NCBI RefSeq assembly: GCF_003018115.1
Contig: NZ_CP027457.1
Length of the DNA: 64,000 bases
Source of the DNA: Escherichia coli
GTDB taxonomy: Bacteria > Pseudomonadota > Gammaproteobacteria > Enterobacterales > Enterobacteriaceae
Reading direction: 5' to 3' (one strand)
Part shown: in pieces, positions 1 through 64,000 of the stretch
How positions within the stretch are numbered: the first letter of the stretch is position 1
How the letters are laid out: every line of letters starts with the position of its first letter
Notes under the pieces: generated by a model
What the model was told of the DNA's origin: nothing
Databases searched by the model: none
Seen by the model: only the letters and a program-made list of their open reading frames with translations
Program-made: the position numbers and the translations under genes

Positions 1-10718: not shown

Positions 10719-12041
10719 TTATTCGCTGATACGGCGATAGACAGTTGGTGTGCTTTCCGGTGCTTTATCGGCAAGTTTAATTGCCGCTTTCACCGCTTTC
10801 GCCGCTTCCTGCCAGCTGTTTTCGTCTTTCGCGTGGATAACCGCCAGCGGACGCTGACCGTCTACCTGGTCGCCCAGACGTGCCATATCAGTAAAGCCGA
10901 CGCTGTAATCGATGGTGTCAGATGCCTGACGGCGTCCACCGCCCATTGCAACCACTGCCATCCCCAGCGCGCGGGTATCCATTTCACTGACAAAACCTTC
11001 GGTATCAGCATAGACTGCTTTCGTCAGCATCGCTGTCGGCAGATACTTCGCGTAGTTCTCAACGAAGTCAGTCGGGCCTTTTTGTGCCGCTACCATACGA
11101 CCAAAGACTTCTGCCGCTTTACCGTTGTCCAGCACCGCCTGCAATTTCGCGCGCGCTTCGGCGTCATCTTTCGCCAGTTTGCCGGAGATCAGCATCTCCA
11201 CACACAGCGCCATCGTGACATCAAACAGACGCGGGTTACGATATTCACCCGTCAGGAACTGCACCGCTTCACGAACTTCAACCGCGTTACCTGCACTGGA
11301 GGCCAGTACCTGATTCATGTCGGTGAGCAGCGCGGTGGTGCGCACGCCAGCGCCGTTAGCCACGCCAACAATCGCTTCGGCAAGGGCTTCAGAGAGTTCG
11401 TAGGTCGGCATAAACGCGCCGCTACCCACTTTCACGTCCATCACCAGCGCATCCAGACCTTCCGCCAGTTTCTTCGCCAGGATCGAGGCAGTGATCAGCG
11501 GGATGGAGTCCACGGTTGCGGTAATATCACGGGTCGCGTAGAAACGTTTATCAGCCGGAGCCAGTGAACTGGTCTGACCGATAATCGCCACGCCGACGTC
11601 TTTAATAATTTCGCGGAAACGGTTGTCATCCGGGAAAATGTCGAAGCCAGGGATGGATTCCAGTTTGTCGAGCGTACCGCCAGTATGACCGAGGCCGCGA
11701 CCGGAGATCATCGGAATATAGCCGCCGCAGGCTGCGACCATCGGCCCCAACATCAGCGAAGTCACATCGCCGACGCCACCGGTGGAGTGTTTATCAACAA
11801 TCGGGCCATTCAGATGCAGGCTTTTCCAGTCGAGAACGGTTCCTGAATCTCGCATCGCCATGGTCAGCGAGACACGCTCAGGCATTGTCATATCGTGGAA
11901 GAAAATGGTCATCGCGAGGGCGGCAATCTGCCCTTCGGAGATAGTGTTGTCGCGAATACCGTTGATAAAGAAACGAATTTCTTCATCGCTCAGCGCATGA
12001 CCATCACGTTTTTTACGAATAATTTCTTGTGCGAGAAACAA
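10719..12041 (-). CDS. deoA: thymidine phosphorylase DeoA (440 aa, TTG start)
   Basis: ORF track 440 aa; minus-strand start codon is TTG preceded by GGGAGG. Confidence 0.95.
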
Positions 12042-12077
12042 GGTAACCTCCCGAGGAAAAGAGTATGAGGCGGCTTT

Positions 12078-12155
12078 TGCCGGATGCGTCTACGCCTTAT
12101 CCGGCCTACGGGTAGATACGTCTCGTAGGCCTGATAAGCGCAGCGCATCAGGCGT
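12078..12155. repeat. REP element pair between deoC and deoA
   Basis: TGCCGGATGCG...CTTATCCGGCCTAC and inverted GTAGGCCTGATAAGCG...CATCAGGCG units. Confidence 0.8.
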
Positions 12156-12167
12156 AAAGCATCTTAC

Positions 12168-12947
12168 TTAGTAGCTGCTGGCGCTCTTACCGTCACCGTG
12201 GCCCAGCGCTTTCAACAGGCTTGCCAGCAGGCTGGAAGCACCAAAGCGGTAGTGACGCGCATCTGCCCAGTCAGCACCGAACAGTTCATCTGCGATGGCG
12301 AGATATTTCTGCGCATCTTCCGCAGTACGCACGCCGCCCGCTGGTTTGAAACCAACGGTTTTTTCTACGCCCATATCACGGATCACTTCCATCATGATGC
12401 GCGCGCTTTCCGGCGTCGCGTTCACAGCCACTTTACCGGTAGAGGTTTTGATGAAGTCCGCACCCGCTTTGATGGAGATTTCAGACGCTTTACGGATCAG
12501 CGCTTCGTCTTTCAGTTCGCCAGTTTCGATGATCACTTTCAGCAGTACATTCGCTGCCGCGCAAGCCTCTTTACAGGCTTTCACCAGGTCAAAACCAACC
12601 TGCTCGTTACCCGCCATCAGCGCGCGGTACGGGAACACCACGTCAACTTCATCAGCACCGTAGGCGATTGCCGCACGGGTTTCTGCCAGCGCGATTTCGA
12701 TGTCGTCGTTACCGTGTGGGAAGTTGGTTACCGTAGCAATACGGATTTCCGGGGTGCCCTGCTCTTTCAGTGTTTTGCGAGCAATCGGGATAAAGCGAGG
12801 ATAGATACAGATAGCGGCGGTATTGCCGACCGGGGTTTTGGCCTGATGACACAGAGCAATTACTTTCTCGTCGGTGTCGTCGTCATTCAGGGTGGTCAGG
12901 TCCATCAATTTCAGTGCACGCAGGCTGCTTGCTTTCAGATCAGTCAT
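12168..12947 (-). CDS. deoC: deoxyribose-phosphate aldolase DeoC (259 aa)
   Basis: ORF track; start at internal ATG giving [29 protein letters not shown]. Confidence 0.95.
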
Positions 12948-12991
12948 TTCATTCTCCTGGCTTGTCGCCAATAAAATTCACCTTGCGAGTT

Positions 12992-13007
12992 TGTTAGTAT
13001 TCTAACA
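12992..13007 (-). promoter_or_regulatory. DeoR operator O2 at deoP2
   Basis: 16-bp near-palindrome TGTTAGTATTCTAACA (TGTTAGAATACTAACA in deoC orientation), 45 bp upstream of the deoC ATG. Confidence 0.75.
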
Positions 13008-13018
13008 TCTACTCCGCA

Positions 13019-13040
13019 ACACACTTCGATACACATCACA
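13019..13040 (-). promoter_or_regulatory. CRP site 1 of deoP2
   Basis: minus strand reads TGTGATGTGTATCGAAGTGTGT; centre about 40 bp upstream of the expected P2 start, overlapping O2 downstream. Confidence 0.65.
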
Positions 13041-13059
13041 ATTAAGGAAATCTACTTAC

Positions 13060-13105
13060 AAGTTTGCATCACTGTAATGCGATCTGGTTCAAATAATTCA
13101 CTTTC
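13060..13105 (-). promoter_or_regulatory. CRP site 2 / CytR-binding region of deoP2 (approximate)
   Basis: minus strand AAGTGAATTATTTGAACCAGATCGCATTACAGTGATGCA lies ~53 bp upstream of CRP-1, matching the tandem-CRP/CytR layout of deoP2. Confidence 0.45.
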
Positions 13106-13204
13106 AAATGAATGCGTCAGTGGTGGCAAACGCATCAGGATCAAAGTGAACATCACGAAACTTCTTACAATGGCGCATCACCTTCGGCATAAAAGGAAAA
13201 GAAG

Positions 13205-14755
13205 ATGCCCACTTCTCATGAAAATGCACTGCAACAACGTTGCCAGCAAATTGTCACCAGCCCAGTGCTTAGCCCGGAGCAGAAGCGCCATTTTCTGGCA
13301 CTGGAAGCAGAAAACAATCTGCCTTACCCACAGCTTCCTGCCGAAGCCCGCCGCGCGCTGGATGAAGGTGTAATCTGCGATATGTTTGAAGGTCATGCGC
13401 CGTACAAACCGCGCTATGTCTTACCCGATTACGCCCGTTTTCTGGCGAACGGTTCCGAATGGCTGGAGCTGGAAGGCGCGAAAGATCTTGATGACGCACT
13501 CTCTCTGCTGACCATTCTTTACCACCACGTACCGTCGGTCACATCGATGCCGGTCTACCTGGGGCAACTGGATGCGTTGTTGCAACCGTATGTTAGAATT
13601 CTAACACAAGACGAGATCGATGTTCGAATAAAACGTTTCTGGCGTTACCTCGACAGAACCCTGCCAGACGCCTTTATGCACGCCAATATCGGCCCGTCTG
13701 ATTCGCCCATTACCCGCGCGATCTTACGTGCAGACGCAGAGTTGAAGCAGGTTTCACCGAACCTGACCTTTATCTACGATCCTGAAATCACCCCTGATGA
13801 CCTGCTGCTGGAAGTGGCGAAGAACATCTGTGAATGTAGCAAACCGCACATCGCCAACGGTCCGGTGCATGATAAAATTTTCACAAAAGGGGGCTACGGG
13901 ATTGTGAGCTGTTACAACTCACTGCCGCTGGCGGGTGGTGGCAGCACGCTGGTACGCCTTAACCTGAAAGCCATTGCCGAGCGCAGCGAATCGCTGGATG
14001 ACTTCTTTACGCGCACTCTACCGCACTACTGCCAGCAGCAGATCGCCATCATCGATGCGCGGTGTGAATTCCTCTATCAACAATCACACTTCTTTGAGAA
14101 TAGCTTCCTGGTGAAAGAAGGGCTGATTAACCCTGAACGTTTTGTGCCAATGTTTGGCATGTATGGGCTGGCGGAAGCGGTTAACTTGCTGTGTGAGAAA
14201 GAAGGGATTGCCGCGCGCTACGGTAAAGAAGCCGCCGCAAATGAAGTGGGTTATCGCATCAGCGCGCAACTGGCGGAGTTTGTCGCCAATACCCCCGTGA
14301 AATATGGCTGGCAAAAACGCGCCATGTTACACGCACAGTCGGGGATCAGTTCCGATATCGGCACCACGCCGGGCGCGCGTTTGCCGTATGGCGATGAGCC
14401 AGATCCGATCACCCATCTGCAAACTGTCGCCCCGCATCATGCTTATTATTATTCCGGCATCAGCGACATTCTGACGCTCGACGAAACCATCAAACGTAAC
14501 CCGCAGGCACTGGTACAGCTTTGCCTCGGTGCCTTTAAAGCCGGAATGCGTGAATTTACCGCCAATGTCAGCGGTAACGATCTGGTTCGCGTTACCGGTT
14601 ATATGGTGCGTTTGTCGGATTTAGAAAAATATCGCGCCGAAGGTTCACGCACCAACACCACCTGGCTGGGCGAAGAAGCCGCACGCAACACTCGTATTCT
14701 GGAACGCCAGCCGCGCGTGATAAGCCATGAACAGCAGATGCGCTTTAGTCAGTAA
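13205..14755 (+). CDS. yjjI: YjjI, glycyl-radical-enzyme family protein of unknown substrate (516 aa)
   Basis: ORF track 516 aa; C-terminal glycyl radical-type motif RVTGYMVRL; divergent from deoC. Confidence 0.9.
13591..13606 (-). promoter_or_regulatory. DeoR operator O1 at deoP1
   Basis: perfect 16-bp palindrome TGTTAGAATTCTAACA exactly 599 bp upstream of O2. Confidence 0.7.
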
Positions 14756-15590
14756 GATTATCCCCTTCTCCTGCGTTGACGGGCCAGGCAGTCGTCTGGC
14801 TCTGTTTTTGCAGGGCTGCAATCTGCGCTGCAAAAACTGTCACAATCCGTGGACGATGGGGCGTTGTAATCATTGCGGAGAGTGCGTGCCACAGTGTCCG
14901 CATCAGGCGTTGCAGATTGTTGACGGCAAAGTGGTGTGGAACGCTGTGGTTTGCGAGCAGTGTGATACCTGCCTGAAGATGTGTCCGCAACATGCCACAC
15001 CAATGGCGCAATCCATGAGCGTGGACGAAGTGCTTAGCCATGTCCGCAAAGCAGTGCTGTTTATCGAAGGGATAACGGTGAGTGGCGGTGAAGCCACGAC
15101 CCAGCTGCCGTTTGTGGTGGCGCTGTTTACTGCCATCAAAAACGATCCGCAACTGTGCCATCTCACCTGCCTCGTGGACAGTAACGGTATGTTGAGCGAA
15201 ACCGGCTGGGAAAAATTGCTCCCGGTGTGCGACGGCGCAATGCTCGATCTCAAAGCGTGGGGGAGCGAATGTCATCAACAATTAACCGGACGCGATAATC
15301 AGCAGATTAAGCGCAGCATCTGTTTGCTGGCAGAGCGCGGCAAGCTGGCGGAACTGCGTTTGCTGGTGATCCCTGGCCAGGTGGATTATTTGCAACACAT
15401 CGAAGAACTGGCGGCGTTTATCAAGGGAGTCGGCGATGTTCCGGTACGCCTGAACGCGTTTCATGCCCACGGCGTGTATGGCGAGGCGCAAAGCTGGGCG
15501 AGCGCCACGCCGGAAGACGTTGAGCCGTTGGCTGATGCGTTCCGGGAGCGCGGGGTGAGCCGGTTAATATTTCCGGCGCTGTATTTGTGA
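14727..15590 (+). CDS. yjjW: YjjW, glycyl-radical-enzyme activating enzyme (radical SAM, 287 aa)
   Basis: ORF track; CNLRCKNC (CX3CX2C) radical-SAM cluster plus two ferredoxin-like Cys clusters ([24 protein letters not shown]); overlaps yjjI by 29 bp. Confidence 0.9.
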
Positions 15591-16095
15591 CATGCCGGAT
15601 ACGGCCTACGGTTCGGCACAGACTTGTAGGCCTGATAAGACGCGTCAAGCGTCGCATCAGGCATTGTGCGCCAACTGCCGGATGCGGCGTGAACGCCTTA
15701 TCCGGCCTACGGTTCGGCACAGACTTGTAGGCATGATAAGACGCGTCAGCGTCGCATCAGGCATTGTGCGCCAACTGCCGGATGCGGCGTGAACGCCTTA
15801 TCCGGCCTACGGTTCGGCACAGACTTGTAGGCATGATAAGACGCGTCAGCGTCGCATCAGGCATTGTGCGCCAACTGCCGGATGCGGCGTGAACGCCTTA
15901 TCCGGCCTATGGTTCGGCACAGACTTGTAGGCATGATAAGACGCGTCAGTGTCGCATCAGGCATTGTGCGCCAACTGCCGGATGCGGCGTGAACGCCTTA
16001 TCCGGCCTACGGTTCGGCACAGACTTGTAGGCATGATAAGACGCGTCAAGCGTCGCATCAGGCATTATGCGCCGACTGCCGGATGCTGCCTACGA
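15591..16095. repeat. tandem REP/BIME array, five ~100-bp units
   Basis: GGTTCGGCACAGACTTGTAGGC recurs at 15610, 15711, 15811, 15911 and 16011; each unit holds two inverted REP palindromes. Confidence 0.9.
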
Positions 16096-16103
16096 AGGGC
16101 AAA

Positions 16104-16886
16104 CTACCCACTAACGCTAAACACCGCATACGTATTATTAAGCAACACTTCGGCAATCTCATCTTCTGGTTCCGGGCGCAACTCGCAAAGCACGTCAAAC
16201 ACCCGCACAGCCTGTTCCGGGCGGTTAGGCTGCCCCTGAAAGCCGTTGAGCGGCATATCCGGCGCGTCGGTTTCCAGCAACAACGATGCCAGCGGTAATT
16301 TTGCGATGACATCGCGGGTTTTACTGGCGCGTGGATAGGTGATAGTACCGCCTACGCCGATTTTGTAGCCCAGCTGTACAAACCGCTCTGCCTGTTGCAG
16401 GCTGCCGGAAAAACCGTGAACCACGCCAGTGCGCGATAAATCGTGGCGTTTAAGATGCATCGCCAGTTTGTCGTGTGTGCGCCGTGAATGCAGGATCACC
16501 GGCAGATCGTAGCGTTTCGCCAGTTTCAGTTGTTCGTCGAGTAACCACTGCTGCCTCTCAAATTGCGAATCGTCGCCGAAGAGATCCAGACCGATCTCCC
16601 CCACTGCCACCACCTTCGCCGGACGCCTTTCCAGCGCCTGCTGTAGCTGCTCAAGAGACACATAGCTATGTTTTTCCAACATACCAGGATGCAAGCCCAA
16701 TGCGGCATACAGCGGTTGATAATTTTCCGCTAATGCCAACACACGGGCAAAATTTTCCGCCTCTGTCGCCGGAACAATGATCTTGCCTACACCCGCTTGT
16801 GCCGCGCGTTGCAGGCTGGCCTCTTCATCGCCACTAAACGGCGGGAAATCAAAATGGCAGTGGGTGTCGATAAAACGGCAAATCAA
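16104..16886 (-). CDS. yjjV: TatD-family metal-dependent hydrolase YjjV (260 aa)
   Basis: ORF track; N-terminal IDTHCHFDF motif typical of TatD-like hydrolases. Confidence 0.9.
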   Translation of the reverse strand: MICRFIDTHCHFDFPPFSGDEEASLQRAAQAGVGKIIVPATEAENFARVLALAENYQPLYAALGLHPGMLEKHSYVSLEQLQQALERRPAKVVAVGEIGLDLFGDDSQFERQQWLLDEQLKLAKRYDLPVILHSRRTHDKLAMHLKRHDLSRTGVVHGFSGSLQQAERFVQLGYKIGVGGTITYPRASKTRDVIAKLPLASLLLETDAPDMPLNGFQGQPNRPEQAVRVFDVLCELRPEPEDEIAEVLLNNTYAVFSVSG

Positions 16887-17956
16887 GCCAGATCCTCATT
16901 GTTAAATGTCGGGTCGTTCGCCTGCGGAGCATCGCTCACTTCGGCAACCAGTGTATCGTTGGCGACTGGCGCAGGCGGAATGACAATCGATTCCGGCGTC
17001 ACCACTGGAACCAGATGGCGGGTAAGCGGCGCTTTTTCAGTTAATAGCTTACCAACCGTGGCGAGGAAATAACGACCGCATAAACGCCCAAGTTTATAGT
17101 CTTCACGCAGCGCCGGAATCCGACTGCCAAGCGCGATACTATGTAATGGCTTCGGCGGATAAATTTCGAATATCCGCAGCTTGCCCGGTGGTTTCTCAAT
17201 AAATTGCTGAATGTCACGATAGCTGGTTTCATGATGCTGCACCAGATTGACCAGCGGCTGCAGGCTACTGTCACCCAGCCAGCGTTCCATGCGTTTGAAC
17301 CACTGCGGCGTGTAGTACATTTGTGACGGCACAGTGCGGATGACGACCAACGTTTTAGCGCCCTGCCTTGCCGCCTCTTTAACCGGAATCGCATCACTGA
17401 TCCCGCCATCCAGGTAGTTAATGCCTTCCAGCGACACTCCGCTACGATAAAAGCCAGGTATCGCACTGGAGGCGCGAATCACATCCAGCCAGTTTTGTTT
17501 GGTTGGTAAAAAGTAATTCGGCGCGTAGTCATCCTGACGACAGGCGCACATATAAAACGATTTGCCGCTGTCAAACAACCGCGCGGCGGTATCCATTTGC
17601 AACGGCATCTGGCTTGCGGTGGCCTCCACCAGCCAGTCGAGATCGATAAGATTTCCTCCACGGACAAAGCGCAATGGATCGAAAAATTCGCGTTTTGTGG
17701 TATAGCGCATGATGACTTTGCGCGCGTAACCGGGCTGATTGCAGATAAACGCCGAGAGGTTCTGCGCCCCGGCAGATGTGCCGAGATAAAGATCGAAAGG
17801 ATTAAACTGCGCGCGCATAAACTCATCCAGCACGCCAGCCGTGAAAATTCCACGCTGTCCGCCGCCTTCGCACACCAGAGCTATTCGTCCAGGCTGGAAC
17901 GGCCTTAGCGACAACGGCGCAATATTACCAAGCGTTACAGGTATTCGCTGCCCCAC
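16883..17956 (-). CDS. yjjU: patatin-like phospholipase YjjU (357 aa from GTG; an upstream ATG at 17992 would give 369 aa)
   Basis: ORF track; GGGQRG oxyanion motif and GTSAG serine-lipase motif. Confidence 0.85.
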   Translation of the reverse strand: MGQRIPVTLGNIAPLSLRPFQPGRIALVCEGGGQRGIFTAGVLDEFMRAQFNPFDLYLGTSAGAQNLSAFICNQPGYARKVIMRYTTKREFFDPLRFVRGGNLIDLDWLVEATASQMPLQMDTAARLFDSGKSFYMCACRQDDYAPNYFLPTKQNWLDVIRASSAIPGFYRSGVSLEGINYLDGGISDAIPVKEAARQGAKTLVVIRTVPSQMYYTPQWFKRMERWLGDSSLQPLVNLVQHHETSYRDIQQFIEKPPGKLRIFEIYPPKPLHSIALGSRIPALREDYKLGRLCGRYFLATVGKLLTEKAPLTRHLVPVVTPESIVIPPAPVANDTLVAEVSDAPQANDPTFNNEDLA

Positions 17957-18012
17957 CTCTGCCTTCCTGTTTTTGTTGTGAAAGAATGACAAAGTAACGC
18001 AATTTATTATTC

Positions 18013-18049
18013 GCTAAAACCGCAAAAGCCAGTCCGCTGGACTGGCTTT
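18013..18049 (-). terminator. rho-independent terminator downstream of ytjA
   Basis: AAAGCCAGTCC-GCT-GGACTGGCTTT hairpin followed on the minus strand by a U-rich tract. Confidence 0.6.
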
Positions 18050-18077
18050 GGATAAAATTTTCTTAATGGTCTGAAAT

Positions 18078-18239
18078 CTAGGGTCGTTTTCGGCCCATGA
18101 ACAAACTCACCAGGAACAGAATAATCCCGACGACAAAGACAATTTTAGCTGCGCCTGCAGCGGTACCGGCCAGACCACCAAACCCAAGTGCGGCGGCGAT
18201 TAACGCGATAACCAGAAATATGATGCCCCAACGAAACAT
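18078..18239 (-). CDS. ytjA: small membrane protein YtjA (DUF1328, 53 aa)
   Basis: ORF track; start at internal ATG giving [25 protein letters not shown]. Confidence 0.85.
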
Positions 18240-18365
18240 AAGCGTCTCCTTTACCATAGTTAATGTCACCGCTTGATATGAGCGTGAAAATCACTCAATG
18301 CGATATTTTTAGTGTGGTGCACATCGCGCCTCCCGACAAAGTTCGGGAGGACGAATTACGACGAA

Positions 18366-18971
18366 TTACTTAGTTTTCAGATCATTTTTAACGCTTTTCA
18401 CACCATCTACCGCTTTGGCGATACTTTCAGCACGGTCACTTTGTGCCTGAGAATCTACGGTACCGGAGAGCTGAACCACGCCATCGGTGGTTTCAACTTT
18501 CACTTTACGTGAAGGGACGATATCGTCCGCCAGCAGTTTGGCTTTGATTTCACTGGTGGTGGCGGTGTCACCCGCGTAGCCCTTCACAGAGCCTTCTTTA
18601 GCGTCGCGAACGTGCAGTTTGTCGCTGACAGAGGTCACGCCTTCAACGCCTTTCGCCACTTTCACTGCCTCTTCGGCCTGGGCCTGACTTTCAACGAAAC
18701 CGCTCAGGGTCACGACTTTTTGATCGGTTTTGACAGAGATATCGGTGCTCTTGATGTTGTCATGATCCACCAGCGCCGCCTTCACTTTCGCGGTGATGGC
18801 GCTGTCATCCATGAAATTACCGACTTTATTCATAGAGCTATCGACTTTTTGCCCTGCGCTTTCATTGGTAGTCTGCGCGTTGTTTTCCGCGTAGGCAGAG
18901 CCGGTCGCGACGGCAGAGGTCAACATTACAGCCAGCAGAGTTTTCGAAATCTTCAGTCTTGTCATAGTCAT
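18366..18971 (-). CDS. osmY: osmotically inducible periplasmic protein OsmY (201 aa)
   Basis: ORF track; start at internal ATG giving [28 protein letters not shown] signal peptide; two BON domains. Confidence 0.95.
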
Positions 18972-19327
18972 CGATTTATTCCTGTATGTTTGCTCGTAAT
19001 TTGAGCCTGGCAACACGAGGTTGCATTGCTGAATAGGGAGAGACTTCACCCTCTACAGAAGTCAATGGTCGCCATCACAAAAGCGATGAGTGATGAATAA
19101 CGACCATTACAGCCTCTGAATCAGTTATTAATATCGGTAGAATGACAATCGACGGCTTTAGATACTGATATCTACGCATTGAACGGTATTTAACGCCGTC
19201 AGAAATGTCATCACTTTGTTAAATATAGATCACAATTTTGAAACCGCTCGGGATATCAGCGAAAACATAAGCAAAAGTGAATGTTTTAAGAACATTCCGT
19301 AAGCGGCTAATAAGGAAGGGAAATTGA

Positions 19328-19353
19328 CAGGGCGCAGCGGCTACCGCGCCCTG
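19328..19353 (-). terminator. hairpin downstream of prfC, probable terminator
   Basis: CAGGGCGC / GCGCCCTG 8-bp stem ending 10 bp past the prfC stop codon. Confidence 0.4.
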
Positions 19354-19363
19354 GAGACAAGAA

Positions 19364-20953
19364 TTAATGCTCGCGGGTCTGGTGGAACTGAACGTCCGGA
19401 TAACGTTCCTGCGCCAGGCGCAGGTTAACCATGCTGGTAGCGATGTAAGCGAGGTTATCGCCGCCATCAAGCGCCAGTTGGCTTTCGTTCTTACGCTTGA
19501 ACTCTTCGAATTTCTTCGCGTCCGCACATTCTACCCAGCGGGCAGTGGCAACGTTGACTGACTCATACACTGCTTCAACGTTGTATTCGCTCTTCAGGCG
19601 CGCTACCACCACATCAAACTGCAGCACACCAACTGCACCAACGATCAGGTCGTTGTTGGAGATCGGACGGAACACCTGCACCGCGCCCTCTTCGGAAAGC
19701 TGTACCAGCCCTTTGAGCAGCTGTTTTTGCTTCAGCGGATCTTTCAGGCGGATACGACGGAACAGTTCTGGCGCGAAGTTCGGAATACCGGTGAACTTCA
19801 TCATCTCACCCTGGGTAAAGGTGTCGCCGATCTGAATGGTGCCGTGGTTGTGCAGGCCGAGGATATCGCCCGGATACGCTTCTTCAACGTGCGAACGGTC
19901 ACCCGCCATAAAGGTCAGCGCGTCGGAGATCACCACATCTTTCGCAGTACGCACCTGGCGCAGTTTCATGCCTTTTTCATATTTACCGGACACCACACGC
20001 ATAAACGCCACGCGGTCGCGGTGTTTCGGGTCCATGTTGGCCTGAATTTTAAATACGAAGCCGGTAAATTTATCTTCGCTCGCTTCTACGGTACGAGTAT
20101 CGGTCTGACGCGGCATCGGCGCAGGCGCCCACTCCACCAGGCCATCCAGCATATGATCAACGCCGAAGTTACCCAGCGCAGTACCGAAGAATACCGGAGT
20201 GATTTCGCCCGCAAGGAACAGCTCTTTGTCGAACTCGTTAGACGCGCCTTTAACCAGTTCCAGTTCGTCACGCAGCTGCTGTGCCAGATCTTCACCAACC
20301 GCAGCATCGAGATCCGGGTTATTCAGCCCTTTAACAATGCGGACTTCCTGAATGGTGTGCCCTTTACCGCTCTGATAGAGATAGGTTTCATCTTTATAAA
20401 GGTGGTAAACGCCTTTAAACAGCTTGCCGCAGCCAATTGGCCAGGTGATCGGTGCGCAGCCAATTTTCAGCTCGTTCTCAACTTCATCGAGCAATTCCAT
20501 CGGGTCGCGGATATCACGGTCAAGTTTGTTCATAAAGGTGAGGATCGGCGTGTCGCGCAGACGGGTAACTTCCATCAGCTTGCGGGTACGATCTTCAACA
20601 CCTTTTGCGGCGTCGATAACCATCAGGCAGCAGTCCACCGCCGTCAGGGTACGATAGGTATCTTCCGAGAAGTCTTCGTGCCCCGGGGTGTCGAGCAGGT
20701 TAACCAGGCAATCGTGATACGGAAACTGCATCACAGACGTAGTAATGGAGATCCCACGCTGCTTTTCCATCTCCATCCAGTCCGACTTAGCGTGCTGGTT
20801 GGAACCACGGCCTTTTACTGTACCGGCGGTCTGAATGGCCTGTCCGAACAGCAGCACCTTCTCGGTGATGGTAGTCTTACCGGCGTCCGGGTGAGAAATA
20901 ATGGCAAAAGTGCGGCGCTTCGCCACCTCTTGCAAATAAGGAGACAACGTCAT
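19364..20953 (-). CDS. prfC: peptide chain release factor RF3 (529 aa)
   Basis: ORF track; start at internal ATG giving [28 protein letters not shown]; GTPase G1 and DTPGH motifs. Confidence 0.96.
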
Positions 20954-21043
20954 AATTCTTTCTTCTTGAGTAAGCGGCATCGCGCCGCGCTTGTTGAAAA
21001 CGAAAAATTGCGGCTATTTTACCCATCAACGGGGGGGAGGCAA

Positions 21044-21721
21044 TCAGTGTTTACACAGGAGCTGCTCCAGTTCATGCAACGAAGAAACGGTCCAGGTGGG
21101 CGCGATGCCTTCTGGTTGCTCGCGATGGTGTGCATTCAGCCAGCAGGTCGCAAGCCCGGCGTTGATGCCACCGAGAATATCGGACTCGGCAGTGTCGCCA
21201 ACCATCAGCACGCGTGAACGGTCAGGATTGCCCGCCTGTTCCAGCGCATAATCGAAAATTTTCTTATTCGGTTTAGCAACGCCAACTTCTTCGGAAATCA
21301 CCAGCAAATCGAAGTAATCACGCAGGCCCGTCCGTTCCAGACGCACTTGCTGCAAGGCGCTAAAACCGTTGGTGATGATGCCGATTTTAGCGTTGCCACG
21401 AATGGCGTTAAGCAGAGAAACCGCGCCCGGCAACGGCGTACAGATTTCCGCCATCGCATTAATAAAGGCATCGTTAAGCAAGCCTGCTTCAACTTTCAGC
21501 CGTTCGGCCCAGCTCTCAAACCGCCCGTGCTGAAGCTGTAATGAAGTGATCGCGCCGTTTTGATAATCCACCCACAGTGGCTTGTTAACGGCCTGATAGT
21601 CCTGAAAATCTTCAGCGGTAAAGGTGACGCTGTAATCAAGAAACATCCGCTGCAGGCCGGTGAATGAGTCAAAGGTAAACAGCGTTTCATCGGCATCAAA
21701 GAAAATCCAGTCCCACTTCAT
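21044..21721 (-). CDS. yjjG: pyrimidine 5'-nucleotidase YjjG (HAD family, 225 aa)
   Basis: ORF track 225 aa; HAD motif I FFDADETL. Confidence 0.93.
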
Positions 21722-21735
21722 TATTCCACCTTGTC

Positions 21736-22182
21736 TTACATACTGATTGGCAACGCCATGATGATGGCGTCTTCGCGACCGTCCGTGGTGGGGTAGTAAT
21801 TGCGGCGAATCGTCGCCTCGTTAAAGCCTAAACTTTCGTACAGGGCAATGGCGGCAGCGTTTGAAGCACGGACTTCCAGCCATAGTGTCGCCACGCCGCG
21901 TTTTTCCAGTTCGTCGATCAGATGTTCCAGCAGCACCCTTCCCAATCCCTGACGCTGATAGTCAGGATCGACCGCAATATTGAACAATGTAGCTTCATCC
22001 AGCACCACTTGCGTAATCGCAAACGCCGCCATTTTGCCGTTTTGCGTTAACTGAAAGTTGAGATAACGCTCGCCCTGGTTGCTGGCAAAGGTTTTTTCAC
22101 TCCACGGAAAGGCGTGGGCGCGTTGTTCAATGTGGTAAGCCGCTGGTAAATCAGTCGTTTCGAGGGAAGAAATCGTGTTCAT
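21736..22182 (-). CDS. rimI: ribosomal protein bS18 alanine N-acetyltransferase RimI (148 aa)
   Basis: ORF track 148 aa; GNAT motif QRQGLGR. Confidence 0.93.
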
Positions 22183-22564
22183 ATGTGCAAATCTGTTGCC
22201 ATAACGCGGCGCGTGCCGTTGGGTTTGCCCGTAATTCGGTGAGCGCCGGTGATGCCACCTGAGCGCCTTCCAGTGATAGCGGTTCGTCAGTACCCAACCG
22301 CCAGCTGTTGCAGCGACTGCCTTGCGGCAGCATCGCGATTTTTTCTGGCGTCAGTTGCAGCACTTGATCGGGGCTGACGGTTAATGCGCGCAGAACATCG
22401 CTCACTAAAGGATCGGTCAGGGCGGGAAGATCGTTTGCCACCATCACCAGACGGACGTGTGCCGGGATCGCAATGGCAATCTCCCCCTGCAACGCGCCAG
22501 GGCGACGCAGCGACCACTGGGTAATGCCCAGTTGCTGTAACTGCCAGTCTCGTCGGGATGTCAT
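22151..22564 (-). CDS. holD: DNA polymerase III psi subunit HolD (137 aa)
   Basis: ORF track 137 aa; overlaps rimI start by 32 bp. Confidence 0.92.
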   Translation of the reverse strand: MTSRRDWQLQQLGITQWSLRRPGALQGEIAIAIPAHVRLVMVANDLPALTDPLVSDVLRALTVSPDQVLQLTPEKIAMLPQGSRCNSWRLGTDEPLSLEGAQVASPALTELRANPTARAALWQQICTYEHDFFPRND

Positions 22565-22666
22565 AGCGAATCGCTCCTGTTGTCAGGGGCGCAAATATAG
22601 CAAATTCGTCGATACCGCGCCAACATATGGCTATAATCGCCGCCAGTATCAATTGAGGAGCATTCC

Positions 22667-23698
22667 ATGTCTGCATTTACCCCGGCAAGTGAAGTCTTGC
22701 TGCGTCACAGTGATGATTTCGAACAAAGCCGTATTCTGTTTGCCGGAGACTTACAGGATGACCTGCCCGCGCGTTTAGATACCGCGGCCAGCCGTGCTCA
22801 TACCCAGCAATTCCACCACTGGCAGGTATTAAGCCGCCAGATGGGGGATAACGCCCGTTTCAGTCTGGTCGCCACGGTGGATGACGTCGCAGATTGCGAT
22901 ACGCTGATTTACTACTGGCCGAAGAACAAACCGGAAGCCCAGTTCCAGTTGATGAATTTACTTTCTCTGCTGCCAGTGGGGACAGATATTTTTGTCGTTG
23001 GCGAGAACCGCAGCGGCGTGCGCAGCGCCGAGCAGATGCTGGCAGATTATGCGCCGTTGAATAAAGTCGACAGCGCTCGTCGCTGTGGCCTCTATTTTGG
23101 TCGTCTGGAAAAACAGCCAGTATTTGATGCGGATAAATTCTGGGGCGAATACAGCGTCGATGGCCTGACGGTCAAAACGCTGCCTGGCGTGTTTAGCCGC
23201 GACGGTCTGGATGTCGGTAGCCAGTTGCTGCTCTCGACGTTAACTCCGCACACGAAAGGTAAAGTGCTGGATGTCGGCTGTGGCGCGGGTGTGCTTTCAG
23301 TTGCCTTTGCGCGCCATTCGCCGAAAATTCGTCTCACTCTGTGCGATGTCTCTGCGCCAGCGGTAGAAGCCAGCCGCGCAACACTTGCCGCCAACGGCGT
23401 TGAAGGTGAAGTCTTTGCCAGCAACGTCTTTTCCGAGGTGAAAGGTCGTTTTGATATGATCATCTCCAACCCGCCGTTCCACGATGGGATGCAAACCAGC
23501 CTCGATGCGGCGCAAACGCTGATTCGCGGCGCGGTGCGTCATCTTAATAGTGGCGGCGAGCTGCGAATTGTAGCCAACGCCTTCCTGCCTTACCCGGACG
23601 TGCTGGATGAGACATTTGGCTTCCACGAAGTGATCGCGCAAACCGGGCGCTTCAAGGTGTATCGCGCCATTATGACCCGCCAGGCGAAGAAAGGTTAA
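22667..23698 (+). CDS. rsmC: 16S rRNA m2G1207 methyltransferase RsmC (343 aa)
   Basis: ORF track 343 aa; SAM-binding VLDVGCGAG and NPPFH motifs. Confidence 0.95.
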
Positions 23699-23718
23699 GT
23701 ATCCCGCCGAATACTGTG

Positions 23719-23810
23719 TCGGATGCGGCGTGAACACCTTATCCGACCTACAAAACCTGCACGTTAGCCCTTCGTAGGCCAGATAAGACGCGCCAGCGTC
23801 GCATCTGGCA
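23719..23810. repeat. REP element pair downstream of rsmC
   Basis: GTCGGATGCGGCGTGAACACCTTATCCGACCTAC and inverted GTAGGCCAGATAAGACGCGCCAGCGTCGCATCTGGC. Confidence 0.8.
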
Positions 23811-23896
23811 TCTGCCCCCGCATGCCTACCAAACCTGCACGCTAGTTTCCTGATGGACATTTTTCCAGCAATTACACCTCCGGCGATAATTAACTA

Positions 23897-23924
23897 TTGA
23901 CGAAAAGCTGAAAACCACTAGAAT
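23897..23924 (+). promoter_or_regulatory. sigma-70 promoter of the tRNA-Leu operon
   Basis: TTGACG (23897-23902), 16-bp spacer, TAGAAT (23919-23924), then GC-rich discriminator GCGCCTCC; tRNA 5' end about 40 bp downstream. Confidence 0.7.
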
Positions 23925-23965
23925 GCGCCTCCGTGGTAGCAATTCTTTTTAAGAATTGATGGTAT

Positions 23966-24052
23966 GCGAAGGTGGCGGAATTGGTAGACGCGCTAGCTTC
24001 AGGTGTTAGTGTCCTTACGGACGTGGGGGTTCAAGTCCCCCCCCTCGCACCA
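23966..24052 (+). tRNA. leuV: tRNA-Leu (anticodon CAG), 87 nt
   Basis: GCGAAGGTGGCGGAATTGGTAGACGCGCTAGCTTCAGGTG...TCGCACCA with encoded CCA and long variable arm. Confidence 0.95.
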
Positions 24053-24080
24053 AAAACCACGTTGATATTGCTCGCACTGG

Positions 24081-24166
24081 GCGAAGGTGGCGGAATTGGT
24101 AGACGCGCTAGCTTCAGGTGTTAGTGTTCTTACGGACGTGGGGGTTCAAGTCCCCCCCTCGCACCA
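24081..24166 (+). tRNA. leuP: tRNA-Leu (anticodon CAG), variant copy of 86 nt
   Basis: same as flanking copies except C to T in the variable arm (GTGTTCTT vs GTGTCCTT) and a C-run of 7 instead of 8 at the T-stem/acceptor junction. Confidence 0.85.
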
Positions 24167-24200
24167 AACGAGGCGATATCAAAAAAAGTAAGATGACTGT

Positions 24201-24287
24201 GCGAAGGTGGCGGAATTGGTAGACGCGCTAGCTTCAGGTGTTAGTGTCCTTACGGACGTGGGGGTTCAAGTCCCCCCCCTCGCACCA
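24201..24287 (+). tRNA. leuQ: tRNA-Leu (anticodon CAG), 87 nt
   Basis: identical to the first copy. Confidence 0.95.
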
Positions 24288-24325
24288 ATTATCTTTACTT
24301 CCTTTCTTGTTTCTTCCCTGTTTTA

Positions 24326-24562
24326 TCATCCCTGATTCAAATTCATTATCATCAGCATGATGCCAGCAATAAGCGCCAGGCACGATGGTAGCAAAACGTA
24401 ATGCCGCAACTGTTTGTGATACAGCATCATCGGCGTCAATACTAATCCCATCAGAATGATAATCCGCCATTGATCCGGCGATAAATCCGCATACATCAGC
24501 CCTGCAATCAGCAATCCCGGCAGCAACACTCCCCAGCCACTGCCCAGCGTACGTTGCAACAT
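24326..24562 (-). CDS. yjjZ: small inner-membrane protein YjjZ (78 aa)
   Basis: ORF track; start at internal ATG giving MLQRTLGSGWGVLLPGLLIAGLMYADL. Confidence 0.8.
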   Translation of the reverse strand: MLQRTLGSGWGVLLPGLLIAGLMYADLSPDQWRIIILMGLVLTPMMLYHKQLRHYVLLPSCLALIAGIMLMIMNLNQG

Positions 24563-24580
24563 GGTTTCATCTCTTTCATT

Positions 24581-24619
24581 GATAATGATAACCAATATCA
24601 TATGATAATTTTTATCATT
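24581..24619. promoter_or_regulatory. Fur box(es) in the yjjZ-fhuF divergent promoter
   Basis: GATAATGATAACCAATATCATATGATAATTTTTATCATT, close to the GATAATGATAATCATTATC consensus. Confidence 0.7.
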
Positions 24620-24667
24620 TGCAAGCCAGAGAAATCCCTTGCTATCGGGTAAACCTATCGCTAGGAT

Positions 24668-24687
24668 TAGCAATCATTATCATTTAG
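24668..24687. promoter_or_regulatory. second Fur-box-like site just upstream of fhuF
   Basis: GCAATCATTATCATTTAG. Confidence 0.55.
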
Positions 24688-24702
24688 ATTACTATCCCGA
24701 TT

Positions 24703-25491
24703 ATGGCCTATCGTTCCGCACCGCTCTATGAAGATGTTATCTGGCGAACGCATCTCCAGCCACAGGATGCTGGGCTTGCACAAGCCGTACGTGCGACGAT
24801 CGCCAAACATCGTGAACATTTGCTGGAGTTTATCCGCCTGGATGACCCCGCTCCGCTTAACGCCATGACGCTGGCGCAATGGTCATCACCGAATGCGCTA
24901 AGTTCTCTACTCGCGGTCTATTCCGATCATATCTATCGCAACCAACCAACGATGATCCGCGAGAACAAACCGCTGATCTCACTATGGGCACAATGGTATA
25001 TCGGCCTGATGGTGCCACCATTAATGCTGGCGCTACTGACGCAGGAAAAAGCATTAGATGTGTCGCCTGAACATTTCCATGCTGAGTTTCACGAAACCGG
25101 ACGCGTCGCCTGTTTCTGGGTCGATGTGTGTGAAGATAAAAACGCAACACCACATTCGCCGCAGCAGCGAATGGAAACGTTAATCAGCCAGGCGCTGGTT
25201 CCGGTTGTGCAGGCACTAGAAGCGACCGGAGAGATCAACGGCAAACTTATCTGGAGTAATACCGGTTATTTGATCAACTGGTATCTCACTGAGATGAAGC
25301 AACTGCTCGGCGAGGCTACTGTTGAATCGCTGCGCCATGCCCTCTTTTTTGAGAAAACGCTCACGAACGGTGAAGATAATCCACTCTGGCGTACCGTGGT
25401 ACTGCGCGACGGCCTGCTGGTGCGCCGCACTTGCTGCCAGCGTTATCGCTTACCGGATGTGCAGCAATGTGGCGATTGTACGCTGAAATGA
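24703..25491 (+). CDS. fhuF: ferric-siderophore reductase FhuF (2Fe-2S, 262 aa)
   Basis: ORF track 262 aa; C-terminal C-C-x10-C-x2-C cluster. Confidence 0.95.
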   Translation: MAYRSAPLYEDVIWRTHLQPQDAGLAQAVRATIAKHREHLLEFIRLDDPAPLNAMTLAQWSSPNALSSLLAVYSDHIYRNQPTMIRENKPLISLWAQWYIGLMVPPLMLALLTQEKALDVSPEHFHAEFHETGRVACFWVDVCEDKNATPHSPQQRMETLISQALVPVVQALEATGEINGKLIWSNTGYLINWYLTEMKQLLGEATVESLRHALFFEKTLTNGEDNPLWRTVVLRDGLLVRRTCCQRYRLPDVQQCGDCTLK

Positions 25492-25528
25492 AAGCACTGC
25501 CGGGGAAGTAAACCCGGCATCATGCGGA

Positions 25529-26206
25529 TTAATAGGGATGCAACACATTACTTGCTTCGCAATGCCGCATACATAACAGAATATCTGCGGCCTCCAACAA
25601 CCCTGCATCAGAACTGACGCCCAGTTTCGACATCACATTAAATTTATGCGCTCGGATCGTTTTGATATTACGTTTAAGCTGCTCGGCAATTTGTGTCATT
25701 GAGTAGCCACGCGACATAAAGCGCAATATTTCTCTCTCCGTCGGGCTTAGCGTCCGGCTTTGGTTAATGTACCACTGATTGTTCAGTCGGTCGGTCGCCT
25801 GACGTACACCATTTAATGACAAAAAGAGTTCCTGATGAAAAATCTCCAGCGTTGACGCTTTACTTAATACACCGTCCAGCGGTGATGGCGACAATGAACC
25901 AATCAGCCGAGCTTCAATATCATCATCCGCAATAACTAAACGCCGGGTACGCGGAAACTTAATCGCCAGTTCAGTCAGGCAAGATAATCCCTCTCTGCGC
26001 TCACTTCTCATGGCAGAAAAAGAAAAAATGACCGCCGCAAACGAGATCCGCGACATGGCATCCTGAAATGACTCCTGACTGGTATAGGTATGGAGCTTAT
26101 AAGGGTTACCCGCAAACTTTCTGAATAAACTCTCAATACCGATACTACTCATGACGCATTTTTCTATGAGTGCGACATTTCTCTTCTTAATTCGGCTGTG
26201 TTCCAT
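25529..26206 (-). CDS. bglJ: LuxR-family transcriptional regulator BglJ (225 aa)
   Basis: ORF track; C-terminal LuxR-type HTH. Confidence 0.9.
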
Positions 26207-26889
26207 TCTGCGGCATCTCCATAAACAGAAGGCAAGTTAAGTTCTCTTGCACCCTGCGCGCTATTTATCCATGCATACATTTCAGCGTTGCTGTGAATTG
26301 CCAGTCGACGCATCGCACTGTTTTTTTGGGCGCTGATAGTTTTATTACTTTTCTTAAGCAATGAAGCTATCTGGTTGATGCCCCATCCTTTACCTAATAG
26401 CCGCAGTACCTTGCGCTCTGAAAGAGTGAGAATGACGGAGCGATAGCTAAAATCATGAGTTTCAGTCATTGCCGGAGAGGTCAGCATGGCGCTGATACGC
26501 TCTGCGTGCGTATTGCCGGAACGTACGGTCTTGACCAGATTCTCAATGGGTTCAACATCAGACAATAACGTCGCCGTAGGGCACATGAGCAGTTCTACTG
26601 CCTGGGAATACCAGGAGCGTGACACCATGAAAACCCAGTGAATTTCCCGATATTGTGAGATTAAAGAATAATAATGTTCACAAACAGAACGTGGATCTTC
26701 ACTTTCACCGGCTAAATCAGCAATGACTAATCCGGAACGACGTAATTGTAATAAGGTAAGGTCCTCCGCAGAGGCGCTGGATATTATTTCATATTCAGGG
26801 AAGTGAGTCCTAATGACCTCTTTTAACCCTGCTTGCATAACAGGTATTTTACTGATAACAATTCCATTTTTGCAGCATCCTGGCAACAT
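26164..26889 (-). CDS. yjjQ: LuxR-family transcriptional regulator YjjQ (241 aa)
   Basis: ORF track; C-terminal LuxR HTH; overlaps bglJ start by 43 bp. Confidence 0.9.
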
Positions 26890-27507
26890 ATTTCCTCCAC
26901 ATCCACTGTCTAAAAATTATGATGGTTTATTCAGGATATTCATTCCTTAAATGTTTCCAGCAAATTAATAGATTAAGCGAATAAATTATCCTTAGCATTC
27001 ACTTTCATATCAGCATACTCCTGCTGCACAACAACTCCACTGCATGTGTCAGAAGGTTAGCATCAAATGATAACCTGGTGAAATAGCCTGGAGACATTTA
27101 AAATATCTACATTAAGTTGTTAGGAATACTTAATGAAAAACAGAAATCACATTCATTTAATTTATAATTAAATGATATCCCTTCCCGCAGAATGCAAAAT
27201 CACACAACCAATATTTATTCAATGAAATCTGATGGTTTTAGCTTGTTAACATTAAAAAACGTGCCCGGTTATCTATTATCCTGATTCGTAAAGGCCAAAC
27301 AATAAATTCATTATGATGATAATATTCATGTGATAGTTTGTTTGCGGCGAGAGATAATTCGCTTTTTATCACCGAGCTTCTCCCGATAACCAGGATTAAT
27401 CAGCGCAATTTTGATCTTAACCTACCGCAAAACAACCGTGCTTCATGATACAAATGGATTCTCATTATCTGAACAATACGCAGCACGTCTATGACAAAGG
27501 GCGAGTT

Positions 27508-28278
27508 ATGCAAACTGAGCAACAGCGAGCCGTAACGCGGCTTTGTATCCAGTGTGGATTATTTCTTCTGCAACATGGTGCGGAAAGCGCGTTGGTTGAT
27601 GAGCTTTCCTCACGACTGGGTCGGGCGCTGGGAATGGACAGCGTTGAAAGTTCTATCTCTTCGAACGCCATAGTGCTGACAACCATTAAAGATGGGCAAT
27701 GCCTGACATCGACACGTAAAAATCACGATCGCGGCATTAATATGCATGTGGTGACTGAAGTCCAGCACATTGTGATTCTGGCGGAGCACCATCTGCTGGA
27801 TTACAAAGGCGTAGAGAAACGATTTAGCCAAATTCAGCCATTACGTTACCCAAGATGGCTGGTAGCCTTAATGGTTGGCCTTTCCTGCGCCTGTTTCTGT
27901 AAACTCAATAAAGGTGGCTGGGATGGTGCCGTCATCACCTTCTTTGCCAGTACGGCCGCGATGTATATCCGCCAGCTGCTGGCACAACGTCATCTTCATC
28001 CACAGATCAACTTTTGCCTCACCGCTTTCGCCGCCACCACTATTTCCGGTTTGCTTTTGCAACTTCCCACCTTCAGCAATACACCCACCATTGCGATGGC
28101 CGCCAGCGTTCTGCTGCTGGTGCCGAGATTTCCGTTGATAAATGCCGTCGCCGATATGTTTAAAGGCCACATCAATACCGGACTGGCACGCTGGGCGATC
28201 GCCAGTCTGCTGACACTGGCTACCTGCGTCGGCGTGGTGATGGCACTGACGATTTGGGGGCTACGCGGATGGGTGTGA
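27508..28278 (+). CDS. yjjP: inner membrane protein YjjP (ThrE-family, 256 aa)
   Basis: ORF track; start at internal ATG giving [32 protein letters not shown]. Confidence 0.9.
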
Positions 28279-28742
28279 TCGAGTTTCTGTTTGCATTGGC
28301 GCAGGATATGATCCTCGCCGCCATTCCAGCGGTCGGCTTTGCGATGGTGTTCAACGTTCCCGTTCGGGCATTACGCTGGTGTGCGCTGCTTGGCGCGATT
28401 GGTCATGGTTCACGAATGATCTTAATGACCAGCGGGCTGAATATTGAGTGGTCAACCTTTATGGCTTCTATGCTGGTCGGCACCATTGGTATTCAATGGT
28501 CGCGCTGGTATCTGGCGCATCCGAAAGTGTTTACCGTGGCGGCCGTTATCCCTATGTTCCCGGGCATATCGGCTTATACCGCAATGATTTCGGCGGTAAA
28601 AATCAGCCAGTTAGGTTACAGCGAACCGTTGATGATTACCCTGTTAACCAACTTTCTTACAGCTTCATCGATTGTTGGTGCGTTATCCATCGGTCTTTCC
28701 ATTCCTGGATTATGGTTGTACCGCAAGCGCCCTCGCGTATAA
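28269..28742 (+). CDS. yjjB: inner membrane protein YjjB (157 aa)
   Basis: ORF track; start at internal ATG giving [13 protein letters not shown]; overlaps yjjP end by 10 bp. Confidence 0.9.
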
Positions 28743-28848
28743 AATTGCCTCGCTTAAGCACACGGATGAGAGACAGCCTCCTCTCCTCCGTGTGTTACTA
28801 TAAAAGTTATCTCCCTTCTCGTTCATCGTTCCATATTTGAGAAACAGT

Positions 28849-29388
28849 ATGTCTTCCAGAGTTTTGACCCCGGACGTCGTTGGTATTGACGCCCTGGTAC
28901 ACGATCACCAAACCGTTCTGGCAAAAGCTGAAGGCGGTGTGGTTGCCGTATTTGCTAACAATGCCCCGGCGTTTTATGCCGTCACGCCTGCACGCCTGGC
29001 TGAACTGCTGGCGCTGGAAGAAAAGCTGGCGCGTCCGGGAAGCGATGTCGCTCTGGACGATCAACTCTATCAGGAACCGCAAGCCGCTCCCGTTGCTGTC
29101 CCCATGGGGAAATTCGCCATGTATCCGGACTGGCAACCCGATGCCGACTTTATCCGCCTGGCGGCGCTATGGGGCGTGGCGCTAAGAGAGCCGGTGACCA
29201 CCGAAGAACTGGCCTCATTCATTGCCTACTGGCAGGCGGAAGGTAAAGTCTTTCACCATGTGCAGTGGCAACAAAAACTGGCGCGCAGCCTGCAAATCGG
29301 TCGTGCCAGCAACGGCGGACTGCCGAAACGAGATGTGAATACGGTCAGCGAACCTGACAGCCAAATTCCACCAGGATTCAGAGGGTAA
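28849..29388 (+). CDS. dnaT: primosomal protein DnaT (179 aa)
   Basis: ORF track; start at internal ATG giving [21 protein letters not shown]. Confidence 0.93.
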
Positions 29389-29390
29389 CG

Positions 29391-30128
29391 ATGAAAAACG
29401 TTGGCGACCTGATGCAACGCCTGCAAAAAATGATGCCTGCCCATATCAAACCTGCATTCAAAACGGGTGAAGAACTACTGGCCTGGCAGAAAGAACAAGG
29501 AGCGATCCGCTCCGCCGCTCTCGAACGTGAAAATCGGGCGATGAAAATGCAGCGCACCTTTAACCGCTCCGGTATTCGTCCACTGCATCAGAACTGCTCC
29601 TTTGAGAACTATCGCGTTGAGTGTGAAGGGCAGATGAATGCGTTAAGCAAAGCGCGCCAGTACGTCGAAGAGTTTGACGGCAACATCGCCAGCTTCATCT
29701 TTTCTGGTAAGCCAGGAACCGGCAAAAACCATCTGGCGGCGGCAATCTGCAACGAGCTGCTGCTACGCGGTAAATCCGTATTGATCATCACCGTGGCCGA
29801 TATTATGTCGGCGATGAAAGATACCTTCAGGAATAGCGGTACCAGCGAAGAACAACTGCTTAACGATCTGAGCAACGTTGATCTGCTGGTGATCGATGAG
29901 ATCGGCGTGCAGACCGAATCGAAATACGAAAAAGTGATCATCAACCAGATCGTCGATCGCCGCTCTTCTTCCAAACGCCCAACCGGGATGCTGACCAACA
30001 GTAATATGGAAGAGATGACCAAGTTGCTGGGCGAACGCGTGATGGACCGTATGCGCCTGGGTAACAGTTTGTGGGTGATCTTCAACTGGGATAGCTACCG
30101 TAGCCGGGTAACAGGTAAAGAGTATTAA
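29391..30128 (+). CDS. dnaC: helicase loader DnaC (245 aa)
   Basis: ORF track 245 aa; Walker A GKPGTGKNHLAAA; starts 3 bp after dnaT. Confidence 0.96.
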   Translation: MKNVGDLMQRLQKMMPAHIKPAFKTGEELLAWQKEQGAIRSAALERENRAMKMQRTFNRSGIRPLHQNCSFENYRVECEGQMNALSKARQYVEEFDGNIASFIFSGKPGTGKNHLAAAICNELLLRGKSVLIITVADIMSAMKDTFRNSGTSEEQLLNDLSNVDLLVIDEIGVQTESKYEKVIINQIVDRRSSSKRPTGMLTNSNMEEMTKLLGERVMDRMRLGNSLWVIFNWDSYRSRVTGKEY

Positions 30129-30173
30129 TCCCCGTTTCTGGCGGTATACTGCGACACAATTCCACCTTGAGTA

Positions 30174-30671
30174 ATGATGATGAAAACTGTTAAACATCTT
30201 CTGTGCTGTGCCATTGCCGCCAGCGCATTAATTTCCACCGGGGTGCATGCTGCGTCCTGGAAAGATGCGCTCTCCAGCGCCGCCAGCGAACTTGGCAACC
30301 AAAACAGCACGACACAGGAAGGCGGTTGGTCGCTCGCGTCATTAACTAACTTGCTTAGCAGCGGAAACCAGGCCTTAAGCGCAGATAACATGAACAATGC
30401 CGCAGGCATTCTGCAATACTGCGCGAAGCAAAAGCTGGCGTCGGTAACCGATGCCGAAAACATCAAGAATCAGGTGCTGGAAAAGCTGGGCCTGAACAGT
30501 GAAGAGCAAAAAGAAGACACCAACTATCTGGACGGTATTCAGGGTTTGCTGAAAACCAAAGATGGTCAGCAACTCAATCTGGATAACATCGGAACAACTC
30601 CGCTGGCAGAAAAGGTGAAAACCAAAGCCTGCGATCTGGTGTTAAAGCAGGGGCTGAACTTCATTTCCTGA
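30174..30671 (+). CDS. yjjA: periplasmic protein YjjA (about 164 aa; exact start among the three N-terminal Met codons is uncertain)
   Basis: ORF track; signal-peptide-like N-terminus. Confidence 0.8.
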   Translation: MMMKTVKHLLCCAIAASALISTGVHAASWKDALSSAASELGNQNSTTQEGGWSLASLTNLLSSGNQALSADNMNNAAGILQYCAKQKLASVTDAENIKNQVLEKLGLNSEEQKEDTNYLDGIQGLLKTKDGQQLNLDNIGTTPLAEKVKTKACDLVLKQGLNFIS

Positions 30672-30924
30672 ACCGCGAAACGCCGCGTTTTAGCTGTTAC
30701 CCGGCTGACGCGGCTCTCTCCTGCCCTTTTCCCTGCTCCTGGACGGTTTTCCCCCTGTTACACGGGAAGCGACCGCGATCAAAAAAGTCTGTTTATAAAC
30801 TAATTCCTAACAACATCGCATTTTTTTGACACTAGAATTGCAGCAATATGGCGACGCCATTACATTGTGCTTCTCAAAAAGCTTAAACGTTGGCTAAACG
30901 GCCCGGTTTAGTGAGGATCGCCCG

Positions 30925-33216
30925 TTGTCAGAACTACTCTCTTTCGCCCTTTTTCTCGCCTCTGTGCTGATTTACGCATGGAAAGCGGGACGTAACACCT
31001 GGTGGTTTGCAGCCACATTAACGGTGCTGGGGCTATTTGTCGTTTTAAATATCACCCTGTTTGCCAGCGACTATTTTACTGGCGATGGTATTAACGACGC
31101 GGTTCTCTATACCTTAACCAACAGCCTGACCGGTGCTGGCGTCAGCAAATACATCCTGCCGGGTATCGGCATTGTGCTGGGGCTGACAGCGGTGTTCGGT
31201 GCGCTGGGCTGGATCCTGCGCCGTCGTCGCCATCATCCGCACCATTTTGGTTACAGCCTGCTGGCGCTCTTACTGGCGCTGGGTTCGGTGGACGCCAGCC
31301 CAGCATTTCGTCAGATAACGGAACTGGTGAAATCCCAGTCACGCGATGGCGACCCGGACTTTGCGGCTTATTATAAAGAGCCGTCGAAAACTATCCCTGA
31401 CCCGAAACTCAACCTGGTTTATATCTACGGCGAAAGTCTCGAGCGGACCTATTTTGATAACGAAGCTTTCCCGGATCTCACGCCTGAACTGGGCGCGTTG
31501 AAAAATGAAGGCCTGGATTTCAGCCACACGCAGCAGCTGCCAGGAACGGATTACACGATTGCGGGCATGGTGGCTTCTCAGTGCGGCATACCGCTGTTTG
31601 CCCCCTTTGAAGGCAACGCCTCCGCCTCTGTCTCCAGCTTCTTCCCGCAGAACATCTGTCTGGGCGATATCCTGAAAAACTCGGGTTATCAGAACTATTT
31701 CGTGCAGGGCGCGAATCTGCGTTTTGCCGGTAAAGATGTGTTCCTGAAGTCGCATGGCTTCGACCACTTATACGGCTCAGAAGAGCTGAAAAGCGTGGTG
31801 GCCGACCCGCACTATCGCAACGACTGGGGATTCTACGACGATACCGTTCTCGATGAAGCGTGGAAAAAGTTTGAAGAGCTTTCCCGCTCAGGTCAGCGAT
31901 TCTCACTGTTTACCCTGACAGTCGATACCCATCACCCGGATGGTTTTATCTCGCGTACCTGTAACCGCAAAAAATATGATTTTGACGGTAAGCCGAACCA
32001 GTCATTCAGCGCGGTAAGTTGCAGCCAGGAGAATATCGCGGCGTTTATCAACAAAATCAAAGCGTCACCGTGGTTTAAAGATACCGTCATCGTCGTCTCT
32101 TCTGACCATTTAGCGATGAACAACACGGCGTGGAAATACCTTAATAAGCAGGATCGCAATAACCTGTTTTTTGTCATTCGTGGCGACAAGCCGCAGCAAG
32201 AGACGCTGGCAGTGAAGCGTAACACGATGGATAACGGCGCGACGGTGCTGGACATTCTCGGTGGCGATAACTATCTCGGACTTGGTCGTAGCAGTTTATC
32301 CGGGCAGTCAATGTCGGAAATCTTCCTCAATATCAAAGAGAAAACATTGGCGTGGAAGCCGGATATCATCCGCCTGTGGAAATTCCCTAAAGAGATGAAA
32401 GAGTTCACCATCGACCAGCAGAAAAACATGATTGCCTTCTCGGGTAGCCATTTCCGTTTGCCGCTGCTGTTGCGGGTTTCAGACAAACGCGTGGAACCGC
32501 TGCCGGAAAGCGAATACTCAGCACCGCTGCGTTTCCAGCTGGCCGATTTCGCTCCACGCGACAATTTCGTCTGGGTTGACCGTTGCTATAAGATGGCACA
32601 ACTCTGGGCTCCGGAACTGGCACTCTCCACCGACTGGTGTGTCTCGCAAGGGCAGCTTGGCGGTCAGCAAATTGTTCAGCATGTTGACAAAACAACATGG
32701 CAGGGCAAAACGGCATTTAAAGATACGGTCATCGACATGGCGCGTTATAAAGGCAATGTCGATACGCTGAAAATTGTTGATAACGATATTCGCTACAAAG
32801 CCGACAGTTTCATCTTCAACGTCGCCGGTGCGCCAGAAGAGGTGAAACAGTTTAGTGGGATTTCCCGTCCAGAGTCGTGGGGCCGCTGGTCCAACGCGCA
32901 GCTGGGCGATGAAGTAAAAATCGAGTACAAGCATCCGCTGCCGAAGAAATTTGACCTGGTGATTACCGCCAAAGCATACGGCAATAACGCCAGCCGTCCT
33001 ATTCCGGTACGCGTAGGCAATGAAGAACAAACTCTTGTGCTGGGCAATGAAGTGACCACCACCACACTGCATTTCGATAACCCAACCGATGCCGACACAC
33101 TGGTAATTGTGCCGCCGGAACCTGTCTCAACCAACGAAGGGAATATCCTCGGACACTCGCCGCGTAAGCTCGGGATCGGCATGGTGGAAATTAAAGTTGT
33201 GGAACGTGAAGGGTAA
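30925..33216 (+). CDS. opgB: phosphoglycerol transferase I OpgB/MdoB (763 aa, TTG start)
   Basis: ORF track 763 aa; N-terminal transmembrane segments then sulfatase-like domain. Confidence 0.95.
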
Positions 33217-33225
33217 TTTCTGACT

Positions 33226-33260
33226 GATGTGTAGGTCGCATAAGGTGCGACCTACACATC
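33226..33260. repeat. perfect 15-bp-arm palindrome downstream of opgB (REP-like hairpin, possible terminator)
   Basis: GATGTGTAGGTCGCA-TAAGG-TGCGACCTACACATC. Confidence 0.6.
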
Positions 33261-33355
33261 TTCTCCGGCCTACAAAACATCATTGAGAAACAGAAAAAAA
33301 ACAGCGCCCAACACTTCCCCGGACGCTGCATGGCAACTTTAATAATCTCGCCTTA

Positions 33356-34378
33356 TCAGAAAGTAATTACACCCTTAATCAACTCACGATTGTTAATCAC
33401 ATCGCGCTCGTAGGTTTCTGCCAGCGTGGCGAACGGATAGCGATGGGTTAACATCATGTCGGCAGTGATTTTTCCTTCCGCCATCAGTCGACCGACTTTA
33501 GCAAAATCTTCCGGCGTGGCGTTGCGGCTGCCCATCATCGTCGTTTCTTTTTTATGGAATTCCGGATCGGAGAACTGCAACTCACCTTTAAACAGGCCGA
33601 CAAATACCACCGTGCCGCCGTGACGAATCAAATTCACGGTGTTATTCATCGCATGTTGATTACCTGTCGCGTCGATCACTTTCTGCGCCAGCGAACCACC
33701 AAACTGCGCCCGTAGCTGCGCGTCAAAATCTTCGGCTGACGGGTCCAGTAAAGGTAATTCCAGACGCGTTGCCACATGTTCACGGCGCGCCGGACTGGTA
33801 TCCGCCACCACCACCTGTGCGCCATCGGCTTTAGCGATTGCCGCCGCGCCCAGACCGATTGGCCCCGCCCCGACCACCAGCACCTGCTCGCCGGGAGCAA
33901 TGGCTGCGCGACGCACCGCATGAGCGCTAATAGCGAAAGGTTCAATCAATGCGGCCGCCTGCGGGTCAATACCGTCTGCGGGCAAAATGTTCGCCACCGG
34001 CACGCTCAAATACTCACTAAAACCGCCATCCTGATGCACGCCAATGACTGAAATTTTTTCACAGCAATTGGTACGCCCGCTTTTACACGCCGGGCATTGC
34101 TGACAGGCAACATAAGGGATCACAGCAACTTGCTGACCATTTTTAAGATCAGCAATATTTTTACCCAGCCCAACAATCTCCCCACATATTTCATGGCCTA
34201 AAACCCGTGGATAACTAAAAAATGGTTGATTTCCACCCCAGGCATGAATATCGGTACCGCAAATCCCGACAGACTTAATTTTTATTAATGCTTCATTGTC
34301 ACCCGGAATAGGTATCTCACGTTGTTTCCAGACTAATTCTTTCGGCTGCAGGCAAATTAAAACATTCATCGTAGACAT
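33356..34378 (-). CDS. lgoD: L-galactonate 5-dehydrogenase LgoD (zinc-dependent alcohol dehydrogenase family, 340 aa)
   Basis: ORF track; start at internal ATG giving MSTMNVLICLQPKEL; GHEICGEIV zinc motif and GAGPIGLG NAD motif. Confidence 0.92.
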   Translation of the reverse strand: MSTMNVLICLQPKELVWKQREIPIPGDNEALIKIKSVGICGTDIHAWGGNQPFFSYPRVLGHEICGEIVGLGKNIADLKNGQQVAVIPYVACQQCPACKSGRTNCCEKISVIGVHQDGGFSEYLSVPVANILPADGIDPQAAALIEPFAISAHAVRRAAIAPGEQVLVVGAGPIGLGAAAIAKADGAQVVVADTSPARREHVATRLELPLLDPSAEDFDAQLRAQFGGSLAQKVIDATGNQHAMNNTVNLIRHGGTVVFVGLFKGELQFSDPEFHKKETTMMGSRNATPEDFAKVGRLMAEGKITADMMLTHRYPFATLAETYERDVINNRELIKGVITF

Positions 34379-34516
34379 GATTCGGCTCTCCATTTTTTGT
34401 TGCCTTAGATATCAATGAAAATGAAAAATGGCAGCGGAACGGAAAATCTGTTTTGTGAAAACACACGCATAAAAATGTTTTAAATCGGGTTTTAATGGAC
34501 TCACAAGGAGGAAAAT

Positions 34517-35431
34517 ATGAGTCGTTCACAAAATTTACGCCACAATGTGATTAACCAGGTCATTGATGATATGGCGCGGGGTCATATCCCTTCCCCACTT
34601 CCATCGCAAAGTGCGCTGGCGGAAATGTACAACATCAGCCGCACTACAGTGCGTCATATTCTCAGCCACTTACGCGAATGCGGCGTCTTAACGCAGGTTG
34701 GAAACGACTATGTTATTGCGCGTAAACCTGACCATGATGACGGTTTCGCCTGTACTACCGCTTCAATGAGTGAACAAAACAAAGTGTTTGAGCAGGCTTT
34801 TTTCACGATGATAAACCAGCGTCAGTTACGCCCTGGGGAAACTTTTTCTGAACTGCAACTGGCTCGGGCCGCGGGTGTCAGCCCGGTGGTTGTAAGAGAA
34901 TATCTTTTAAAATTCGGCCGTTATAATCTTATTCAAAGCGAAAAGCGCGGCCAGTGGAGCATGAAGCAATTCGATCAATCCTACGCCGAGCAGCTGTTTG
35001 AGCTACGCGAAATGCTCGAAACACATTCACTTCAGCACTTTCTCAACCTGCCTGATCATGATCCCCGCTGGCTGCAGGCGAAAACCATGCTCGAACGTCA
35101 TCGGCTACTGCGTGACAACATCGGCAATAGCTTTCGCATGTTCTCGCAACTTGACAGAGATTTTCACTCCTTACTGCTTTCAGCTGCCGACAATATCTTT
35201 TTTGATCAATCGCTTGAGATCATCTCAGTCATCTTTCATTTTCACTATCAATGGGACGAAAGCGATCTTAAACAGCGCAATATCATTGCCGTCGATGAGC
35301 ATATGACCATTCTCAGCGCTCTGATTTGCCGCAGTGACCTTGATGCCACCCTTGCGCTCCGTAACCATTTGAATTCAGCGAAACAATCAATGATTCGATC
35401 CATTAATGAGAACACGCGTTATGCTCATTAA
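34517..35431 (+). CDS. lgoR: GntR/FadR-family regulator LgoR (304 aa)
   Basis: ORF track 304 aa; N-terminal winged HTH, duplicated FCD-like domains. Confidence 0.9.
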   Translation: MSRSQNLRHNVINQVIDDMARGHIPSPLPSQSALAEMYNISRTTVRHILSHLRECGVLTQVGNDYVIARKPDHDDGFACTTASMSEQNKVFEQAFFTMINQRQLRPGETFSELQLARAAGVSPVVVREYLLKFGRYNLIQSEKRGQWSMKQFDQSYAEQLFELREMLETHSLQHFLNLPDHDPRWLQAKTMLERHRLLRDNIGNSFRMFSQLDRDFHSLLLSAADNIFFDQSLEIISVIFHFHYQWDESDLKQRNIIAVDEHMTILSALICRSDLDATLALRNHLNSAKQSMIRSINENTRYAH

Positions 35432-35645
35432 GTACGGATTAAAAACAGCAAACTATTAGCGGGTGCACGGTTTTATCAAAAGATAAATACCGGGAAATTC
35501 CCGCTTACCTATGCTCACAATCAGTCGACTAAAAATGTTTTTGTGAGCGGTAGTAAAGTCCTAAAACTTTAACCTGCCGTTAATGTCAACCTTGCGTAAT
35601 GCACCATTACGTAAACAATTAAAATTATAAATACAGGAGTCCGGC

Positions 35646-37007
35646 GTGGAAAAAGAAAATATCACCCTCGATCCGCGTTCTTCATTTACTCCATCTTCGT
35701 CGGCAGATATTCCCGTGCCACCAGATGGATTAGTTCAACGCAGTACCCGAATTAAACGCATTCAAACCACCGCCATGTTGTTATTATTTTTTGCGGCGGT
35801 AATCAATTATCTCGACCGCAGTTCGCTGTCGGTAGCAAATTTAACGATTCGTGAAGAATTGGGATTAAGTGCCACCGAAATCGGCGCTTTGCTCTCCGTG
35901 TTTTCACTCGCTTACGGCATTGCGCAACTTCCTTGCGGCCCACTATTAGATCGTAAAGGCCCACGCCTGATGCTGGGACTGGGGATGTTCTTCTGGTCAC
36001 TGTTCCAGGCCATGTCTGGCATGGTGCACAGCTTTACGCAGTTCGTGTTGGTGCGTATCGGTATGGGGATTGGTGAAGCGCCGATGAACCCATGCGGTGT
36101 AAAAGTCATTAACGACTGGTTCAACATCAAAGAGCGCGGACGCCCGATGGGCTTCTTCAACGCAGCTTCTACCATTGGCGTTGCCGTAAGCCCACCGATT
36201 CTGGCGGCGATGATGCTGGTGATGGGCTGGCGCGGGATGTTTATTACCATTGGTGTACTGGGGATTTTTCTCGCCATCGGCTGGTATATGCTCTATCGCA
36301 ACCGCGAGCACGTAGAACTGACTGCCGTTGAACAAGCTTATCTCAATGCAGGTAGCGTCAATGCCCGCCGAGATCCGCTCAGTTTTGCCGAATGGCGCAG
36401 CCTGTTCCGTAACCGCACAATGTGGGGAATGATGCTCGGATTCAGTGGCATCAACTACACTGCGTGGCTGTACCTAGCCTGGCTTCCTGGTTACCTGCAA
36501 ACAGCCTATAACCTGGATTTAAAAAGCACAGGGTTGATGGCGGCTATCCCTTTCCTGTTTGGGGCTGCCGGGATGCTGGTCAACGGCTACGTTACTGACT
36601 GGCTGGTCAAAGGGGGAATGGCTCCGATTAAAAGCCGTAAGATCTGCATTATTGCCGGGATGTTCTGTTCTGCCGCCTTTACGCTGATAGTACCACAAGC
36701 GACAACATCCATGATGGCGGTTCTGCTGATTGGCATGGCACTGTTCTGTATTCACTTTGCCGGAACATCCTGCTGGGGCTTGATCCACGTCGCAGTTGCT
36801 TCTCGCATGACTGCGTCGGTGGGCAGTATCCAGAACTTTGCCAGCTTCATCTGCGCCTCTTTCGCGCCGATCATTACTGGTTTTATTGTTGATACAACCC
36901 ACTCATTCCGTCTGGCACTAATCATTTGCGGTTGCGTCACCGCAGCGGGAGCACTGGCGTACATCTTCCTGGTTCGTCAGCCGATCAACGACCCGCGTAA
37001 AGATTAA
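35646..37007 (+). CDS. lgoT: MFS L-galactonate:H+ symporter LgoT (453 aa, GTG start)
   Basis: ORF track 453 aa; 12-TM MFS pattern. Confidence 0.92.
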   Translation: MEKENITLDPRSSFTPSSSADIPVPPDGLVQRSTRIKRIQTTAMLLLFFAAVINYLDRSSLSVANLTIREELGLSATEIGALLSVFSLAYGIAQLPCGPLLDRKGPRLMLGLGMFFWSLFQAMSGMVHSFTQFVLVRIGMGIGEAPMNPCGVKVINDWFNIKERGRPMGFFNAASTIGVAVSPPILAAMMLVMGWRGMFITIGVLGIFLAIGWYMLYRNREHVELTAVEQAYLNAGSVNARRDPLSFAEWRSLFRNRTMWGMMLGFSGINYTAWLYLAWLPGYLQTAYNLDLKSTGLMAAIPFLFGAAGMLVNGYVTDWLVKGGMAPIKSRKICIIAGMFCSAAFTLIVPQATTSMMAVLLIGMALFCIHFAGTSCWGLIHVAVASRMTASVGSIQNFASFICASFAPIITGFIVDTTHSFRLALIICGCVTAAGALAYIFLVRQPINDPRKD

Positions 37008-37016
37008 ACTCCCTAT

Positions 37017-37048
37017 GCCCGATAACATTTTGCTTATCGGGCATTTTT
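37017..37048 (+). terminator. rho-independent terminator between convergent lgoT and tsr
   Basis: GCCCGATAA / TTATCGGGC stem (37017-37025 / 37034-37042) followed by TTTTT. Confidence 0.7.
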
Positions 37049-37055
37049 ATGGCGA

Positions 37056-38720
37056 TTAAAACGTTTCCCAGTTCTCCCCGCTATCTGCCACTGCCATTTT
37101 ACGCGGCGTAGCTGGCGTCACGGTTTTTACCACAGCCGATGTTTCACGCTGCTGTTGCTGCTGTTGCTGAATCCGGAACACTGCCACAGCTTCGGTCAGG
37201 CGACTGGCCTGCTCTTCCAGCGCGGCGGCGGCGGCGGCAGATTCTTCCACCAGCGCGGCGTTCTGTTGAGTTACCCGGTCCATCTCAGCAACCGCTAAGC
37301 CAACCTGATCGATACCACGGCTCTGCTCATCAGAAGCAGAAGCTATTTCGCCCATAATGTCCGTCACGCGGGTCACAGCACTGACAATCTCCGCCATTGT
37401 TTCCCCGGCGCTTTCGACCAGCGTAGAGCCAACATCCACTTTCCCCACCGAGTCTTCAATCAGGCTTTTAATTTCACGAGCCGCCTGGGCGCTACGCTGG
37501 GCCAGATTACGCACTTCTCCCGCAACCACCGCAAAACCACGTCCTTGCTCACCCGCACGCGCTGCTTCAACCGCCGCGTTCAAAGCCAGAATATTGGTCT
37601 GGAAGGCAATGCCGTCAATTACGCTGATAATATCGGCGATTTTCTGCGAACTGGTGGAGATATCACGCATAGTCTGCACCACGTTATCTACCACTTTGCC
37701 GCCGCGTTGCGCCGTTTCAGAAGCACTTAACGCCAGGTGGCTGGCCTGGCGCGCATTCTCGGCGTTCTGTTTCACCGTTGCGGTCAGTTGCTCCATGCTG
37801 GCTGCCGTCTCTTCCAGCGAAGCGGCCTGTTGCTCGGTGCGCGAAGAGAGATCGTTATTGCCGGTGGCGATTTCGCTGGCACCGCTATAAATGGCATTGG
37901 CCCCGTTGCGCACATCACCGACGGTACGCATCAGCTCTCCCTGCATATGGCGCAAACTCTCTGCCAGTTGCCCCATCTCATTAGAGCCATCCACCTCAAT
38001 CGGTTTCACCAGATCGCCGCCTGCAATATGACGAATGCTGTCAATCAGGCGATTCATTGGCGCTACCAGCGAGGCTTTAATACCGAACCAGACGGCGAAG
38101 ATGACCGCCAGTACGACGATCATCACGCCCACCAGAATCCACATCGCCTGGCTGTAGGAGGCATTGTTATCGCTGACGGCGATATCATAGAGCCGATCGT
38201 TTTGCTCCATGTAAGCCACATACTGCTTCTCGAAACCGTCTTGATATCCCTGAGTCGGCTGATCAAAGAACTCGTTGATTTTGCCTGCACCTAACAGTTG
38301 GATCAGCTCCGCCAGCGCATTGTGATAAATATCGTAATTACGTTTGATCTCTGCCGCTGCGGCGGTGCTCTGACGCGGGTCACGCGGCAACGCTTCGTAA
38401 TCCGCCCAGTTTTTTTCCGCCTGTTTCAGCGAAATACTGGCACTCTGCATCAGCTCAGCAACGGTTGAACCGCTACCAATATTATTCTGATCCATCATGT
38501 AGCGGATACCCGCGCGGTTGAGGGTGTTACGCGTCTGCAACAACGCGACCCAGCTGCCATTCAGCGTGGATTGCTGCTGGCGAATGGTTTGTAAAACAGT
38601 GAAATTTTCTTTGTCATTCTTTAAGGCATTAAAGAACAGACCGCCTGATGTCAGTTGTAAAAGGCCAAAAACGGCCAAAACCAGCAGTAAGCTGGTCACG
38701 ATCTTGATACGTTTTAACAT
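37056..38720 (-). CDS. tsr: serine methyl-accepting chemotaxis protein Tsr (554 aa)
   Basis: ORF track; periplasmic domain, HAMP, methylation sites, C-terminal NWETF pentapeptide. Confidence 0.95.
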
Positions 38721-38838
38721 GGTTTCTCTTTCCTGTGGACCGATGCAAGATTTTCGGCCTGGAAAGCAAAAACTTTATGAAAAGGTGTAACCCGCCATCC
38801 ATGGAAAAACCAGGCGCTGGTTATCAGATACTAAAAAG

Positions 38839-39285
38839 TTATTCATTATCGCCCGGGATGTCTTCTTGTCGGGAATTGCCCAGAGCAATAAATTCCTCTA
38901 ACAGATGGGTTAACTGTTGCATTTTCTCGGCAGTAAACTGAGCTTCAATCTGCCGATAGGCTTCTTCAATCTGTGTCTGGGCGCGGTTATACAGCGCCTG
39001 CCCCTCTTTGGTTAGCGAGATATAGAGCTTCCGCTGATCATTGATCGGCTTTAATCGCAACACTAAACCGTCGCGTTCCATCCGCGTGAGGATCCCGGTC
39101 AGGCTTGGGCGCAAAATGCAGGCGCGATACGCCAGATCGTGAAAATCCATTGATGGGCTTTCCGCCAGAATACGCACGATGCGCCACTGTTGCTCAGTCA
39201 AATTATGCCGTTTAACGATTGGGCGAAAATAACTCATCGCCGCTTCTCGCGCCTGGAGCAACGCAATGGTTAGTGAGTCGTGCAT
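38839..39285 (-). CDS. hpaR: MarR-family repressor HpaR of the hpa meta-cleavage operon (148 aa)
   Basis: ORF track; start at internal ATG giving MHDSLTIALLQAREAAMSYFRP; MarR winged HTH. Confidence 0.88.
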   Translation of the reverse strand: MHDSLTIALLQAREAAMSYFRPIVKRHNLTEQQWRIVRILAESPSMDFHDLAYRACILRPSLTGILTRMERDGLVLRLKPINDQRKLYISLTKEGQALYNRAQTQIEEAYRQIEAQFTAEKMQQLTHLLEEFIALGNSRQEDIPGDNE

Positions 39286-39507
39286 TATCTTTCCCCTGAA
39301 AAATTCAAAATCATTAATATAGAAACAGTTAATCGTCACGTTACCGGGACTGCGCTGTCCCTGCAATTCCTGATTTTATCAAAATTGATGATATTTTATT
39401 AACTTACTGATATTTAATATTTTATTATCTTTAAATGTAAATAGTTTGTTAATTAGATCACATTTATATCACTTACTTTTGCCAAACTACGCAATCGGGA
39501 ATAAAAG

Positions 39508-39531
39508 TAATCATTAACATATTAATGATTA
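39508..39531. promoter_or_regulatory. perfect inverted repeat in the hpaG promoter region, candidate HpaR operator
   Basis: TAATCATTAA-CATA-TTAATGATTA, 26 bp upstream of the hpaG ATG; related half-site AAAATCATTAATAT at 39307-39320 near the hpaR start. Confidence 0.5.
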
Positions 39532-39556
39532 AGATGATCGAATCCGAGGAGTGGTA

Positions 39557-40846
39557 ATGAAAGGCACTATCTTCGCCGTAGCATTGAACCATCGCAGCCA
39601 ACTTGATGCCTGGCAGGAAGCGTTCCAGCAATCTCCCTACAAAGCCCCGCCTAAAACTGCGGTCTGGTTTATTAAACCGCGCAATACGGTGATTGGTTGC
39701 GGTGAACCGATTCCCTTTCCACAGGGTGAAAAGGTACTGAGCGGTGCGACAGTTGCGCTGATTGTGGGAAAAACGGCGACGAAAGTACGTGAAGAAGATG
39801 CGGCAGAGTACATCGCCGGATATGCGCTGGCTAACGACGTCAGCCTGCCGGAAGAGAGCTTTTACCGCCCGGCAATCAAAGCAAAATGTCGTGATGGATT
39901 CTGCCCCATTGGCGAAACCGTGGCTCTCAGCAATGTCGATAATCTGACTATCTATACCGAGATCAACGGGCGTCCTGCCGATCACTGGAATACCGCCGAT
40001 TTACAACGTAACGCCGCACAGCTGCTGAGCGCCCTGAGCGAATTTGCCACGCTAAATCCAGGCGATGCCATTCTGCTCGGCACGCCACAGGCGCGCGTGG
40101 AAATACAGCCAGGCGATCGCGTGCGTATTCTCGCAGAAGGTTTCCCGCCGCTGGAAAATCCGGTAGTGGACGAACGTGAAGTGACCACGCGCAAGAGCTT
40201 CCCAACGCTGCCACACCCGCACGGTACGCTGTTTGCCCTCGGCCTGAACTACGCCGACCACGCCAGCGAACTGGAATTTAAGCCACCGGAAGAGCCGCTG
40301 GTGTTCCTGAAAGCGCCGAATACCCTCACTGGCCATAACCAGACCTCCGTGCGCCCGAACAATATTGAATACATGCACTACGAAGCGGAGCTGGTGGTAG
40401 TTATTGGCAAGCAGGCGCGTAACGTCAGCGAAGCCGATGCCATGGATTATGTCGCGGGCTACACCGTGTGTAACGACTACGCCATTCGCGACTATCTGGA
40501 AAACTACTACCGCCCTAACCTGCGGGTCAAAAGCCGCGACGGACTGACGCCGATGCTTTCAATCATCGTGCCGAAAGAGGCGATCCCGGACCCGCATAAT
40601 CTGACCCTTCGCACCTTCGTCAACGGCGAGTTACGCCAGCAAGGCACCACCGCCGATCTGATCTTCAGCGTGCCCTTCCTGATCGCCTACTTAAGCGAAT
40701 TTATGACCCTGAATCCGGGCGACATGATCGCCACCGGCACACCAAAAGGCTTATCTGACGTGGTGCCTGGCGATGAAGTAGTGGTAGAAGTAGAAGGCGT
40801 GGGCCGCCTGGTGAACCGAATTGTGAGTGAGGAAACAGCGAAATGA
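39557..40846 (+). CDS. hpaG: bifunctional 5-oxopent-3-ene-1,2,5-tricarboxylate decarboxylase / 2-hydroxyhepta-2,4-diene-1,7-dioate isomerase HpaG (429 aa)
   Basis: ORF track; ATG 39557 preceded by GAGGA; two FAH-fold repeats. Confidence 0.92.
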   Translation: MKGTIFAVALNHRSQLDAWQEAFQQSPYKAPPKTAVWFIKPRNTVIGCGEPIPFPQGEKVLSGATVALIVGKTATKVREEDAAEYIAGYALANDVSLPEESFYRPAIKAKCRDGFCPIGETVALSNVDNLTIYTEINGRPADHWNTADLQRNAAQLLSALSEFATLNPGDAILLGTPQARVEIQPGDRVRILAEGFPPLENPVVDEREVTTRKSFPTLPHPHGTLFALGLNYADHASELEFKPPEEPLVFLKAPNTLTGHNQTSVRPNNIEYMHYEAELVVVIGKQARNVSEADAMDYVAGYTVCNDYAIRDYLENYYRPNLRVKSRDGLTPMLSIIVPKEAIPDPHNLTLRTFVNGELRQQGTTADLIFSVPFLIAYLSEFMTLNPGDMIATGTPKGLSDVVPGDEVVVEVEGVGRLVNRIVSEETAK

Positions 40847-42309
40847 AAAAAGTAAATCATTGGATCAACGGCAAAAATGTTGCAGGTAACGACTACTTCC
40901 AGACCACCAATCCGGCAACGGGTGAAGTGCTGGCGGATGTGGCCTCTGGCGGTGAAGCGGAGATCAATCAGGCGGTAGCGGCAGCGAAAGAGGCGTTCCC
41001 GAAATGGGCCAATCTGCCGATGAAAGAGCGTGCGCGCCTGATGCGCCGTCTGGGCGATCTGATCGACCAGAACGTGCCTGAGATCGCCGCGATGGAAACC
41101 GCGGACACGGGCCTGCCGATCCATCAGACCAAAAATGTGTTGATCCCACGCGCTTCTCACAACTTTGAATTTTTCGCGGAAGTCTGCCAGCAGATGAACG
41201 GCAAGACCTATCCGGTTGACGACAAGATGCTCAACTACACGCTGGTGCAACCGGTAGGCGTTTGTGCGCTGGTGTCACCGTGGAACGTGCCGTTTATGAC
41301 CGCCACCTGGAAGGTCGCGCCGTGTCTTGCGCTGGGCAATACCGCGGTGCTGAAGATGTCGGAACTCTCCCCGCTGACCGCTGACCGCCTGGGTGAGCTG
41401 GCGCTGGAAGCCGGTATTCCGGCGGGCGTGCTGAACGTGGTACAGGGCTACGGCGCAACCGCAGGGGATGCGCTGGTTCGTCATCATGACGTACGTGCCG
41501 TGTCGTTCACCGGCGGTACGGCCACCGGGCGCAACATCATGAAAAACGCCGGGCTGAAAAAATACTCCATGGAACTGGGCGGTAAATCGCCGGTGCTGAT
41601 TTTTGAAGATGCCGATATTGAACGCGCGCTGGACGCTGCCCTGTTCACCATCTTCTCAATCAACGGCGAACGCTGCACCGCCGGTTCGCGCATTTTTATT
41701 CAACAGAGCATCTATCCAGAATTCGTTAAACGCTTTGCCGAACGCGCCAACCGTCTGCGCGTGGGCGATCCGACCGATCCGAATACCCAGGTTGGGGCGC
41801 TTATCAGCCAGCAGCACTGGGAAAAAGTCTCCGGCTATATCCGTCTCGGCATTGAAGAAGGCGCAACCCTGCTGGCGGGCGGCCCGGATAAACCGTCCGA
41901 CCTGCCTGCGCACCTGAAAGGCGGCAACTTCCTGCGCCCAACCGTGCTGGCAGACGTTGATAACCGTATGCGAGTCGCCCAGGAAGAGATTTTCGGGCCG
42001 GTCGCCTGCCTGCTGCCGTTTAAAGACGAAGCCGAAGGCTTACGTCTGGCAAACGACGTGGAGTACGGCCTCGCGTCGTACATCTGGACGCAGGATGTCA
42101 GCAAAGTGTTACGCCTGGCGCGTGGCATTGAAGCTGGCATGGTGTTCGTCAACACCCAGAACGTGCGTGACCTGCGCCAGCCATTTGGCGGCGTAAAAGC
42201 CTCCGGCACCGGGCGTGAAGGCGGTGAGTACAGCTTCGAAGTGTTCGCGGAAATGAAGAACGTCTGCATTTCCATGGGCGACCATCCAATTCCGAAATGG
42301 GGAGTCTGA
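40843..42309 (+). CDS. hpaE: 5-carboxymethyl-2-hydroxymuconate semialdehyde dehydrogenase HpaE (488 aa)
   Basis: ORF track; aldehyde dehydrogenase active-site region ERCTAGSR; ATGA overlap with hpaG. Confidence 0.93.
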   Translation: MKKVNHWINGKNVAGNDYFQTTNPATGEVLADVASGGEAEINQAVAAAKEAFPKWANLPMKERARLMRRLGDLIDQNVPEIAAMETADTGLPIHQTKNVLIPRASHNFEFFAEVCQQMNGKTYPVDDKMLNYTLVQPVGVCALVSPWNVPFMTATWKVAPCLALGNTAVLKMSELSPLTADRLGELALEAGIPAGVLNVVQGYGATAGDALVRHHDVRAVSFTGGTATGRNIMKNAGLKKYSMELGGKSPVLIFEDADIERALDAALFTIFSINGERCTAGSRIFIQQSIYPEFVKRFAERANRLRVGDPTDPNTQVGALISQQHWEKVSGYIRLGIEEGATLLAGGPDKPSDLPAHLKGGNFLRPTVLADVDNRMRVAQEEIFGPVACLLPFKDEAEGLRLANDVEYGLASYIWTQDVSKVLRLARGIEAGMVFVNTQNVRDLRQPFGGVKASGTGREGGEYSFEVFAEMKNVCISMGDHPIPKWGV

Positions 42310-42310
42310 T

Positions 42311-43162
42311 ATGGGTAAGTTAGCGTTAGCCGCCAAGATCACGCACGTACCGTCGATGTATCTCTCTGAACTGCCAGGGAAAAACCACGGTTGCCGCCAG
42401 GGCGCGATCGACGGGCATAAAGAGATCAGCAAGCGTTGCCGGGAAATGGGCGTCGATACCATTATCGTTTTCGATACCCACTGGCTGGTCAACAGTGCTT
42501 ATCACATCAACTGTGCAGACCATTTTGAAGGCGTCTACACCAGCAACGAGCTGCCGCATTTTATCCGCGATATGACCTACAACTACGAGGGCAACCCGGA
42601 GTTGGGGCAGCTTATTGCCGATGAAGCCTTAAAGCTCGGCGTGCGGGCAAAAGCGCACAACATTCCCAGCCTGAAACTGGAATACGGCACGCTGGTGCCA
42701 ATGCGCTACATGAATGAAGACAAGCACTTCAAAGTGGTTTCCATTTCAGCTTTCTGCACTGTTCACGATTTTGCCGACAGCCGCAAGCTGGGCGAGGCTA
42801 TTCTGAAAGCGATCGAACAGTACGACGGCACCGTGGCGGTCCTTGCCAGCGGTTCGTTATCGCACCGCTTTATTGACGATCAGCGAGCGGAAGAAGGGAT
42901 GAACAGCTACACCCGCGAGTTCGACCGCCAGATGGACGAGCGCGTGGTGAAGCTGTGGCGCGAAGGCCAGTTCAACGAGTTCTGCAATATGCTGCCGGAG
43001 TATGCCGACTACTGCTACGGCGAAGGCAATATGCACGACACGGTGATGCTGCTGGGGATGCTCGGCTGGGATAAATACGACGGCAAGGTGGAGTTTATCA
43101 CCGAGCTATTCCCAAGCTCTGGCACCGGTCAGGTTAACGCTGTTTTCCCGCTTCCCGCGTAA
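42311..43162 (+). CDS. hpaD: 3,4-dihydroxyphenylacetate 2,3-dioxygenase HpaD (283 aa)
   Basis: ORF track 283 aa; position within the hpa operon. Confidence 0.92.
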   Translation: MGKLALAAKITHVPSMYLSELPGKNHGCRQGAIDGHKEISKRCREMGVDTIIVFDTHWLVNSAYHINCADHFEGVYTSNELPHFIRDMTYNYEGNPELGQLIADEALKLGVRAKAHNIPSLKLEYGTLVPMRYMNEDKHFKVVSISAFCTVHDFADSRKLGEAILKAIEQYDGTVAVLASGSLSHRFIDDQRAEEGMNSYTREFDRQMDERVVKLWREGQFNEFCNMLPEYADYCYGEGNMHDTVMLLGMLGWDKYDGKVEFITELFPSSGTGQVNAVFPLPA

Positions 43163-43171
43163 GGACGTTTT

Positions 43172-43552
43172 ATGCCGCACTTTATCGTGGAATGTACTGA
43201 AAATATTCGTGAAGAAGCCCGCTTACCTGAGCTGTTTGCCAGTGTTAACACTGCACTGGCGGCAACGGGGATTTTTCCGCTTGGGGGAATACGTAGCCGG
43301 GCGCACTGGATCGATACCTGGCAAATGGCTGATGGCAAGCACGATTACGCCTTTGTGCATATGACGCTAAAAATCGGCAGCGGACGCAGTCTGGAAAGCC
43401 GTCAGGAAGTAGGCGAAATGCTGTTTGATCTGATTAAAACGCACTTCGCCTCACTGATGGAGAGCCGTTACCTGGCGCTTTCATTTGAGATTGCAGAGCT
43501 GCACCCGACGTTGAATTTCAAACAGAACAACGTACACGCGTTGTTTAAATAA
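43172..43552 (+). CDS. hpaF: 5-carboxymethyl-2-hydroxymuconate isomerase HpaF (126 aa)
   Basis: ORF track 126 aa, starts MPHFIVECT. Confidence 0.9.
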
Positions 43553-43619
43553 ATTTGCACCAGCTTCCAGGCCGGATGATAAGGCGCAGCCGCATCCGGC
43601 AATGCCACAGGATATCGCT

Positions 43620-44423
43620 ATGTTCGATAAACACACCCACACCCTGATCGCCCAGCGTCTGGATCAGGCAGAAAAACAGCGCGAACAGATCCGCGCGATC
43701 TCGCTGGATTACCCGGAGATCACCATCGAAGACGCTTACGCGGTGCAGCGCGAATGGGTTCGCCTGAAAATAGCCGAAGGCCGTACGCTGAAAGGCCACA
43801 AAATCGGACTGACCTCGAAAGCGATGCAGGCCAGCTCACAGATCAGCGAACCAGATTACGGTGCATTGCTGGACGACATGTTCTTCCACGATGGCAGCGA
43901 TATCCCGACCGATCGCTTTATCGTACCGCGCATTGAAGTGGAGCTGGCTTTTGTGCTGGCAAAACCGCTGCGTGGGCCAAACTGCACGCTGTTCGACGTT
44001 TACAACGCCACGGACTATGTGATCCCGGCGCTGGAGCTGATCGACGCTCGCTGCCACAACATCGATCCGGAAACTCAGCGCCCGCGCAAAGTGTTCGACA
44101 CCATTTCTGATAACGCCGCCAACGCCGGAGTGATCCTCGGAGGTCGTCCGATCAAACCAGACGAACTGGATCTGCGTTGGATCTCCGCCCTCATGTATCG
44201 CAATGGCGTGATTGAAGAAACCGGCGTCGCCGCTGGCGTGCTGAATCACCCGGCAAACGGCGTGGCCTGGCTGGCGAACAAACTCGCACCGTATGACGTA
44301 CAACTGGAAGCCGGGCAAATCATTCTCGGTGGTTCGTTTACCCGCCCGGTTCCGGCGCGTAAGGGCGACACCTTCCACGTCGATTACGGCAACATGGGCT
44401 CCATTAGCTGCCGCTTTGTTTAA
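43620..44423 (+). CDS. hpaH: 2-oxo-hept-4-ene-1,7-dioate hydratase HpaH (267 aa)
   Basis: ORF track; start at internal ATG giving [20 protein letters not shown]. Confidence 0.9.
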
Positions 44424-44433
44424 GGAGAGAACG

Positions 44434-45222
44434 ATGGAAAACAGTTTTAAAGCGGCGCTGAAAGCAGGCCGTCCGCAGATTGGATTATGGCTGGGGCTGA
44501 GCAGCAGCTACAGCGCGGAGTTACTGGCCGGAGCAGGATTCGACTGGTTGTTGATCGACGGTGAGCACGCACCGAACAACGTACAAACCGTGCTCACCCA
44601 ACTACAGGCGATTGCGCCCTACCCCAGCCAGCCGGTGGTACGTCCGTCGTGGAACGATCCGGTGCAAATCAAACAACTGCTGGATGTCGGCACACAAACC
44701 TTACTGGTGCCGATGGTTCAAAACGCTGACGAAGCCCGTGAAGCGGTACGCGCCACCCGTTATCCCCCCGCCGGTATTCGCGGTGTGGGCAGTGCGCTGG
44801 CTCGCGCCTCGCGCTGGAATCGCATTCCTGATTACCTGCAAAAAGCCAACGATCAAATGTGCGTGCTGGTGCAGATCGAAACGCGTGAGGCAATGAAGAA
44901 CTTACCGCAGATTCTGGACGTGGAAGGGGTCGACGGCGTGTTTATCGGCCCGGCGGATCTGAGCGCCGATATGGGTTATGCCGGTAATCCGCAGCACCCG
45001 GAAGTACAGGTCGCCATTGAGCAGGCGATCGTGCAGATCCGCGAAGCGGGTAAGGCGCCGGGGATCCTGATCGCCAATGAGCAACTGGCAAAACGCTATC
45101 TGGAACTGGGCGCGCTGTTTGTCGCCGTCGGCGTTGACACCACCCTGCTCGCCCGCGCCGCCGAAGCGCTGGCAGCACGGTTTGGCGCGCAGGCTACAGC
45201 GATTAAGCCCGGCGTGTATTAA
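44434..45222 (+). CDS. hpaI: 4-hydroxy-2-oxo-heptane-1,7-dioate aldolase HpaI (262 aa)
   Basis: ORF track; start at internal ATG giving [22 protein letters not shown], preceded by AAGGAGAG. Confidence 0.9.
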
Positions 45223-45350
45223 TGCCGGATGCGCTGCGCTTATCCGGCCTACACTCGCACCAAATCGTAGGCCTGATAAGGCGTTACGCCGCATCAGGCA
45301 AAAAGCCGTACCAAATCGCGGACCGGATAAGGCGTTTACGCCGCATCCGC
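45223..45350. repeat. REP cluster between hpaI and hpaX
   Basis: three GCCGGATGCG...CTTATCCGGCCTAC-type palindromic units. Confidence 0.8.
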
Positions 45351-45396
45351 CATAAACCTTGTCGTACCCTACAAAAATCCCATTAGAGGAAGAAAA

Positions 45397-46773
45397 ATGA
45401 GCGACACCTCACCTGCCATACCGGAGAGTATCGATCCGGCGAATCAGCATAAAGCGCTGACTGCCGGACAACAGGCGGTTATTAAGAAGTTGTTTCGCCG
45501 CCTGATCGTCTTTCTGTTCGTGCTGTTTATCTTCTCGTTCCTTGATCGCATCAACATCGGCTTTGCCGGACTCACGATGGGACGCGACCTCGGTCTGAGC
45601 GCCACCATGTTTGGCCTCGCCACCACCCTGTTCTACGCCGCTTATGTCATCTTCGGCATTCCCAGCAACATTATGCTGAGTATTGTCGGTGCGCGACGCT
45701 GGATCGCCACCATCATGGTACTTTGGGGCATCGCCTCTACTGCCACCATGTTTGCCACTGGCCCCACCAGCTTGTACGTACTGCGTATACTGGTTGGCAT
45801 TACCGAAGCCGGCTTTCTGCCCGGTATTCTGCTCTATTTAACCTTCTGGTTTCCGGCCTACTTCCGCGCCCGTGCCAACGCCTTGTTTATGGTGGCAATG
45901 CCGGTAACGACAGCGTTGGGATCGATCGTTTCCGGCTACATTTTGTCGCTGGATGGCGTAATGGCATTAAAAGGCTGGCAGTGGCTGTTTTTGCTGGAAG
46001 GCTTCCCGTCGGTATTACTCGGCGTCATGGTGTGGTTCTGGCTTGATGACTCACCGGACAAAGCTAAGTGGCTGACGAAAGAAGACAAAAAATGCCTGCA
46101 AGAGATGATGGATAACGATCGTCTGACGCTGGTTCAGCCAGAGGGAGCCATCAGCCACCATGCCATGCAACAACGCAGCATGTGGCGGGAGATCTTCACT
46201 CCGGTGGTGATGATGTATACCCTGGCGTATTTCTGCCTGACCAACACACTTAGTGCGATCAGCATCTGGACACCGCAGATCCTGCAAAGCTTTAATCAGG
46301 GCAGCAGTAATATCACCATCGGCCTGCTGGCCGCCGTACCGCAGATTTGTACCATTCTCGGGATGATCTACTGGAGCCGTCACTCAGATCGCCGCCAGGA
46401 ACGAAGGCATCACACCGCCCTTCCTTATTTGTTCGCTGCCGCTGGTTGGTTACTGGCTTCGGCAACTGATCACAACATGATCCAGATGCTGGGGATCATT
46501 ATGGCTTCGACCGGATCATTCAGCGCAATGGCGATTTTCTGGACAACACCGGATCAGTCCATCAGCCTGCGGGCACGAGCGATCGGTATTGCGGTGATCA
46601 ACGCCACTGGCAACATTGGTTCAGCATTAAGTCCGTTTATGATCGGCTGGTTGAAAGATCTGACCGGCAGCTTTAACAGTGGATTGTGGTTTGTTGCCGC
46701 GCTGCTGGTGATTGGTGCAGGGATTATCTGGGCAATTCCAATGCAGTCCTCCCGTCCGCGAGCGACCCCGTAA
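45397..46773 (+). CDS. hpaX: MFS 4-hydroxyphenylacetate transporter HpaX (458 aa)
   Basis: ORF track 458 aa; 12-TM MFS pattern. Confidence 0.92.
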   Translation: MSDTSPAIPESIDPANQHKALTAGQQAVIKKLFRRLIVFLFVLFIFSFLDRINIGFAGLTMGRDLGLSATMFGLATTLFYAAYVIFGIPSNIMLSIVGARRWIATIMVLWGIASTATMFATGPTSLYVLRILVGITEAGFLPGILLYLTFWFPAYFRARANALFMVAMPVTTALGSIVSGYILSLDGVMALKGWQWLFLLEGFPSVLLGVMVWFWLDDSPDKAKWLTKEDKKCLQEMMDNDRLTLVQPEGAISHHAMQQRSMWREIFTPVVMMYTLAYFCLTNTLSAISIWTPQILQSFNQGSSNITIGLLAAVPQICTILGMIYWSRHSDRRQERRHHTALPYLFAAAGWLLASATDHNMIQMLGIIMASTGSFSAMAIFWTTPDQSISLRARAIGIAVINATGNIGSALSPFMIGWLKDLTGSFNSGLWFVAALLVIGAGIIWAIPMQSSRPRATP

Positions 46774-46782
46774 GGAACGACG

Positions 46783-47673
46783 ATGTGTGACCGTCAGATT
46801 GCCAATATTGATATCAGCAAAGAGTACGATGAAAGCCTGGGCACGGACGATGTGCATTATCAGTCGTTCGCCCGCATGGCGGCATTTTTTGGCCGCCATA
46901 TGCTGCCACATCGCCACGAACAGTACTTTCAGATGCATTTCCTCAATAGCGGACAGATTGAGCTACAGCTTGACGATCATCGCTACTCGGTGGAAGCGCC
47001 CCTGTTTGTCCTGACGCCGCCGTCAGTACCTCATGCGTTTATTACGGAGTCTGACGCCGACGGTCATGTGTTGACGGTACGGGAAGATCTGATCTGGCCC
47101 CTGCTGGAAGTTCTTTATCCAGGCACTCGGGAAACCTTCGGCCTGCCGGGGATTTGCCTGTCACTGGCAGATAAACCCGACGAACTGGCGGCGCTGGAAC
47201 ACTATTGGCAACTGATAGAGCGGGAATCGGTGGAACAACTGCCTGGACGGGAACACACCCTGACGTTACTGGCACAGGCAGTGTTCACCCTACTGCTGCG
47301 TAACGCAAAACTCGACGATCATGCCGCCAGCGGAATGCGCGGAGAATTAAAACTGTTCCAGCGTTTTCATATGCTGATTGAAAGCCATTTTCATCAGCAC
47401 TGGACAGTACCAGATTACGCTAACGAACTGCATATCACCGAATCACGCCTCACGGACATCTGCCGCCGCTTTGCCAACCGTCCGCCAAAACGGTTGATTT
47501 TCGACAGGCAGCTGCGAGAAGCCAAACGGCTGCTGCTGTTTTCTGATAACGCCGTGAACAATATTGCCTGGCAACTCGGTTTTAAGGATCCGGCTTATTT
47601 TGCGCGCTTTTTTAATCGCTTAGTCGGTTGCTCGCCCAGTGCTTATCGCGCCAAAAAAGTACCTGTGACGTGA
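46783..47673 (+). CDS. hpaA: AraC/XylS-family activator HpaA of hpaBC (296 aa)
   Basis: ORF track; cupin-like N-terminal domain, C-terminal AraC HTH. Confidence 0.9.
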   Translation: MCDRQIANIDISKEYDESLGTDDVHYQSFARMAAFFGRHMLPHRHEQYFQMHFLNSGQIELQLDDHRYSVEAPLFVLTPPSVPHAFITESDADGHVLTVREDLIWPLLEVLYPGTRETFGLPGICLSLADKPDELAALEHYWQLIERESVEQLPGREHTLTLLAQAVFTLLLRNAKLDDHAASGMRGELKLFQRFHMLIESHFHQHWTVPDYANELHITESRLTDICRRFANRPPKRLIFDRQLREAKRLLLFSDNAVNNIAWQLGFKDPAYFARFFNRLVGCSPSAYRAKKVPVT

Positions 47674-47923
47674 AAATCCCTTAGCCTTAACGGGAAACCA
47701 GGCATCACCTGCTATTCCCCTTTCTCCGCCTGGAGCAAGGGGATTTAGTAACGTTAAAAATCGCTAAAAGCGACCTCGATCACAAAACCGTACCCGACCT
47801 GAAAAGTACCAGCCATTGTCCCAAAAGTCTCTTCCCGTAATCGCCCCTGCAAGCTTCAATTGAATAACAAAAACAACACACAAAATTAACAATCGTATTC
47901 CGATTAATACTGTAGAGGTCGAC

Positions 47924-49486
47924 ATGAAACCAGAAGATTTCCGCGCCAGTACCCAACGTCCGTTCACCGGGGAAGAGTATCTGAAAAGCCTGCAGGATGG
48001 TCGCGAGATCTATATCTACGGCGAGAGAGTGAAAGACGTCACCACTCATCCGGCATTTCGTAATGCGGCAGCGTCTGTTGCCCAACTGTACGACGCGCTA
48101 CACAAACCGGAGATGCAGGACTCTCTGTGTTGGAACACCGACACCGGCAGCGGCGGCTATACCCATAAATTCTTCCGCGTGGCGAAAAGTGCCGACGACC
48201 TGCGCCAGCAACGCGATGCCATCGCTGAGTGGTCACGCCTGAGCTATGGCTGGATGGGCCGTACCCCAGACTACAAAGCTGCTTTCGGTTGCGCACTGGG
48301 CGCGAATCCGGGCTTTTACGGTCAGTTCGAGCAGAACGCCCGTAACTGGTATACCCGTATTCAGGAAACTGGCCTCTACTTTAACCACGCGATTGTTAAC
48401 CCACCGATCGATCGTCATTTGCCGACCGATAAAGTGAAAGACGTTTACATCAAGCTGGAAAAAGAGACTGACGCCGGGATTATCGTCAGCGGTGCGAAAG
48501 TGGTTGCCACCAACTCGGCGCTGACTCACTACAACATGATTGGTTTCGGCTCGGCACAAGTGATGGGCGAAAACCCGGACTTCGCACTGATGTTCGTTGC
48601 GCCAATGGATGCCGATGGCGTGAAATTAATCTCCCGCGCCTCTTATGAGATGGTCGCGGGTGCTACCGGCTCGCCGTACGACTACCCGCTCTCCAGCCGC
48701 TTCGATGAGAACGATGCGATCCTGGTGATGGATAACGTACTGATCCCTTGGGAAAACGTGCTGATCTACCGCGATTTCGATCGCTGCCGTCGCTGGACGA
48801 TGGAAGGCGGTTTTGCCCGTATGTATCCGCTGCAAGCCTGTGTGCGCCTGGCAGTGAAACTCGACTTCATCACGGCACTGCTGAAAAAATCACTCGAATG
48901 TACCGGCACCCTGGAGTTCCGTGGTGTGCAGGCCGATCTCGGTGAAGTGGTGGCGTGGCGCAACACCTTCTGGGCATTGAGTGACTCGATGTGTTCAGAA
49001 GCGACGCCGTGGGTCAACGGGGCTTATTTACCGGATCATGCTGCACTGCAAACCTATCGCGTACTGGCACCAATGGCCTACGCGAAGATCAAAAACATTA
49101 TCGAACGCAACGTTACCAGTGGCCTGATCTATCTCCCTTCCAGTGCCCGTGACCTGAACAATCCGCAGATCGACCAGTATCTGGCGAAGTATGTGCGCGG
49201 TTCGAACGGTATGGATCACGTCCAGCGCATCAAGATCCTCAAACTGATGTGGGATGCCATTGGCAGCGAATTTGGTGGTCGTCACGAGCTGTATGAAATC
49301 AACTACTCCGGTAGCCAGGATGAGATTCGCCTGCAATGTCTGCGCCAGGCACAAAGCTCCGGCAATATGGACAAGATGATGGCGATGGTTGATCGCTGCC
49401 TGTCGGAATACGACCAGAACGGCTGGACTGTGCCGCACCTGCACAACAACGACGATATCAACATGCTGGATAAGCTGCTGAAATAA
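47924..49486 (+). CDS. hpaB: 4-hydroxyphenylacetate 3-monooxygenase, oxygenase component HpaB (520 aa)
   Basis: ORF track 520 aa. Confidence 0.94.
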   Translation: MKPEDFRASTQRPFTGEEYLKSLQDGREIYIYGERVKDVTTHPAFRNAAASVAQLYDALHKPEMQDSLCWNTDTGSGGYTHKFFRVAKSADDLRQQRDAIAEWSRLSYGWMGRTPDYKAAFGCALGANPGFYGQFEQNARNWYTRIQETGLYFNHAIVNPPIDRHLPTDKVKDVYIKLEKETDAGIIVSGAKVVATNSALTHYNMIGFGSAQVMGENPDFALMFVAPMDADGVKLISRASYEMVAGATGSPYDYPLSSRFDENDAILVMDNVLIPWENVLIYRDFDRCRRWTMEGGFARMYPLQACVRLAVKLDFITALLKKSLECTGTLEFRGVQADLGEVVAWRNTFWALSDSMCSEATPWVNGAYLPDHAALQTYRVLAPMAYAKIKNIIERNVTSGLIYLPSSARDLNNPQIDQYLAKYVRGSNGMDHVQRIKILKLMWDAIGSEFGGRHELYEINYSGSQDEIRLQCLRQAQSSGNMDKMMAMVDRCLSEYDQNGWTVPHLHNNDDINMLDKLLK

Positions 49487-49503
49487 CGCAGCAGGAGGTT
49501 AAG

Positions 49504-50016
49504 ATGCAATTAGATGAACAACGCCTGCGCTTTCGTGACGCGATGGCCAGCCTGTCGGCAGCGGTAAATATTATCACCACCGAGGGCGACGCCGGACAAT
49601 GCGGGATTACGGCAACGGCCGTCTGCTCGGTCACGGATACCCCTCCGTCGCTGATGGTGTGCATTAACGCCAACAGTGCGATGAACCCGGTTTTTCAGGG
49701 CAACGGCAAGTTGTGCGTCAACGTCCTCAACCATGAGCAGGAACTGATGGCGCGCCACTTCGCGGGCATGACGGGCATGGCGATGGAAGAGCGTTTTAGC
49801 CTCTCGTGCTGGCAAAAAGGTCCGCTGGCGCAGCCGGTGCTAAAAGGTTCGCTGGCCAGTCTTGAAGGTGAGATCCGCGATGTGCAGGCGATTGGCACAC
49901 ATCTGGTGTATCTGGTGGAGATTAAAAACATCATCCTCAGTGCAGAAGGTCACGGACTTATTTACTTTAAACGCCGTTTCCATCCGGTGATGCTGGAAAT
50001 GGAAGCTGCGATTTAA
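49504..50016 (+). CDS. hpaC: 4-hydroxyphenylacetate 3-monooxygenase, flavin reductase component HpaC (170 aa)
   Basis: ORF track 170 aa; 18 bp after hpaB. Confidence 0.93.
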   Translation: MQLDEQRLRFRDAMASLSAAVNIITTEGDAGQCGITATAVCSVTDTPPSLMVCINANSAMNPVFQGNGKLCVNVLNHEQELMARHFAGMTGMAMEERFSLSCWQKGPLAQPVLKGSLASLEGEIRDVQAIGTHLVYLVEIKNIILSAEGHGLIYFKRRFHPVMLEMEAAI

Positions 50017-50023
50017 GCTCCAG

Positions 50024-50055
50024 CCCCTTCACGCATTCGTCGAAGGGGCATTTTT
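50024..50055 (+). terminator. rho-independent terminator after hpaC
   Basis: CCCCTTC / GAAGGGG stem (50024-50030 / 50042-50048) followed by TTTTT. Confidence 0.7.
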
Positions 50056-50101
50056 ATTGTGATCTCAATCACATATCCACCCGACGAATAATTCTTGCCC
50101 A

Positions 50102-50129
50102 ACCGCTCACCGCCATTCCTGACCGCTTA
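50102..50129 (+). promoter_or_regulatory. direct repeat ACCGCTCA-N12-ACCGCTTA upstream of btsT, candidate BtsR (YehT) response-regulator site
   Basis: two 8-bp direct repeats at 50102-50109 and 50122-50129, about 300 bp upstream of the btsT ATG. Confidence 0.5.
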
Positions 50130-50408
50130 CATCCCTAAAATAACCACTCAGTTATTTACCTTACTTTACGCGCGCGTATCTCTGGCAACATCACTGCAGG
50201 ATAGCGGTCAATTTACCTCCTCAAACGCAACGCAAACCTAGAACGGCTTCGGCCTATGATTAACAAATTACTCTATGGATTTTGGTTTGCAGGAAGGCAG
50301 CAAGTGAGTGAATCCCCGGGAGCTTACAACAGTAAGTGACAGGGGTGAACGAACGCAGCTGCCGCACCTGTAAGCCAAAAGACGACGAGTAAAATGCCAG
50401 GTTTTACT

Positions 50409-52559
50409 ATGGATACGAAAAAACTATTCAAGCACATACCCTGGGTGATTCTCGGAATCATCGGTGCATTCTGCCTCGCGGTAGTTGCATTACGTCGGGG
50501 GGAGCACGTCAGCGCCCTGTGGATCGTGGTCGCCTCTGTGTCGGTGTATCTGGTGGCGTATCGCTACTACAGTCTGTACATCGCCCAGAAGGTGATGAAA
50601 CTCGACCCCACGCGCGCGACGCCTGCGGTTATTAACAACGACGGTCTGAACTACGTTCCGACCAACCGTTACGTGTTGTTTGGTCACCACTTCGCCGCTA
50701 TCGCCGGTGCTGGTCCGCTGGTTGGTCCGGTTCTCGCCGCGCAGATGGGCTACCTGCCTGGCACGCTGTGGCTGCTGGCGGGGGTAGTGCTGGCCGGTGC
50801 GGTACAGGACTTTATGGTGCTGTTTATCTCCTCTCGCCGTAACGGCGCATCTCTCGGTGAGATGATCAAAGAAGAGATGGGACCAGTACCGGGGACTATC
50901 GCGCTGTTTGGCTGTTTCTTAATCATGATCATCATCCTCGCCGTTCTGGCGCTGATTGTGGTTAAAGCCCTGGCCGAAAGTCCGTGGGGTGTCTTCACCG
51001 TTTGCTCAACCGTACCAATTGCGCTGTTTATGGGTATCTATATGCGCTTTATTCGTCCGGGGCGTGTGGGTGAAGTCTCTGTCATTGGTATCGTGCTGCT
51101 GGTTGCCTCTATCTACTTCGGTGGCGTGATTGCTCACGATCCGTACTGGGGTCCGGCACTGACCTTTAAAGACACCACCATTACCTTCGCGCTGATTGGC
51201 TATGCGTTTGTTTCCGCACTGCTGCCGGTGTGGCTGATCCTCGCACCACGCGACTATCTGGCAACCTTCCTGAAAATCGGCGTTATCGTCGGCCTGGCGC
51301 TGGGTATCGTGGTGCTGAACCCGGAACTGAAAATGCCTGCGATGACCCAGTACATTGACGGTACTGGCCCGCTGTGGAAAGGCGCTCTGTTCCCGTTCCT
51401 GTTCATCACCATCGCCTGTGGTGCGGTATCTGGCTTCCACGCACTGATCTCTTCCGGTACGACGCCGAAACTGCTGGCTAATGAAACCGACGCGCGTTTC
51501 ATCGGTTATGGCGCAATGCTGATGGAGTCCTTCGTGGCGATTATGGCGCTGGTTGCTGCGTCCATCATCGAACCAGGTCTTTACTTCGCGATGAATACCC
51601 CGCCTGCTGGCCTTGGCATCACCATGCCTAACCTGCATGAAATGGGTGGCGAGAACGCGCCGATCATCATGGCGCAGTTGAAAGACGTTACCGCACACGC
51701 GGCGGCGACCGTCAGCTCCTGGGGCTTCGTGATTTCGCCAGAGCAGATCCTGCAAACCGCGAAAGACATTGGTGAGCCTTCTGTCCTGAACCGTGCAGGT
51801 GGTGCGCCGACGCTGGCGGTAGGTATCGCTCACGTGTTCCACAAAGTGCTGCCGATGGCTGACATGGGCTTCTGGTATCACTTCGGTATTCTGTTCGAAG
51901 CACTGTTCATCCTGACCGCGCTGGATGCGGGTACCCGTTCTGGCCGCTTTATGTTGCAAGACCTGCTGGGTAACTTCATCCCGTTCCTGAAAAAAACCGA
52001 CTCTCTGGTTGCCGGTATCATCGGTACTGCGGGCTGTGTGGGTCTGTGGGGCTACCTGCTGTATCAGGGCGTGGTCGATCCGCTGGGCGGCGTTAAGAGC
52101 CTGTGGCCGTTGTTCGGTATCTCCAACCAGATGCTGGCAGCCGTGGCGCTGGTACTGGGTACCGTTGTGCTGATTAAGATGAAGCGCACCCAATACATCT
52201 GGGTAACTGTTGTTCCGGCTGTATGGCTGCTTATCTGCACCACCTGGGCACTGGGTCTGAAACTGTTCAGCACCAACCCGCAGATGGAAGGCTTCTTCTA
52301 CATGGCAAGCCAGTACAAAGAGAAGATTGCTAACGGTACTGACCTGACGGCGCAGCAGATTGCCAACATGAACCACATCGTTGTGAACAACTACACCAAC
52401 GCAGGTCTGAGTATTCTGTTCCTGATTGTGGTGTACAGCATCATCTTCTACGGTTTCAAAACCTGGCTGAAGGTGCGTAACAGCGACAAACGTACTGACA
52501 AAGAAACACCGTACGTTCCAATCCCGGAAGGCGGCGTGAAGATCTCTTCGCACCACTAA
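50409..52559 (+). CDS. btsT: CstA-family pyruvate/H+ symporter BtsT (YjiY, 716 aa)
   Basis: ORF track; start at internal ATG giving MDTKKLFKHIPWVILGIIGAF; multi-TM CstA-like. Confidence 0.93.
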   Translation: MDTKKLFKHIPWVILGIIGAFCLAVVALRRGEHVSALWIVVASVSVYLVAYRYYSLYIAQKVMKLDPTRATPAVINNDGLNYVPTNRYVLFGHHFAAIAGAGPLVGPVLAAQMGYLPGTLWLLAGVVLAGAVQDFMVLFISSRRNGASLGEMIKEEMGPVPGTIALFGCFLIMIIILAVLALIVVKALAESPWGVFTVCSTVPIALFMGIYMRFIRPGRVGEVSVIGIVLLVASIYFGGVIAHDPYWGPALTFKDTTITFALIGYAFVSALLPVWLILAPRDYLATFLKIGVIVGLALGIVVLNPELKMPAMTQYIDGTGPLWKGALFPFLFITIACGAVSGFHALISSGTTPKLLANETDARFIGYGAMLMESFVAIMALVAASIIEPGLYFAMNTPPAGLGITMPNLHEMGGENAPIIMAQLKDVTAHAAATVSSWGFVISPEQILQTAKDIGEPSVLNRAGGAPTLAVGIAHVFHKVLPMADMGFWYHFGILFEALFILTALDAGTRSGRFMLQDLLGNFIPFLKKTDSLVAGIIGTAGCVGLWGYLLYQGVVDPLGGVKSLWPLFGISNQMLAAVALVLGTVVLIKMKRTQYIWVTVVPAVWLLICTTWALGLKLFSTNPQMEGFFYMASQYKEKIANGTDLTAQQIANMNHIVVNNYTNAGLSILFLIVVYSIIFYGFKTWLKVRNSDKRTDKETPYVPIPEGGVKISSHH

Positions 52560-52567
52560 CCGTGTTT

Positions 52568-52595
52568 AGCCCCGCTTCGGCGGGGCTTTGTTCTT
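52568..52595 (+). terminator. rho-independent terminator after btsT
   Basis: AGCCCCGC-TTCG-GCGGGGCT hairpin followed by TTTGTTCTT. Confidence 0.7.
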
Positions 52596-52608
52596 ATCAG
52601 AGTGAACT

Positions 52609-52812
52609 ATGTTTGGTAACTTAGGACAGGCAAAAAAATATCTCGGCCAGGCGGCGAAGATGTTGATTGGCATTCCAGACTACGACAACTACGTCGAGCA
52701 TATGAAGACCAACCATCCCGACAAGCCGTACATGAGCTATGAAGAATTCTTCCGCGAACGCCAGAACGCGCGCTACGGCGGCGATGGTAAAGGCGGTATG
52801 CGCTGTTGTTAA
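52609..52812 (+). CDS. yjiX: small protein YjiX (DUF466, 67 aa)
   Basis: ORF track 67 aa; conserved partner downstream of the CstA-family transporter. Confidence 0.85.
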
Positions 52813-52822
52813 TGGAGAGAGC

Positions 52823-53779
52823 ATGAACCCGATTGCAGTTACCCTACTCACCGGTTTTTTAGGCGCGGGCAAAACCACCCTGCTGCGCCATATTCTTAAC
52901 GAACAACACGGCTACAAGATTGCCGTGATTGAAAACGAATTCGGCGAAGTCTCCGTTGATGATCAATTGATTGGTGATCGCGCCACGCAGATCAAAACGC
53001 TGACCAACGGCTGCATCTGCTGTTCGCGCTCCAACGAGCTGGAGGACGCGCTACTCGACCTGCTGGACAATCTCGACAAGGGCAATATTCAGTTCGATCG
53101 TCTGGTCATTGAATGCACCGGCATGGCCGATCCCGGCCCGATTATTCAGACCTTTTTCTCCCATGAGATTTTATGCCAGCGTTACCTGCTGGACGGGGTG
53201 ATTGCGCTGGTGGATGCGGTACATGCCGATGAGCAGATGAACCAGTTCACCATCGCCCAGTCCCAGGTGGGCTACGCTGACCGTATTCTGCTGACTAAAA
53301 CCGACGTCGCAGGCGAAGCAGAGAAACTGCGTGAACGCCTGGCGCGCATCAACGCCCGTGCACCGGTCTACACCGTCACCCACGGGGACATCGACCTGGG
53401 CCTGCTGTTCAACACCAACGGTTTTATGCTGGAAGAAAACGTCGTCAGCACCAAACCGCGTTTTCACTTTATCGCGGATAAACAAAACGATATTTCGTCG
53501 ATTGTGGTGGAACTGGATTACCCGGTAGATATCAGCGAAGTTTCCCGCGTGATGGAAAACCTGCTGCTGGAATCGGCGGATAAACTGCTGCGTTACAAAG
53601 GGATGCTATGGATTGACGGCGAACCTAACCGTCTGCTGTTCCAGGGCGTCCAGCGCCTCTACAGCGCCGACTGGGACCGCCCGTGGGGCGATGAAAAACC
53701 GCATAGCACGATGGTGTTTATCGGGATTCAGTTGCCGGAGGAAGAGATTCGGGCAGCGTTTGCGGGGTTGAGGAAGTAA
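52823..53779 (+). CDS. yjiA: CobW/COG0523-family metal-binding GTPase YjiA (318 aa)
   Basis: ORF track; start at internal ATG giving MNPIAVTLLTGFLGAGKTTLL (Walker A); CxCC motif GCICCS. Confidence 0.92.
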   Translation: MNPIAVTLLTGFLGAGKTTLLRHILNEQHGYKIAVIENEFGEVSVDDQLIGDRATQIKTLTNGCICCSRSNELEDALLDLLDNLDKGNIQFDRLVIECTGMADPGPIIQTFFSHEILCQRYLLDGVIALVDAVHADEQMNQFTIAQSQVGYADRILLTKTDVAGEAEKLRERLARINARAPVYTVTHGDIDLGLLFNTNGFMLEENVVSTKPRFHFIADKQNDISSIVVELDYPVDISEVSRVMENLLLESADKLLRYKGMLWIDGEPNRLLFQGVQRLYSADWDRPWGDEKPHSTMVFIGIQLPEEEIRAAFAGLRK

Positions 53780-53787
53780 GGGGTTAT

Positions 53788-53817
53788 GGGCCGGATAAGG
53801 CGCAGCCGCATCCGGCC
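53788..53817. repeat. REP element between yjiA and mrr
   Basis: GGGCCGGATAAGGCGCAGCCGCATCCGGCC palindrome. Confidence 0.75.
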
Positions 53818-53824
53818 TGATATT

Positions 53825-54739
53825 TCACTCAAAATAGTCCATATCCAGTTTCGGCACCTTCAACAAACGTGAAGAAACCCCTACTTCGTTTTCGATCATT
53901 AAGTGCACCAGGCGTTCCCCATCAACCAACACCATACCCTCGACGGATTGAGCAAAGTCACGCGCCTGAGACGTAAATCCAGAAGTGGTAATAAACACCC
54001 CACGTTTCGCCTTTTGCCCAGCCAGTGCGCCGTAAAATGCCTGTAATTCTGGCCTGCCTACAGTGTTCTGCCAACGTTTTGCCTGAACATAAACTTTCTC
54101 CAGGCCAAGTTTATCAAGCGATATCACACCATCGATGCCACCATCTCCAGTACCGCCAACACGCTGCAAATCATCACGGTGGCCGCCATACCCCAGGCGA
54201 TGCAAAACATCCAGAACAATGACTTCAAAGCGCGAAGGAGAAACCTGCAATAAGTTTTCCAGAACCTCATCAGCCACCGCATCACTAAGCTCTTTTAGCG
54301 CCTGATCTAACCGATCGTCCGGGCTGCTCTTTGCAAGTTCTTCATGATCGGGAGAGTCGGCTTTCGGATCTAAATCGACGGCATCCGGCCGTGACTTAAG
54401 TTTGACATTCACAAAATCGAAGGCCAGATGGTTCGTCTCCTGCTCCGTCATTGGCTGGGGATGAGACGCAACCCAGTCAAAACCCGCAGGAGTCAGGCAC
54501 CATTTGCCACGCGACAAACTTTGCGACAACCCGGCACGTTTTAAACGGTCATGCGCCCAGCCTGCACGATTTTTATAAACAAGTTGTCCGCTGGTAATGA
54601 CTTTCGCTCGCTGGCTGTCATCCAGTCCTAATGCATCCGCGGCAGCCTCATGAACATCACGCGCGGCTGCACCTTCCGGTTTTGTCGCCAGATAACGCAG
54701 AACAGGTTCAATAAATTTGTCATAGGTAGGAACCGTCAT
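53825..54739 (-). CDS. mrr: Mrr, Type IV methylated-adenine/cytosine-dependent restriction endonuclease (304 aa)
   Basis: ORF track 304 aa, MTVPTYDKFIEPVLRYLATKPEGAAARDV. Confidence 0.93.
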   Translation of the reverse strand: MTVPTYDKFIEPVLRYLATKPEGAAARDVHEAAADALGLDDSQRAKVITSGQLVYKNRAGWAHDRLKRAGLSQSLSRGKWCLTPAGFDWVASHPQPMTEQETNHLAFDFVNVKLKSRPDAVDLDPKADSPDHEELAKSSPDDRLDQALKELSDAVADEVLENLLQVSPSRFEVIVLDVLHRLGYGGHRDDLQRVGGTGDGGIDGVISLDKLGLEKVYVQAKRWQNTVGRPELQAFYGALAGQKAKRGVFITTSGFTSQARDFAQSVEGMVLVDGERLVHLMIENEVGVSSRLLKVPKLDMDYFE

Positions 54740-54926
54740 AGTACATCCTTGCAGAATCAGGTAGATGTTTTTCGGCTACTATAACACTACCAAAATAGAC
54801 GAACACGTTAGAAATGAGTCAGTTGCTGTGACCGTGGTCATTGCCCGGAAAGGTACAGAAAGCTAAGATAAGGCGTTATGGGCCTTAAATATTTGGACAG
54901 GCCCACACAGCAATGGATTAATAACA

Positions 54927-57900
54927 ATGATGAATAAATCCAATTTTGAATTCCTGAAGGGCGTCAACGACTTTACCTATGCCATCGCCTGTGCGGCGGA
55001 AAATAACTACCCGGATGATCCCAACACGACGCTGATTAAAATGCGTATGTTTGGCGAAGCCACAGCGAAACATCTTGGTCTGTTACTCAACATCCCCCCT
55101 TGTGAGAATCAACACGATCTCCTGCGCGAACTCGGCAAAATCGCCTTCGTTGATGACAACATTCTCTCTGTATTCCACAAATTACGCCGCATTGGTAACC
55201 AGGCGGTGCACGAATATCATAACGATCTCGACGATGCCCAGATGTGCCTGCGACTCGGGTTTCGCCTGGCTGTCTGGTACTACCGTCTGGTCACTAAAGA
55301 TTATGACTTCCCGGTGCCGGTGTTTGTGTTGCCGGAACGTGGTGAAAACCTCTATCACCAGGAAGTGCTGACGCTAAAACAACAGCTTGAACAGCAGGTG
55401 CGAGAAAAAGCGCAGAGTCAGGCAGAAGTCGAAGCACAACAGCAGAAGCTGGTTGCCCTGAACGGCTATATCGCCATTCTGGAAGGCAAGCAGCAGGAAA
55501 CCGAAGCGCAAACCCAGGCTCGCCTTGCTGCACTGGAAGCACAGCTCGCCGAGAAGAACGCGGAACTAGCCAAGCAGACCGAACAGGAACGTAAGGCTTA
55601 CCACAAAGAAATTACCGATCAGGCCATCAAGCGTACACTCAATCTTAGCGAAGAAGAGAGCCGCTTCCTGATTGACGCGCAACTGCGTAAAGCAGGCTGG
55701 CAGGCCGATAGCAAAACCCTGCGCTTCTCCAAAGGCGCGCGCCCGGAACCCGGCGTCAATAAAGCCATTGCCGAATGGCCGACCGGGAAAGATGAAACGG
55801 GTAATCAGGGCTTTGCGGATTATGTGCTGTTTGTCGGTCTCAAACCCATCGCGGTGGTAGAAGCGAAACGTAAAAATATCGACGTTCCCGGCAAGCTCAA
55901 TGAGTCGTATCGCTACAGTAAATGTTTCGATAATGGCTTCCTGCGGGAAACCTTGCTTGAGCACTACTCACCGGATGAAGTGCATGAAGCGGTGCCGGAG
56001 TATGAAACCAGTTGGCAGGACACCAGCGGCCAACAACGGTTTAAAATCCCCTTCTGCTACTCGACCAACGGGCGCGAATACCGCGCAGCGATGAAGACTA
56101 AAAGTGGCATCTGGTATCGCGACGTGCGTGATACCCGCAATATGTCGAAAGCCTTACCCGAGTGGCATCGCCCGGAAGAGTTGCTGGAAATGCTCGGCAG
56201 CGAACCGCAAAAACAGAATCAGTGGTTTGCCGATAATCCCGGCATGAGCGAGCTGGGCCTGCGTTATTATCAGGAAGATGCCGTCCGCGCGGTTGAAAAG
56301 GCAATCGTCAAGGGTCAACAAGAGATCCTGCTGGCGATGGCGACCGGTACCGGTAAAACCCGCACCGCAATTGCCATGATGTTCCGCCTGATCCAGTCCC
56401 AGCGTTTTAAACGCATTCTCTTCCTTGTGGATCGCCGTTCTCTTGGCGAGCAGGCGCTGGGGGCGTTTGAAGATACGCGTATTAACGGCGACACTTTCAA
56501 CAGCATTTTCGACATTAAAGGGCTGACGGATAAATTCCCCGAAGACAGCACCAAAATTCACGTTGCCACCGTACAGTCGCTGGTGAAACGCACCCTGCAA
56601 TCGGATGAACCGATGCCGGTAGCCCGTTACGACTGTATCGTCGTCGATGAAGCGCATCGCGGCTATATTCTCGATAAAGAGCAGACCGAAGGCGAACTGC
56701 AGTTCCGCAGCCAACTGGATTACGTTTCTGCCTACCGTCGTATTCTCGATCACTTCGATGCGGTAAAAATTGCTCTCACCGCCACCCCGGCGCTGCATAC
56801 GGTGCAGATTTTCGGCGAGCCGGTTTACCGTTACACCTACCGTACCGCGGTTATCGACGGTTTTCTGATCGACCAGGATCCGCCGATTCAGATCACCACC
56901 CGCAACGCACAGGAAGGGGTTTATCTCTCCAAAGGCGAGCAGGTTGAGCGCATCAGCCCGCAGGGGGAAGTGATCAACGACACCCTGGAAGACGATCAGG
57001 ATTTTGAGGTCGCCGACTTTAACCGTGGCCTGGTGATCCCGGCGTTTAACCGCGCCGTCTGTAACGAACTCACCAACTACCTTGACCCGACCGGGTTACA
57101 AAAAACGCTGGTCTTCTGCGTCACCAATGCCCATGCCGATATGGTGGTGGAAGAGTTGCGTACCGCGTTCAAGAAAAAGTATCCGCAACTGGAGCACGAC
57201 GCGATCATCAAGATCACCGGTGATGCCGATAAAGACGCGCGCAAAGTGCAGACCATGATCACCCGCTTCAATAAAGAGCGGCTGCCCAATATTGTCGTAA
57301 CCGTCGACCTGCTGACGACCGGCGTCGATATTCCGTCGATCTGTAATATCGTGTTCCTGCGTAAAGTACGCAGCCGTATTCTGTACGAGCAGATGAAAGG
57401 CCGCGCCACGCGCTTGTGCCCGGACGTGAATAAAACCAGCTTTAAGATTTTCGACTGCGTCGATATCTACAGCACGCTGGAGAGCGTCGATACCATGCGT
57501 CCGGTGGTGGTGCGCCCGAAGGTGGAACTGCAAACGCTGGTCAACGAAATTACCGATTCGGAAACCTATAAAATCACCGAAGCGGATGGCCGTAGCTTTG
57601 CCGAGCACAGCCATGAACAACTGGTGGCGAAGCTCCAGCGCATCATCGGCCTGGCCACGTTTAACCGTGACCGCAGCGAAACGATAGATAAACAGGTGCG
57701 TCGTCTGGATGAGCTATGCCAGGACGCGGCGGGCGTGAACTTTAACGGCTTCGCCTCGCGCCTGCGGGAAAAAGGGCCGCACTGGAGCGCCGAAGTCTTT
57801 AACAAACTGCCTGGCTTTATCGCCCGTCTGGAAAAGCTGAAAACCGACATCAACAACCTGAATGATGCGCCGATCTTCCTCGATATCGACGATGAAGTGG

Positions 57901-58439
57901 TGAGTGTAAAATCGCTGTACGGTGATTACGACACGCCGCAGGATTTCCTCGAAGCCTTTGACTCGCTGGTGCAACGTTCCCCGAACGCGCAACCAGCATT
58001 GCAGGCGGTGATTAATCGCCCGCGCGATCTCACCCGTAAAGGGCTGGTCGAGCTACAGGAGTGGTTTGACCGCCAGCACTTTGAGGAATCTTCCCTGCGC
58101 AAAGCGTGGAAAGAGACGCGCAATGAAGATATCGCCGCCCGGCTGATTGGACATATTCGCCGCGCTGCGGTGGGCGATGCGCTGAAACCGTTTGAGGAAC
58201 GTGTCGATCACGCGCTGACGCGCATTAAGGGCGAAAACGACTGGAGCAGCGAGCAATTAAGCTGGCTCGATCGTTTAGCGCAGGCGCTGAAAGAGAAAGT
58301 GGTGCTCGACGACGATGTCTTCAAAACCGGCAACTTCCACCGTCGCGGCGGGAAGGCGATGCTGCAAAGAACCTTTGACGATAATCTCGACAGCCTGCTC
58401 GATAAATTCAGCGATTATATCTGGGACGAGCTGGCCTGA
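54927..58439 (+). CDS. hsdR: Type I restriction enzyme R subunit HsdR (1170 aa)
   Basis: ORF track 1170 aa; helicase motif I ATGTGKT and DEAH box VVDEAHRG. Confidence 0.96.
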   Translation: MMNKSNFEFLKGVNDFTYAIACAAENNYPDDPNTTLIKMRMFGEATAKHLGLLLNIPPCENQHDLLRELGKIAFVDDNILSVFHKLRRIGNQAVHEYHNDLDDAQMCLRLGFRLAVWYYRLVTKDYDFPVPVFVLPERGENLYHQEVLTLKQQLEQQVREKAQSQAEVEAQQQKLVALNGYIAILEGKQQETEAQTQARLAALEAQLAEKNAELAKQTEQERKAYHKEITDQAIKRTLNLSEEESRFLIDAQLRKAGWQADSKTLRFSKGARPEPGVNKAIAEWPTGKDETGNQGFADYVLFVGLKPIAVVEAKRKNIDVPGKLNESYRYSKCFDNGFLRETLLEHYSPDEVHEAVPEYETSWQDTSGQQRFKIPFCYSTNGREYRAAMKTKSGIWYRDVRDTRNMSKALPEWHRPEELLEMLGSEPQKQNQWFADNPGMSELGLRYYQEDAVRAVEKAIVKGQQEILLAMATGTGKTRTAIAMMFRLIQSQRFKRILFLVDRRSLGEQALGAFEDTRINGDTFNSIFDIKGLTDKFPEDSTKIHVATVQSLVKRTLQSDEPMPVARYDCIVVDEAHRGYILDKEQTEGELQFRSQLDYVSAYRRILDHFDAVKIALTATPALHTVQIFGEPVYRYTYRTAVIDGFLIDQDPPIQITTRNAQEGVYLSKGEQVERISPQGEVINDTLEDDQDFEVADFNRGLVIPAFNRAVCNELTNYLDPTGLQKTLVFCVTNAHADMVVEELRTAFKKKYPQLEHDAIIKITGDADKDARKVQTMITRFNKERLPNIVVTVDLLTTGVDIPSICNIVFLRKVRSRILYEQMKGRATRLCPDVNKTSFKIFDCVDIYSTLESVDTMRPVVVRPKVELQTLVNEITDSETYKITEADGRSFAEHSHEQLVAKLQRIIGLATFNRDRSETIDKQVRRLDELCQDAAGVNFNGFASRLREKGPHWSAEVFNKLPGFIARLEKLKTDINNLNDAPIFLDIDDEVVSVKSLYGDYDTPQDFLEAFDSLVQRSPNAQPALQAVINRPRDLTRKGLVELQEWFDRQHFEESSLRKAWKETRNEDIAARLIGHIRRAAVGDALKPFEERVDHALTRIKGENDWSSEQLSWLDRLAQALKEKVVLDDDVFKTGNFHRRGGKAMLQRTFDDNLDSLLDKFSDYIWDELA

Positions 58440-58515
58440 CACGGTATCATTCCCGGCAATTTCTTCTTCTGCGGCCCAATAAATTTGGGCCGCTGCTTAA
58501 TTTACGGAACACCCA

Positions 58516-60105
58516 ATGAACAATAACGATCTGGTCGCGAAGCTGTGGAAGCTGTGCGACAACCTGCGCGATGGCGGCGTTTCCTATCAAAACTACGTCA
58601 ATGAACTCGCCTCGCTGCTGTTTTTGAAAATGTGTAAAGAGACCGGGCAGGAAGCGGAATACCTGCCGGAAGGCTACCGCTGGGATGACCTGAAATCCCG
58701 CATCGGCCAGGATCAATTGCAGTTCTACCGTAACCTGCTGGTACATCTGGGCGCCGACAATCAAAAGCTGGTGCAGGCGGTGTTCCAGAACGTCAACACC
58801 ACCATTACCCAGCCAAAACAGTTGACCGAACTGGTCACAAATATGGATTCGCTGGACTGGTATAACGGTGCGCACGGTAAGTCGCGCGATGACTTCGGCG
58901 ATATGTACGAAGGGCTGTTGCAGAAGAACGCCAACGAAACCAAGTCTGGCGCGGGCCAGTACTTCACCCCGCGTCCGCTGATTAAAACCATTATTCATCT
59001 GCTGAAACCGCAGCCGCGTGAAGTGGTGCAGGACCCGGCAGCAGGTACGGCGGGCTTTTTGATTGAAGCCGACCGCTACGTTAAGTCGCAGACCAATGAT
59101 CTGGACGACCTTGATGGCGATACGCAGGATTTCCAGATCCACCGCGCGTTTATCGGCCTCGAACTGGTGCCCGGCACCCGTCGTCTGGCGCTGATGAACT
59201 GCCTGCTGCACGATATTGAAGGCAACCTCGACCACGGCGGCGCAATCCGTCTGGGCAACACTCTGGGTAGCGACGGCGAAAACCTGCCGAAGGCGCATAT
59301 TGTCGCCACTAACCCGCCGTTTGGCAGCGCCGCAGGCACCAACATTACCCGCACCTTTGTTCACCCGACCAGCAATAAACAGTTGTGCTTTATGCAGCAT
59401 ATTATCGAAACGCTGCACCCCGGCGGTCGTGCGGCGGTGGTGGTGCCGGATAACGTGCTGTTTGAAGGCGGCAAAGGCACCGACATTCGTCGTGACCTGA
59501 TGGATAAGTGTCATCTGCACACTATTCTGCGTCTGCCGACCGGTATTTTTTACGCGCAGGGCGTGAAAACCAACGTGCTGTTCTTTACCAAAGGCACGGT
59601 GGCGAACCCGAATCAGGATAAGAACTGCACCGATGATGTGTGGGTGTACGACCTGCGTACCAATATGCCGAGCTTCGGCAAGCGCACGCCGTTTACTGAC
59701 GAACATCTGCAGCCGTTTGAGCGGGTGTATGGCGAAGATCCCCACGGCTTAAGCCCGCGCACTGAAGGCGACTGGGAATTCGACGCAGAAAAAAGTGAAA
59801 TTGCCGACAGCGAAGAGAACAAAAACACCGACCAGCATCTGGCTACCAGCCGCTGGCGCAAGTTCAGCCGCGAGTGGATCCGCACCGCGAAATCCGATTC
59901 GCTGGATATCTCCTGGCTGAAAGATAAAGACAGCATTGACGCCGACAACCTGCCGGAGCCGGATGTATTAGCGGCAGAAGCGATGGGCGAGCTGGTACAG
60001 GCGCTGGGCGAACTGGATGCGTTGATGCGTGAACTGGGGGCGAGCGATGAGGCGGATGCACAGCGTCAGTTGCTGGAAGAAGCGTTTGGTGGGGTGAAGG
60101 AATGA
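58516..60105 (+). CDS. hsdM: Type I restriction-modification M subunit HsdM, N6-adenine methyltransferase (529 aa)
   Basis: ORF track 529 aa; motif IV NPPFG and SAM-binding region. Confidence 0.96.
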   Translation: MNNNDLVAKLWKLCDNLRDGGVSYQNYVNELASLLFLKMCKETGQEAEYLPEGYRWDDLKSRIGQDQLQFYRNLLVHLGADNQKLVQAVFQNVNTTITQPKQLTELVTNMDSLDWYNGAHGKSRDDFGDMYEGLLQKNANETKSGAGQYFTPRPLIKTIIHLLKPQPREVVQDPAAGTAGFLIEADRYVKSQTNDLDDLDGDTQDFQIHRAFIGLELVPGTRRLALMNCLLHDIEGNLDHGGAIRLGNTLGSDGENLPKAHIVATNPPFGSAAGTNITRTFVHPTSNKQLCFMQHIIETLHPGGRAAVVVPDNVLFEGGKGTDIRRDLMDKCHLHTILRLPTGIFYAQGVKTNVLFFTKGTVANPNQDKNCTDDVWVYDLRTNMPSFGKRTPFTDEHLQPFERVYGEDPHGLSPRTEGDWEFDAEKSEIADSEENKNTDQHLATSRWRKFSREWIRTAKSDSLDISWLKDKDSIDADNLPEPDVLAAEAMGELVQALGELDALMRELGASDEADAQRQLLEEAFGGVKE

Positions 60106-61430
60106 GTGCGGGGAAATTGCCAGAGGGGTGGGTTGAAACTCAATTAGAAAATATCGTTGATATTTTAGACTCAATGCGTGTCCCGGTTAATAATTCTGAG
60201 AGACAATCACGCATTGCAGGAAAAAAAGAAAATGAACTTTATCCCTATTTTGGTGCTACCGGTGAAGTCGGTAAAATTGATGATTATATTTTTGATGAAG
60301 AACTTGTTGCATTAGGTGAAGATGGTGTTCCTTTTTTTGATGGGCACAAAAATAAGGCTTATATGCTGTATGGTAAAACGTGGGTGAATAATCATGCTCA
60401 TGTAATAAGAGCTATCTCTGGACTAAGCCATAACAAGTATTTATGCCATTATCTTAACCAATTCGACTATCATGATTATGTAAACGGCGGGACCAGGCTT
60501 AAACTTACACAAGCGAATATGAGAAAACTACCTGTTAGTTTAGCGCCTCTCGCCGAACAAAAAATCATCGCAGAAAAACTCGATACGCTGCTGGCGCAGG
60601 TAGAGAGCACCAAAGCACGTCTTGAGCAAATCCCACAAATCCTGAAACGTTTTCGTCAGGCGGTGTTGGCTGCTGTTGTTAATGGAAAATTATCAAAGAA
60701 CACGAAGCAATGGGAAATATACTTATTAAAAAATCTTTGTACTAGCATTTCAGATGGCGATCATCAGGCTCCTCCAAAATCAGAAACAGGAGTGCCTTTC
60801 CTCGTAATCTCCGATGTTAATAAAGGGGTGATTGATTTTGATAATGTAACCAGATGGGTGCCTGAATCTTACTACCAATCGCTAAAAGAAATTAGAAAAC
60901 CATGCCAATATGATATTTTATATACAGTTACAGGTTCTTATGGAATACCTGTAATTGTTAACGACAATAAACCATTTTGTTTCCAGCGACATATTGCCAT
61001 CATCAAGCCAAACAGAAATTTAATTGATCATAGATTCTTAGCTTTCTATTTAGAATCACCACAAATTCTCAAACATGCAAGTGATGTTGCTACTGGGACC
61101 GCACAAAAAACAGTATCGCTGTCGAGTCTCCGAAATTTTGAGATCTCTGTTCCCCCTTTAAAAGAACAACACGAAATCGTTCGTCGCGTCGAGCAACTCT
61201 TCGCCTACGCCGACACTATTGAAAAACAGGTCAACAACGCCCTGGCCCGCGTCAACAACCTGACGCAATCCATTCTGGCAAAAGCGTTCCGTGGTGAACT
61301 CACCGCCCAGTGGCGGGCCGAAAACCCGGAATTGATCAGCGGAGAAAACAGCGCCGCCGCGTTGCTGGAGAAAATCAAAGCTGAACGCGCAGCCAGCGGG
61401 GGTAAAAAAGCCTCGCGTAAAAAATCCTGA
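60102..61430 (+). CDS. hsdS: Type I restriction-modification specificity subunit HsdS (442 aa), Type IA framework with non-EcoKI target-recognition domains
   Basis: ORF track; ATGA overlap with hsdM; conserved N-terminus MSAGKLPEGWV, central LAPLAEQKIIAEKLDTLLAQVESTKARLEQIPQILKRFRQAVL and C-terminal PPLKEQHEIVRRVEQLFAYADTIEKQVNNALARV blocks flank two AT-rich variable segments. Confidence 0.9.
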   Translation: MSAGKLPEGWVETQLENIVDILDSMRVPVNNSERQSRIAGKKENELYPYFGATGEVGKIDDYIFDEELVALGEDGVPFFDGHKNKAYMLYGKTWVNNHAHVIRAISGLSHNKYLCHYLNQFDYHDYVNGGTRLKLTQANMRKLPVSLAPLAEQKIIAEKLDTLLAQVESTKARLEQIPQILKRFRQAVLAAVVNGKLSKNTKQWEIYLLKNLCTSISDGDHQAPPKSETGVPFLVISDVNKGVIDFDNVTRWVPESYYQSLKEIRKPCQYDILYTVTGSYGIPVIVNDNKPFCFQRHIAIIKPNRNLIDHRFLAFYLESPQILKHASDVATGTAQKTVSLSSLRNFEISVPPLKEQHEIVRRVEQLFAYADTIEKQVNNALARVNNLTQSILAKAFRGELTAQWRAENPELISGENSAAALLEKIKAERAASGGKKASRKKS

Positions 61431-61562
61431 ACATTATTTTCTGGCGCACCTTTCCGGTGCGCTTTTAATTATTTCACGCCAATCATAATTCACGCAAATA
61501 TATTTAAATCACTCCAGAAATTGCCCATTTTATTCTATTTTTAGCTGGACTTTCCCTGTATT

Positions 61563-61582
61563 TACTGATGATATATCCAGGT
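61563..61582 (+). promoter_or_regulatory. LexA (SOS) box upstream of symE
   Basis: TACTGATGATATATCCAGGT: CTG-N10-CAG with AT-rich centre, about 75 bp upstream of the symE ATG. Confidence 0.65.
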
Positions 61583-61589
61583 ATTTAGC

Positions 61590-61670
61590 GCGGTGCGGAT
61601 GTGCGCCAACACACCCGCACCGCTCATCACAATCACTATTTATGGAGAATAGTAATCATGACTGACACGC
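61590..61670 (-). ncRNA. symR: SymR antisense sRNA overlapping the symE 5' UTR and start codon (boundaries approximate)
   Basis: position opposite the symE translation initiation region; 9-bp-stem hairpin GCGGTGCGG / CCGCACCGC at 61590-61623; minus-strand TAGAAT-like -10 at 61671-61676. Ends are inferred, not read directly. Confidence 0.3.
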
Positions 61671-61999
61671 ATTCTATTGCACAACCGTTCGAAGCAGAAG
61701 TCTCCCCGGCAAATAACCGTCAATTAACCGTGAGTTATGCGAGCCGCTACCCGGATTACAGCCGTATTCCCGCCATCACCCTGAAAGGTCAGTGGCTGGA
61801 AGCCGCCGGTTTTGCCACCGGCACGGCGGTAGATGTCAAAGTGATGGAAGACTGTATTGTCCTCACCGCCCAACCCGCCGCCGCCGAAGAGAGCGAACTG
61901 ATGCAGTCACTGCGCCAGGTGTGCAAACTGTCGGCGCGTAAACAAAAGCAGGTGCAGGAGTTCATTGGGATGATTGCGGGTAAACAGAAAGTCGCCTGA
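61658..61999 (+). CDS. symE: SymE, SOS-induced toxin-like protein (113 aa)
   Basis: ORF track; start at internal ATG giving [38 protein letters not shown] 10 bp upstream. Confidence 0.9.
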
Positions 62000-62007
62000 T
62001 ACATTGA

Positions 62008-62031
62008 CCCGGTAGCGCCAGTGCTACCGGG
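62008..62031. terminator. hairpin between convergent symE and the downstream nuclease gene, probable bidirectional terminator
   Basis: CCCGGTAGC-GCCAGT-GCTACCGGG followed by TATTATT. Confidence 0.5.
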
Positions 62032-62045
62032 TATTATTCGCCGCG

Positions 62046-64000
62046 TTATACCAACGCGCTCTCCATCTGTTTTTCAAATGCCTGACGAATTAATCCCATA
62101 ATATAAGGAAGTTGTGCGAGGTCGCTGAAACCAATTTCCACATCGCCATTGCCCCATCGCCCAACATTTGTCACATCTTTGGCAATACCTTTCGGATCGA
62201 CCAGTTCATGAAACTGCATATTAAGCGACAATCGCAGTCGGCTTTTTTGCGGCACAACATCAACAAAATTCGTTTCAGCTTTAAACGCAATATAGAGCTT
62301 CAATACTTCCTGCGTGATCCCTGCGTCCAGGCGCATAACTTCATCGCTAAGATGATCGAATAACACCCGGCTATGCGAACCATCAGCAAGAAAAGGATAA
62401 TCACTCAGGCTGTAACTGGTTTTGTTTTCCGGCTGCCCCCGATAAACAGCTAAAACCTCTTCAGGAAGAGAAGGCGCTTGCCAGACCTGAACCGCGAGAT
62501 CGGCCAGACGATCGGCTCGGGCGTGAATGGCGGCTTCATCCCATTTTTCGCACTGTCCAAGACCGATATTCAAATAAAGCGGGCTATGCTTAAAGCCGTC
62601 TTCAATATCGCGTTTTTCCGCGAAAGGTCTGTCACTGTAGCGGGAGTTATAGCGCGTTAAAGTGAGATTCCCCAACGTATGTAACAGTTCTTTATGCACA
62701 CGCTGCCAGTCGCTTCCCAGCTCTTCGCGCCATTTAGCCGACAAATTTTCGTTCTGCGGCATAATATGTTCAATCGTAAACTCTTCCACGCGCTCTCTGC
62801 GTTTATCGTTTTCCAGTCGTCGTAACCAGTAGCTGCGACTACGGAAGTTATAGAGATCGCGAACTTTTAATTCCCGTTTAAATTCATCATCGTTGGGGAA
62901 ACGACGATATGAAGGTAGATTCAAAAAATGTACCTGAATACTTTCCAGATAATTTTCTTTATTAATAACTTTATAAAAAGTGGCAAATGTCTTGTTCAAA
63001 GAATTTGTCGGAATTGCACATACTGCACGGCGGAAAACATAAGATTCAATTAAACGAATTATGCTCAGGAAATCTTCGTGAGACAAATCGTCATTTTTAT
63101 AGTCATGATAAAGCGCCAGTAAGAAAGGATACGCCACATCAACCTTTAACTCGCGCAAATCCTGAAAAGCCGTAGCAAGCGATTTGTCACTTTCTTTTCC
63201 CAATGCCATTGCACAGTAATACTCCGCGTAGATGTGAATATCTTCAACCAGCCGATCTACGCCTTTTTCAGCAACACTCTGGCTGCGGGCATGGAGTTTA
63301 AATGCCTCATAGACTTCATCTGTCCGAGGGATCTCCCCCGTTTTTACCGTCAGATAATGACGCATAAAACTGTCAAAATATTCGCTGTAACCTTGCTGAC
63401 CAAAAGCGACTTCCATTGGACGCCAGTGATCTTCATACAACCGGGTTTGATGCTCTGGTTCGAGGCCCATCAGAATAAAATTGCGCACCAGATCGGCCTG
63501 ACTTAACGCCTTACCGGTGGAGTTCATACTTTCAAAAATCAGTTGCGGATTATCCTGACCACGATTAAGCGCCACATCGACAATTAATAACTTTGCTAAC
63601 CCACGACATAAGGGGATCAAGTCATCACCGAGTTTGGCAATTTGCTCATCAAAGAAAGTAAAGTTTTCCATTATTCGATGGGAATAGTTTTCTGGCATTG
63701 GTCTTTGTTTTATTAACGCCAGTAAACTGTCTTTATCAGTCTCGGTCAGCAGTAATTTAAAACCTTTCTCGCCGGACTCATAAGGATTGAGCAAATAATA
63801 ATTACGCAATTTCATTGCCGAAAAGCCATCAAAAACTTCGTCTTCGCCAAGATGGCGCGATAAAGCCTCAATCAGCAACATTGCGGTCGTCAGCCGCTGC
63901 TGACCATCAATGACCAGCAACGGAGAAATACCAGAAACCTGATACAATCCCTGCTCTATATAAACAACCGAACCGATAAAATGCGCTGATATATCGTCAC
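62046..64000 (-). CDS. DUF262/DUF1524 (GmrSD-family) nuclease, candidate Type IV modification-dependent restriction enzyme; N-terminus lies beyond the window end
   Basis: ORF track 633 aa from an internal TTG, but the frame stays open to position 64000 (...DDISAHFIGSVVYIEQGLYQVSGISPLLVIDGQQRLTT); DUF262 hallmarks DGQQRLTT and IFESMNSTGKALSQADLVRNF; C-terminal DUF1524 His-Me-finger region EHIMPQNENLS...LHTLGNLTLTRYN; visibly AT-rich. Confidence 0.8.
   Translation of the reverse strand, partial: DDISAHFIGSVVYIEQGLYQVSGISPLLVIDGQQRLTTAMLLIEALSRHLGEDEVFDGFSAMKLRNYYLLNPYESGEKGFKLLLTETDKDSLLALIKQRPMPENYSHRIMENFTFFDEQIAKLGDDLIPLCRGLAKLLIVDVALNRGQDNPQLIFESMNSTGKALSQADLVRNFILMGLEPEHQTRLYEDHWRPMEVAFGQQGYSEYFDSFMRHYLTVKTGEIPRTDEVYEAFKLHARSQSVAEKGVDRLVEDIHIYAEYYCAMALGKESDKSLATAFQDLRELKVDVAYPFLLALYHDYKNDDLSHEDFLSIIRLIESYVFRRAVCAIPTNSLNKTFATFYKVINKENYLESIQVHFLNLPSYRRFPNDDEFKRELKVRDLYNFRSRSYWLRRLENDKRRERVEEFTIEHIMPQNENLSAKWREELGSDWQRVHKELLHTLGNLTLTRYNSRYSDRPFAEKRDIEDGFKHSPLYLNIGLGQCEKWDEAAIHARADRLADLAVQVWQAPSLPEEVLAVYRGQPENKTSYSLSDYPFLADGSHSRVLFDHLSDEVMRLDAGITQEVLKLYIAFKAETNFVDVVPQKSRLRLSLNMQFHELVDPKGIAKDVTNVGRWGNGDVEIGFSDLAQLPYIMGLIRQAFEKQMESALV

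What the first reader, a model, noticed from the sequence alone, without database searches (positions are those of the whole stretch)
39508..39531. Perfect 10-bp-arm inverted repeat at the hpaG promoter with a related half-site at the hpaR start
TAATCATTAA-CATA-TTAATGATTA lies 26 bp upstream of the hpaG start codon, and AAAATCATTAATAT lies just upstream of hpaR on the other side of the 270-bp divergent region. This is the arrangement expected for a MarR-type repressor controlling both itself and the operon.
Basis: partly seen in the sequence, partly recalled or inferred. Interest (0 to 1): 0.2.

Follow-up and report, generated by a model that had tools for sequence, protein, structure and literature searches.

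The report
Known HpaR operator at hpaG promoter
The palindrome is the already-characterised binding site of the HpaR repressor at the promoter of the E. coli 4-hydroxyphenylacetate degradation operon, so the finding is correct but ordinary.

Summary
TAATCATTAA-CATA-TTAATGATTA sits at 39508-39531, 25 nt before the hpaG ATG, and a related site (39307-39320) lies 21 nt before the divergent hpaR ATG. The window is E. coli. Its HpaR protein is 148/148 identical to HpaR of E. coli W, and both sites are base-for-base identical to E. coli W, the strain in which HpaR operators were mapped (Galán et al. 2003, read here only through papers that cite it). Those papers report that HpaR binds this intergenic region at two sites, represses both hpaGEDFHI and hpaR, has one site near +47 of the hpaR promoter, and may form a repression loop.

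My analysis adds three things. The "half-site" is a full-length, degenerate second operator (39308-39331). Across 78 Enterobacterales intergenic regions, the proximal site (core ATCATTAA-YATR-TTAATGA) is always present and the distal site lies 196-205 bp away, although its distance to hpaR varies from 23 to 258 bp. An IHF-consensus core lies between the sites at a fixed 113-115 bp in 40 of 78 loci, as in the homologous NadR/FarR systems.

Verdict: interpretation supported, already known, low interest.

The parts
39508..39531 (.). Proximal HpaR operator (called OPR1 in my recollection of Galán 2003): TAATCATTAA-CATA-TTAATGATTA. The conserved core is ATCATTAA-YATR-TTAATGA (39510-39528).
   Evidence: Perfect inverted repeat. 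Identical in E. coli W. A site matching at least 14 of 20 core positions is present in all 78 Enterobacterales intergenic regions examined, usually 34-54 bp from the hpaG ATG. Top weight-matrix hit in the 64-kb window.
39308..39331 (.). Distal HpaR operator (OPR2): AAATCATTAA-TATA-GAAACAGTTA, with a perfect left arm and a degenerate right arm. It lies in the presumed hpaR leader.
   Evidence: Aligns with the proximal site at 75% identity. Second-best weight-matrix hit in the window. A homologous site ATCATTAA-YAAN-TNAAYAAT lies 196-205 bp from the proximal site in 77 of 78 loci. No changes in an E. coli-labelled lineage whose intergenic region differs at 33 of 271 positions. The literature places a site around +47 of Pr.
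39399..39411 (-). IHF-consensus core (TATCAGTAAGTTA matches WATCARNNNNTTR) between the two operators.
   Evidence: Conserved block in the 51-sequence alignment. An exact consensus match on this strand lies 113-115 bp from the proximal operator centre in 40 of 78 loci, against 0.26 expected. Binding is not tested here.
39447..39462 (.). CRP-like site TGTTA-N6-TCACA, centre 39454.5.
   Evidence: Read from the sequence and strongly conserved across genera. Assigned by consensus only. I recall, without having verified it here, that Galán 2001 reported CRP acting at -61.5 of Pg.
39479..39507 (+). Inferred Pg core promoter: -35 TTGCCA (39479-39484), 17-nt spacer, -10 TAAAAG (39502-39507). The implied start is about 39514-39516, inside the palindrome.
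   Evidence: Read from the sequence. Both hexamer regions are conserved. The automatic scan did not call it because the -10 lacks the final T. This is inference, with no transcription start site data here.
39373..39402 (-). Inferred hpaR promoter Pr: -35 TTAATA (39402..39397), 18-nt spacer, TGnTAAAAT extended -10 (ending at 39373). The implied start is about 39366.
   Evidence: Promoter scan. The implied start puts the distal operator centre (39319.5) at about +47, matching the value quoted in PMC6888825.
38839..39285 (-). hpaR, the MarR-family repressor gene.
   Evidence: TIGR02337 HpaR equivalog, E = 4.9e-60. 148/148 identical to E. coli W HpaR. The closest solved structures are NadR (5aip) and A. 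baumannii HpaR (7el2).
39557..40846 (+). hpaG, first gene of the hpaGEDFHI meta-cleavage operon.
   Evidence: NF011750, 976 bits. Annotated hpaG-hpaE-hpaD-(hpaF)-hpaH-hpaI-hpaX-hpaA-hpaB-(hpaC) in the 100%-identical genome.

Best explanation
The palindrome is the primary operator of the MarR-family repressor HpaR at Pg, the promoter of the hpaGEDFHI homoprotocatechuate meta-cleavage operon. An HpaR dimer binds the two arms (core ATCATTAA-N4-TTAATGA). The site begins one base after the likely -10 hexamer and covers the likely transcription start, so a bound dimer excludes RNA polymerase (inferred). A second, weaker, full-length operator lies 200 bp upstream, in the leader of the divergent hpaR gene at about +47. 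Occupying it represses hpaR (autoregulation). It probably also stabilises binding at the first operator through a roughly 200-bp DNA loop, possibly helped by a bend at the IHF-consensus site between the two (loop proposed in the literature, IHF role inferred). 4-hydroxyphenylacetate and 3,4-dihydroxyphenylacetate release HpaR and derepress both transcription units (literature). A CRP-like site upstream of Pg would add catabolite control (inferred from the sequence and my recollection of Galán 2001).
For: HpaR is 100% identical, and both operators are base-identical, to E. coli W, the strain used for the original mapping. Secondary reports of Galán 2003 describe binding in this intergenic region, repression of the hpaG operon and of hpaR, a site around +47 of Pr, and a proposed loop between two sites. 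Ligand responsiveness is reported. Yersinia HpaR footprints cover two TTAA-N4-TTAA sites, one overlapping the -10, 'similar to E. coli W'. The motif is specific to this region: AATCATTAA occurs 3 times in 64 kb, all here, and weight-matrix ranks 1, 2 and 4 fall here. Phylogenetic footprinting shows the proximal site in 78 of 78 intergenic regions. The best extra half-site falls 194-206 bp away in 59 of 78, against 4.2 expected (maximum 10). Operator-to-operator spacing is 196-205 bp, while the distal-site-to-hpaR distance ranges from 23 to 258 bp. Both operators are unchanged in a lineage with 33 differences in 271 bp. The predicted Pr start reproduces the published +47. The IHF core is fixed at 113-115 bp in 40 of 78 loci. 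The homologues NadR and FarR use two operators plus IHF.
Against: I could not read the primary paper, so the exact footprint borders and mapped start sites come from second-hand accounts or inference. No held paper prints the operator sequence. The Pg -10 is weak and was not called by the automatic scan. Spacing ranges over 196-205 bp, almost a full helical turn across genera, so strict helical phasing is not conserved. The constant spacing could instead reflect the fixed promoter, CRP and IHF architecture lying between the sites rather than looping. The spacing range was measured within a 193-207 bp search window; only one search was unconstrained. Serratia HpaR showed no 4HPA or 3,4HPA binding by ITC, so direct ligand binding is not established for every orthologue.
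Confidence: 0.95

Rival explanations
1. The palindrome acts at the RNA level, as a hairpin in the hpaG leader that affects transcript stability, attenuation or translation.
For: As RNA the two arms pair into a 10-bp stem with a 4-nt loop. The element lies only 25 nt from the start codon.
Against: The fold of 39500-39570 is not exceptional: -10.7 kcal/mol, z = -1.5, and 19 of 200 shuffles fold at least as well. The stem is almost all A-U and no U-tract follows it. The inferred start (about 39514-39516) lies inside the palindrome, so the transcript would carry only the right arm. Across genera the sequence of each arm is conserved rather than covarying, which fits a protein-recognition site. The related distal site has a degenerate right arm and cannot form the hairpin.
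Confidence: 0.02
2. The palindrome is bound mainly by a different protein, such as IHF, Fis, H-NS or the AraC-type activator HpaA, and HpaR acts elsewhere.
For: The region is very AT-rich. The operator core TAA-N4-TTAAT differs by one base from the reverse complement of the IHF core (TAA-N4-TTGAT), read from the sequence, and an IHF-consensus block lies 114 bp away.
Against: The literature assigns HpaR binding to two sites in this intergenic region in E. coli, and the same TTAA-N4-TTAA motif is footprinted by Yersinia HpaR. The motif co-occurs with hpaR in 78 of 78 loci. HpaA is reported to act at the hpaBC promoter, not Pg. No exact IHF-consensus match falls on the palindrome in any locus.
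Confidence: 0.03
3. It is a chance palindrome in AT-rich intergenic DNA with no function.
For: About 1% of composition-matched shuffles of the intergenic region contain some perfect inverted repeat with 10-nt arms. Another AT-rich perfect palindrome exists elsewhere in the window, at 27153.
Against: The site is conserved in sequence and position across Escherichia, Citrobacter, Enterobacter, Klebsiella, Raoultella, Kluyvera, Serratia, Hafnia and Photorhabdus. Its arms are unchanged where the surrounding intergenic DNA has diverged by 12%. A paired second site lies at a conserved distance.
Confidence: 0.005

Closest known systems
HpaR operators OPR1/OPR2 of the E. coli W hpa cluster (Galán, Kolb, Sanz, García, Prieto, Nucleic Acids Res 2003; PMC275547, not readable here)
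   Same: This is the same locus. HpaR is 148/148 identical. Both operator sequences and the whole stretch 39468-39556 are identical to E. coli W, and the intergenic region matches at 263 of 271 positions. The published features are matched: two sites, repression of both the operon and hpaR, and a site at about +47 of Pr.
   Different: Nothing functional. The window comes from another strain (100% identical to F8111-1SC3 over 551 bp), with 8 substitutions between 39335 and 39467, all outside the operators.
Yersinia pseudotuberculosis HpaR sites 1 and 2 at the hpaG1 promoter (PMC7180172)
   Same: MarR-type HpaR. Two DNase I-protected sites with a TTAA-N4-TTAA core, one overlapping the core promoter and one far upstream. 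It represses the hpa-meta operon.
   Different: The reported positions (-189 and -8) give a spacing of about 181 bp, against 200 bp here. The proximal site is centred on the -10 rather than just downstream of it. Yersinia HpaR also activates T6SS4 through a GC-richer site.
Neisseria NadR at the nadA promoter, and gonococcal FarR at farAB (PMC2791445)
   Same: NadR is the closest characterised homologue (50% identity; best PDB hit 5aip), and 4-HPA acts as its inducer. It has one high-affinity operator overlapping the promoter and one distal operator, with an IHF site between them. IHF is needed for efficient repression, and a looping model is proposed. Here an IHF-consensus core is conserved between the two operators.
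   Different: NadR controls an adhesin rather than a catabolic operon, has a third low-affinity operator on a phase-variable TAAA tract, and is not encoded divergently from its target. IHF binding and IHF dependence are not tested for the hpa region here.
Acinetobacter baumannii HpaR (PDB 7el2/7el3; Permsirivisarn et al., FEBS J 2022, not readable here)
   Same: An orthologous MarR-type repressor of 4-HPA catabolism that is released by pathway compounds.
   Different: It is reported to bind upstream of hpaA as well as the meta-cleavage operon. In this window no HpaR-type motif is found near hpaX, hpaA or hpaB.

Membership tests
HpaR operator of the E. coli hpa regulatory system | Lies in the hpaR-hpaG divergent intergenic region next to a true HpaR orthologue | tested here: met
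   TIGR02337 HpaR, 201 bits (cut-off 121), and NF011750 HpaG, 976 bits. Annotated hpaR and hpaG in 2,072 genomes.
HpaR operator of the E. coli hpa regulatory system | Sequence identity with the region of E. coli W in which the operators were mapped | tested here: met
   Both sites and 39468-39556 are identical. The intergenic region matches at 263 of 271 positions. HpaR is 148/148 identical.
HpaR operator of the E. coli hpa regulatory system | Two binding sites, with the second near +47 of the hpaR promoter | tested here: met
   A second full-length site lies at 39308-39331. The predicted Pr places its centre at about +47, as quoted. The start site is inferred, not measured.
HpaR operator of the E. 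coli hpa regulatory system | Proximal site overlaps the Pg core promoter or transcription start | tested here: inconclusive
   The best -35/-10 candidates (TTGCCA-17-TAAAAG) end at 39507, one base before the palindrome, and both are conserved. No start-site data are available here, and the automatic scan did not call this promoter.
HpaR operator of the E. coli hpa regulatory system | Direct binding by HpaR, relieved by 4-HPA, 3-HPA or homoprotocatechuate | not testable with these tools
   Reported in the literature, seen here only second-hand. The primary paper is not held.
MarR-family operator | A (pseudo)palindromic site of about 16-24 bp matching a winged-helix dimer, near the promoter of the regulated gene and often between a divergent regulator and its target | tested here: met
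   10+4+10 perfect inverted repeat with a conserved 8+4+8 core. The regulator matches MarR-family models and structures. The divergent arrangement is present in all 77 comparison loci that had enough upstream DNA.
IHF-assisted two-operator repression loop (NadR/FarR type) | Promoter-proximal and distal operators for the same repressor | tested here: met
   Two sites 196-205 bp apart in 77 of 78 loci.
IHF-assisted two-operator repression loop (NadR/FarR type) | An IHF binding site between the operators | tested here: inconclusive
   An exact WATCARNNNNTTR match lies 113-115 bp from the proximal centre in 40 of 78 loci, against 0.26 expected. This is a consensus match only. The motif also resembles an HpaR half-site, and binding was not tested.
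IHF-assisted two-operator repression loop (NadR/FarR type) | Repression depends on IHF and on operator spacing or phasing | not testable with these tools
   Needs ihf mutants and spacing mutants. The natural spacing range of 196-205 bp (189 in Pluralibacter) argues neither clearly for nor against phasing.

The most novel reading that the evidence does not exclude
Across Enterobacterales the hpa control region may be a conserved, IHF-assisted HpaR repression loop. Two operators are held 196-205 bp apart and an IHF bend site sits at a fixed 113-115 bp from the proximal operator, whatever the position of the hpaR coding sequence. This is the same architecture used by the homologous Neisseria repressors NadR and FarR, which would make it an ancestral design of this MarR subfamily rather than a peculiarity of nadA. 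A variant of this reading is that the middle block is a third, weak HpaR site overlapping the Pr -35.
Probability: 0.35. Interest if true: 0.25.

Novelty: already known. Interest (0 to 1): 0.07.

Why it matters
It matters little as a discovery. HpaR, its two operators in this intergenic region, its autoregulation and its inducers were described for E. coli W in 2003, and the window carries the identical sequences. The finding does serve as a positive control: a reader working from sequence alone recovered a real, experimentally validated operator pair. The modest added value is comparative. The conserved core is 8+4+8, not 10+4+10. The second site is a full but degenerate operator. The inter-operator distance and an IHF-consensus site are conserved across genera, which supports the published loop proposal and links it to the NadR/FarR architecture. 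The motif could also help annotate HpaR regulons or design 4-HPA biosensors.

Tried and rejected
1. I tried to read the primary paper (DOI and PMC275547) and two reviews (PMC515250 and PMC99040). None is held, so the published details come from citing papers.

2. I searched the paper library for 'OPR1/OPR2', for the operator sequence strings and for 'Superimposed levels of regulation' + IHF + hpa. None returned anything relevant.

3. RNA hairpin reading: folded the region and found it unremarkable. Rejected.

4. The spacer in L001 (TATG) is the exact reverse complement of CATA. I considered a palindrome-mediated inversion of the spacer. I rejected it as unnecessary because the intermediate TATA occurs in E. 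coli OkiPb01717 and in many genera. The spacer is simply YATR.

5. My first 'best inverted repeat' heuristic picked unrelated AT-rich or GC-rich repeats in several loci. I replaced it with weight-matrix and half-site scans with shuffle controls.

6. The full-length weight matrix scored the window's own distal site low (0.5 bits) because of its degenerate right arm, though that was still rank 2 in 64 kb. One line scored it in a register off by one base and should be ignored.

7. I looked for HpaR-type sites at other hpa promoters (hpaX, hpaA, hpaBC) and found none among the top hits.

8. The promoter scan did not call Pg. The Pg assignment rests on manual reading plus conservation.

Full report
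**1. The observation**

The sequence at 39508-39531 is TAATCATTAA-CATA-TTAATGATTA. The 10-nt arms are perfectly complementary, the spacer is 4 nt, and the repeat does not extend outward.
- The hpaG ATG is at 39557, so 25 nt separate it from the palindrome.
- The hpaR ATG is on the minus strand at 39285..39283, and the intergenic region is 271 bp.
- AAAATCATTAATAT is at 39307-39320, 21 nt from the hpaR ATG.

Composition alone makes such a repeat uncommon but not extraordinary: 1.1% of 20,000 shuffles of the intergenic region contain some perfect inverted repeat with 10-nt arms and a spacer of 10 nt or less. The motif is, however, highly specific to this spot. AATCATTAA occurs three times in 64 kb, all in these 271 bp, against 0.65 expected.

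**2. The genes and the organism**

The flanking ORFs are HpaR (TIGR02337 equivalog, 201 bits) and the bifunctional HpaG (NF011750, 976 bits). HpaE follows, and a Tsr-like chemoreceptor lies upstream. The window is E. coli. A 551-bp query across the region is 100% identical to strain F8111-1SC3 and is found in 2,072 of 5,426 complete genomes, always annotated hpaR/hpaG. That genome carries the full cluster, hpaR | hpaGEDFHI-hpaX-hpaA-hpaBC, between tsr and btsT.

**3. Link to the characterised system**

HpaR was characterised in E. coli W. I located the locus in the E. coli W genome.
- The window's HpaR is 148/148 identical to that of E. coli W.
- The intergenic region matches at 263 of 271 positions.
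- All 8 differences lie between 39335 and 39467, so both repeat elements and everything from 39468 to the hpaG ATG are identical.

The primary paper (Galán et al. 2003) is not held, but citing papers summarise it:
- HpaR, a MarR-type regulator, binds the hpaR-hpaGEDFHI intergenic region and represses both the hpaG operon and hpaR. [quoted passage not shown]
- 4-HPA and 3,4-HPA act as inducers.
- In Yersinia pseudotuberculosis, DNase I footprints of HpaR cover two sites with a TTAA-N4-TTAA core 'similar to E. coli W', one overlapping the -10 and one about 180 bp upstream (PMC7180172).

**4. Anatomy**

- **Second site.** It is not merely a half-site. 39309-39332 aligns with 39509-39532 at 75% identity. 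It reads AAATCATTAA-TATA-GAAACAGTTA, with a perfect left arm and a degenerate right arm.
- **hpaR promoter (Pr).** The promoter scan finds TTAATA-18-TGnTAAAAT on the minus strand, ending at 39373. The implied start near 39366 puts the centre of the distal site at about +47, matching the published figure. The distal operator would therefore lie in the transcribed hpaR leader, not on the promoter.
- **hpaG promoter (Pg).** I read a -35 TTGCCA (39479-39484), a 17-nt spacer and a -10 TAAAAG (39502-39507). Both are conserved across genera, but the scan did not call this promoter because the -10 lacks the final T. The palindrome starts one base after this hexamer and would cover the transcription start, which fits repression by excluding RNA polymerase. 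This step is inference.
- **CRP-like site.** TGTTA-N6-TCACA at 39447-39462 is strongly conserved. If it is centred at -61.5, as I recall from Galán 2001 (unverified), the start would be at 39516, inside the palindrome.

**5. Comparative evidence**

A scan of one genome per species returned 80 loci encoding HpaR relatives of 64-99% identity. They came from Escherichia, Citrobacter, Enterobacter, Klebsiella, Raoultella, Kluyvera, Leclercia, Serratia, Hafnia, Photorhabdus and others. 77 of them hold the divergent hpaR-hpaG intergenic region; the analyses below also include the window, giving 78 regions.
- **Proximal site.** All 78 contain a proximal site matching at least 14 of 20 core positions. 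The consensus is (A/T)TCATTAA-YATR-TTAATGA(A/T), with TTAA, the central AT and TTAA nearly invariant.
- **Distal site, unconstrained test.** A search for the best additional half-site anywhere in each region places it 194-206 bp from the proximal centre in 59 of 78 loci. Shuffles give a mean of 4.2 and a maximum of 10.
- **Distal site, sequence and spacing.** A recognisably homologous distal site, ATCATTAA-YAAN-TNAAYAAT, is present in 77 of 78 loci. The centre-to-centre distance is 196-205 bp (median 199), while the distance from the distal site to the hpaR ATG ranges from 23 to 258 bp. That range was measured within a 193-207 bp search window, so only the unconstrained test above is free of that limit.
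- **Exception.** Pluralibacter has its distal site at 189 bp.
- **Within E. coli.** A lineage whose intergenic region differs at 33 of 271 positions has no change in either operator except in the spacer. Other alleles change only the outermost arm base, the spacer (CATA to TATA), or one base of the distal right arm, toward the cross-genus consensus.

The functional core is thus 8+4+8, and the perfect 10-nt arms are partly strain-specific.

**6. The element between the operators**

The window's fourth-best weight-matrix hit, and a conserved block in the alignment (39399-39411), matches the IHF core consensus on the minus strand (TATCAGTAAGTTA). An exact WATCARNNNNTTR match lies 113-115 bp from the proximal centre in 40 of 78 loci, against 0.26 expected. 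Only one other match occurs anywhere in any of the regions.

NadR is the closest characterised homologue of HpaR (50% identity; best PDB hit). It uses a promoter-proximal operator, a distal operator and an IHF site between them. IHF is required for efficient repression, and a looping model has been proposed. FarR is described the same way. The hpa region therefore looks like the same design, which supports the loop proposed for HpaR. IHF binding and IHF dependence are not tested here. The block also resembles an HpaR half-site, so a third weak operator cannot be excluded.

**7. Rivals**

- **RNA hairpin.** Unlikely. The fold is unexceptional (z = -1.5), the inferred start lies inside the palindrome, and the arms are conserved in sequence rather than covarying.
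- **Another protein at the palindrome.** Contradicted by the literature and by the motif's strict association with hpaR.
- **Chance.** Excluded by the conservation.

**8. Verdict**

The feature is the known HpaR operator pair of the E. coli hpa cluster. Novelty: already known. Interest is low, at about 0.07. The only mildly new points are the cross-genus conservation of operator spacing and of the intervening IHF-consensus site, and the parallel with NadR/FarR.

Noticed in passing
window 39399-39411 (minus strand): An IHF-consensus core, TATCAGTAAGTTA, lies between the two HpaR operators. An exact consensus match sits 113-115 bp from the proximal operator in 40 of 78 Enterobacterales loci, against 0.26 expected. 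It also overlaps the predicted Pr -35 and resembles an HpaR half-site.
   Followed up: partly
window 39435-39462: A conserved CRP-like site, TGTTA-N6-TCACA (39447-39462), is preceded by a strongly conserved ATGTAAAT block (39435-39442) for which I have no assignment.
   Followed up: partly
window 27153-27175: A second AT-rich perfect palindrome, TCATTTAATT-TAT-AATTAAATGA (10-nt arms), lies in the yjjQ-yjjP divergent intergenic region. It is unrelated in sequence to the HpaR motif.
   Followed up: no
window 18025-18049, 33229-33257, 37015-37044, 62007-62032: These are GC-rich perfect inverted repeats with arms of 10 nt or more. The one at 37015-37044 lies between the convergent lgoT and tsr genes and looks like a terminator stem.
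   Followed up: no
L084 1460-1840 (E. coli BS-04, NZ_CP172819.1): One genome keeps a decayed fragment of the hpaR 5' end plus the intergenic region up to the Pg -35, between tsr and btsT. This appears to be a deletion scar of the hpa cluster that removed the proximal operator. The assembly looks noisy at homopolymers.
   Followed up: partly
window 39518-39521; L001; L081: The operator spacer varies as YATR: CATA (window, E. coli W), TATA (OkiPb01717 and many genera) and TATG (L001, some Serratia). With TATA the site becomes one continuous palindrome.
   Followed up: yes
L038 (Pluralibacter gergoviae): The distal operator lies 189 bp from the proximal one instead of about 199 bp, roughly one helical turn less. 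This could be a natural test of phasing.
   Followed up: no
L058-L061, L065, L067 (Photorhabdus): These intergenic regions are expanded to about 500 bp, yet the operator spacing stays at 205 bp. In some Photorhabdus species (for example L059) the proximal site is about 180 bp from the hpaG ATG rather than about 50 bp.
   Followed up: no
whole hpa region; The hpaR-hpaG region is present in only 2,072 of 5,426 complete E. coli genomes, two of them on plasmids.
   Followed up: no

Follow-up and report, generated by a model that had tools for sequence, protein, structure and literature searches.

The window analysed here, a stretch of 64,000 nucleotides of Escherichia coli DNA, ends inside the immigration control region (ICR), which occupies positions 53825-64000 and carries, in this order, mrr, hsdR, hsdM, hsdS, symR/symE and a nuclease gene. 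The segment matches ETEC O169:H41-type chromosomes (100.0% match; 3 SNPs in 10,176 bp), in which the corresponding genes are annotated as mrr, hsdR, hsdM, S subunit, symE and GmrSD. We compared it with the ICRs of K-12, B, O157:H7, TUM14697, GF31, TC24 and WP2-S18-ESBL-07. The order of the genes agrees with the preliminary description, according to which the K-12 gene order is kept across this block. It is very likely that the locus represents a known configuration of the ICR (defence hotspot 36), in which Mrr and symE/symR accompany hsdRMS genes of Type IA, and a GmrSD-family nuclease made as a single chain takes the position held by mcrBC in K-12 and B.

The mrr gene (53825-54739, minus strand) encodes a Type IV Mrr restriction endonuclease of 304 aa (Pfam Mrr_N and Mrr_cat; PADLOC mREase_IV, E = 1e-173; RefSeq annotation in a near-identical genome), 302 residues of which (99.3%) are identical to those of the K-12 protein; an R152S change is private to the Mrr of the window. 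The Type IA restriction subunit gene hsdR (54927-58439, plus strand; 1170 aa) was identified from its product, which shares 1157 residues (98.9%) with the HsdR of K-12 EcoKI. When compared with strain B, hsdR is a patchwork, with 100% identity up to about position 55939 and about 96% beyond. The 76-bp spacer between hsdR and hsdM (58440-58515) lacks the ~125-bp ERIC/IRU-like element found in the 200-bp spacer of K-12, and spacers of about 200 bp are also present in B, TC24, WP2 and GF31. The methyltransferase subunit gene hsdM (58516-60105, plus strand; 529 aa), which shares 4 nt with hsdS, encodes a protein that has the NPPF motif and is identical to EcoKI HsdM at 508 positions (96.0%).

Alignment by blastn confirmed the earlier claim that mrr and hsdRM are conserved relative to K-12: the nucleotide identity is 97.7% over 50394-58443, which includes mrr and hsdR, and 94.1% over 58454-60134, which covers hsdM. 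The latter gene is itself locally patchy (84% over 58739-58938 and 88-93% over 59739-60138).

The specificity subunit gene hsdS (60102-61430, plus strand; 442 aa; two stretches of Pfam Methylase_S) combines a conserved frame with two target recognition domains (TRDs) that are foreign to K-12. The variable N-terminal domain, TRD1 (60135-60545, plus strand), yielded no K-12 match with blastn, and the same was true of the variable C-terminal domain, TRD2 (60692-61158, plus strand). Between them lies the central conserved region of hsdS (60546-60691, plus strand), 91% identical to K-12 at the nucleotide level, and a three-way protein alignment revealed that its segment PLAEQKIIAEKLDTLLAQV...RFRQAVL is common to the HsdS proteins of EcoKI and EcoBI; this region probably serves as a recombination substrate between the TRDs. 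The C-terminal conserved region (61159-61430, plus strand), whose protein product is near-identical to that of EcoKI, opens a further block of K-12 similarity (61159-61995, 94.4%).

This block ends with symE (61658-61999, plus strand; 113 aa; Pfam SymE_toxin), the last framework gene ahead of a variable slot. SymE is identical to its K-12 counterpart at 106 of 113 residues, and the similarity to K-12 stops at the symE stop codon. The antisense RNA antitoxin symR is encoded at 61587-61663 on the minus strand (Rfam RF01809, full length 1-77, scoring 95.3 bits where the gathering score is 61). symE and the nuclease gene, which converge, are separated by a hairpin with a 10-bp stem (62007-62032; RNA fold of -20.2 kcal/mol, z = -3.6 relative to shuffles), which is probably a bidirectional terminator belonging to the cassette; K-12 has another hairpin at the matching position.

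The slot itself, delimited by alignment to K-12, extends from the symE stop codon to the yjiS stop codon (61996-64000 in the window, continuing to 64231). Throughout 61996-64231 blastn found no K-12 match, and similarity to K-12 picks up again at yjiS. The slot is 2,236 bp long and holds a single intact gene of 697 codons, which is cut by the end of the window, whereas the K-12 slot (7,583 bp) contains mcrB-mcrC-yjiV'-yjiT, a 3.4-fold difference in length. The occupants belong to unrelated families (GmrSD_N, GmrSD_C and DUF5655 here, McrB and McrC in K-12), and the GmrSD-family gene is the sole long ORF of the slot. Neither it nor the rest of the cassette matched that of K-12 by blastn, and no homology between the cassette and mcrBC was detected by alignment.

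The nuclease gene (62046-64139, minus strand) is represented in the window by codons 47-697 (62046-64000); its first 46 codons (the 5' 139 nt, 64001-64139) lie outside the window and were taken from the near-identical sequence NZ_CP024269.1. In a near-identical locus (L001, 17222-19315) the ORF is intact for all 697 codons. The predicted protein contains an N-terminal DUF262/GmrSD_N domain (PF03235, E = 4e-34, residues 9-222), in which D78-G79-Q80-Q81-R82 is invariant among 60 homologues, and a DUF1524/GmrSD_C His-Me finger nuclease domain (PF07510, E = 8e-27, residues 415-547) with a (D/E/H)HxxP motif. Within the latter, P461 and N491 are invariant and E457, H458 and N498 are conserved in at least 90% of the same 60 homologues. 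These domains are followed by a C-terminal DUF5655, which is YdhG/YjbR-like and has fold similarity to the DNA-binding domain of T4 MotA. The AF2 model of the whole protein has a pLDDT of 89.7. Proteins 70-77% identical over about 700 residues occur in Halomonas, Oceanimonas and Kiritimatiella.

The RefSeq annotation (PGAP) of a near-identical genome divides this gene into a CDS of 387 aa and a pseudogene labelled 'DUF262 ... missing C-terminus', which raises the possibility that the gene is a decayed remnant and that in Type IV restriction the strain differs from K-12 only by the loss of McrBC. The O157:H7 allele is truly interrupted, a C5 run having lost 1 bp, and a promoter scan upstream of the gene gave nothing above shuffled expectation; in a combined promoter and terminator scan around it, counts did not exceed those of shuffled controls. 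The ORF analysed here, however, is uninterrupted, with all conserved catalytic residues present, and is colinear with homologues of 699-701 aa (76% aa identity to one of 699 aa). Furthermore, 697-aa proteins form a 90%-identity cluster of 3,852 members, the representative of which is 98% identical to our ORF, and the in-frame C5 run, searched as an exact 81-mer, occurs in 879 genomes and the frameshifted version in 298. The split annotation is explained by the transfer of O157 protein models. We therefore reject the pseudogene reading for the present sequence, and decay of the gene with mere loss of McrBC appears quite improbable.

The edges of the three replaced blocks, namely TRD1, TRD2 and the slot, are sharp: identity to K-12 falls from 94-98% to an undetectable level within a few bases, and the breakpoints of the slot coincide with the stop codons of symE and yjiS. 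Thus, the near-identity to K-12 through hsdS and mcrBC that would have contradicted the preliminary description was not seen when K-12 and B were aligned to locate breakpoints, and its statement that the HsdS variable domains and the Type IV slot differ from K-12 held for all three blocks.

The same description had pointed out that the variable segments are AT-rich relative to their flanks. This is correct, since the G+C content is 0.358 in TRD1 and 0.364 in TRD2 (36%), compared with 0.562 in hsdM and 0.544 in the C-terminal conserved region of hsdS (flanks of 54-56%), and 0.440 (44%) in the nuclease gene, compared with an overall 0.523 for the window. When the 64 kb were scanned in 411-nt windows, only about 1% of these reached the AT content of the TRDs. 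The property is nevertheless not special to this strain: the TRDs of K-12 (0.35) and its mcrC and mcrB (0.37 and 0.40) are equally AT-rich.

Comparison with other genomes revealed that the modules assort separately. An hsdS allele 97.2% identical to the present one adjoins mcrBC in strain GF31, and O157:H7 carries the GmrSD gene behind a Type IB hsd system. TRD1 occurs without TRD2 in strain WP2-S18-ESBL-07, which has another TRD2, while TRD2 occurs without TRD1 in strain TC24. In WP2-S18-ESBL-07 a tract of 449 bp spanning TRD1 (60123-60571) is 100% identical to our sequence and its flanks differ by 2-8%; such identity inside diverged flanks indicates that the tract is young. Among 5,426 complete E. 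coli genomes, TRD1 was detected in 9, TRD2 in 8 (three of them with a different TRD1) and the pair in 5. Database proteins gave a similar picture, since a 100% identical TRD1 was found with a TRD2 of 21% identity, and other proteins joined a TRD1 of about 20% identity to a TRD2 of 96-97%. The TRD1-TRD2 pair is also present, at 82-87% identity, in Salmonella, Klebsiella and Citrobacter.

In the same set of complete genomes the GmrSD gene was present in 1,402 (95-98% identical) and mcrBC in 582, so that the slot is more often filled by the GmrSD gene than by mcrBC, and a description centred on K-12 has to be qualified. With the exception of one genome it has a single location per genome, and it is chromosomal in all but one case.

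The positions of the breakpoints at stop codons, the unrelated families in the slot, the independent assortment of the modules and the identical TRD1 tract show that segments were replaced and did not diverge in place, and support the earlier interpretation of cassette exchange at a defence hotspot. We propose that homologous recombination within a conserved framework lets non-homologous modules enter and leave. On the mrr side of the slot this framework would extend from yjiA through mrr, hsdR and hsdM to symE and include the three conserved hsdS regions; on the far side it would be formed by yjiS-yjiR. TRD1 and TRD2 would be exchanged as two separate modules, and a third would be the Type IV cassette that lies between the stop codons of symE and yjiS.

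An alternative is that the cassette is a mobile element moved by its own integrase or transposase rather than by homologous exchange in the flanks. Other ICR variants bear copies of IS1, and a frameshifted gene of the Rpn family of recombination-promoting nucleases lies 2 kb past the slot; its K-12 counterpart, yjiP (now rpnD), is reported to raise RecA-independent transfer (PMC4498929). The slot junctions, however, sit at the stop codons of conserved genes. Neither an integrase or transposase nor a tRNA lies at them, they are not flanked by repeats, direct or inverted, and the ICR, unlike hotspot 37, is described in a review as being without mobilising activity at its anchors (PMC12707154). 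The repeat families found were limited to short matches in two copies, of a size expected by chance, and for this reason a transposon or integrase origin was rejected; we consider it very unlikely. Rapid in-place divergence of resident hsdS and mcrBC under diversifying selection, without foreign modules, is scarcely credible, because, although defence specificity determinants are generally under such selection and the part of hsdM beside hsdS (59739-60138) is also raised in divergence, it would have to produce the abrupt block edges, slot occupants of different families and lengths, an unchanged TRD1 between diverged flanks, and TRDs that recur in other genera with unrelated partners.

Exchange of modules by homologous recombination around a framework, as proposed here, is not a new phenomenon. 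The variation of ICR cassettes and the presence of a GmrSD homologue in the place of McrBC have already been published (PMC12707154, section 60, Fig. 10 and Table 3; PMC4437046, Fig. 8), and for the ICR the reshuffling of defence specificity in this way has been an established principle since 2004 (Sibley & Raleigh 2004, cited in PMC12707154) and was reviewed in 2025. The window therefore contains a variant of a well-studied region, and the practical use of the present analysis lies in strain handling, not in discovery.

For such handling, the sequence predicts a restriction phenotype that differs from that of K-12. EcoKI recognizes AAC(N6)GTGC, and since both TRDs are unrelated to those of EcoKI the target is expected to be another one. 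HsdM2S would methylate, and HsdR2M2S would restrict, a bipartite target other than that of EcoKI, with HsdR and HsdM subunits that may be interchangeable with those of K-12. DNA prepared in K-12 should then be cut by the Type I enzyme of this strain, and DNA from the strain should lack K-12 modification. A search of 5.8 billion proteins and of the PDB yielded no named or solved HsdS with these TRDs (generic names only), and a literature search found no methylome paper on identical strains. As regards Type IV restriction, the McrBC-type restriction of 5mC or 5hmC DNA should be absent. The nuclease, with its DUF262 ParB-like NTPase, DUF1524 His-Me nuclease and YdhG/YjbR-like domains, most likely cleaves DNA bearing a phage-type modification in an NTP-dependent manner, so some modification of this kind is probably restricted instead.

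Comparison with known systems places the hsd genes in Type IA, of which EcoKI is the prototype. HsdR and HsdM are closely similar to the EcoKI subunits, the hsdR-hsdM-hsdS genes lie between mrr and symE in the K-12 order and orientation, and HsdS has two unrelated TRDs set between N-terminal, central and C-terminal regions matching EcoKI and EcoBI. EcoKI HsdS is the best match in a PDB sequence search, through the conserved regions only; TRD1 and TRD2 give no meaningful alignment with it, and the protein is shorter (442 as opposed to 464 aa). The locus as a whole resembles the ICR of K-12 and B in its position between yjiA and yjiS/yjiR, in the order and orientation of mrr, hsdR, hsdM, hsdS and symR/symE, and in the identity of the framework (94-98%). 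It differs from it in both TRDs and in the 7.6-kb mcrB-mcrC-yjiV'-yjiT segment of K-12, which is replaced by the 2.2-kb GmrSD-family cassette.

The solved structures closest to the nuclease are those of DndI and SspE, phosphorothioate-sensing DUF262-DUF1524 proteins with the same domain order (PMC11662687; Foldseek E = 1e-16 and 3e-14, probability 1.00), and the closest PDB sequence match is 9jfl (E = 1e-12). However, the identity to DndI and SspE is only 16-18%, both lack DUF5655, the match ends near residue 555 (DndI has 596 aa), and no dnd or ssp modification genes (dndBCDE, sspABCD) were found in the 28 kb around the nuclease gene. Like Eco94GmrSD/CT596 GmrSD and BrxU, Type IV enzymes for glc-5hmC, 5hmC or 5mC DNA, the nuclease has a DGQQR NTPase motif, a (D/E)HxxP His-Me motif and a single-chain two-domain core (PMC4437046; PMC12707154). 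It differs from these enzymes in the extra C-terminal DUF5655 and in its chromosomal location in the ICR rather than in a prophage, plasmid or BREX island. The relationship to Eco94GmrSD is remote (24% reported for an ICR homologue; PMC4437046), and BrxU was absent among the PDB sequence and fold matches.

The O157 proteins WP_001304006/7 and WP_000648214 are listed in CLS_001 in PMC12373910 Supplementary Data 6, and through these proteins the nuclease can be assigned to CLS_001, whose entries there include its O157 and TUM14697 orthologues; a representative of this cluster was synthesised and assayed (PMC12373910). The closeness of DndI and SspE among solved relatives, the extra YdhG/YjbR-like domain and the 70-77% identity in distant bacteria leave some room for the idea, which we regard as doubtful, that the CLS_001 nuclease is not a classical cytosine-modification GmrSD and responds to a different signal, for example a phage protein or a modified backbone or purine, via its C-terminal domain. 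If so, the enzyme that most often serves as the 'Type IV' member of the E. coli ICR would be one of unknown specificity. The nearest known counterparts of the present gene are the ICR GmrSD homologues APECO1_2080, UTI89_C5048 and ECP_4674 (He et al. 2015), which occupy the same slot beside symE/hsdS and have the same DUF262 and DUF1524 domains. APECO1_2080, reported as 733 aa compared with 697 aa here, was matched by architecture and slot; nothing essential separates the nuclease from these homologues, and it is a member of their group.

Blastn comparison of the immigration control region (ICR, defence hotspot 36 of E. coli; 53825-64000) with that of K-12 MG1655 revealed a mosaic of conserved and unrelated blocks. 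The gene map retains the K-12 order: mrr (53825-54739, minus strand), hsdR (54927-58439), hsdM (58516-60105), hsdS (60102-61430; 442 aa) and symE (61658-61999), all four on the plus strand, symR (61587-61663, minus strand; Rfam RF01809, 95.3 bits), and a GmrSD-family nuclease gene (minus strand) whose 3' end lies at 62046 and which extends past the end of the window. Identity to K-12 is 97.7% from btsT to hsdR (50394-58443), 94.1% over hsdM and the first 33 nt of hsdS (58454-60134), 91% in the central region of hsdS (60546-60691), 94.4% over the 3' end of hsdS, symR and symE (61159-61995) and 94.8% from yjiS onward (64232 onward). No K-12 identity was found in the N- and C-terminal target recognition domains of HsdS (TRD1, 60135-60545; TRD2, 60692-61158) or in the variable slot between the symE and yjiS stop codons (61996-64231). 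The encoded proteins follow this pattern (Mrr 99.3%, HsdR 98.9%, HsdM 96.0% and SymE 93.8% identical), and HsdS is 46% identical overall, with the identity confined to its conserved regions. The edges of the slot are sharp: similarity extends as far as the stop codon of symE, which itself differs (TGA versus TAA), and returns four bases ahead of the yjiS stop codon. The slot comprises 2,236 bp, versus 7,583 bp in K-12 (mcrB, mcrC, the yjiV pseudogene and yjiT). The preliminary description, in which mrr and hsdRM were conserved within the K-12 gene order and the HsdS variable domains and the enzyme after symE were different, was therefore accurate, and the region is not colinear with K-12 through hsdS and mcrBC.

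The hsdR-hsdM spacer (58440-58515) is 76 bp long, compared with approx. 200 bp in K-12, B, GF31, TC24 and WP2. The K-12 spacer contains a repeat of approx. 125 bp (aligned in K-12 only), presumably an ERIC/IRU-like element, which is absent here; a related copy is present upstream of btsT (50287-50359). The hpa (4-hydroxyphenylacetate) operon adjoins btsT (approx. 44825-50000; 1-5192 of the corresponding locus, L001, in the near-identical genome NZ_CP024269.1), as in E. coli B, at the place occupied by tsr in K-12.

Four lines of evidence support the conclusion that the variable segments were replaced rather than diverged in place. (i) The slot occupants are unrelated: GmrSD_N (PF03235), GmrSD_C (PF07510) and DUF5655 (PF18899) domains are encoded here and McrB/McrC in K-12. 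(ii) The modules assort independently. The same hsdS allele (97.2%) is followed in GF31 by mcrB and an mcrC broken by IS1; TRD1 is paired with another TRD2 in WP2-S18-ESBL-07, and TRD2 with another TRD1 in TC24, both followed by mcrBC. O157:H7 carries a Type IB (EcoAI-family) hsd with the same GmrSD gene after symE, and, in O157:H7 strain 9234, another DUF262 and HNH-endonuclease gene pair, also split, at the mrr position (3787-5438 of its locus, L005). TUM14697 contains a 76%-identical, paralogue-like copy of the nuclease gene in an ICR laid out differently. (iii) A 449-bp tract spanning TRD1 (60123-60571) is identical in WP2-S18-ESBL-07, where hsdM and the remainder of hsdS differ by 2-8%, and the window differs from GF31 by one SNP in TRD1 but at approx. 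4% of TRD2 sites; the two domains therefore have separate histories even within one hsdS allele. (iv) In a large protein database, one protein combines a TRD1 of 100% identity with a TRD2 of 21%, at least five combine a TRD2 of 96-97% with a TRD1 of 13-21%, and proteins from Salmonella, Klebsiella and Citrobacter carry the same TRD pair at 82-87%.

The proposed cassette exchange is thus supported, and the observation behind it confirmed. A search of the slot junctions for an integrase, a transposase or a meaningful repeat detected none. The best-supported route is homologous recombination, which would swap modules through the conserved flanks and the conserved regions of hsdS; this is the established account of Type I specificity shuffling and of the ICR (PMC12707154, section 60). 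A frameshifted gene of the Rpn family of recombination-promoting nucleases (rpnD/yjiP homologue) lies just past yjiR, outside the window (L001 21407-22341). According to PMC4498929, the K-12 homologue increases RecA-independent transfer, and the gene may be relevant to exchange at the ICR.

The AT-richness noted previously is real: GC is 0.358 in TRD1, 0.364 in TRD2 and 0.440 in the nuclease gene, versus 0.562 in hsdM, 0.544 in the C-terminal conserved region of hsdS and 0.523 in the whole window, and AT-richness at the TRD level occurs in approx. 1% of 411-nt windows across the 64 kb. However, the K-12 modules are equally AT-rich (TRDs 0.35; mcrC/mcrB 0.37/0.40); low GC is therefore a trait of TRD and slot modules in every allele and no sign of recent arrival in this strain. 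Further AT-rich patches (GC at most 0.40 in 411-nt windows or at most 0.445 in 2-kb windows, the window length being counted in each span) were present at 8201-8761, 25301-28300 (including 26601-27561), 34101-34611 and 39101-39761.

Of 5,426 complete E. coli genomes, 1,402 carry the GmrSD-family cassette at a query coverage of 80% or more, and 582 carry mcrBC; laboratory strains derived from K-12 or B account for many of the latter. The GmrSD gene is thus the commoner slot occupant, and the earlier wording of a replaced mcrBC slot is K-12-centric. The Type I specificity is rare: TRD1 occurs in nine of these genomes, TRD2 in eight and the pair in five.

Over its full length the region matched three ETEC chromosomes at 100.0% (F8111-1SC3, O169:H41 2014EL-1345-2 and LR882990). 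Aligned directly with F8111-1SC3, it shows three SNPs (54286, 57453 and 58694), all non-synonymous (Mrr R152S, HsdR N843D and HsdM R60K, F8111-1SC3 residue first). K-12 and four further strains likewise have HsdR D843 and HsdM K60; of seven sequences compared, only the window has Mrr S152.

Since the part of the nuclease gene within the window is identical in NZ_CP024269.1, the missing 139 nt were taken from that genome and are probably the same here. The ORF there comprises 697 uninterrupted codons (L001 17222-19315, corresponding to 62046-64139), with yjiS and then yjiR beyond it. RefSeq/PGAP annotates this intact ORF as a 387-aa CDS and a pseudogene ("DUF262, missing C-terminus"), leaving its middle without any annotated feature in intact genomes. 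In the O157:H7 allele, a genuine 1-bp deletion shortens a C5 run (position 63335) and generates two CDSs (WP_001304007 and WP_001304006); by exact 81-mer, 879 genomes have the in-frame C5 version and 298 the frameshifted C4 version. The split annotation appears to result from frameshifted O157:H7 protein models carried over to intact genomes. The O157:H7 ICR has two GmrSD-like loci, one on either side of the Type IB hsd, both split.

Among 60 homologues (33-82% identity) of the 697-aa nuclease, DGQQR (78-82) is invariant, as are two of the His-Me nuclease residues (P461 and N491); the other three (E457, H458 and N498) are retained in at least 90%. The family comprises 2,760 clusters (50% identity) at E <= 1e-30, and the three-domain form of approx. 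700 aa has counterparts with 70-77% identity in Halomonas, Oceanimonas, Salinivibrio, Competibacteraceae and Kiritimatiella glycovorans. Such identity between very distant bacteria, striking for a defence gene, implies wide horizontal spread under strong constraint.

The phenomenon itself is already known, as regards ICR variation, GmrSD in place of McrBC and Type I TRD shuffling. Cassette-like ICR variation was reported by Sibley and Raleigh (2004), as described in PMC12707154, and GmrSD in McrBC's place has been published (PMC4437046, PMC12707154). He et al. (2015; PMC4437046) drew GmrSD homologues in the ICR of APEC O1, UTI89, 536, CFT073 and others, with an endoribonuclease gene, hsdSMR and mrr as neighbours, the ICR homologue being 24% identical to Eco94GmrSD. 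The O157 and TUM14697 orthologues belong to the nuclease cluster CLS_001 of PMC12373910, where it is the first and largest among the twenty commonest Enterobacteria clusters analysed, and where one representative per group was synthesised and challenged with T-even phages. The PADLOC models "Orf5" (E = 2e-223) and "HEC-06" match residues 10-553 of the 697-aa nuclease. BrxU was not recovered in PDB sequence or structure comparison, DndI and SspE being the sole sequence matches. The AlphaFold2 model is confident (pLDDT 89.7, pTM 0.77), and the solved structures nearest to it are likewise those of the phosphorothioate-sensing DndI (9jfl, E = 1e-16) and SspE.

Follow-up and report, generated by a model that had tools for sequence, protein, structure and literature searches.

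A rare hsdS allele carrying divergent target-recognition domains on a conserved Type IA framework in Escherichia coli

The hsdRMS locus

The stretch of DNA analysed here (the window, 64,000 nucleotides of Escherichia coli contig NZ_CP027457.1) carries hsdR, hsdM and hsdS, all three intact (Table 1), within the gene order btsT-yjiX-yjiA-mrr-hsdR-hsdM-hsdS-symE, which is that of K-12 and corresponds to the E. coli immigration-control locus. The hsdM stop and the hsdS start overlap by 4 bp (ATGA; overlap sequence GGAATGAGTG) and the consensus scan that detected the hairpin listed in Table 1 also detected one 3' of hsdR. Catalytic motifs are visible in the translations of HsdR and HsdM, an NPPF motif is found in that of HsdM, and HsdR matches the PADLOC REase_I model over its full length. 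HsdS displays a full-length match to PADLOC Specificity_I (E=1.3e-148) and two stretches of Pfam Methylase_S (PF01420; E=7.2e-39; 134.1 bits for a gathering cut-off of 22). The solved structure closest to it by sequence is that of the EcoKI specificity protein (PDB 2y7c_A, E=6.6e-83) and the protein is 100% identical to WP_001719439.1 from E. coli F8111-1SC3. A phase-variable Type I system was considered and rejected: a tblastn search of the entire window with HsdS returns hsdS alone, without any additional copy, and this gene includes neither a repeat tract longer than A7/T7 nor tandem repeats.

Table 1. Features of the hsdRMS operon, numbered from the first nucleotide of the window
Feature	Position	Strand	Description
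hsdR	54927..58439	+	1170-aa restriction/translocase subunit; Pfam ResIII, HSDR_N, Helicase_C, EcoEI_R_C
hsdM	58516..60105	+	529-aa N6-adenine methyltransferase; Pfam N6_Mtase (2.9e-93), HsdM_N
hsdS	60102..61430	+	442-aa specificity subunit; ATG start; stop codon 61428-61430; ORF intact
N-terminal conserved block	60102..60134	+	aa 1-11, MSAGKLPEGWV; same as EcoKI HsdS
TRD1 (N-terminal target-recognition domain)	60135..60542	+	aa 12-147; GC 0.36
Central conserved region	60543..60689	+	aa 148-196; predicted long helix 150-194
TRD2 (C-terminal target-recognition domain)	60690..61148	+	aa 197-349; GC 0.36
C-terminal conserved region	61149..61427	+	aa 350-442; predicted long helix 353-395 plus tail
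Terminator-like GC hairpin, then T-run	61443..61463	+	directly 3' of hsdS; consensus scan, pattern match only

A Type IA framework

HsdR and HsdM align without any gap with their K-12 counterparts (98.9% and 96.0% amino acid identity, respectively), which places the hsdRMS system in Type IA, as judged from its sequence and chromosomal position. This family was historically delimited by genetic complementation and by cross-reaction of antibodies with EcoKI subunits (PMC3874165). HsdS displays the order expected for a Type IA S subunit, i.e. TRD1, central block, TRD2 and C-terminal block, with the conserved sequences specific to this type. In the alignment with EcoKI HsdS, residues 1-11, ~148-196 and 350-442 are ~90-100% identical. 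Residues 1-11 are the same in both proteins and, in blocks of 20 residues, identity to the K-12 protein reaches 0.6-0.9 across residues 141-200 and 0.95-1.0 across residues 361-442; the DNA of the central conserved block (60543..60689) is 87-95% identical to that of K-12. An earlier examination of the DNA without database searches (the sequence-only reading) had noted an EcoKI-type framework in the N-terminal, central and C-terminal blocks together with a length different from that of EcoKI HsdS, and the alignment bears out both points (442 versus 464 aa).

The AlphaFold2 model of HsdS (pLDDT 77) comprises a TRD (residues 11-147), a helix (150-194), a second TRD (205-350) and a second helix (353-395), with low confidence in part of TRD1 (pLDDT <50 at residues 38-71). 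All the top Foldseek matches of this model are S subunits of Type I or Type IIB systems (EcoKI, PacII, MjaS, TteS and EcoR124I).

Target-recognition domains unlike those of EcoKI and EcoBI

TRD1 and TRD2 are respectively ~15% and ~25% identical to the EcoKI TRDs in protein alignment, with 0.05-0.25 identity per 20-residue block in TRD1 and 0.1-0.4 in TRD2, and no similarity to K-12 DNA was detected within the TRD blocks. At the DNA level, identity changes by steps at ~60130/60545 and ~60690/61160; these are essentially the limits of the two variable segments (60130-60540 and 60700-61140) that the sequence-only reading had delimited and rightly held to be unlike EcoKI. The same comparison was carried out with EcoBI HsdS, whose sequence was rebuilt from the BL21 hsdS gene by taking out IS1: no similarity could be detected between TRD1 and its EcoBI counterpart, and TRD2 is 27.6% identical to EcoBI TRD2 over 116 aa.

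Each TRD of a Type I enzyme sets one half-site independently (Loenen et al. 2014, PMC3874165). Under this rule, the target of the present allele should be neither the EcoKI one, AAC(N6)GTGC, as had already been proposed, nor the EcoBI one, TGA(N8)TGCT, and both specificities were discarded. The question of whether the allele matches another characterised one, left open earlier, is thereby answered in part, with EcoBI excluded directly. The label 'EcoBI specificity protein' automatically given to the identical protein from LR882990 is wrong, since the EcoBI TRDs do not match. More generally, the automatic 'EcoKI/EcoBI specificity protein' names found among database relatives are contradicted by the sequences, and the other names are generic.

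Distribution and modular reassortment

The hsdS allele is rare yet not unique. It was found in 5 of 5426 complete E. coli genomes, mainly in the ETEC O169:H41 ST182 lineage, whereas its separate domains occur in nine (TRD1) and eight (TRD2) of these genomes. Using 65-70% or more DNA identity as a match, the two TRDs are confined, among complete RefSeq E. coli genomes, to 14 strains that have been little studied, and neither was found in the well-studied strains of this set. Furthermore, the identical protein is encoded by 258 public contigs, and 442-aa HsdS proteins with the same TRD pair are encoded by Klebsiella pneumoniae (P0263), Salmonella (P0258, P0261) and Citrobacter (P0267); taken together, these two observations argue for maintenance by selection.

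More distant relatives of the two modules were also detected. A degenerate DNA pattern for the peptide LTQSILAKAF, scanned over species-representative genomes, proved unexpectedly widespread, the matches listed including Pseudomonas, Vibrio, Shewanella, Halomonadaceae and others; among these matches, distant Gammaproteobacteria carry TRD1-like (71-72%) and TRD2-like (57-67%) modules. Relatives of the TRD modules with 53-72% identity reach Enterococcus, Deinococcus, Kangiella and Nitrincola. A plasmid-borne characterised system was ruled out as a counterpart, as the best matches of a tblastn search of PLSDB with each TRD are just 53% identical. Protein searches with single TRDs mostly returned short fragments and few full-length S subunits.

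Within E. coli, identity profiles of the DNA are mosaic, with abrupt steps at the TRD borders. The TRD1 block is 100% common to strain WP2-S18-ESBL-07, whose TRD2 differs, and the TRD2 block is 92-98% common to strain TC24, whose TRD1 differs, the partners being exchanged inside the 60546-60690 block or at its borders. TRD1 was found with at least 19 other types of C-terminal TRD and TRD2 with at least 16 other types of N-terminal TRD; such numerous alternative partners indicate classic modular reassortment. The allele would have been assembled by recombination inside the conserved blocks, and the shuffling of pre-existing TRD modules would explain why these are sharply delimited and have a base composition of their own.

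Proposed enzyme

HsdS very probably serves as the specificity subunit of a working restriction-modification enzyme of Type IA (EcoKI family), whose activity and target we infer. In the proposed enzyme, the two conserved helical blocks would form an antiparallel coiled coil that fixes the distance between the globular TRDs and docks two HsdM subunits, and HsdR would join this complex to give R2M2S1. TRD1 would read the 5' half-site of an asymmetric bipartite target and TRD2 the complement of the 3' half-site. M2S1 would methylate one adenine per half-site, and an unmethylated target would trigger ATP-driven translocation, then cleavage at a distance. The methylated bases are separated by 8 bp in all five characterised Type IA enzymes (Table 1 of Loenen et al. 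2014, PMC3874165); here, the central helix aligns with that of EcoKI without insertions or deletions, and the same spacing would therefore be expected between the adenines methylated in the target.

Origin, activity and specificity of the allele

The segments that the sequence-only reading had described as strongly AT-rich, quoting the string AATATCGTTGATATTTTAGACTCAATGCG (located at 60150-60178), are indeed so: GC is 0.358 in TRD1 and 0.362 in TRD2, versus 0.483 in the central block, 0.548 in the C-terminal block and 0.562 in hsdM. However, this composition is not special, as the TRDs of K-12 itself reach only 0.347 and 0.341; because these unrelated domains are equally low, low GC is a general property of Type IA TRDs, and AT-richness was rejected as evidence that the domains are foreign. 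That the TRDs were recently acquired from a donor of low GC, which would make them a foreign cassette instead of an old enterobacterial polymorphism, is thus quite unlikely, even if they (GC 0.36) depart from the whole window (0.52), the Klebsiella copy of hsdRMS adjoins a phage-type integrase and relatives of the TRDs with 53% identity lie on Enterococcus and Deinococcus plasmids. Besides the K-12 values, no relative exceeds 60% identity on any PLSDB plasmid and, between genera, the TRD pair diverges (82-88% identity) about as much as the framework (86-94%), which fits a long residence or an old polymorphism.

It is very unlikely that the system is silent or limited to modification in this strain, with intact genes but no effective restriction. 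Inactivation does occur at the locus, as indicated by broken copies of related alleles in TC24, whose hsdS annotation is that of a split pseudogene, and in HS-01, whose annotation is split; such pseudogenised alleles in some strains, together with the IS1 insertion in BL21 hsdS, imply that loss of function is tolerated. Here, by contrast, the three ORFs are full-length, HsdR and HsdM align gap-free to K-12, the signals of the operon look intact (hsdM/hsdS overlap, hairpins after hsdR and after hsdS) and 258 contigs encode the identical HsdS.

The allele may also be real but of a specificity already catalogued, either in REBASE, for an S subunit whose TRDs both reach 95% identity or more, or in a classical enzyme such as EcoDI, Eco394I, Eco826I, Eco851I or Eco912I; the chance of this is somewhat less than even. 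All three ST182 genomes with the exact allele are long-read assemblies, the PacBio runs of the F8111-1SC3, 2014EL-1345-2 and E1373 genomes would be a possible source of the motif, and REBASE gathers many E. coli S subunits under motifs obtained by SMRT sequencing, Eco646I alone covering 104 systems (PMC8287963). Against this, the well-studied E. coli strains of the complete-genome set are devoid of both TRDs, and the best 120 database relatives (each of at least 575 bits) include no abundant Salmonella allele and no entry, from E. coli or otherwise, named for a characterised enzyme, automatic EcoKI/EcoBI labels aside. This composition of the best relatives also speaks, though only indirectly, against the EcoDI, StyLTIII and StySPI specificities. 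Likewise, the searched literature does not mention the protein accession, the locus tag or any TRD peptide, and searches with the strains, the accession, ETEC methylomes and the TRD peptides found no methylation or restriction data on the allele. Assigning the TRD2 half-site through K. pneumoniae was attempted with P0347, a very common allele of this species (thousands of contigs) whose TRD2 is 83% identical. This route was dropped: a methylome paper on 14 K. pneumoniae strains reports ten Type I motifs but, according to its cloning primers, Type IA hsdM/hsdS ends are absent from all the systems cloned, and a South African K. pneumoniae study assigned no Type I motifs. That the TRD pair specifies a bipartite target present in no catalogue yet is a tentative reading, which we hold as a real possibility somewhat short of even.

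Significance

The allele is a routine hsdS polymorphism, i.e. textbook natural variation, and illustrates cleanly how TRDs are reassorted in nature while the Type IA scaffold that bears them is conserved. This principle was established in the 1980s and, conceptually, the allele brings nothing new. It would set the methylation signature, and hence the barrier to DNA uptake, of ETEC O169:H41/ST182 and of some Klebsiella and Salmonella strains. Knowledge of its motif would aid the transformation of carrier strains and the reading of their methylomes, a practical value that is modest. If its target proves to be uncatalogued, the allele family, with the many natural partners of both TRDs, would offer ready-made combinations from which the half-sites read by two widespread TRD modules could be assigned.

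Comparison with known systems

The EcoKI system of K-12 (Type IA, AAC N6 GTGC) shares with the present one its locus, operon order and hsdM/hsdS overlap, and the central and C-terminal blocks of the two HsdS are ~90% and ~99% identical, without indels in the helices. Between its hsdR and hsdM, K-12 carries an ERIC-like insertion of ~124 bp that this operon lacks, and the two loci also differ downstream of the operon, where a GmrSD-family gene stands in place of the K-12 mcrBC. EcoBI HsdS from E. coli B (Type IA, TGA N8 TGCT) also matches in the central and C-terminal conserved blocks, to which its 46.8% identity over aa 73-441 is owed, but it is 474 aa long and has a different N-terminus (MSFNSTSKE...).

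Other close counterparts are the Klebsiella, Salmonella and Citrobacter systems, whose HsdS share the length of 442 aa and the TRD pair (82-84% identity for TRD1, 83-88% for TRD2). They belong to Type IA-like operons with a short hsdR-hsdM spacer and an overall DNA identity of 82-90%, but lie at another genomic site, which in Klebsiella is beside a phage-type integrase gene and a YjiV-like helicase gene. Finally, StySQ and StySJ are hybrid Type IA systems that arose by crossover in the central region and for which the parental and hybrid target sequences are known (PMC3874165). The present allele shows this way of diversifying at work in nature.

Type IA framework and divergent recognition domains

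The hsdS allele is an ordinary hsdS polymorphism, i.e. a rare, already sequenced Type IA allele made of two widespread target-recognition domain (TRD) modules. By sequence, position and architecture, hsdRMS is a Type IA system. Indeed, HsdR and HsdM align without gaps to their K-12 counterparts (98.9% and 96.0% identity), and the hsdM/hsdR translations contain the methyltransferase motif NPPF, a DEAH box and a D...EXK nuclease motif. HsdS harbours two stretches of Pfam PF01420 (Methylase_S; 134 bits, E=7.2e-39), matches the PADLOC 'Type I specificity subunit' over its full length (E=1.3e-148) and has the EcoKI specificity protein (2y7c_A, E=6.6e-83) as its best sequence relative among solved structures. 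The stop codon of hsdM and the start codon of hsdS overlap within a shared ATGA. The neighbourhood is the E. coli immigration-control region, with mrr, yjiA, yjiX and btsT 5' of the operon and symE with its antisense RNA symR 3' of it.

Coordinates of hsdRMS and of other features of the window
Feature	Position	Strand	Description
hsdR	54927-58439	+	1170 aa; 5' of hsdM
hsdR-hsdM spacer	58440-58515		76 bp
hsdM	58516-60105	+	529 aa; directly 5' of hsdS
hsdS	60102-61430	+	single long ORF, ATG start, 442 aa
SymR RNA; symE	61587-61663; 61658-61999	-; +	SymR antisense to symE start
GmrSD-family gene	62046-64000	-	runs to ~64139 outside the window
naRNA4 (CssrE) REP-type elements	15629-16007		four in tandem, ~100 bp apart
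naRNA4 (CssrE)	2537-2615		another copy
tRNA genes	23966-24284		cluster of three

Alignment with the K-12 HsdS (464 aa, versus 442 aa here) reveals identical residues 1-11, a central block (~148-196) with ~90% identity and no indel, and a C-terminal block (350-442) with ~99% identity. In contrast, TRD1 (aa 12-147) and TRD2 (aa 197-349) share only ~15% and ~25% identity with their counterparts. In a sliding DNA comparison, identity to K-12 steps at ~60130/60545 and ~60690/61160. The sequence-only reading, which had proposed an EcoKI-type framework with unrelated, strongly AT-rich intervening segments and a length differing from that of the EcoKI subunit, is thus borne out, including the limits of the segments; the AT-rich string that it quoted lies at 60150-60178. 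TRD1 and TRD2 have GC contents of 0.358 and 0.362, respectively, lower than those of the conserved blocks (0.483 and 0.548) and of hsdM (0.56). However, the unrelated TRDs of K-12 are equally poor in GC (0.347 and 0.341), and low GC is therefore a general trait of Type IA TRDs rather than a mark of this allele.

Several features of the surroundings can also be described. SymR (Rfam RF01809, 95 bits) is located directly 3' of hsdS, as in K-12. The place of mcrBC is taken by the GmrSD-family gene (Pfam GmrSD_N, GmrSD_C and DUF5655; PADLOC 'Orf5', E=1.9e-223), which corresponds to 10945-13038 of comparison locus L001; its copy in strain F8111-1SC3 has 697 codons in an unbroken frame, and yet RefSeq splits it into a CDS and a partial pseudogene. 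The hsdR-hsdM spacer is 72 bp long in Klebsiella and 200 bp in K-12, where the extra ~124 bp are an insertion holding an imperfect palindrome that resembles an ERIC/IRU element.

Predicted structure and target

In an AlphaFold2 model based on an alignment of 41 full-length relatives (mean pLDDT 77; high for TRD2 and the helices, low for residues 38-71), the predicted layout is canonical: globular 11-147, helix 150-194, globular 205-350 and helix 353-395. The top PDB matches of this model in Foldseek are all S subunits (EcoKI model, PacII, M. jannaschii, T. tengcongensis, M. genitalium, EcoR124I and BsaXI).

The genes, their domain architecture and their modular ancestry are directly observed; the working of the enzyme is proposed from established knowledge of Type I systems (PMC3874165). 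The two helices would form a coiled-coil spacer, TRD1 would recognise the 5' half-site, and TRD2 would recognise the complement of the 3' one. Each half-site would be methylated at one adenine by M2S1, and R2M2S1 would translocate and cut at unmethylated sites. The central helix is as long as that of EcoKI, and in all five characterised Type IA enzymes the methylated bases are 8 bp apart despite N6-N8 spacers (PMC3874165). Therefore, an asymmetric bipartite m6A motif with an 8-bp interval is predicted by analogy. No sign of phase variation was found, the window carrying neither a second hsdS copy nor repeat tracts.

Relation to characterised alleles

The TRD identities of ~15% and ~25% rule out EcoKI. 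Whether the allele matches another characterised one (EcoBI, EcoDI and so on) had been left to a search, and for EcoBI the answer is negative. After removal of the IS1 insertion and its 8-bp target duplication from the BL21 gene, the rebuilt EcoBI HsdS (474 aa, versus 442 aa) has no detectable similarity in TRD1 and 27.6% identity over 116 aa in TRD2. The identical protein P0361 (CAD6017219.1, from LR882990) was automatically named 'Type I restriction enzyme EcoBI specificity protein'; its TRDs are unlike those of the reconstructed EcoBI, and this wrong label is therefore an annotation artefact. Among the 120 best database relatives, none is recognisable by name or abundance as EcoDI, StyLTIII or StySPI. 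In the literature searched, neither the protein nor its locus tag nor any TRD peptide is mentioned. The presence of its motif in REBASE is conceivable, the chances being slightly below even.

Distribution and reassortment of the TRDs

Sensitive blastn searches of 5426 complete E. coli genomes with each TRD separately detected TRD1 in 9 (with 2 further weak, partial matches) and TRD2 in 8; five have both. In none of the widely studied strains of this collection was DNA similarity to either TRD detected. The exact allele is carried by F8111-1SC3 (CP024269; hsdS 100% identical, 3 differences from the window in 12,899 overlapping bases), 2014EL-1345-2 and LR882990, all ETEC O169:H41, 2014EL-1345-2 belonging to ST182 and phylogroup E (PMC8454413, PMC8085198). 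The identical protein is found in 258 public contigs and a 98% variant (P0245) in 188; the setting of the latter is K-12-like, with mcrBC downstream and a long hsdR-hsdM spacer. Related genes can be broken: the sister allele of TC24 (locus L026, 1847-3241; same TRD2) figures in the annotation as two partial pseudogenes, and a 91% variant of TRD1 in HS-01 (H49) falls under a 'hypothetical protein' and a fragment of S.

Proteins with the same TRD pair, each again 442 aa long, occur in Salmonella enterica, Klebsiella pneumoniae, K. aerogenes and Citrobacter amalonaticus (TRDs 82-88% identical, framework 86-94%). In K. pneumoniae (loci L004-L011; 1-594, 7401-13329), hsdRMS is flanked by genes encoding a phage-type integrase and a 2106-aa YjiV-like DEAD-box helicase, which suggests carriage on a genomic island. 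More distant TRD relatives are found on Enterococcus and Deinococcus plasmids (53% identity) and, among the matches listed, in Kangiella, Chromatiaceae, Nitrincola, Vibrio rumoiensis and Thiotrichaceae genomes (57-72%); the two modules are thus ancient and widely distributed. Among the matches listed in species-representative genomes (L027-L146), the C-terminal motif LTQSILAKAF reaches Pseudomonas, Vibrio, Shewanella, Halomonadaceae, Methylobacter and some non-proteobacterial MAGs, and the central and C-terminal blocks there show 75-95% identity to the Type IA framework of E. coli. An 'EcoKI-type framework' is thus not peculiar to the enterobacteria.

Numerous other Type IA HsdS proteins have one of these TRDs but not the other. 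When the non-shared domain is clustered at 80%, at least 19 different C-terminal partners are counted for TRD1 and at least 16 different N-terminal partners for TRD2. The DNA of WP2-S18-ESBL-07 shows 100% identity across TRD1 and falls to ~40% past the central block, and TC24 displays the mirror image. These two profiles parallel, in natural strains, the StySQ/StySJ crossovers on which TRD modularity was established (PMC3874165).

Follow-up and report, generated by a model that had tools for sequence, protein, structure and literature searches.

The symE/symR locus of Escherichia coli K-12 (yjiW/RyjC; PMC1891008; RF01809; PF08845) is a type I toxin-antitoxin module. DNA damage induces its symE promoter, which carries a LexA site (Kawano 2007, PMC1891008). 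LexA binding and derepression have been reported for K-12 yjiW/symE (Fernandez de Henestrosa 2000, as cited in PMC1891008), and symE is among the SOS genes listed in PMC6590174. SymR, the antisense RNA, has been described in K-12 as a two-hairpin RNA, and is abolished by mutating the −10 element of a promoter embedded in symE (Kawano 2007, PMC1891008). SymR is stable and present in about 10-fold excess, and SymE is degraded by Lon. When K-12 cells lack SymR, the level of SymE protein increases more than 7-fold and that of the mRNA ~3-fold (PMC1891008). The activity of SymE is disputed: as outlined in PMC11894785, RNA cleavage (Kawano 2007) stands against DNA binding and nucleoid condensation (Thompson 2022). 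In the summary of Thompson 2022 given there, DNA binding was independent of sequence and RNase activity was not detected. The surrounding immigration control region has also been reviewed (EcoSal Plus 2025, PMC12707154). According to that review, some E. coli have a GmrSD homologue in place of the McrBC locus, and symE symR is among the toxin-antitoxin systems that accompany the Type IA, IB and ID hsd families of the region.

The DNA analysed here is a 64,000-nucleotide stretch of an E. coli contig, referred to below as the window. The features of interest are collected in Table 1. A reading made from the sequence alone had proposed that the window contains symE, a LexA box and an antisense SymR RNA, and that this module is kept although the gene to its right is unlike that of K-12. 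Both proposals are borne out. All three elements are there and all are intact, and the module is 94% identical to that of K-12 at the level of DNA. The presence, intactness and conservation of every sequence element, and the selection acting on the minus-strand RNA, were computed here. The region is very probably orthologous to the toxin-antitoxin module symE/symR (type I) of K-12, and no sequence evidence to the contrary was encountered. As in K-12, the module sits directly 3′ of an IA-family hsdS gene in the immigration control region, with the same intergenic spacing (228/227 bp). It likewise encodes a 77-nt, two-hairpin SymR that spans the Shine-Dalgarno sequence and start codon, with the symR −10 element inside symE. 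The SymE protein has 113 amino acids in both cases and is 94% identical, the window protein having seven amino acid differences.

Membership of the SymE (AbrB/MazE-like) toxin family is indicated by two profile matches. The protein scored 75 bits against Pfam SymE_toxin PF08845 (cutoff 29) and 225 bits against the NCBIfam equivalog NF010128, 'endoribonuclease SymE' (cutoff 132). The RefSeq symE annotation coincides exactly with the open reading frame in Table 1. Over 61431-62045, the window and the E. coli F8111-1SC3 chromosome (NZ_CP024269.1) share 100% identity, and symE is annotated at the same place in that record. The hsdM gene of the window is 99.9%, not 100%, identical to the same record; hence, the window departs from it somewhere in hsdM. 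The symE/symR locus is thus intact, ordinary and already known. For this window the module matters little, being a textbook locus with symE already in RefSeq at the same coordinates.

Table 1. Positions of the symE/symR module and its flanking features in the window.
Feature	Position	Strand	Details or basis
hsdR, IA family	54927-58439		
hsdM, IA family	58516-60105		
hsdS, IA family	60102-61430		
Intrinsic terminator of IA-family hsdS	61443-61463	+	8-bp stem then TTTTAATTATT; −14.6 kcal/mol, z −5.0
Left edge of conserved module and presumed symE promoter region	61527-61562	+	Homology limits, alignments
LexA (SOS) box TACTGATGATATATCCAGGT	61563-61582	.	Best 20-mer in window; 1 base off K-12 box
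SymR antisense RNA, 77 nt	61587-61663	−	Rfam RF01809, fold, 13-sequence alignment
SymR 3′ stem-loop, 15 bp including two G.U pairs	61590-61623	−	Fold energy, compensatory changes
SymR 5′ stem-loop	61626-61662	−	Fold; covers symE Shine-Dalgarno and start codon
symE Shine-Dalgarno GGAG	61644-61647	+	10 nt before ATG; within SymR-complementary region
symE coding sequence, 113 aa and stop	61658-61999	+	RefSeq, Pfam, NCBIfam, K-12 identity
symR promoter −10 hexamer TAGAAT	61671-61676	−	Inside symE codons 5-7, 7 nt upstream of SymR 5′ end
10-bp hairpin between converging symE and GmrSD genes	62007-62032	.	−20.2 kcal/mol plus, −19.6 kcal/mol minus
Single-chain GmrSD-family Type IV gene	62046-64000, on to 64139	−	Neighbour, outside module

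The island is the immigration control region, in the order mrr, hsdR, hsdM, hsdS (IA family), terminator, symE and a convergent GmrSD-family gene. The hsdS terminator bounds the symE transcription unit on the left and lies outside the module. At the same site, the IB and ID contexts have different hairpins. Conserved sequence starts at about 61527-61537, just past the family-specific terminator of the upstream operon. Consistent with this, megablast homology in the IB and ID contexts begins at window position 61527 or 61533 (query position 97 or 103). On the right, the hairpin at 62007-62032 probably acts as a terminator shared by symE and the GmrSD gene, and is part of the GmrSD-type right flank. 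It was found in 4 of 4 GmrSD contexts, and the mcrB and yjiS contexts have other hairpins after the symE stop codon. In yjiS contexts the recombination breakpoint falls inside the last ~25 nt of symE. A 112-aa SymE variant occurs where an ID operon is combined with yjiS (L004, 7132-7470; L005, 7126-7464), and ends ...SSKTPR, not ...AGKQKVA.

RefSeq divides the GmrSD-family neighbour into a 387-aa coding sequence and a separate DUF262 'pseudogene'. We rejected the reading of this gene as a pseudogene; it is one unbroken open reading frame of 697 aa (L001, 9616-11709), with Pfam matches to GmrSD_N, GmrSD_C and DUF5655, and with PADLOC matches. The split looks like an artefact carried over from the two-gene form of O157. 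In E. albertii (L018) the GmrSD version is called as 698 aa.

To place this arrangement among its relatives, 5,426 complete E. coli genomes were surveyed, with all counts taken as totals rather than as pairings within each genome. The symE module was present in 2,872 of them. To its right, the junction with GmrSD was found in 1,285 genomes, that with mcrB in 590 and that with yjiS, lacking a Type IV gene, in 919; together, these three junctions account for 2,794 genomes. The restriction gene beside symE had been described as swapped in the sequence-only reading. This is correct in comparison with K-12 but not in general, since GmrSD is the most frequent right-hand neighbour. Indeed, the K-12 layout is in the minority given the numbers with GmrSD or with no Type IV gene. 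Subtraction puts the pairing seen here, an IA hsd operon with GmrSD, at roughly 917 − 590 = about 330 genomes. It is the rarer pairing, GmrSD being mostly paired with IB operons.

The left side was constant. IA hsdS preceded symE in 917 genomes, IB hsdS in 974 and ID hsdR in 969. The IB junction was counted with a shorter query; a longer one that included the variable part of hsdS gave only 357. Hence, in 2,860 of the 2,872 genomes with symE, the module lies directly after a Type I hsd operon, at a distance of ~225 bp. The corresponding hsdM genes were found in 928 (IA), 963 (IB) and 951 (ID) genomes. Because the junction counts almost equal these hsdM counts, the totals show symE and the island-type Type I operon to be present or absent together in E. 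coli; the Type IV slot, by contrast, varies. We also considered, and rejected, the view that symE belongs to the framework of the island, as yjiA and yjiN do; the gene is missing from about 47% of E. coli genomes, and the counts of island-type hsdM match those of symE. A by-product of the census is therefore the tie between symE and its left-hand Type I operon, the right-hand Type IV slot varying freely.

The same unit was found beyond E. coli. A Type I operon, a gap of ~215-228 bp, and then symE with SymR also occur in Kosakonia, Pantoea, Salmonella, Citrobacter, Pseudocitrobacter, Kluyvera, E. albertii and Erwinia. The genes to the right of symE in these relatives are unrelated to one another. 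In a Kluyvera contig (L016, 1-7777), mcrBC is upstream of an ID-family hsd operon and a gene for a TauD-family dioxygenase follows symE. Thus, a Type IV gene need not stand on the symE side of the island. The exception among these loci is a Kosakonia-like contig (L008, 1-8342; Logan SRR1749592), which keeps symE/symR in the absence of an hsd operon. In place of hsd it has genes with SMC_N-like, Lactamase_B-like, DUF8370 and DUF7480 matches, which may form a further defence system, and upstream of symE it still carries what is left of an IA-type hsdS terminator.

Adjacency of this kind invites a functional explanation. SymE/SymR could be tied to the neighbouring restriction systems as an SOS-linked backup, as had been suggested from the sequence, as a restriction-alleviation factor, or as an addiction module that stabilises hsd. 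We consider such a tie unlikely. The near-equality of junction and hsdM counts across three operon families, and the repetition of the arrangement in seven other genera and in E. albertii, speak for it, and an association with restriction-modification loci was noted by Kawano 2007 (PMC1891008) and by the 2025 review (PMC12707154). Yet shared history could suffice to explain the adjacency. Cassettes may recombine at the module as a constant linker, each flank having its own terminator hairpin. Furthermore, the Kosakonia-like contig retains symE/symR in the absence of hsd genes, and SymE has no match to the PADLOC defence models. A link to the Type IV gene specifically fails, with 919 genomes having none beside symE. 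If there is a link to restriction at all, the census indicates the Type I operon as the partner, rather than the Type IV gene. We know of no experiment that links SymE to restriction.

A stronger form of the same idea would make SymE/SymR a dedicated accessory of Type I operons in the enterobacterial immigration control region, rather than a free-standing toxin-antitoxin pair. We regard this as speculative and give it a low probability. Its appeal lies in the fixed spacing of ~225 bp, together with the reported SOS-induced, DNA-coating product, because of which SymE could shield unmodified sites. If so, unmodified chromosomal sites could be protected from Type I cleavage after DNA damage, in an SOS-dependent branch of restriction alleviation. 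Alternatively, SymE/SymR could be an addiction element that stabilises the hsd cassette. The near-perfect Type I adjacency may be functional or only historical.

We turn to the RNA that opposes symE. An antisense SymR had been expected across the symE start, and the minus strand of 61587-61663 matches RF01809 with 95.3 bits (gathering score 61; E 2.9e−19), all of model positions 1-77 being covered. On the symE mRNA its complement covers 5′ UTR, Shine-Dalgarno sequence and start codon, and extends into the coding sequence as far as the sixth nucleotide. It folds into two hairpins with a predicted energy of −43.7 kcal/mol (z −7.7). The locus therefore encodes, in cis, a ~77-nt two-hairpin antisense RNA over the symE ribosome-binding site and start. 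In comparison with K-12 there are three one-sided substitutions in the 5′ hairpin, between the Shine-Dalgarno sequence and ATG of symE. These swap among A-U, G.U and G-C pairs or close a mismatch, so that pairing is kept or improved, and the predicted fold of SymR is more stable than that of its K-12 counterpart (−43.7 compared with −37.8 kcal/mol).

The putative symR promoter lies within the symE coding sequence. The hexamer TAGAAT is invariant at +14 to +19 of symE in 14 of 14 loci, and its position suggests that it is the equivalent of the −10 element mutated by Kawano 2007. A scan of 61300-62200 for σ70 consensus promoters flagged neither the symE nor the symR promoter. In the case of symR this is because the −35 element is poor.

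The 3′ stem-loop of SymR deserves closer attention, as it is visible on both strands. The sequence-only reading had recognised a hairpin with a 9-bp stem at 61590-61623 and assigned it to the symE 5′ UTR. The hairpin is real; GCGGTGCGG (61590-61598) pairs with CCGCACCGC (61615-61623), and the plus-strand fold has an energy of −23.4 kcal/mol (z −4.5). On the minus strand the energy is −28.8 kcal/mol. The minus-strand stem reaches 15 bp because two G.U pairs extend the hairpin; these become C.A mismatches on the plus strand. We compared the strands using an alignment of the 77-nt SymR from 13 loci: the IA, IB and ID contexts of E. coli, E. albertii, Kosakonia, Pantoea, Salmonella, Citrobacter, Pseudocitrobacter, Kluyvera and Erwinia. 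For the SymR structure, 97.2% of pair positions were standard on the minus strand over the 13 sequences (eight named genera). Six pairs had compensatory double changes, all in the 3′ hairpin, where they make up six of its 15 pairs. Conversely, the mirrored structure on the plus strand was 77.4% paired in the same sequences, with several positions that never pair. The difference was seen for each helix: from minus to plus strand, pairing fell from 96.9% to 71.3% in the 5′ stem-loop and from 97.4% to 83.6% in the 3′ helix.

Plus-strand pairing was thus not kept across the relatives, as it would be for a hairpin acting in cis. The assignment to symE as primarily a 5′-UTR feature did not hold, the hairpin being the mirror of the SymR 3′ stem-loop. 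It could still be argued that the hairpin acts mainly on the symE mRNA itself, as a 5′-UTR stabiliser or attenuator. The stability of the plus-strand fold would suit such a role, as would the predicted fold of the leader, where the hairpin forms beside a second helix containing the Shine-Dalgarno sequence, and, read on the plus strand, the mirrored helix still contains five pairs with double changes. However, 2 of the 15 pair positions essentially never pair on that strand, with C.A in place of the minus-strand G.U, and RF01809 gives only 20 bits and four non-standard pairs there. We therefore think a mainly cis-acting hairpin improbable, slightly more so than a tie to restriction. Because pairing is retained on the minus strand and not on the plus strand, the structure is selected in SymR, and any role in the symE leader is secondary. 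This strand-resolved evidence that selection acts on the conserved hairpins in SymR, rather than in the symE leader, is a second by-product of the analysis.

Upstream of the 3′ end of SymR lies the proposed control element for symE. A LexA box of the form CTG-N10-CAG had been claimed at 61563-61582. In TACTGATGATATATCCAGGT, CTG occupies 61565-61567 and, after ten bases, CAG occupies 61578-61580. The bare CTG-N10-CAG pattern was rejected as evidence, there being 26 occurrences in the window where 13.9 were expected. Hence, the full 20-mer was scored, using a heterology-index matrix derived from an informally compiled set of 27 E. coli LexA boxes. By this measure the claim is upheld: TACTGATGATATATCCAGGT is the best site in the 64 kb, with a heterology-type score of 9.0 compared with 11.6 for the next best and 2.1-11.7 for the 27 training boxes. 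Shuffling the window gave a site as good in 7 of 200 cases, and shuffling the 227-bp intergenic region did so in 4 of 5000. TACTGATGATATATCCAGGT is therefore an imperfect CTG-N10-CAG palindrome with an A/T-rich centre that scores in the range of the training boxes. It is a box of moderate quality, having 6 mismatches to the 20-bp consensus.

The box stands at −95 from the ATG, as here, or at −98 in the Salmonella/Citrobacter/Kluyvera group, and this placing holds in 14 of 14 loci (nine genera). The CTG and CAG cores are both retained in 12 of the 14. In the remaining two, which are Kosakonia-type loci (L008 and L009; 7906-7925, 95 nt before symE), TTG replaces CTG and the scores are poor, at 12.3 and 14.6. 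SOS control of symE may be weakened in these two loci, where SymR and its promoter are intact. Between the left edge of the module and the box, CTGG(A)CTTT at 61545-61553 is conserved across genera, in the segment presumed to contain the symE promoter.

The K-12 yjiW/symE box is TACTGATGATATATACAGGT; the window box matches it at 19 of 20 positions, with C for the A of K-12 at position 15. That this change inactivates the box and places symE outside SOS control is very improbable: the window box does score slightly worse than that of K-12 (9.0 compared with 8.2), but its CTG and CAG cores are intact, and the C variant is the common form, the exact 20-mer being found in 7 of the 14 loci, including those of O157:H7, E. 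albertii and Pseudocitrobacter. A C at position 15 occurs in many proven LexA boxes, for example those of uvrB, ruvAB and uvrD.

Taking the module as an orthologue of K-12 symE/symR, and by analogy with the K-12 experiments, LexA repression, SymR action, Lon turnover and SymE toxicity would be expected in this strain. LexA bound at its box would hold symE transcription off until DNA damage elicits the SOS response. The promoter in the first symE codons would meanwhile produce the stable 77-nt SymR, running from 61663 down to 61587. As an exact complement of the symE leader, with its Shine-Dalgarno sequence, and of the start codon, SymR would block translation and modestly lower the level of the mRNA. 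Lon protease would clear whatever SymE is produced. At a high level, SymE, with its MazE/AbrB fold, would halt growth; RNA cleavage was blamed first, and later non-specific DNA binding that condenses the nucleoid.

Among known systems, K-12 symE/symR is the closest, and one difference lies to the right of the module. Whereas the right-hand neighbour in K-12 is a co-directional mcrBC, here it is a convergent single-chain GmrSD gene. Of the other SOS-controlled type I pairs of E. coli, tisB/istR-1 and hokE, mentioned by Kawano 2007 (PMC1891008), share the logic of a LexA box on the toxin mRNA and a constitutive small RNA that blocks translation. However, their toxins are small membrane peptides, whereas SymE is a soluble 113-aa protein of the AbrB/MazE fold. 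IstR-1 is encoded beside its target and not opposite it; SymR is encoded opposite symE. Unlike these pairs, symE/symR combines a stable antitoxin RNA with a toxin that is an unstable Lon substrate. For the island as a whole, the Eco94GmrSD-type layout described in the review of the immigration control region (EcoSal Plus 2025, PMC12707154) is exactly that of the window, and nothing essential differs.

Follow-up and report, generated by a model that had tools for sequence, protein, structure and literature searches.

The end of the window (the whole stretch analysed, 64,000 nucleotides of Escherichia coli contig NZ_CP027457.1) almost certainly holds the last 650 of the 697 codons of an intact gene for a single-chain defence nuclease of the GmrSD family. 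We rest this on direct observations of gene integrity, domain content, motif conservation, purifying selection, cassette boundaries and defence-island context. That the intact gene also encodes a stand-alone, modification-dependent enzyme is, as a whole statement, probable. The gene itself is already known, with the same locus and family published, and the finding is correct but ordinary. The gene and its parts are as follows.

62046..64000, minus strand: GmrSD-family gene, codons 48-697 plus stop, of 697 in total (open frame; full ORF at locus L001; dN/dS)
63474..64000, minus strand: DUF262/GmrSD_N ParB-like NTPase domain, residues 9-222 (48-222 in the window; PF03235)
63894-63908, minus strand: DGQQR motif, D78-R82, the NTP-hydrolysis motif of the family (coordinates checked; alignment)
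From 63536 downward, minus strand: FESMN(STGKALSQADLV) motif (coordinates checked)
62898..63473, minus strand: all-alpha-helical linker, residues 223-414 (AlphaFold model, pLDDT mostly 86-98, helices H228-H406)
62499..62897, minus strand: DUF1524/GmrSD_C His-Me-finger nuclease domain, residues 415-547 (PF07510)
62646..62771, minus strand: span of the nuclease active-site motifs EHIMP and GNLTLTRYN (coordinates checked)
62757-62771, minus strand: EHIMP, E457-P461 (alignment)
62646-62672, minus strand: GNLTLTRYN, G490-N498 (alignment)
62070..62369, minus strand: DUF5655 domain, residues 591-690, alpha-beta5-alpha fold of YdhG/YjbR/frataxin type (Pfam; fold comparison)

Read on the minus strand, 62046-63998 translates into 650 sense codons followed by a stop (62046-62048); no stop interrupts the frame, which leaves through the window end. 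The first-pass annotation had described an ORF of at least 651 codons running off the window; the open end stands, and the count becomes 650 sense codons, the 651st being the stop. The first 47 codons, equivalent to positions 63999-64139, were read from a genome 99.98% identical to this one, in which the full ORF (L001, 15647-17740) has an ATG start and 697 intact codons. L001 is 100% identical to the window across 61400-64000, and the upstream part thus carries neither of the defects, a frameshift or a stop, that the earlier reading had named as grounds for calling a pseudogene. In the allele of the window an in-frame stop precedes the ATG, which leaves 697 aa as the one possible length. The suggestion that partner genes might lie past the window did not hold: beyond the 47 codons the near-identical genome has only the core genes yjiS and yjiR, and no partner gene lies upstream.

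A continuous frame of 697 codons is present in F8111-1SC3, 7/2, ES5, an NL isolate and UTI89, which makes five alleles with L001 included. RefSeq nevertheless suggests a decaying pseudogene: in every intact-allele record inspected, the intact ORF is split into a 387-aa fragment and a pseudogene labelled 'DUF262 ... missing C-terminus'. Decay has a real instance in the O157:H7 allele, in which G5 is shortened to G4 at nucleotide 801 and the frame ends in a stop at codon 294, and 7 of 25 sampled full-length matches span 2093 bp, the frameshifted length. Against decay as an account of the gene in the window stand the five continuous frames, the intactness of all catalytic motifs, a 90%-identity cluster of full-length 697-aa proteins with 3852 member sequences, a diverged 699-aa allele (BCE-1) annotated as a single CDS, and dN/dS of 0.04-0.10 overall. 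No region exceeds 0.27, and the constraint extends across the stretch that RefSeq leaves unannotated, which includes part of the linker (linker dN/dS 0.10-0.27). We conclude that the gene is kept under purifying selection and regard decay as very improbable. The frameshifted O157:H7 copy shows that the gene is dispensable in some lineages, and the RefSeq split probably copies this truly frameshifted allele. We also considered a two-gene GmrS/GmrD system, as the two RefSeq features might imply, and rejected it; both features are pieces of one frame. Because of the split, defence surveys that work from proteins will miss copies of, or model wrongly, the GmrSD type that ranks in published surveys as the commonest in E. 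coli.

Both domains proposed in the first-pass annotation were found at the expected ends of the chain. The profile check that it had suggested gave significant matches to GmrSD_N (PF03235, E 1.9e-19) and GmrSD_C (PF07510, E 1.4e-26) for the 650 in-window residues, and E-values of 4.1e-34 and 1.6e-26, respectively, for all 697; these matches are far beyond chance. The two domains lie on one chain, a single 697-codon ORF, joined by the linker, whose helices (228-406) are modeled with high pLDDT. In an alignment of 72 homologues (33-82% identity) the catalytic residues show little or no variation. The DUF262 domain contains IPIYQRTYSW, DGQQR and FESMN, with P21, Q24, R25, W29 and N206 invariant; within DGQQR, D78, Q80, Q81 and R82 are invariant and G79 is at least 90% conserved. 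The role of DGQQR has been demonstrated by experiment in HEC-06, TgvAB and DndI (bioRxiv 10.1101/2024.01.29.577857; PMC11411939; PMC11662687). In the nuclease domain P461 and N491 are invariant, E457, H458 and N498 are at least 90% conserved, and the AlphaFold model places a beta-beta-alpha element (E455-458 / E492-495 / H498-501) at these motifs. The E/H equivalents of EHIMP are needed in HEC-06 (E471A, H472A) and in BrxU (bioRxiv 10.1101/2024.01.29.577857). Thus GmrSD_N carries QR, DGQQR and FxxxN, and GmrSD_C carries (D/E)HxxP...N...H/N. The two-domain layout proposed earlier was right as to DUF262 and DUF1524 and incomplete as an architecture, having missed a third domain, DUF5655.

The gene forms a 2.2-kb cassette between symE and yjiS, and at 44.0% GC, against 52.3% for the window, it bears out the earlier description of the ORF as AT-rich. 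In K-12 MG1655 the interval from yjiS to symE instead holds 7.6 kb comprising yjiT, yjiV', mcrC and mcrB, as the first reading had it for mcrBC. Homology to K-12 stops at 61995 and resumes just past the yjiS stop codon. On the other side of symE lies the rest of the immigration control region (ICR).

53825..61430, no strand: remainder of the immigration control region in the window (gene calls; RefSeq of the near-identical genome)
53825-54739, minus strand: mrr
54927-58439, plus strand: hsdR
58516-60105, plus strand: hsdM
60102-61430, plus strand: hsdS
61658-61999, plus strand: symE, left edge of the variable cassette (RefSeq annotation of the near-identical genome)
62008..62031, no strand: perfect hairpin CCCGGTAGC-GCCAGT-GCTACCGGG in the gap between symE and the GmrSD gene (sequence; inside the cassette, beyond K-12 homology)

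As the first reading had it, symE adjoins the gene and is convergent with it, 46 bp separating the end of symE from the stop codon. The predicted fold of the hairpin in this gap extends the stem to 10 bp (-20.2 and -19.6 kcal/mol on the two strands); its putative role is that of a bidirectional terminator. A promoter/terminator consensus scan of the locus returned sites in no greater number than shuffled sequence did and missed this hairpin.

Several lines of evidence agree with the original placement of the protein in the GmrSD/BrxU/SspE group. Besides the Pfam matches, PADLOC assigned the in-window protein to Orf5 (PDLC02693, 4.8e-202), a label whose meaning was not found in the literature searched, and gave further matches to HEC-06 (up to 1e-54), mREase_IV (1.5e-22) and SspE; NCBIfam had no match at E <= 0.01. 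Searching solved structures with a profile recovered DndI (9JFL, 1.8e-39) and SspE (6JIV/7DRS, 6e-22), with BrxU (7P9K) undetected at the sequence level (E > 0.01). The AlphaFold model (pLDDT 90.4) has the overall fold of the group, and Foldseek against the PDB ranked DndI (9.3e-17) and SspE (1.5e-13) ahead of BrxU (3.2e-5, TM about 0.3); differences in domain arrangement hold the TM-scores against solved members down to 0.3-0.5. DndI and SspE, both phosphorothioate-sensing, are thus closer than BrxU and the closest among solved relatives.

This closeness raises the question of whether the target is DNA without a host mark, with the DUF262 domain sensing that mark (phosphorothioate, or possibly the m6A set by the neighboring Type I methyltransferase) on self DNA and thereby releasing or restraining the nuclease. 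DndI and SspE share the DUF262 NTPase and DUF1524 nickase/nuclease plan, and Y25, the Tyr of the phosphorothioate-sensing YQR of DndI (PMC11662687), corresponds to Y23 here; with Q24 and R25 invariant, however, the YQR Tyr belongs to a general DUF262 motif and is not a marker of phosphorothioate sensing. Both enzymes also depend on dnd or ssp phosphorothioate genes, have no DUF5655 and align by fold at only 15-18% identity. We found no sspABCD or dndBCDE (iscS) genes within 15 kb on each side in E. coli, within 8 kb in BCE-1 or within 7 kb at six non-E. coli loci, that is, within 7 kb at seven other loci. In frequency, too, the two differ: the gene is found in about 25% of complete E. coli genomes (1358 E. 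coli carriers), compared to about 2% of hotspot-37 loci for Dnd (PMC12707154 Table 3).

The neighborhoods bear on the same question. We hand-checked eight loci, a small but consistent sample. In Kiritimatiella, Salinivibrio and Halopseudomonas the homologue is embedded as X in hsdM-hsdS-X-hsdR operons, where the gene ends overlap; in Oceanimonas it follows hsdR, on a metagenome contig it follows brxL, and in Nitrincola it lies beside Mks-like genes. The location in defence islands is thus recurrent, with four of the six non-E. coli long-context loci lying within a Type I operon or at its end, one at BREX and one at Mks-like genes. In E. coli, hsdRMS and mrr adjoin the gene in both allele types. 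Translational coupling to Type I R-M genes would suit an enzyme that reads a host mark, but the neighbors vary (different Type I families and HsdS proteins, BREX or Mks, and an hsdS annotated as broken in ES5), and hence no constant self mark is available. A DndI-like enzyme without its mark is, moreover, toxic (PMC11662687), yet the gene is intact under purifying selection. We consider self-mark sensing unlikely.

The operon positions in other taxa have also to be weighed against a PrrC-like guard, in which the enzyme would be held inactive, perhaps via DUF5655, and set free once the Type I enzyme is knocked out by an anti-restriction protein of a phage. prrC is likewise described as embedded in a restriction locus (PMC12707154), and at a pI of about 5 the C-terminal domain is acidic, with fold neighbors that include protein-binding families (frataxin/CyaY, type III secretion chaperones) besides DNA binders. 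The E. coli gene, however, is convergent with the hsd operon rather than inside it, and elsewhere the gene sits beside BREX or Mks-like genes; close relatives have no DUF5655, or have DUF4268 or DUF4357 at that position; and HEC-06 and BrxU act independently of host systems, while TgvAB defence needs no HsdR restriction activity. A guard role is, in our estimate, marginally less probable even than self-mark sensing.

The acidity of the DUF5655 domain does not suggest simple DNA binding. The domain was placed by fold comparison alone, its profile reaching a best E of only 0.27 against PDB sequences; against a large protein database, and likewise AFDB50, the C-terminal profile returned almost only fragments of the same family and so gave no information on other architectures. 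PHROGs holds no family for the C-terminal domain and only unnamed families for the whole protein. Our search for DUF5655 literature returned one unrelated genome note, and the domain does not appear in the accessible text of PMC4437046 or in that of PMC12373910 and its supplements. By analogy, DUF5655 looks like an exchangeable accessory module. We postulate, tentatively and at long odds, though a shade less long than those of self-mark sensing, that it may set the response of the subfamily, either by recognizing a modification other than glucosyl-hmC or by tying the nuclease to the Type I R-M complex, whose genes are so frequently transcribed together with it. With DUF4268, DUF4357 or nothing at the same position in close relatives, this would be a swappable specificity or regulatory slot.

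The reading that we favor over self-mark sensing and a guard is Type IV restriction, and we hold it with rather less assurance than the combined statement above. By analogy with Eco94GmrSD, BrxU, HEC-06 and TgvAB, we infer nuclease and NTPase activity, modification dependence and the kind of substrate. The enzyme would work alone as a single chain: the DUF262 domain would bind and hydrolyze NTP, gating the DUF1524 nuclease, which would cut incoming phage DNA bearing a non-host base modification, e.g. hypermodified cytosine. Such an enzyme may cover phages that evade the neighboring Type I R-M system by modifying their DNA. In HEC-06, BrxU and TgvAB, phage defence depends on the DGQQR and H/N motifs. 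Several points weigh against the overall reading: the mark sensed by the nearest solved relatives, phosphorothioate, is the host's own and not foreign, BrxU is undetected by sequence, and identity to Eco94GmrSD is reported as only 24% for the homologue APECO1_2080 (PMC4437046); the acidity of DUF5655 and the frameshifted O157:H7 copy count against it as well.

Comparison with individual systems gives a similar picture. Eco94GmrSD / EcoCT596 GmrSD, the paradigm of the family, are prophage-borne Type IV enzymes with NTP-stimulated cutting of glc-5hmC/5hmC DNA, and they share the single chain of DUF262, helical linker and DUF1524 with DGQQR and EHxxP (PMC4437046, PMC4619093); the gene described here differs in its chromosomal ICR location and its extra DUF5655. 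HEC-06 (Payne et al. 2024, bioRxiv 10.1101/2024.01.29.577857) is likewise a stand-alone GmrSD-like protein embedded in other defence systems, with equivalents of DGQQR and EHI(C/M)P, and its PADLOC models cover residues 51-555 (4-508 in the window). The match is moderate, however, and Orf5 fits far better; the HEC-06 models stop where DUF5655 starts, and HEC-06 is found in Hma systems, whereas the family of the window gene is mainly found with Type I R-M. BrxU and TgvAB are Type IV GmrSD enzymes of BREX or Type I R-M loci that complement a system directed at unmodified DNA (PMC8565348, as cited in other papers; PMC11411939). One homologue of our gene shares the BREX setting of BrxU in following brxL, but resemblance to BrxU is recognizable only at the fold level. 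TgvAB requires two proteins, and we found no second, adjacent DUF262-only gene of the TgvAB or GmrS1-GmrSD2 type in E. coli or at the eight loci. McrBC of K-12 occupies the same chromosomal slot and is also a modification-dependent, NTP-driven restriction enzyme, although the proteins are unrelated (a two-subunit AAA+ GTPase with a PD-(D/E)xK nuclease) and the cassettes differ in size.

The locus was listed by He et al. 2015 as the ICR GmrSD homologue APECO1_2080 / UTI89_C5048 / c5421 (PMC4437046 section 17, Fig. 8). The UTI89 allele is 96.9% identical in DNA, is flanked by symE and by a short ORF in the place of yjiS, and is separated from the window allele by roughly a dozen residues. In B2-type alleles the frame stays open upstream, which yields the 733 aa given for APECO1_2080. 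GmrSD is reported at 12% of ICR loci (PMC12707154 Table 3). In Silas et al. 2025 (PMC12373910), CLS_001 heads the numbering of the 20 GmrSD clusters most common in enterobacteria, and Supplementary Dataset 6 lists RefSeq protein ids and fragments of this gene within it. A CLS_001 representative was reportedly synthesized and tested against T-even phages (PMC12373910); the supplementary legends of that paper do not state whether CLS_001 is among the five newly active systems. The locus tags UTI89_C5048, APECO1_2080, c5421 and others appear in no functional study besides PMC4437046.

The substrate is stated in no text that we examined, though about one quarter of complete E. coli genomes carry the gene. 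The carriers include UTI89, O104:H4 and, in frameshifted form, O157:H7, and the question of substrate bears on phage host range and phage therapy. DUF5655 is a domain without literature at an exchangeable position; if it does set the response of the subfamily, the commonest enterobacterial GmrSD type would obey a rule undescribed for GmrSD, BrxU, SspE and DndI.

Translation of the minus strand gave 650 sense codons and a stop codon at 62046-63998, with zero internal stops and a frame still open at the window edge, which confirms the long ORF that the first-pass annotation had described as running off the window end. The motifs quoted there are all present in the gene and map to the coordinates below; symE is convergent as described, its end lying 46 bp from the gene's stop codon, and the term "AT-rich" is apt (44.0% GC against 52.3% for the window).

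Features of the locus (window coordinates)
61658-61999, plus strand, symE, the convergent neighbour
62008-62031, between convergent symE and the GmrSD-family gene, perfect hairpin CCCGGTAGC GCCAGT GCTACCGGG, about -20 kcal/mol on either strand
62646-62672, minus strand, GNLTLTRYN motif
62757-62771, minus strand, EHIMP motif
63522-63536, minus strand, FESMN motif
63894-63908, minus strand, DGQQR motif
62046-63209 (15647-16810 in the F8111-1SC3 locus, L001), 387-aa RefSeq CDS
63534-64000 (17135-17740 in L001), RefSeq pseudogene

Three complete E. coli genomes were 100% identical to window 61400-64000, and strain F8111-1SC3 was 99.98% identical to the whole window (L001 coordinate = window coordinate - 46399). 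Extension past 64000, which the first-pass annotation had proposed, found the upstream part intact: the frame in L001 runs on through 47 more codons as far as an ATG, so that the protein has 697 residues. It is just as unbroken in UTI89, 7/2, ES5, and an environmental isolate from the Netherlands, whose alleles differ at 4 to about 12 amino acids. Pairwise dN/dS among intact alleles was 0.04-0.10, and it was at most 0.27 in each of four regions (DUF262, linker, DUF1524, and C-terminal domain). Because dN/dS is low both overall and region by region, we conclude that the gene is under purifying selection over its full length. The B2-type alleles (UTI89 and 7/2) have 36 extra open codons from an ATG 108 bases further upstream, and this open upstream frame accounts for the 733-aa annotation of APECO1_2080, the published homologue at this locus; the window's strain has a stop codon in that frame, and the family alignment favours the 697-aa start.

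RefSeq/PGAP divided the intact 697-codon ORF in two in 5 of the 5 intact alleles inspected. One piece is a CDS that begins at internal Met311 and encodes a 387-aa "GmrSD restriction endonuclease domain-containing protein"; the other, covering the N-terminal part, is a pseudogene labelled "DUF262 ... missing C-terminus", and some 90-110 codons between the two carry no annotation. Protein-based defence surveys will thus see fragments only. In O157:H7 strain 1130 (L007 2501-4593), a GGGGG run lacks one G at nucleotide 801 (codon 267), leading to a stop at codon 294; the gene is annotated as two CDSs, the second being the same 387-aa piece. Most likely, the split annotation in intact strains copies the O157:H7 gene model. 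Of the 25 full-length matches in a spread sample, 7 were 2093 bp long like the frameshifted allele, the frameshift itself having been checked in one. The RefSeq annotation and the O157:H7 frameshift could be read as signs of a decaying pseudogene, but the intact frame, low dN/dS, and intact motifs make this reading highly improbable.

Pfam found three domains in the full protein:

residues 9-222, GmrSD_N / DUF262, E 4.1e-34
residues 415-547, GmrSD_C / DUF1524, E 1.6e-26
residues 591-690, DUF5655, E 1.8e-12

The first-pass annotation had named the first two and overlooked the third. Its assignment to the GmrSD/BrxU/SspE type agrees with PADLOC, whose models matched as "Orf5" (PDLC02693, 4.8e-202), HEC-06 (1e-54), mREase_IV (1.5e-22), and SspE (7e-12); the best of these, PDLC02693, stops where DUF5655 starts, and the candidate family PDC-S18 matches the C-terminal domain. 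A literature search for a system named by the label "Orf5" found none, and an NCBIfam search with the protein returned no model. In an alignment of 72 homologues (33-82% identity), P21, Q24, R25, W29, D78, Q80, Q81, R82, N206, P461, and N491 were invariant and E457, H458, and N498 were at least 90% conserved. These are NTPase and His-Me-finger residues, essential by mutagenesis in HEC-06, TgvAB, DndI, and BrxU (bioRxiv 10.1101/2024.01.29.577857; PMC11411939; PMC11662687). The AlphaFold model built from this alignment was confident (pLDDT 90.4, pTM 0.80), and a Foldseek search against the PDB gave DndI (9JFL, 9.3e-17), SspE (7DRS, 1.5e-13), and BrxU (7P9K, 3.2e-5), with no further significant match. 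The sequence profile ranked relatives likewise, DndI (1.8e-39) before SspE (6e-22), and did not detect BrxU.

The C-terminal domain had the following fold neighbours:

YdhG-like / DUF1801 protein, value 10.0
DUF419, YjbR, value 9.0
COG5646, value 6.8
CyaY / frataxin, value about 6.5
T4 MotA DNA-binding domain, value 6.3-6.4

It is acidic (median pI 5.3 in 34 family members), and in AFDB50 DUF5655 is overwhelmingly C-terminal in DUF262 proteins of ~690-700 residues from many bacterial phyla and archaea. A literature search on DUF5655 function gave nothing on the domain. Close relatives whose match ends around residue 556-570 have no tail, a DUF4268 tail (6 of 33), a DUF4357 tail (1), or one without a Pfam match; DUF4268 and DUF4357 are accessory domains of GmrSD homologues according to Machnicka et al. 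(PMC4619093). Since the tails of close relatives vary in this way, we regard the C-terminal position as an exchangeable slot.

The order in K-12 MG1655 is yjiS, yjiT, yjiV', mcrC, mcrB, symE, hsdS, hsdM, hsdR, mrr, so that mcrC-mcrB does occupy this position, as the first-pass annotation had stated. Homology to K-12 stops at window 61995 (the symE end) and restarts right after the yjiS stop codon; by these breaks, a 2,236-bp cassette replaces 7,583 bp of K-12. The hairpin at 62008-62031 lies inside the cassette, is absent from K-12, and was missed by a promoter/terminator consensus scan of the locus; it is a possible bidirectional terminator. The L001 annotation holds no partner gene upstream, the neighbours being the core genes yjiS (DUF1127) and yjiR. 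Downstream of yjiR, past the window (L001 19832-20766), is a gene for an Rpn-family recombination-promoting nuclease; several strains have it annotated as frameshifted, UTI89 and 7/2 as intact. In ES5, the annotation breaks hsdS (L003 1622-3031) into two pseudogene pieces, and the adjoining GmrSD-family ORF is intact. Elsewhere in the window, tsr and btsT are separated by a complete catabolic cluster for 4-hydroxyphenylacetate (hpa; about 38839-50016); the two genes adjoin in K-12, a known strain difference, separate from the GmrSD-family finding. A tandem array of 100-bp units (15602-16086; 4.8 copies, 97% match), each including the REP/BIME-like sequence GCCGGATGCGGCGTGAACGCCTTATCCGGCCTAC, lies between yjjV and yjjW.

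The observation is real and correctly interpreted, and both gene and position are already in the literature. He et al. 2015 described exactly this locus: the 733-aa GmrSD homologue APECO1_2080 (= UTI89_C5048, c5421, ECP_4674, and others; PMC4437046 section 17, Fig. 8) lies within the immigration control region (ICR), adjoining hsdSMR and mrr, where mcrBC otherwise stands, and is 24% identical to Eco94GmrSD (PMC4437046). According to a 2025 review in EcoSal Plus, 12% of 9,040 ICR loci carry GmrSD (PMC12707154 Table 3). In Silas et al. 2025 (PMC12373910), which clustered enterobacterial GmrSD proteins, CLS_001 stands first among the 20 most common clusters and contains all four RefSeq proteins of the locus (WP_001304006, WP_001304007, WP_072002093, and WP_001531297); the authors also state that each of the 15 systems had a representative synthesised and challenged with T-even phages, and that five new ones proved active. 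Our literature search found no further functional study of the locus gene.

Of 5426 complete E. coli genomes, 1480 matched the gene alone and 1358 (25%) covered at least 80% of it, nearly all of them 95-99% identical; UTI89, O104:H4, and O157:H7 are among the carriers. At 70-82% identity, full-length homologues extend to Citrobacter, Halomonas, Oceanimonas, Salinivibrio, and even Kiritimatiella; at 52-65%, homologues are carried by cyanobacterial, alphaproteobacterial, and actinobacterial plasmids, and one Anaerosphaera phage record also contains such a homologue. A library of 50%-identity representatives held 2,760 relatives at E <= 1e-30. The gene is widely transferred. A second allele type, in strain BCE-1 (L008 7996-10095; 74% DNA identity, 699 aa, three domains, annotated as a single CDS), is likewise in the ICR, where Fic and BrnA genes flank it and a different Type I R-M operon is oriented divergently to it.

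Outside E. coli, the homologue (X) has these contexts:

Kiritimatiella, hsdM-hsdS-X-hsdR, gene ends overlap
Salinivibrio, hsdM-hsdS-X-hsdR, gene ends overlap
Halopseudomonas, X between hsdS (with AAA_13, DUF4411, and Abi_C genes) and hsdR
Oceanimonas, X overlaps the hsdR end
Metagenome scaffold, X after brxL
Nitrincola, X adjoins Mks-like genes

These six agree with published accounts in which GmrSD-like genes are often embedded in loci of the Type I R-M, Hma, and BREX kinds and there take care of modified phages. The first four (71-73% identity; 7001-9103 in L010, L014, and L015, 7001-9100 in L011) lie within Type I R-M operons or at their ends, and the overlap of their start and stop codons with hsdS or hsdR suggests translational coupling in these taxa. 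Such coupling, together with DndI and SspE being the closest solved relatives, would fit an enzyme that senses a self mark as those proteins do; we consider this unlikely, as dnd or ssp genes were found at none of nine loci, the gene is highly prevalent, and its Type I partners change. Operon position in other taxa could also point to a PrrC-like guard of the Type I system, a role made quite unlikely by the convergent orientation in E. coli and by the independent action of characterised relatives.

The gene is intact, conserved, and selected, and carries full NTPase and nuclease motifs; it is located in a defence island, and no partner gene accompanies it. The analogy with Eco94GmrSD, BrxU, HEC-06, and TgvAB suggests that its product would be a stand-alone enzyme in which NTP binding and hydrolysis by DUF262 would license the His-Me-finger nuclease on foreign-modified DNA, and it would complement the adjacent Type I system.
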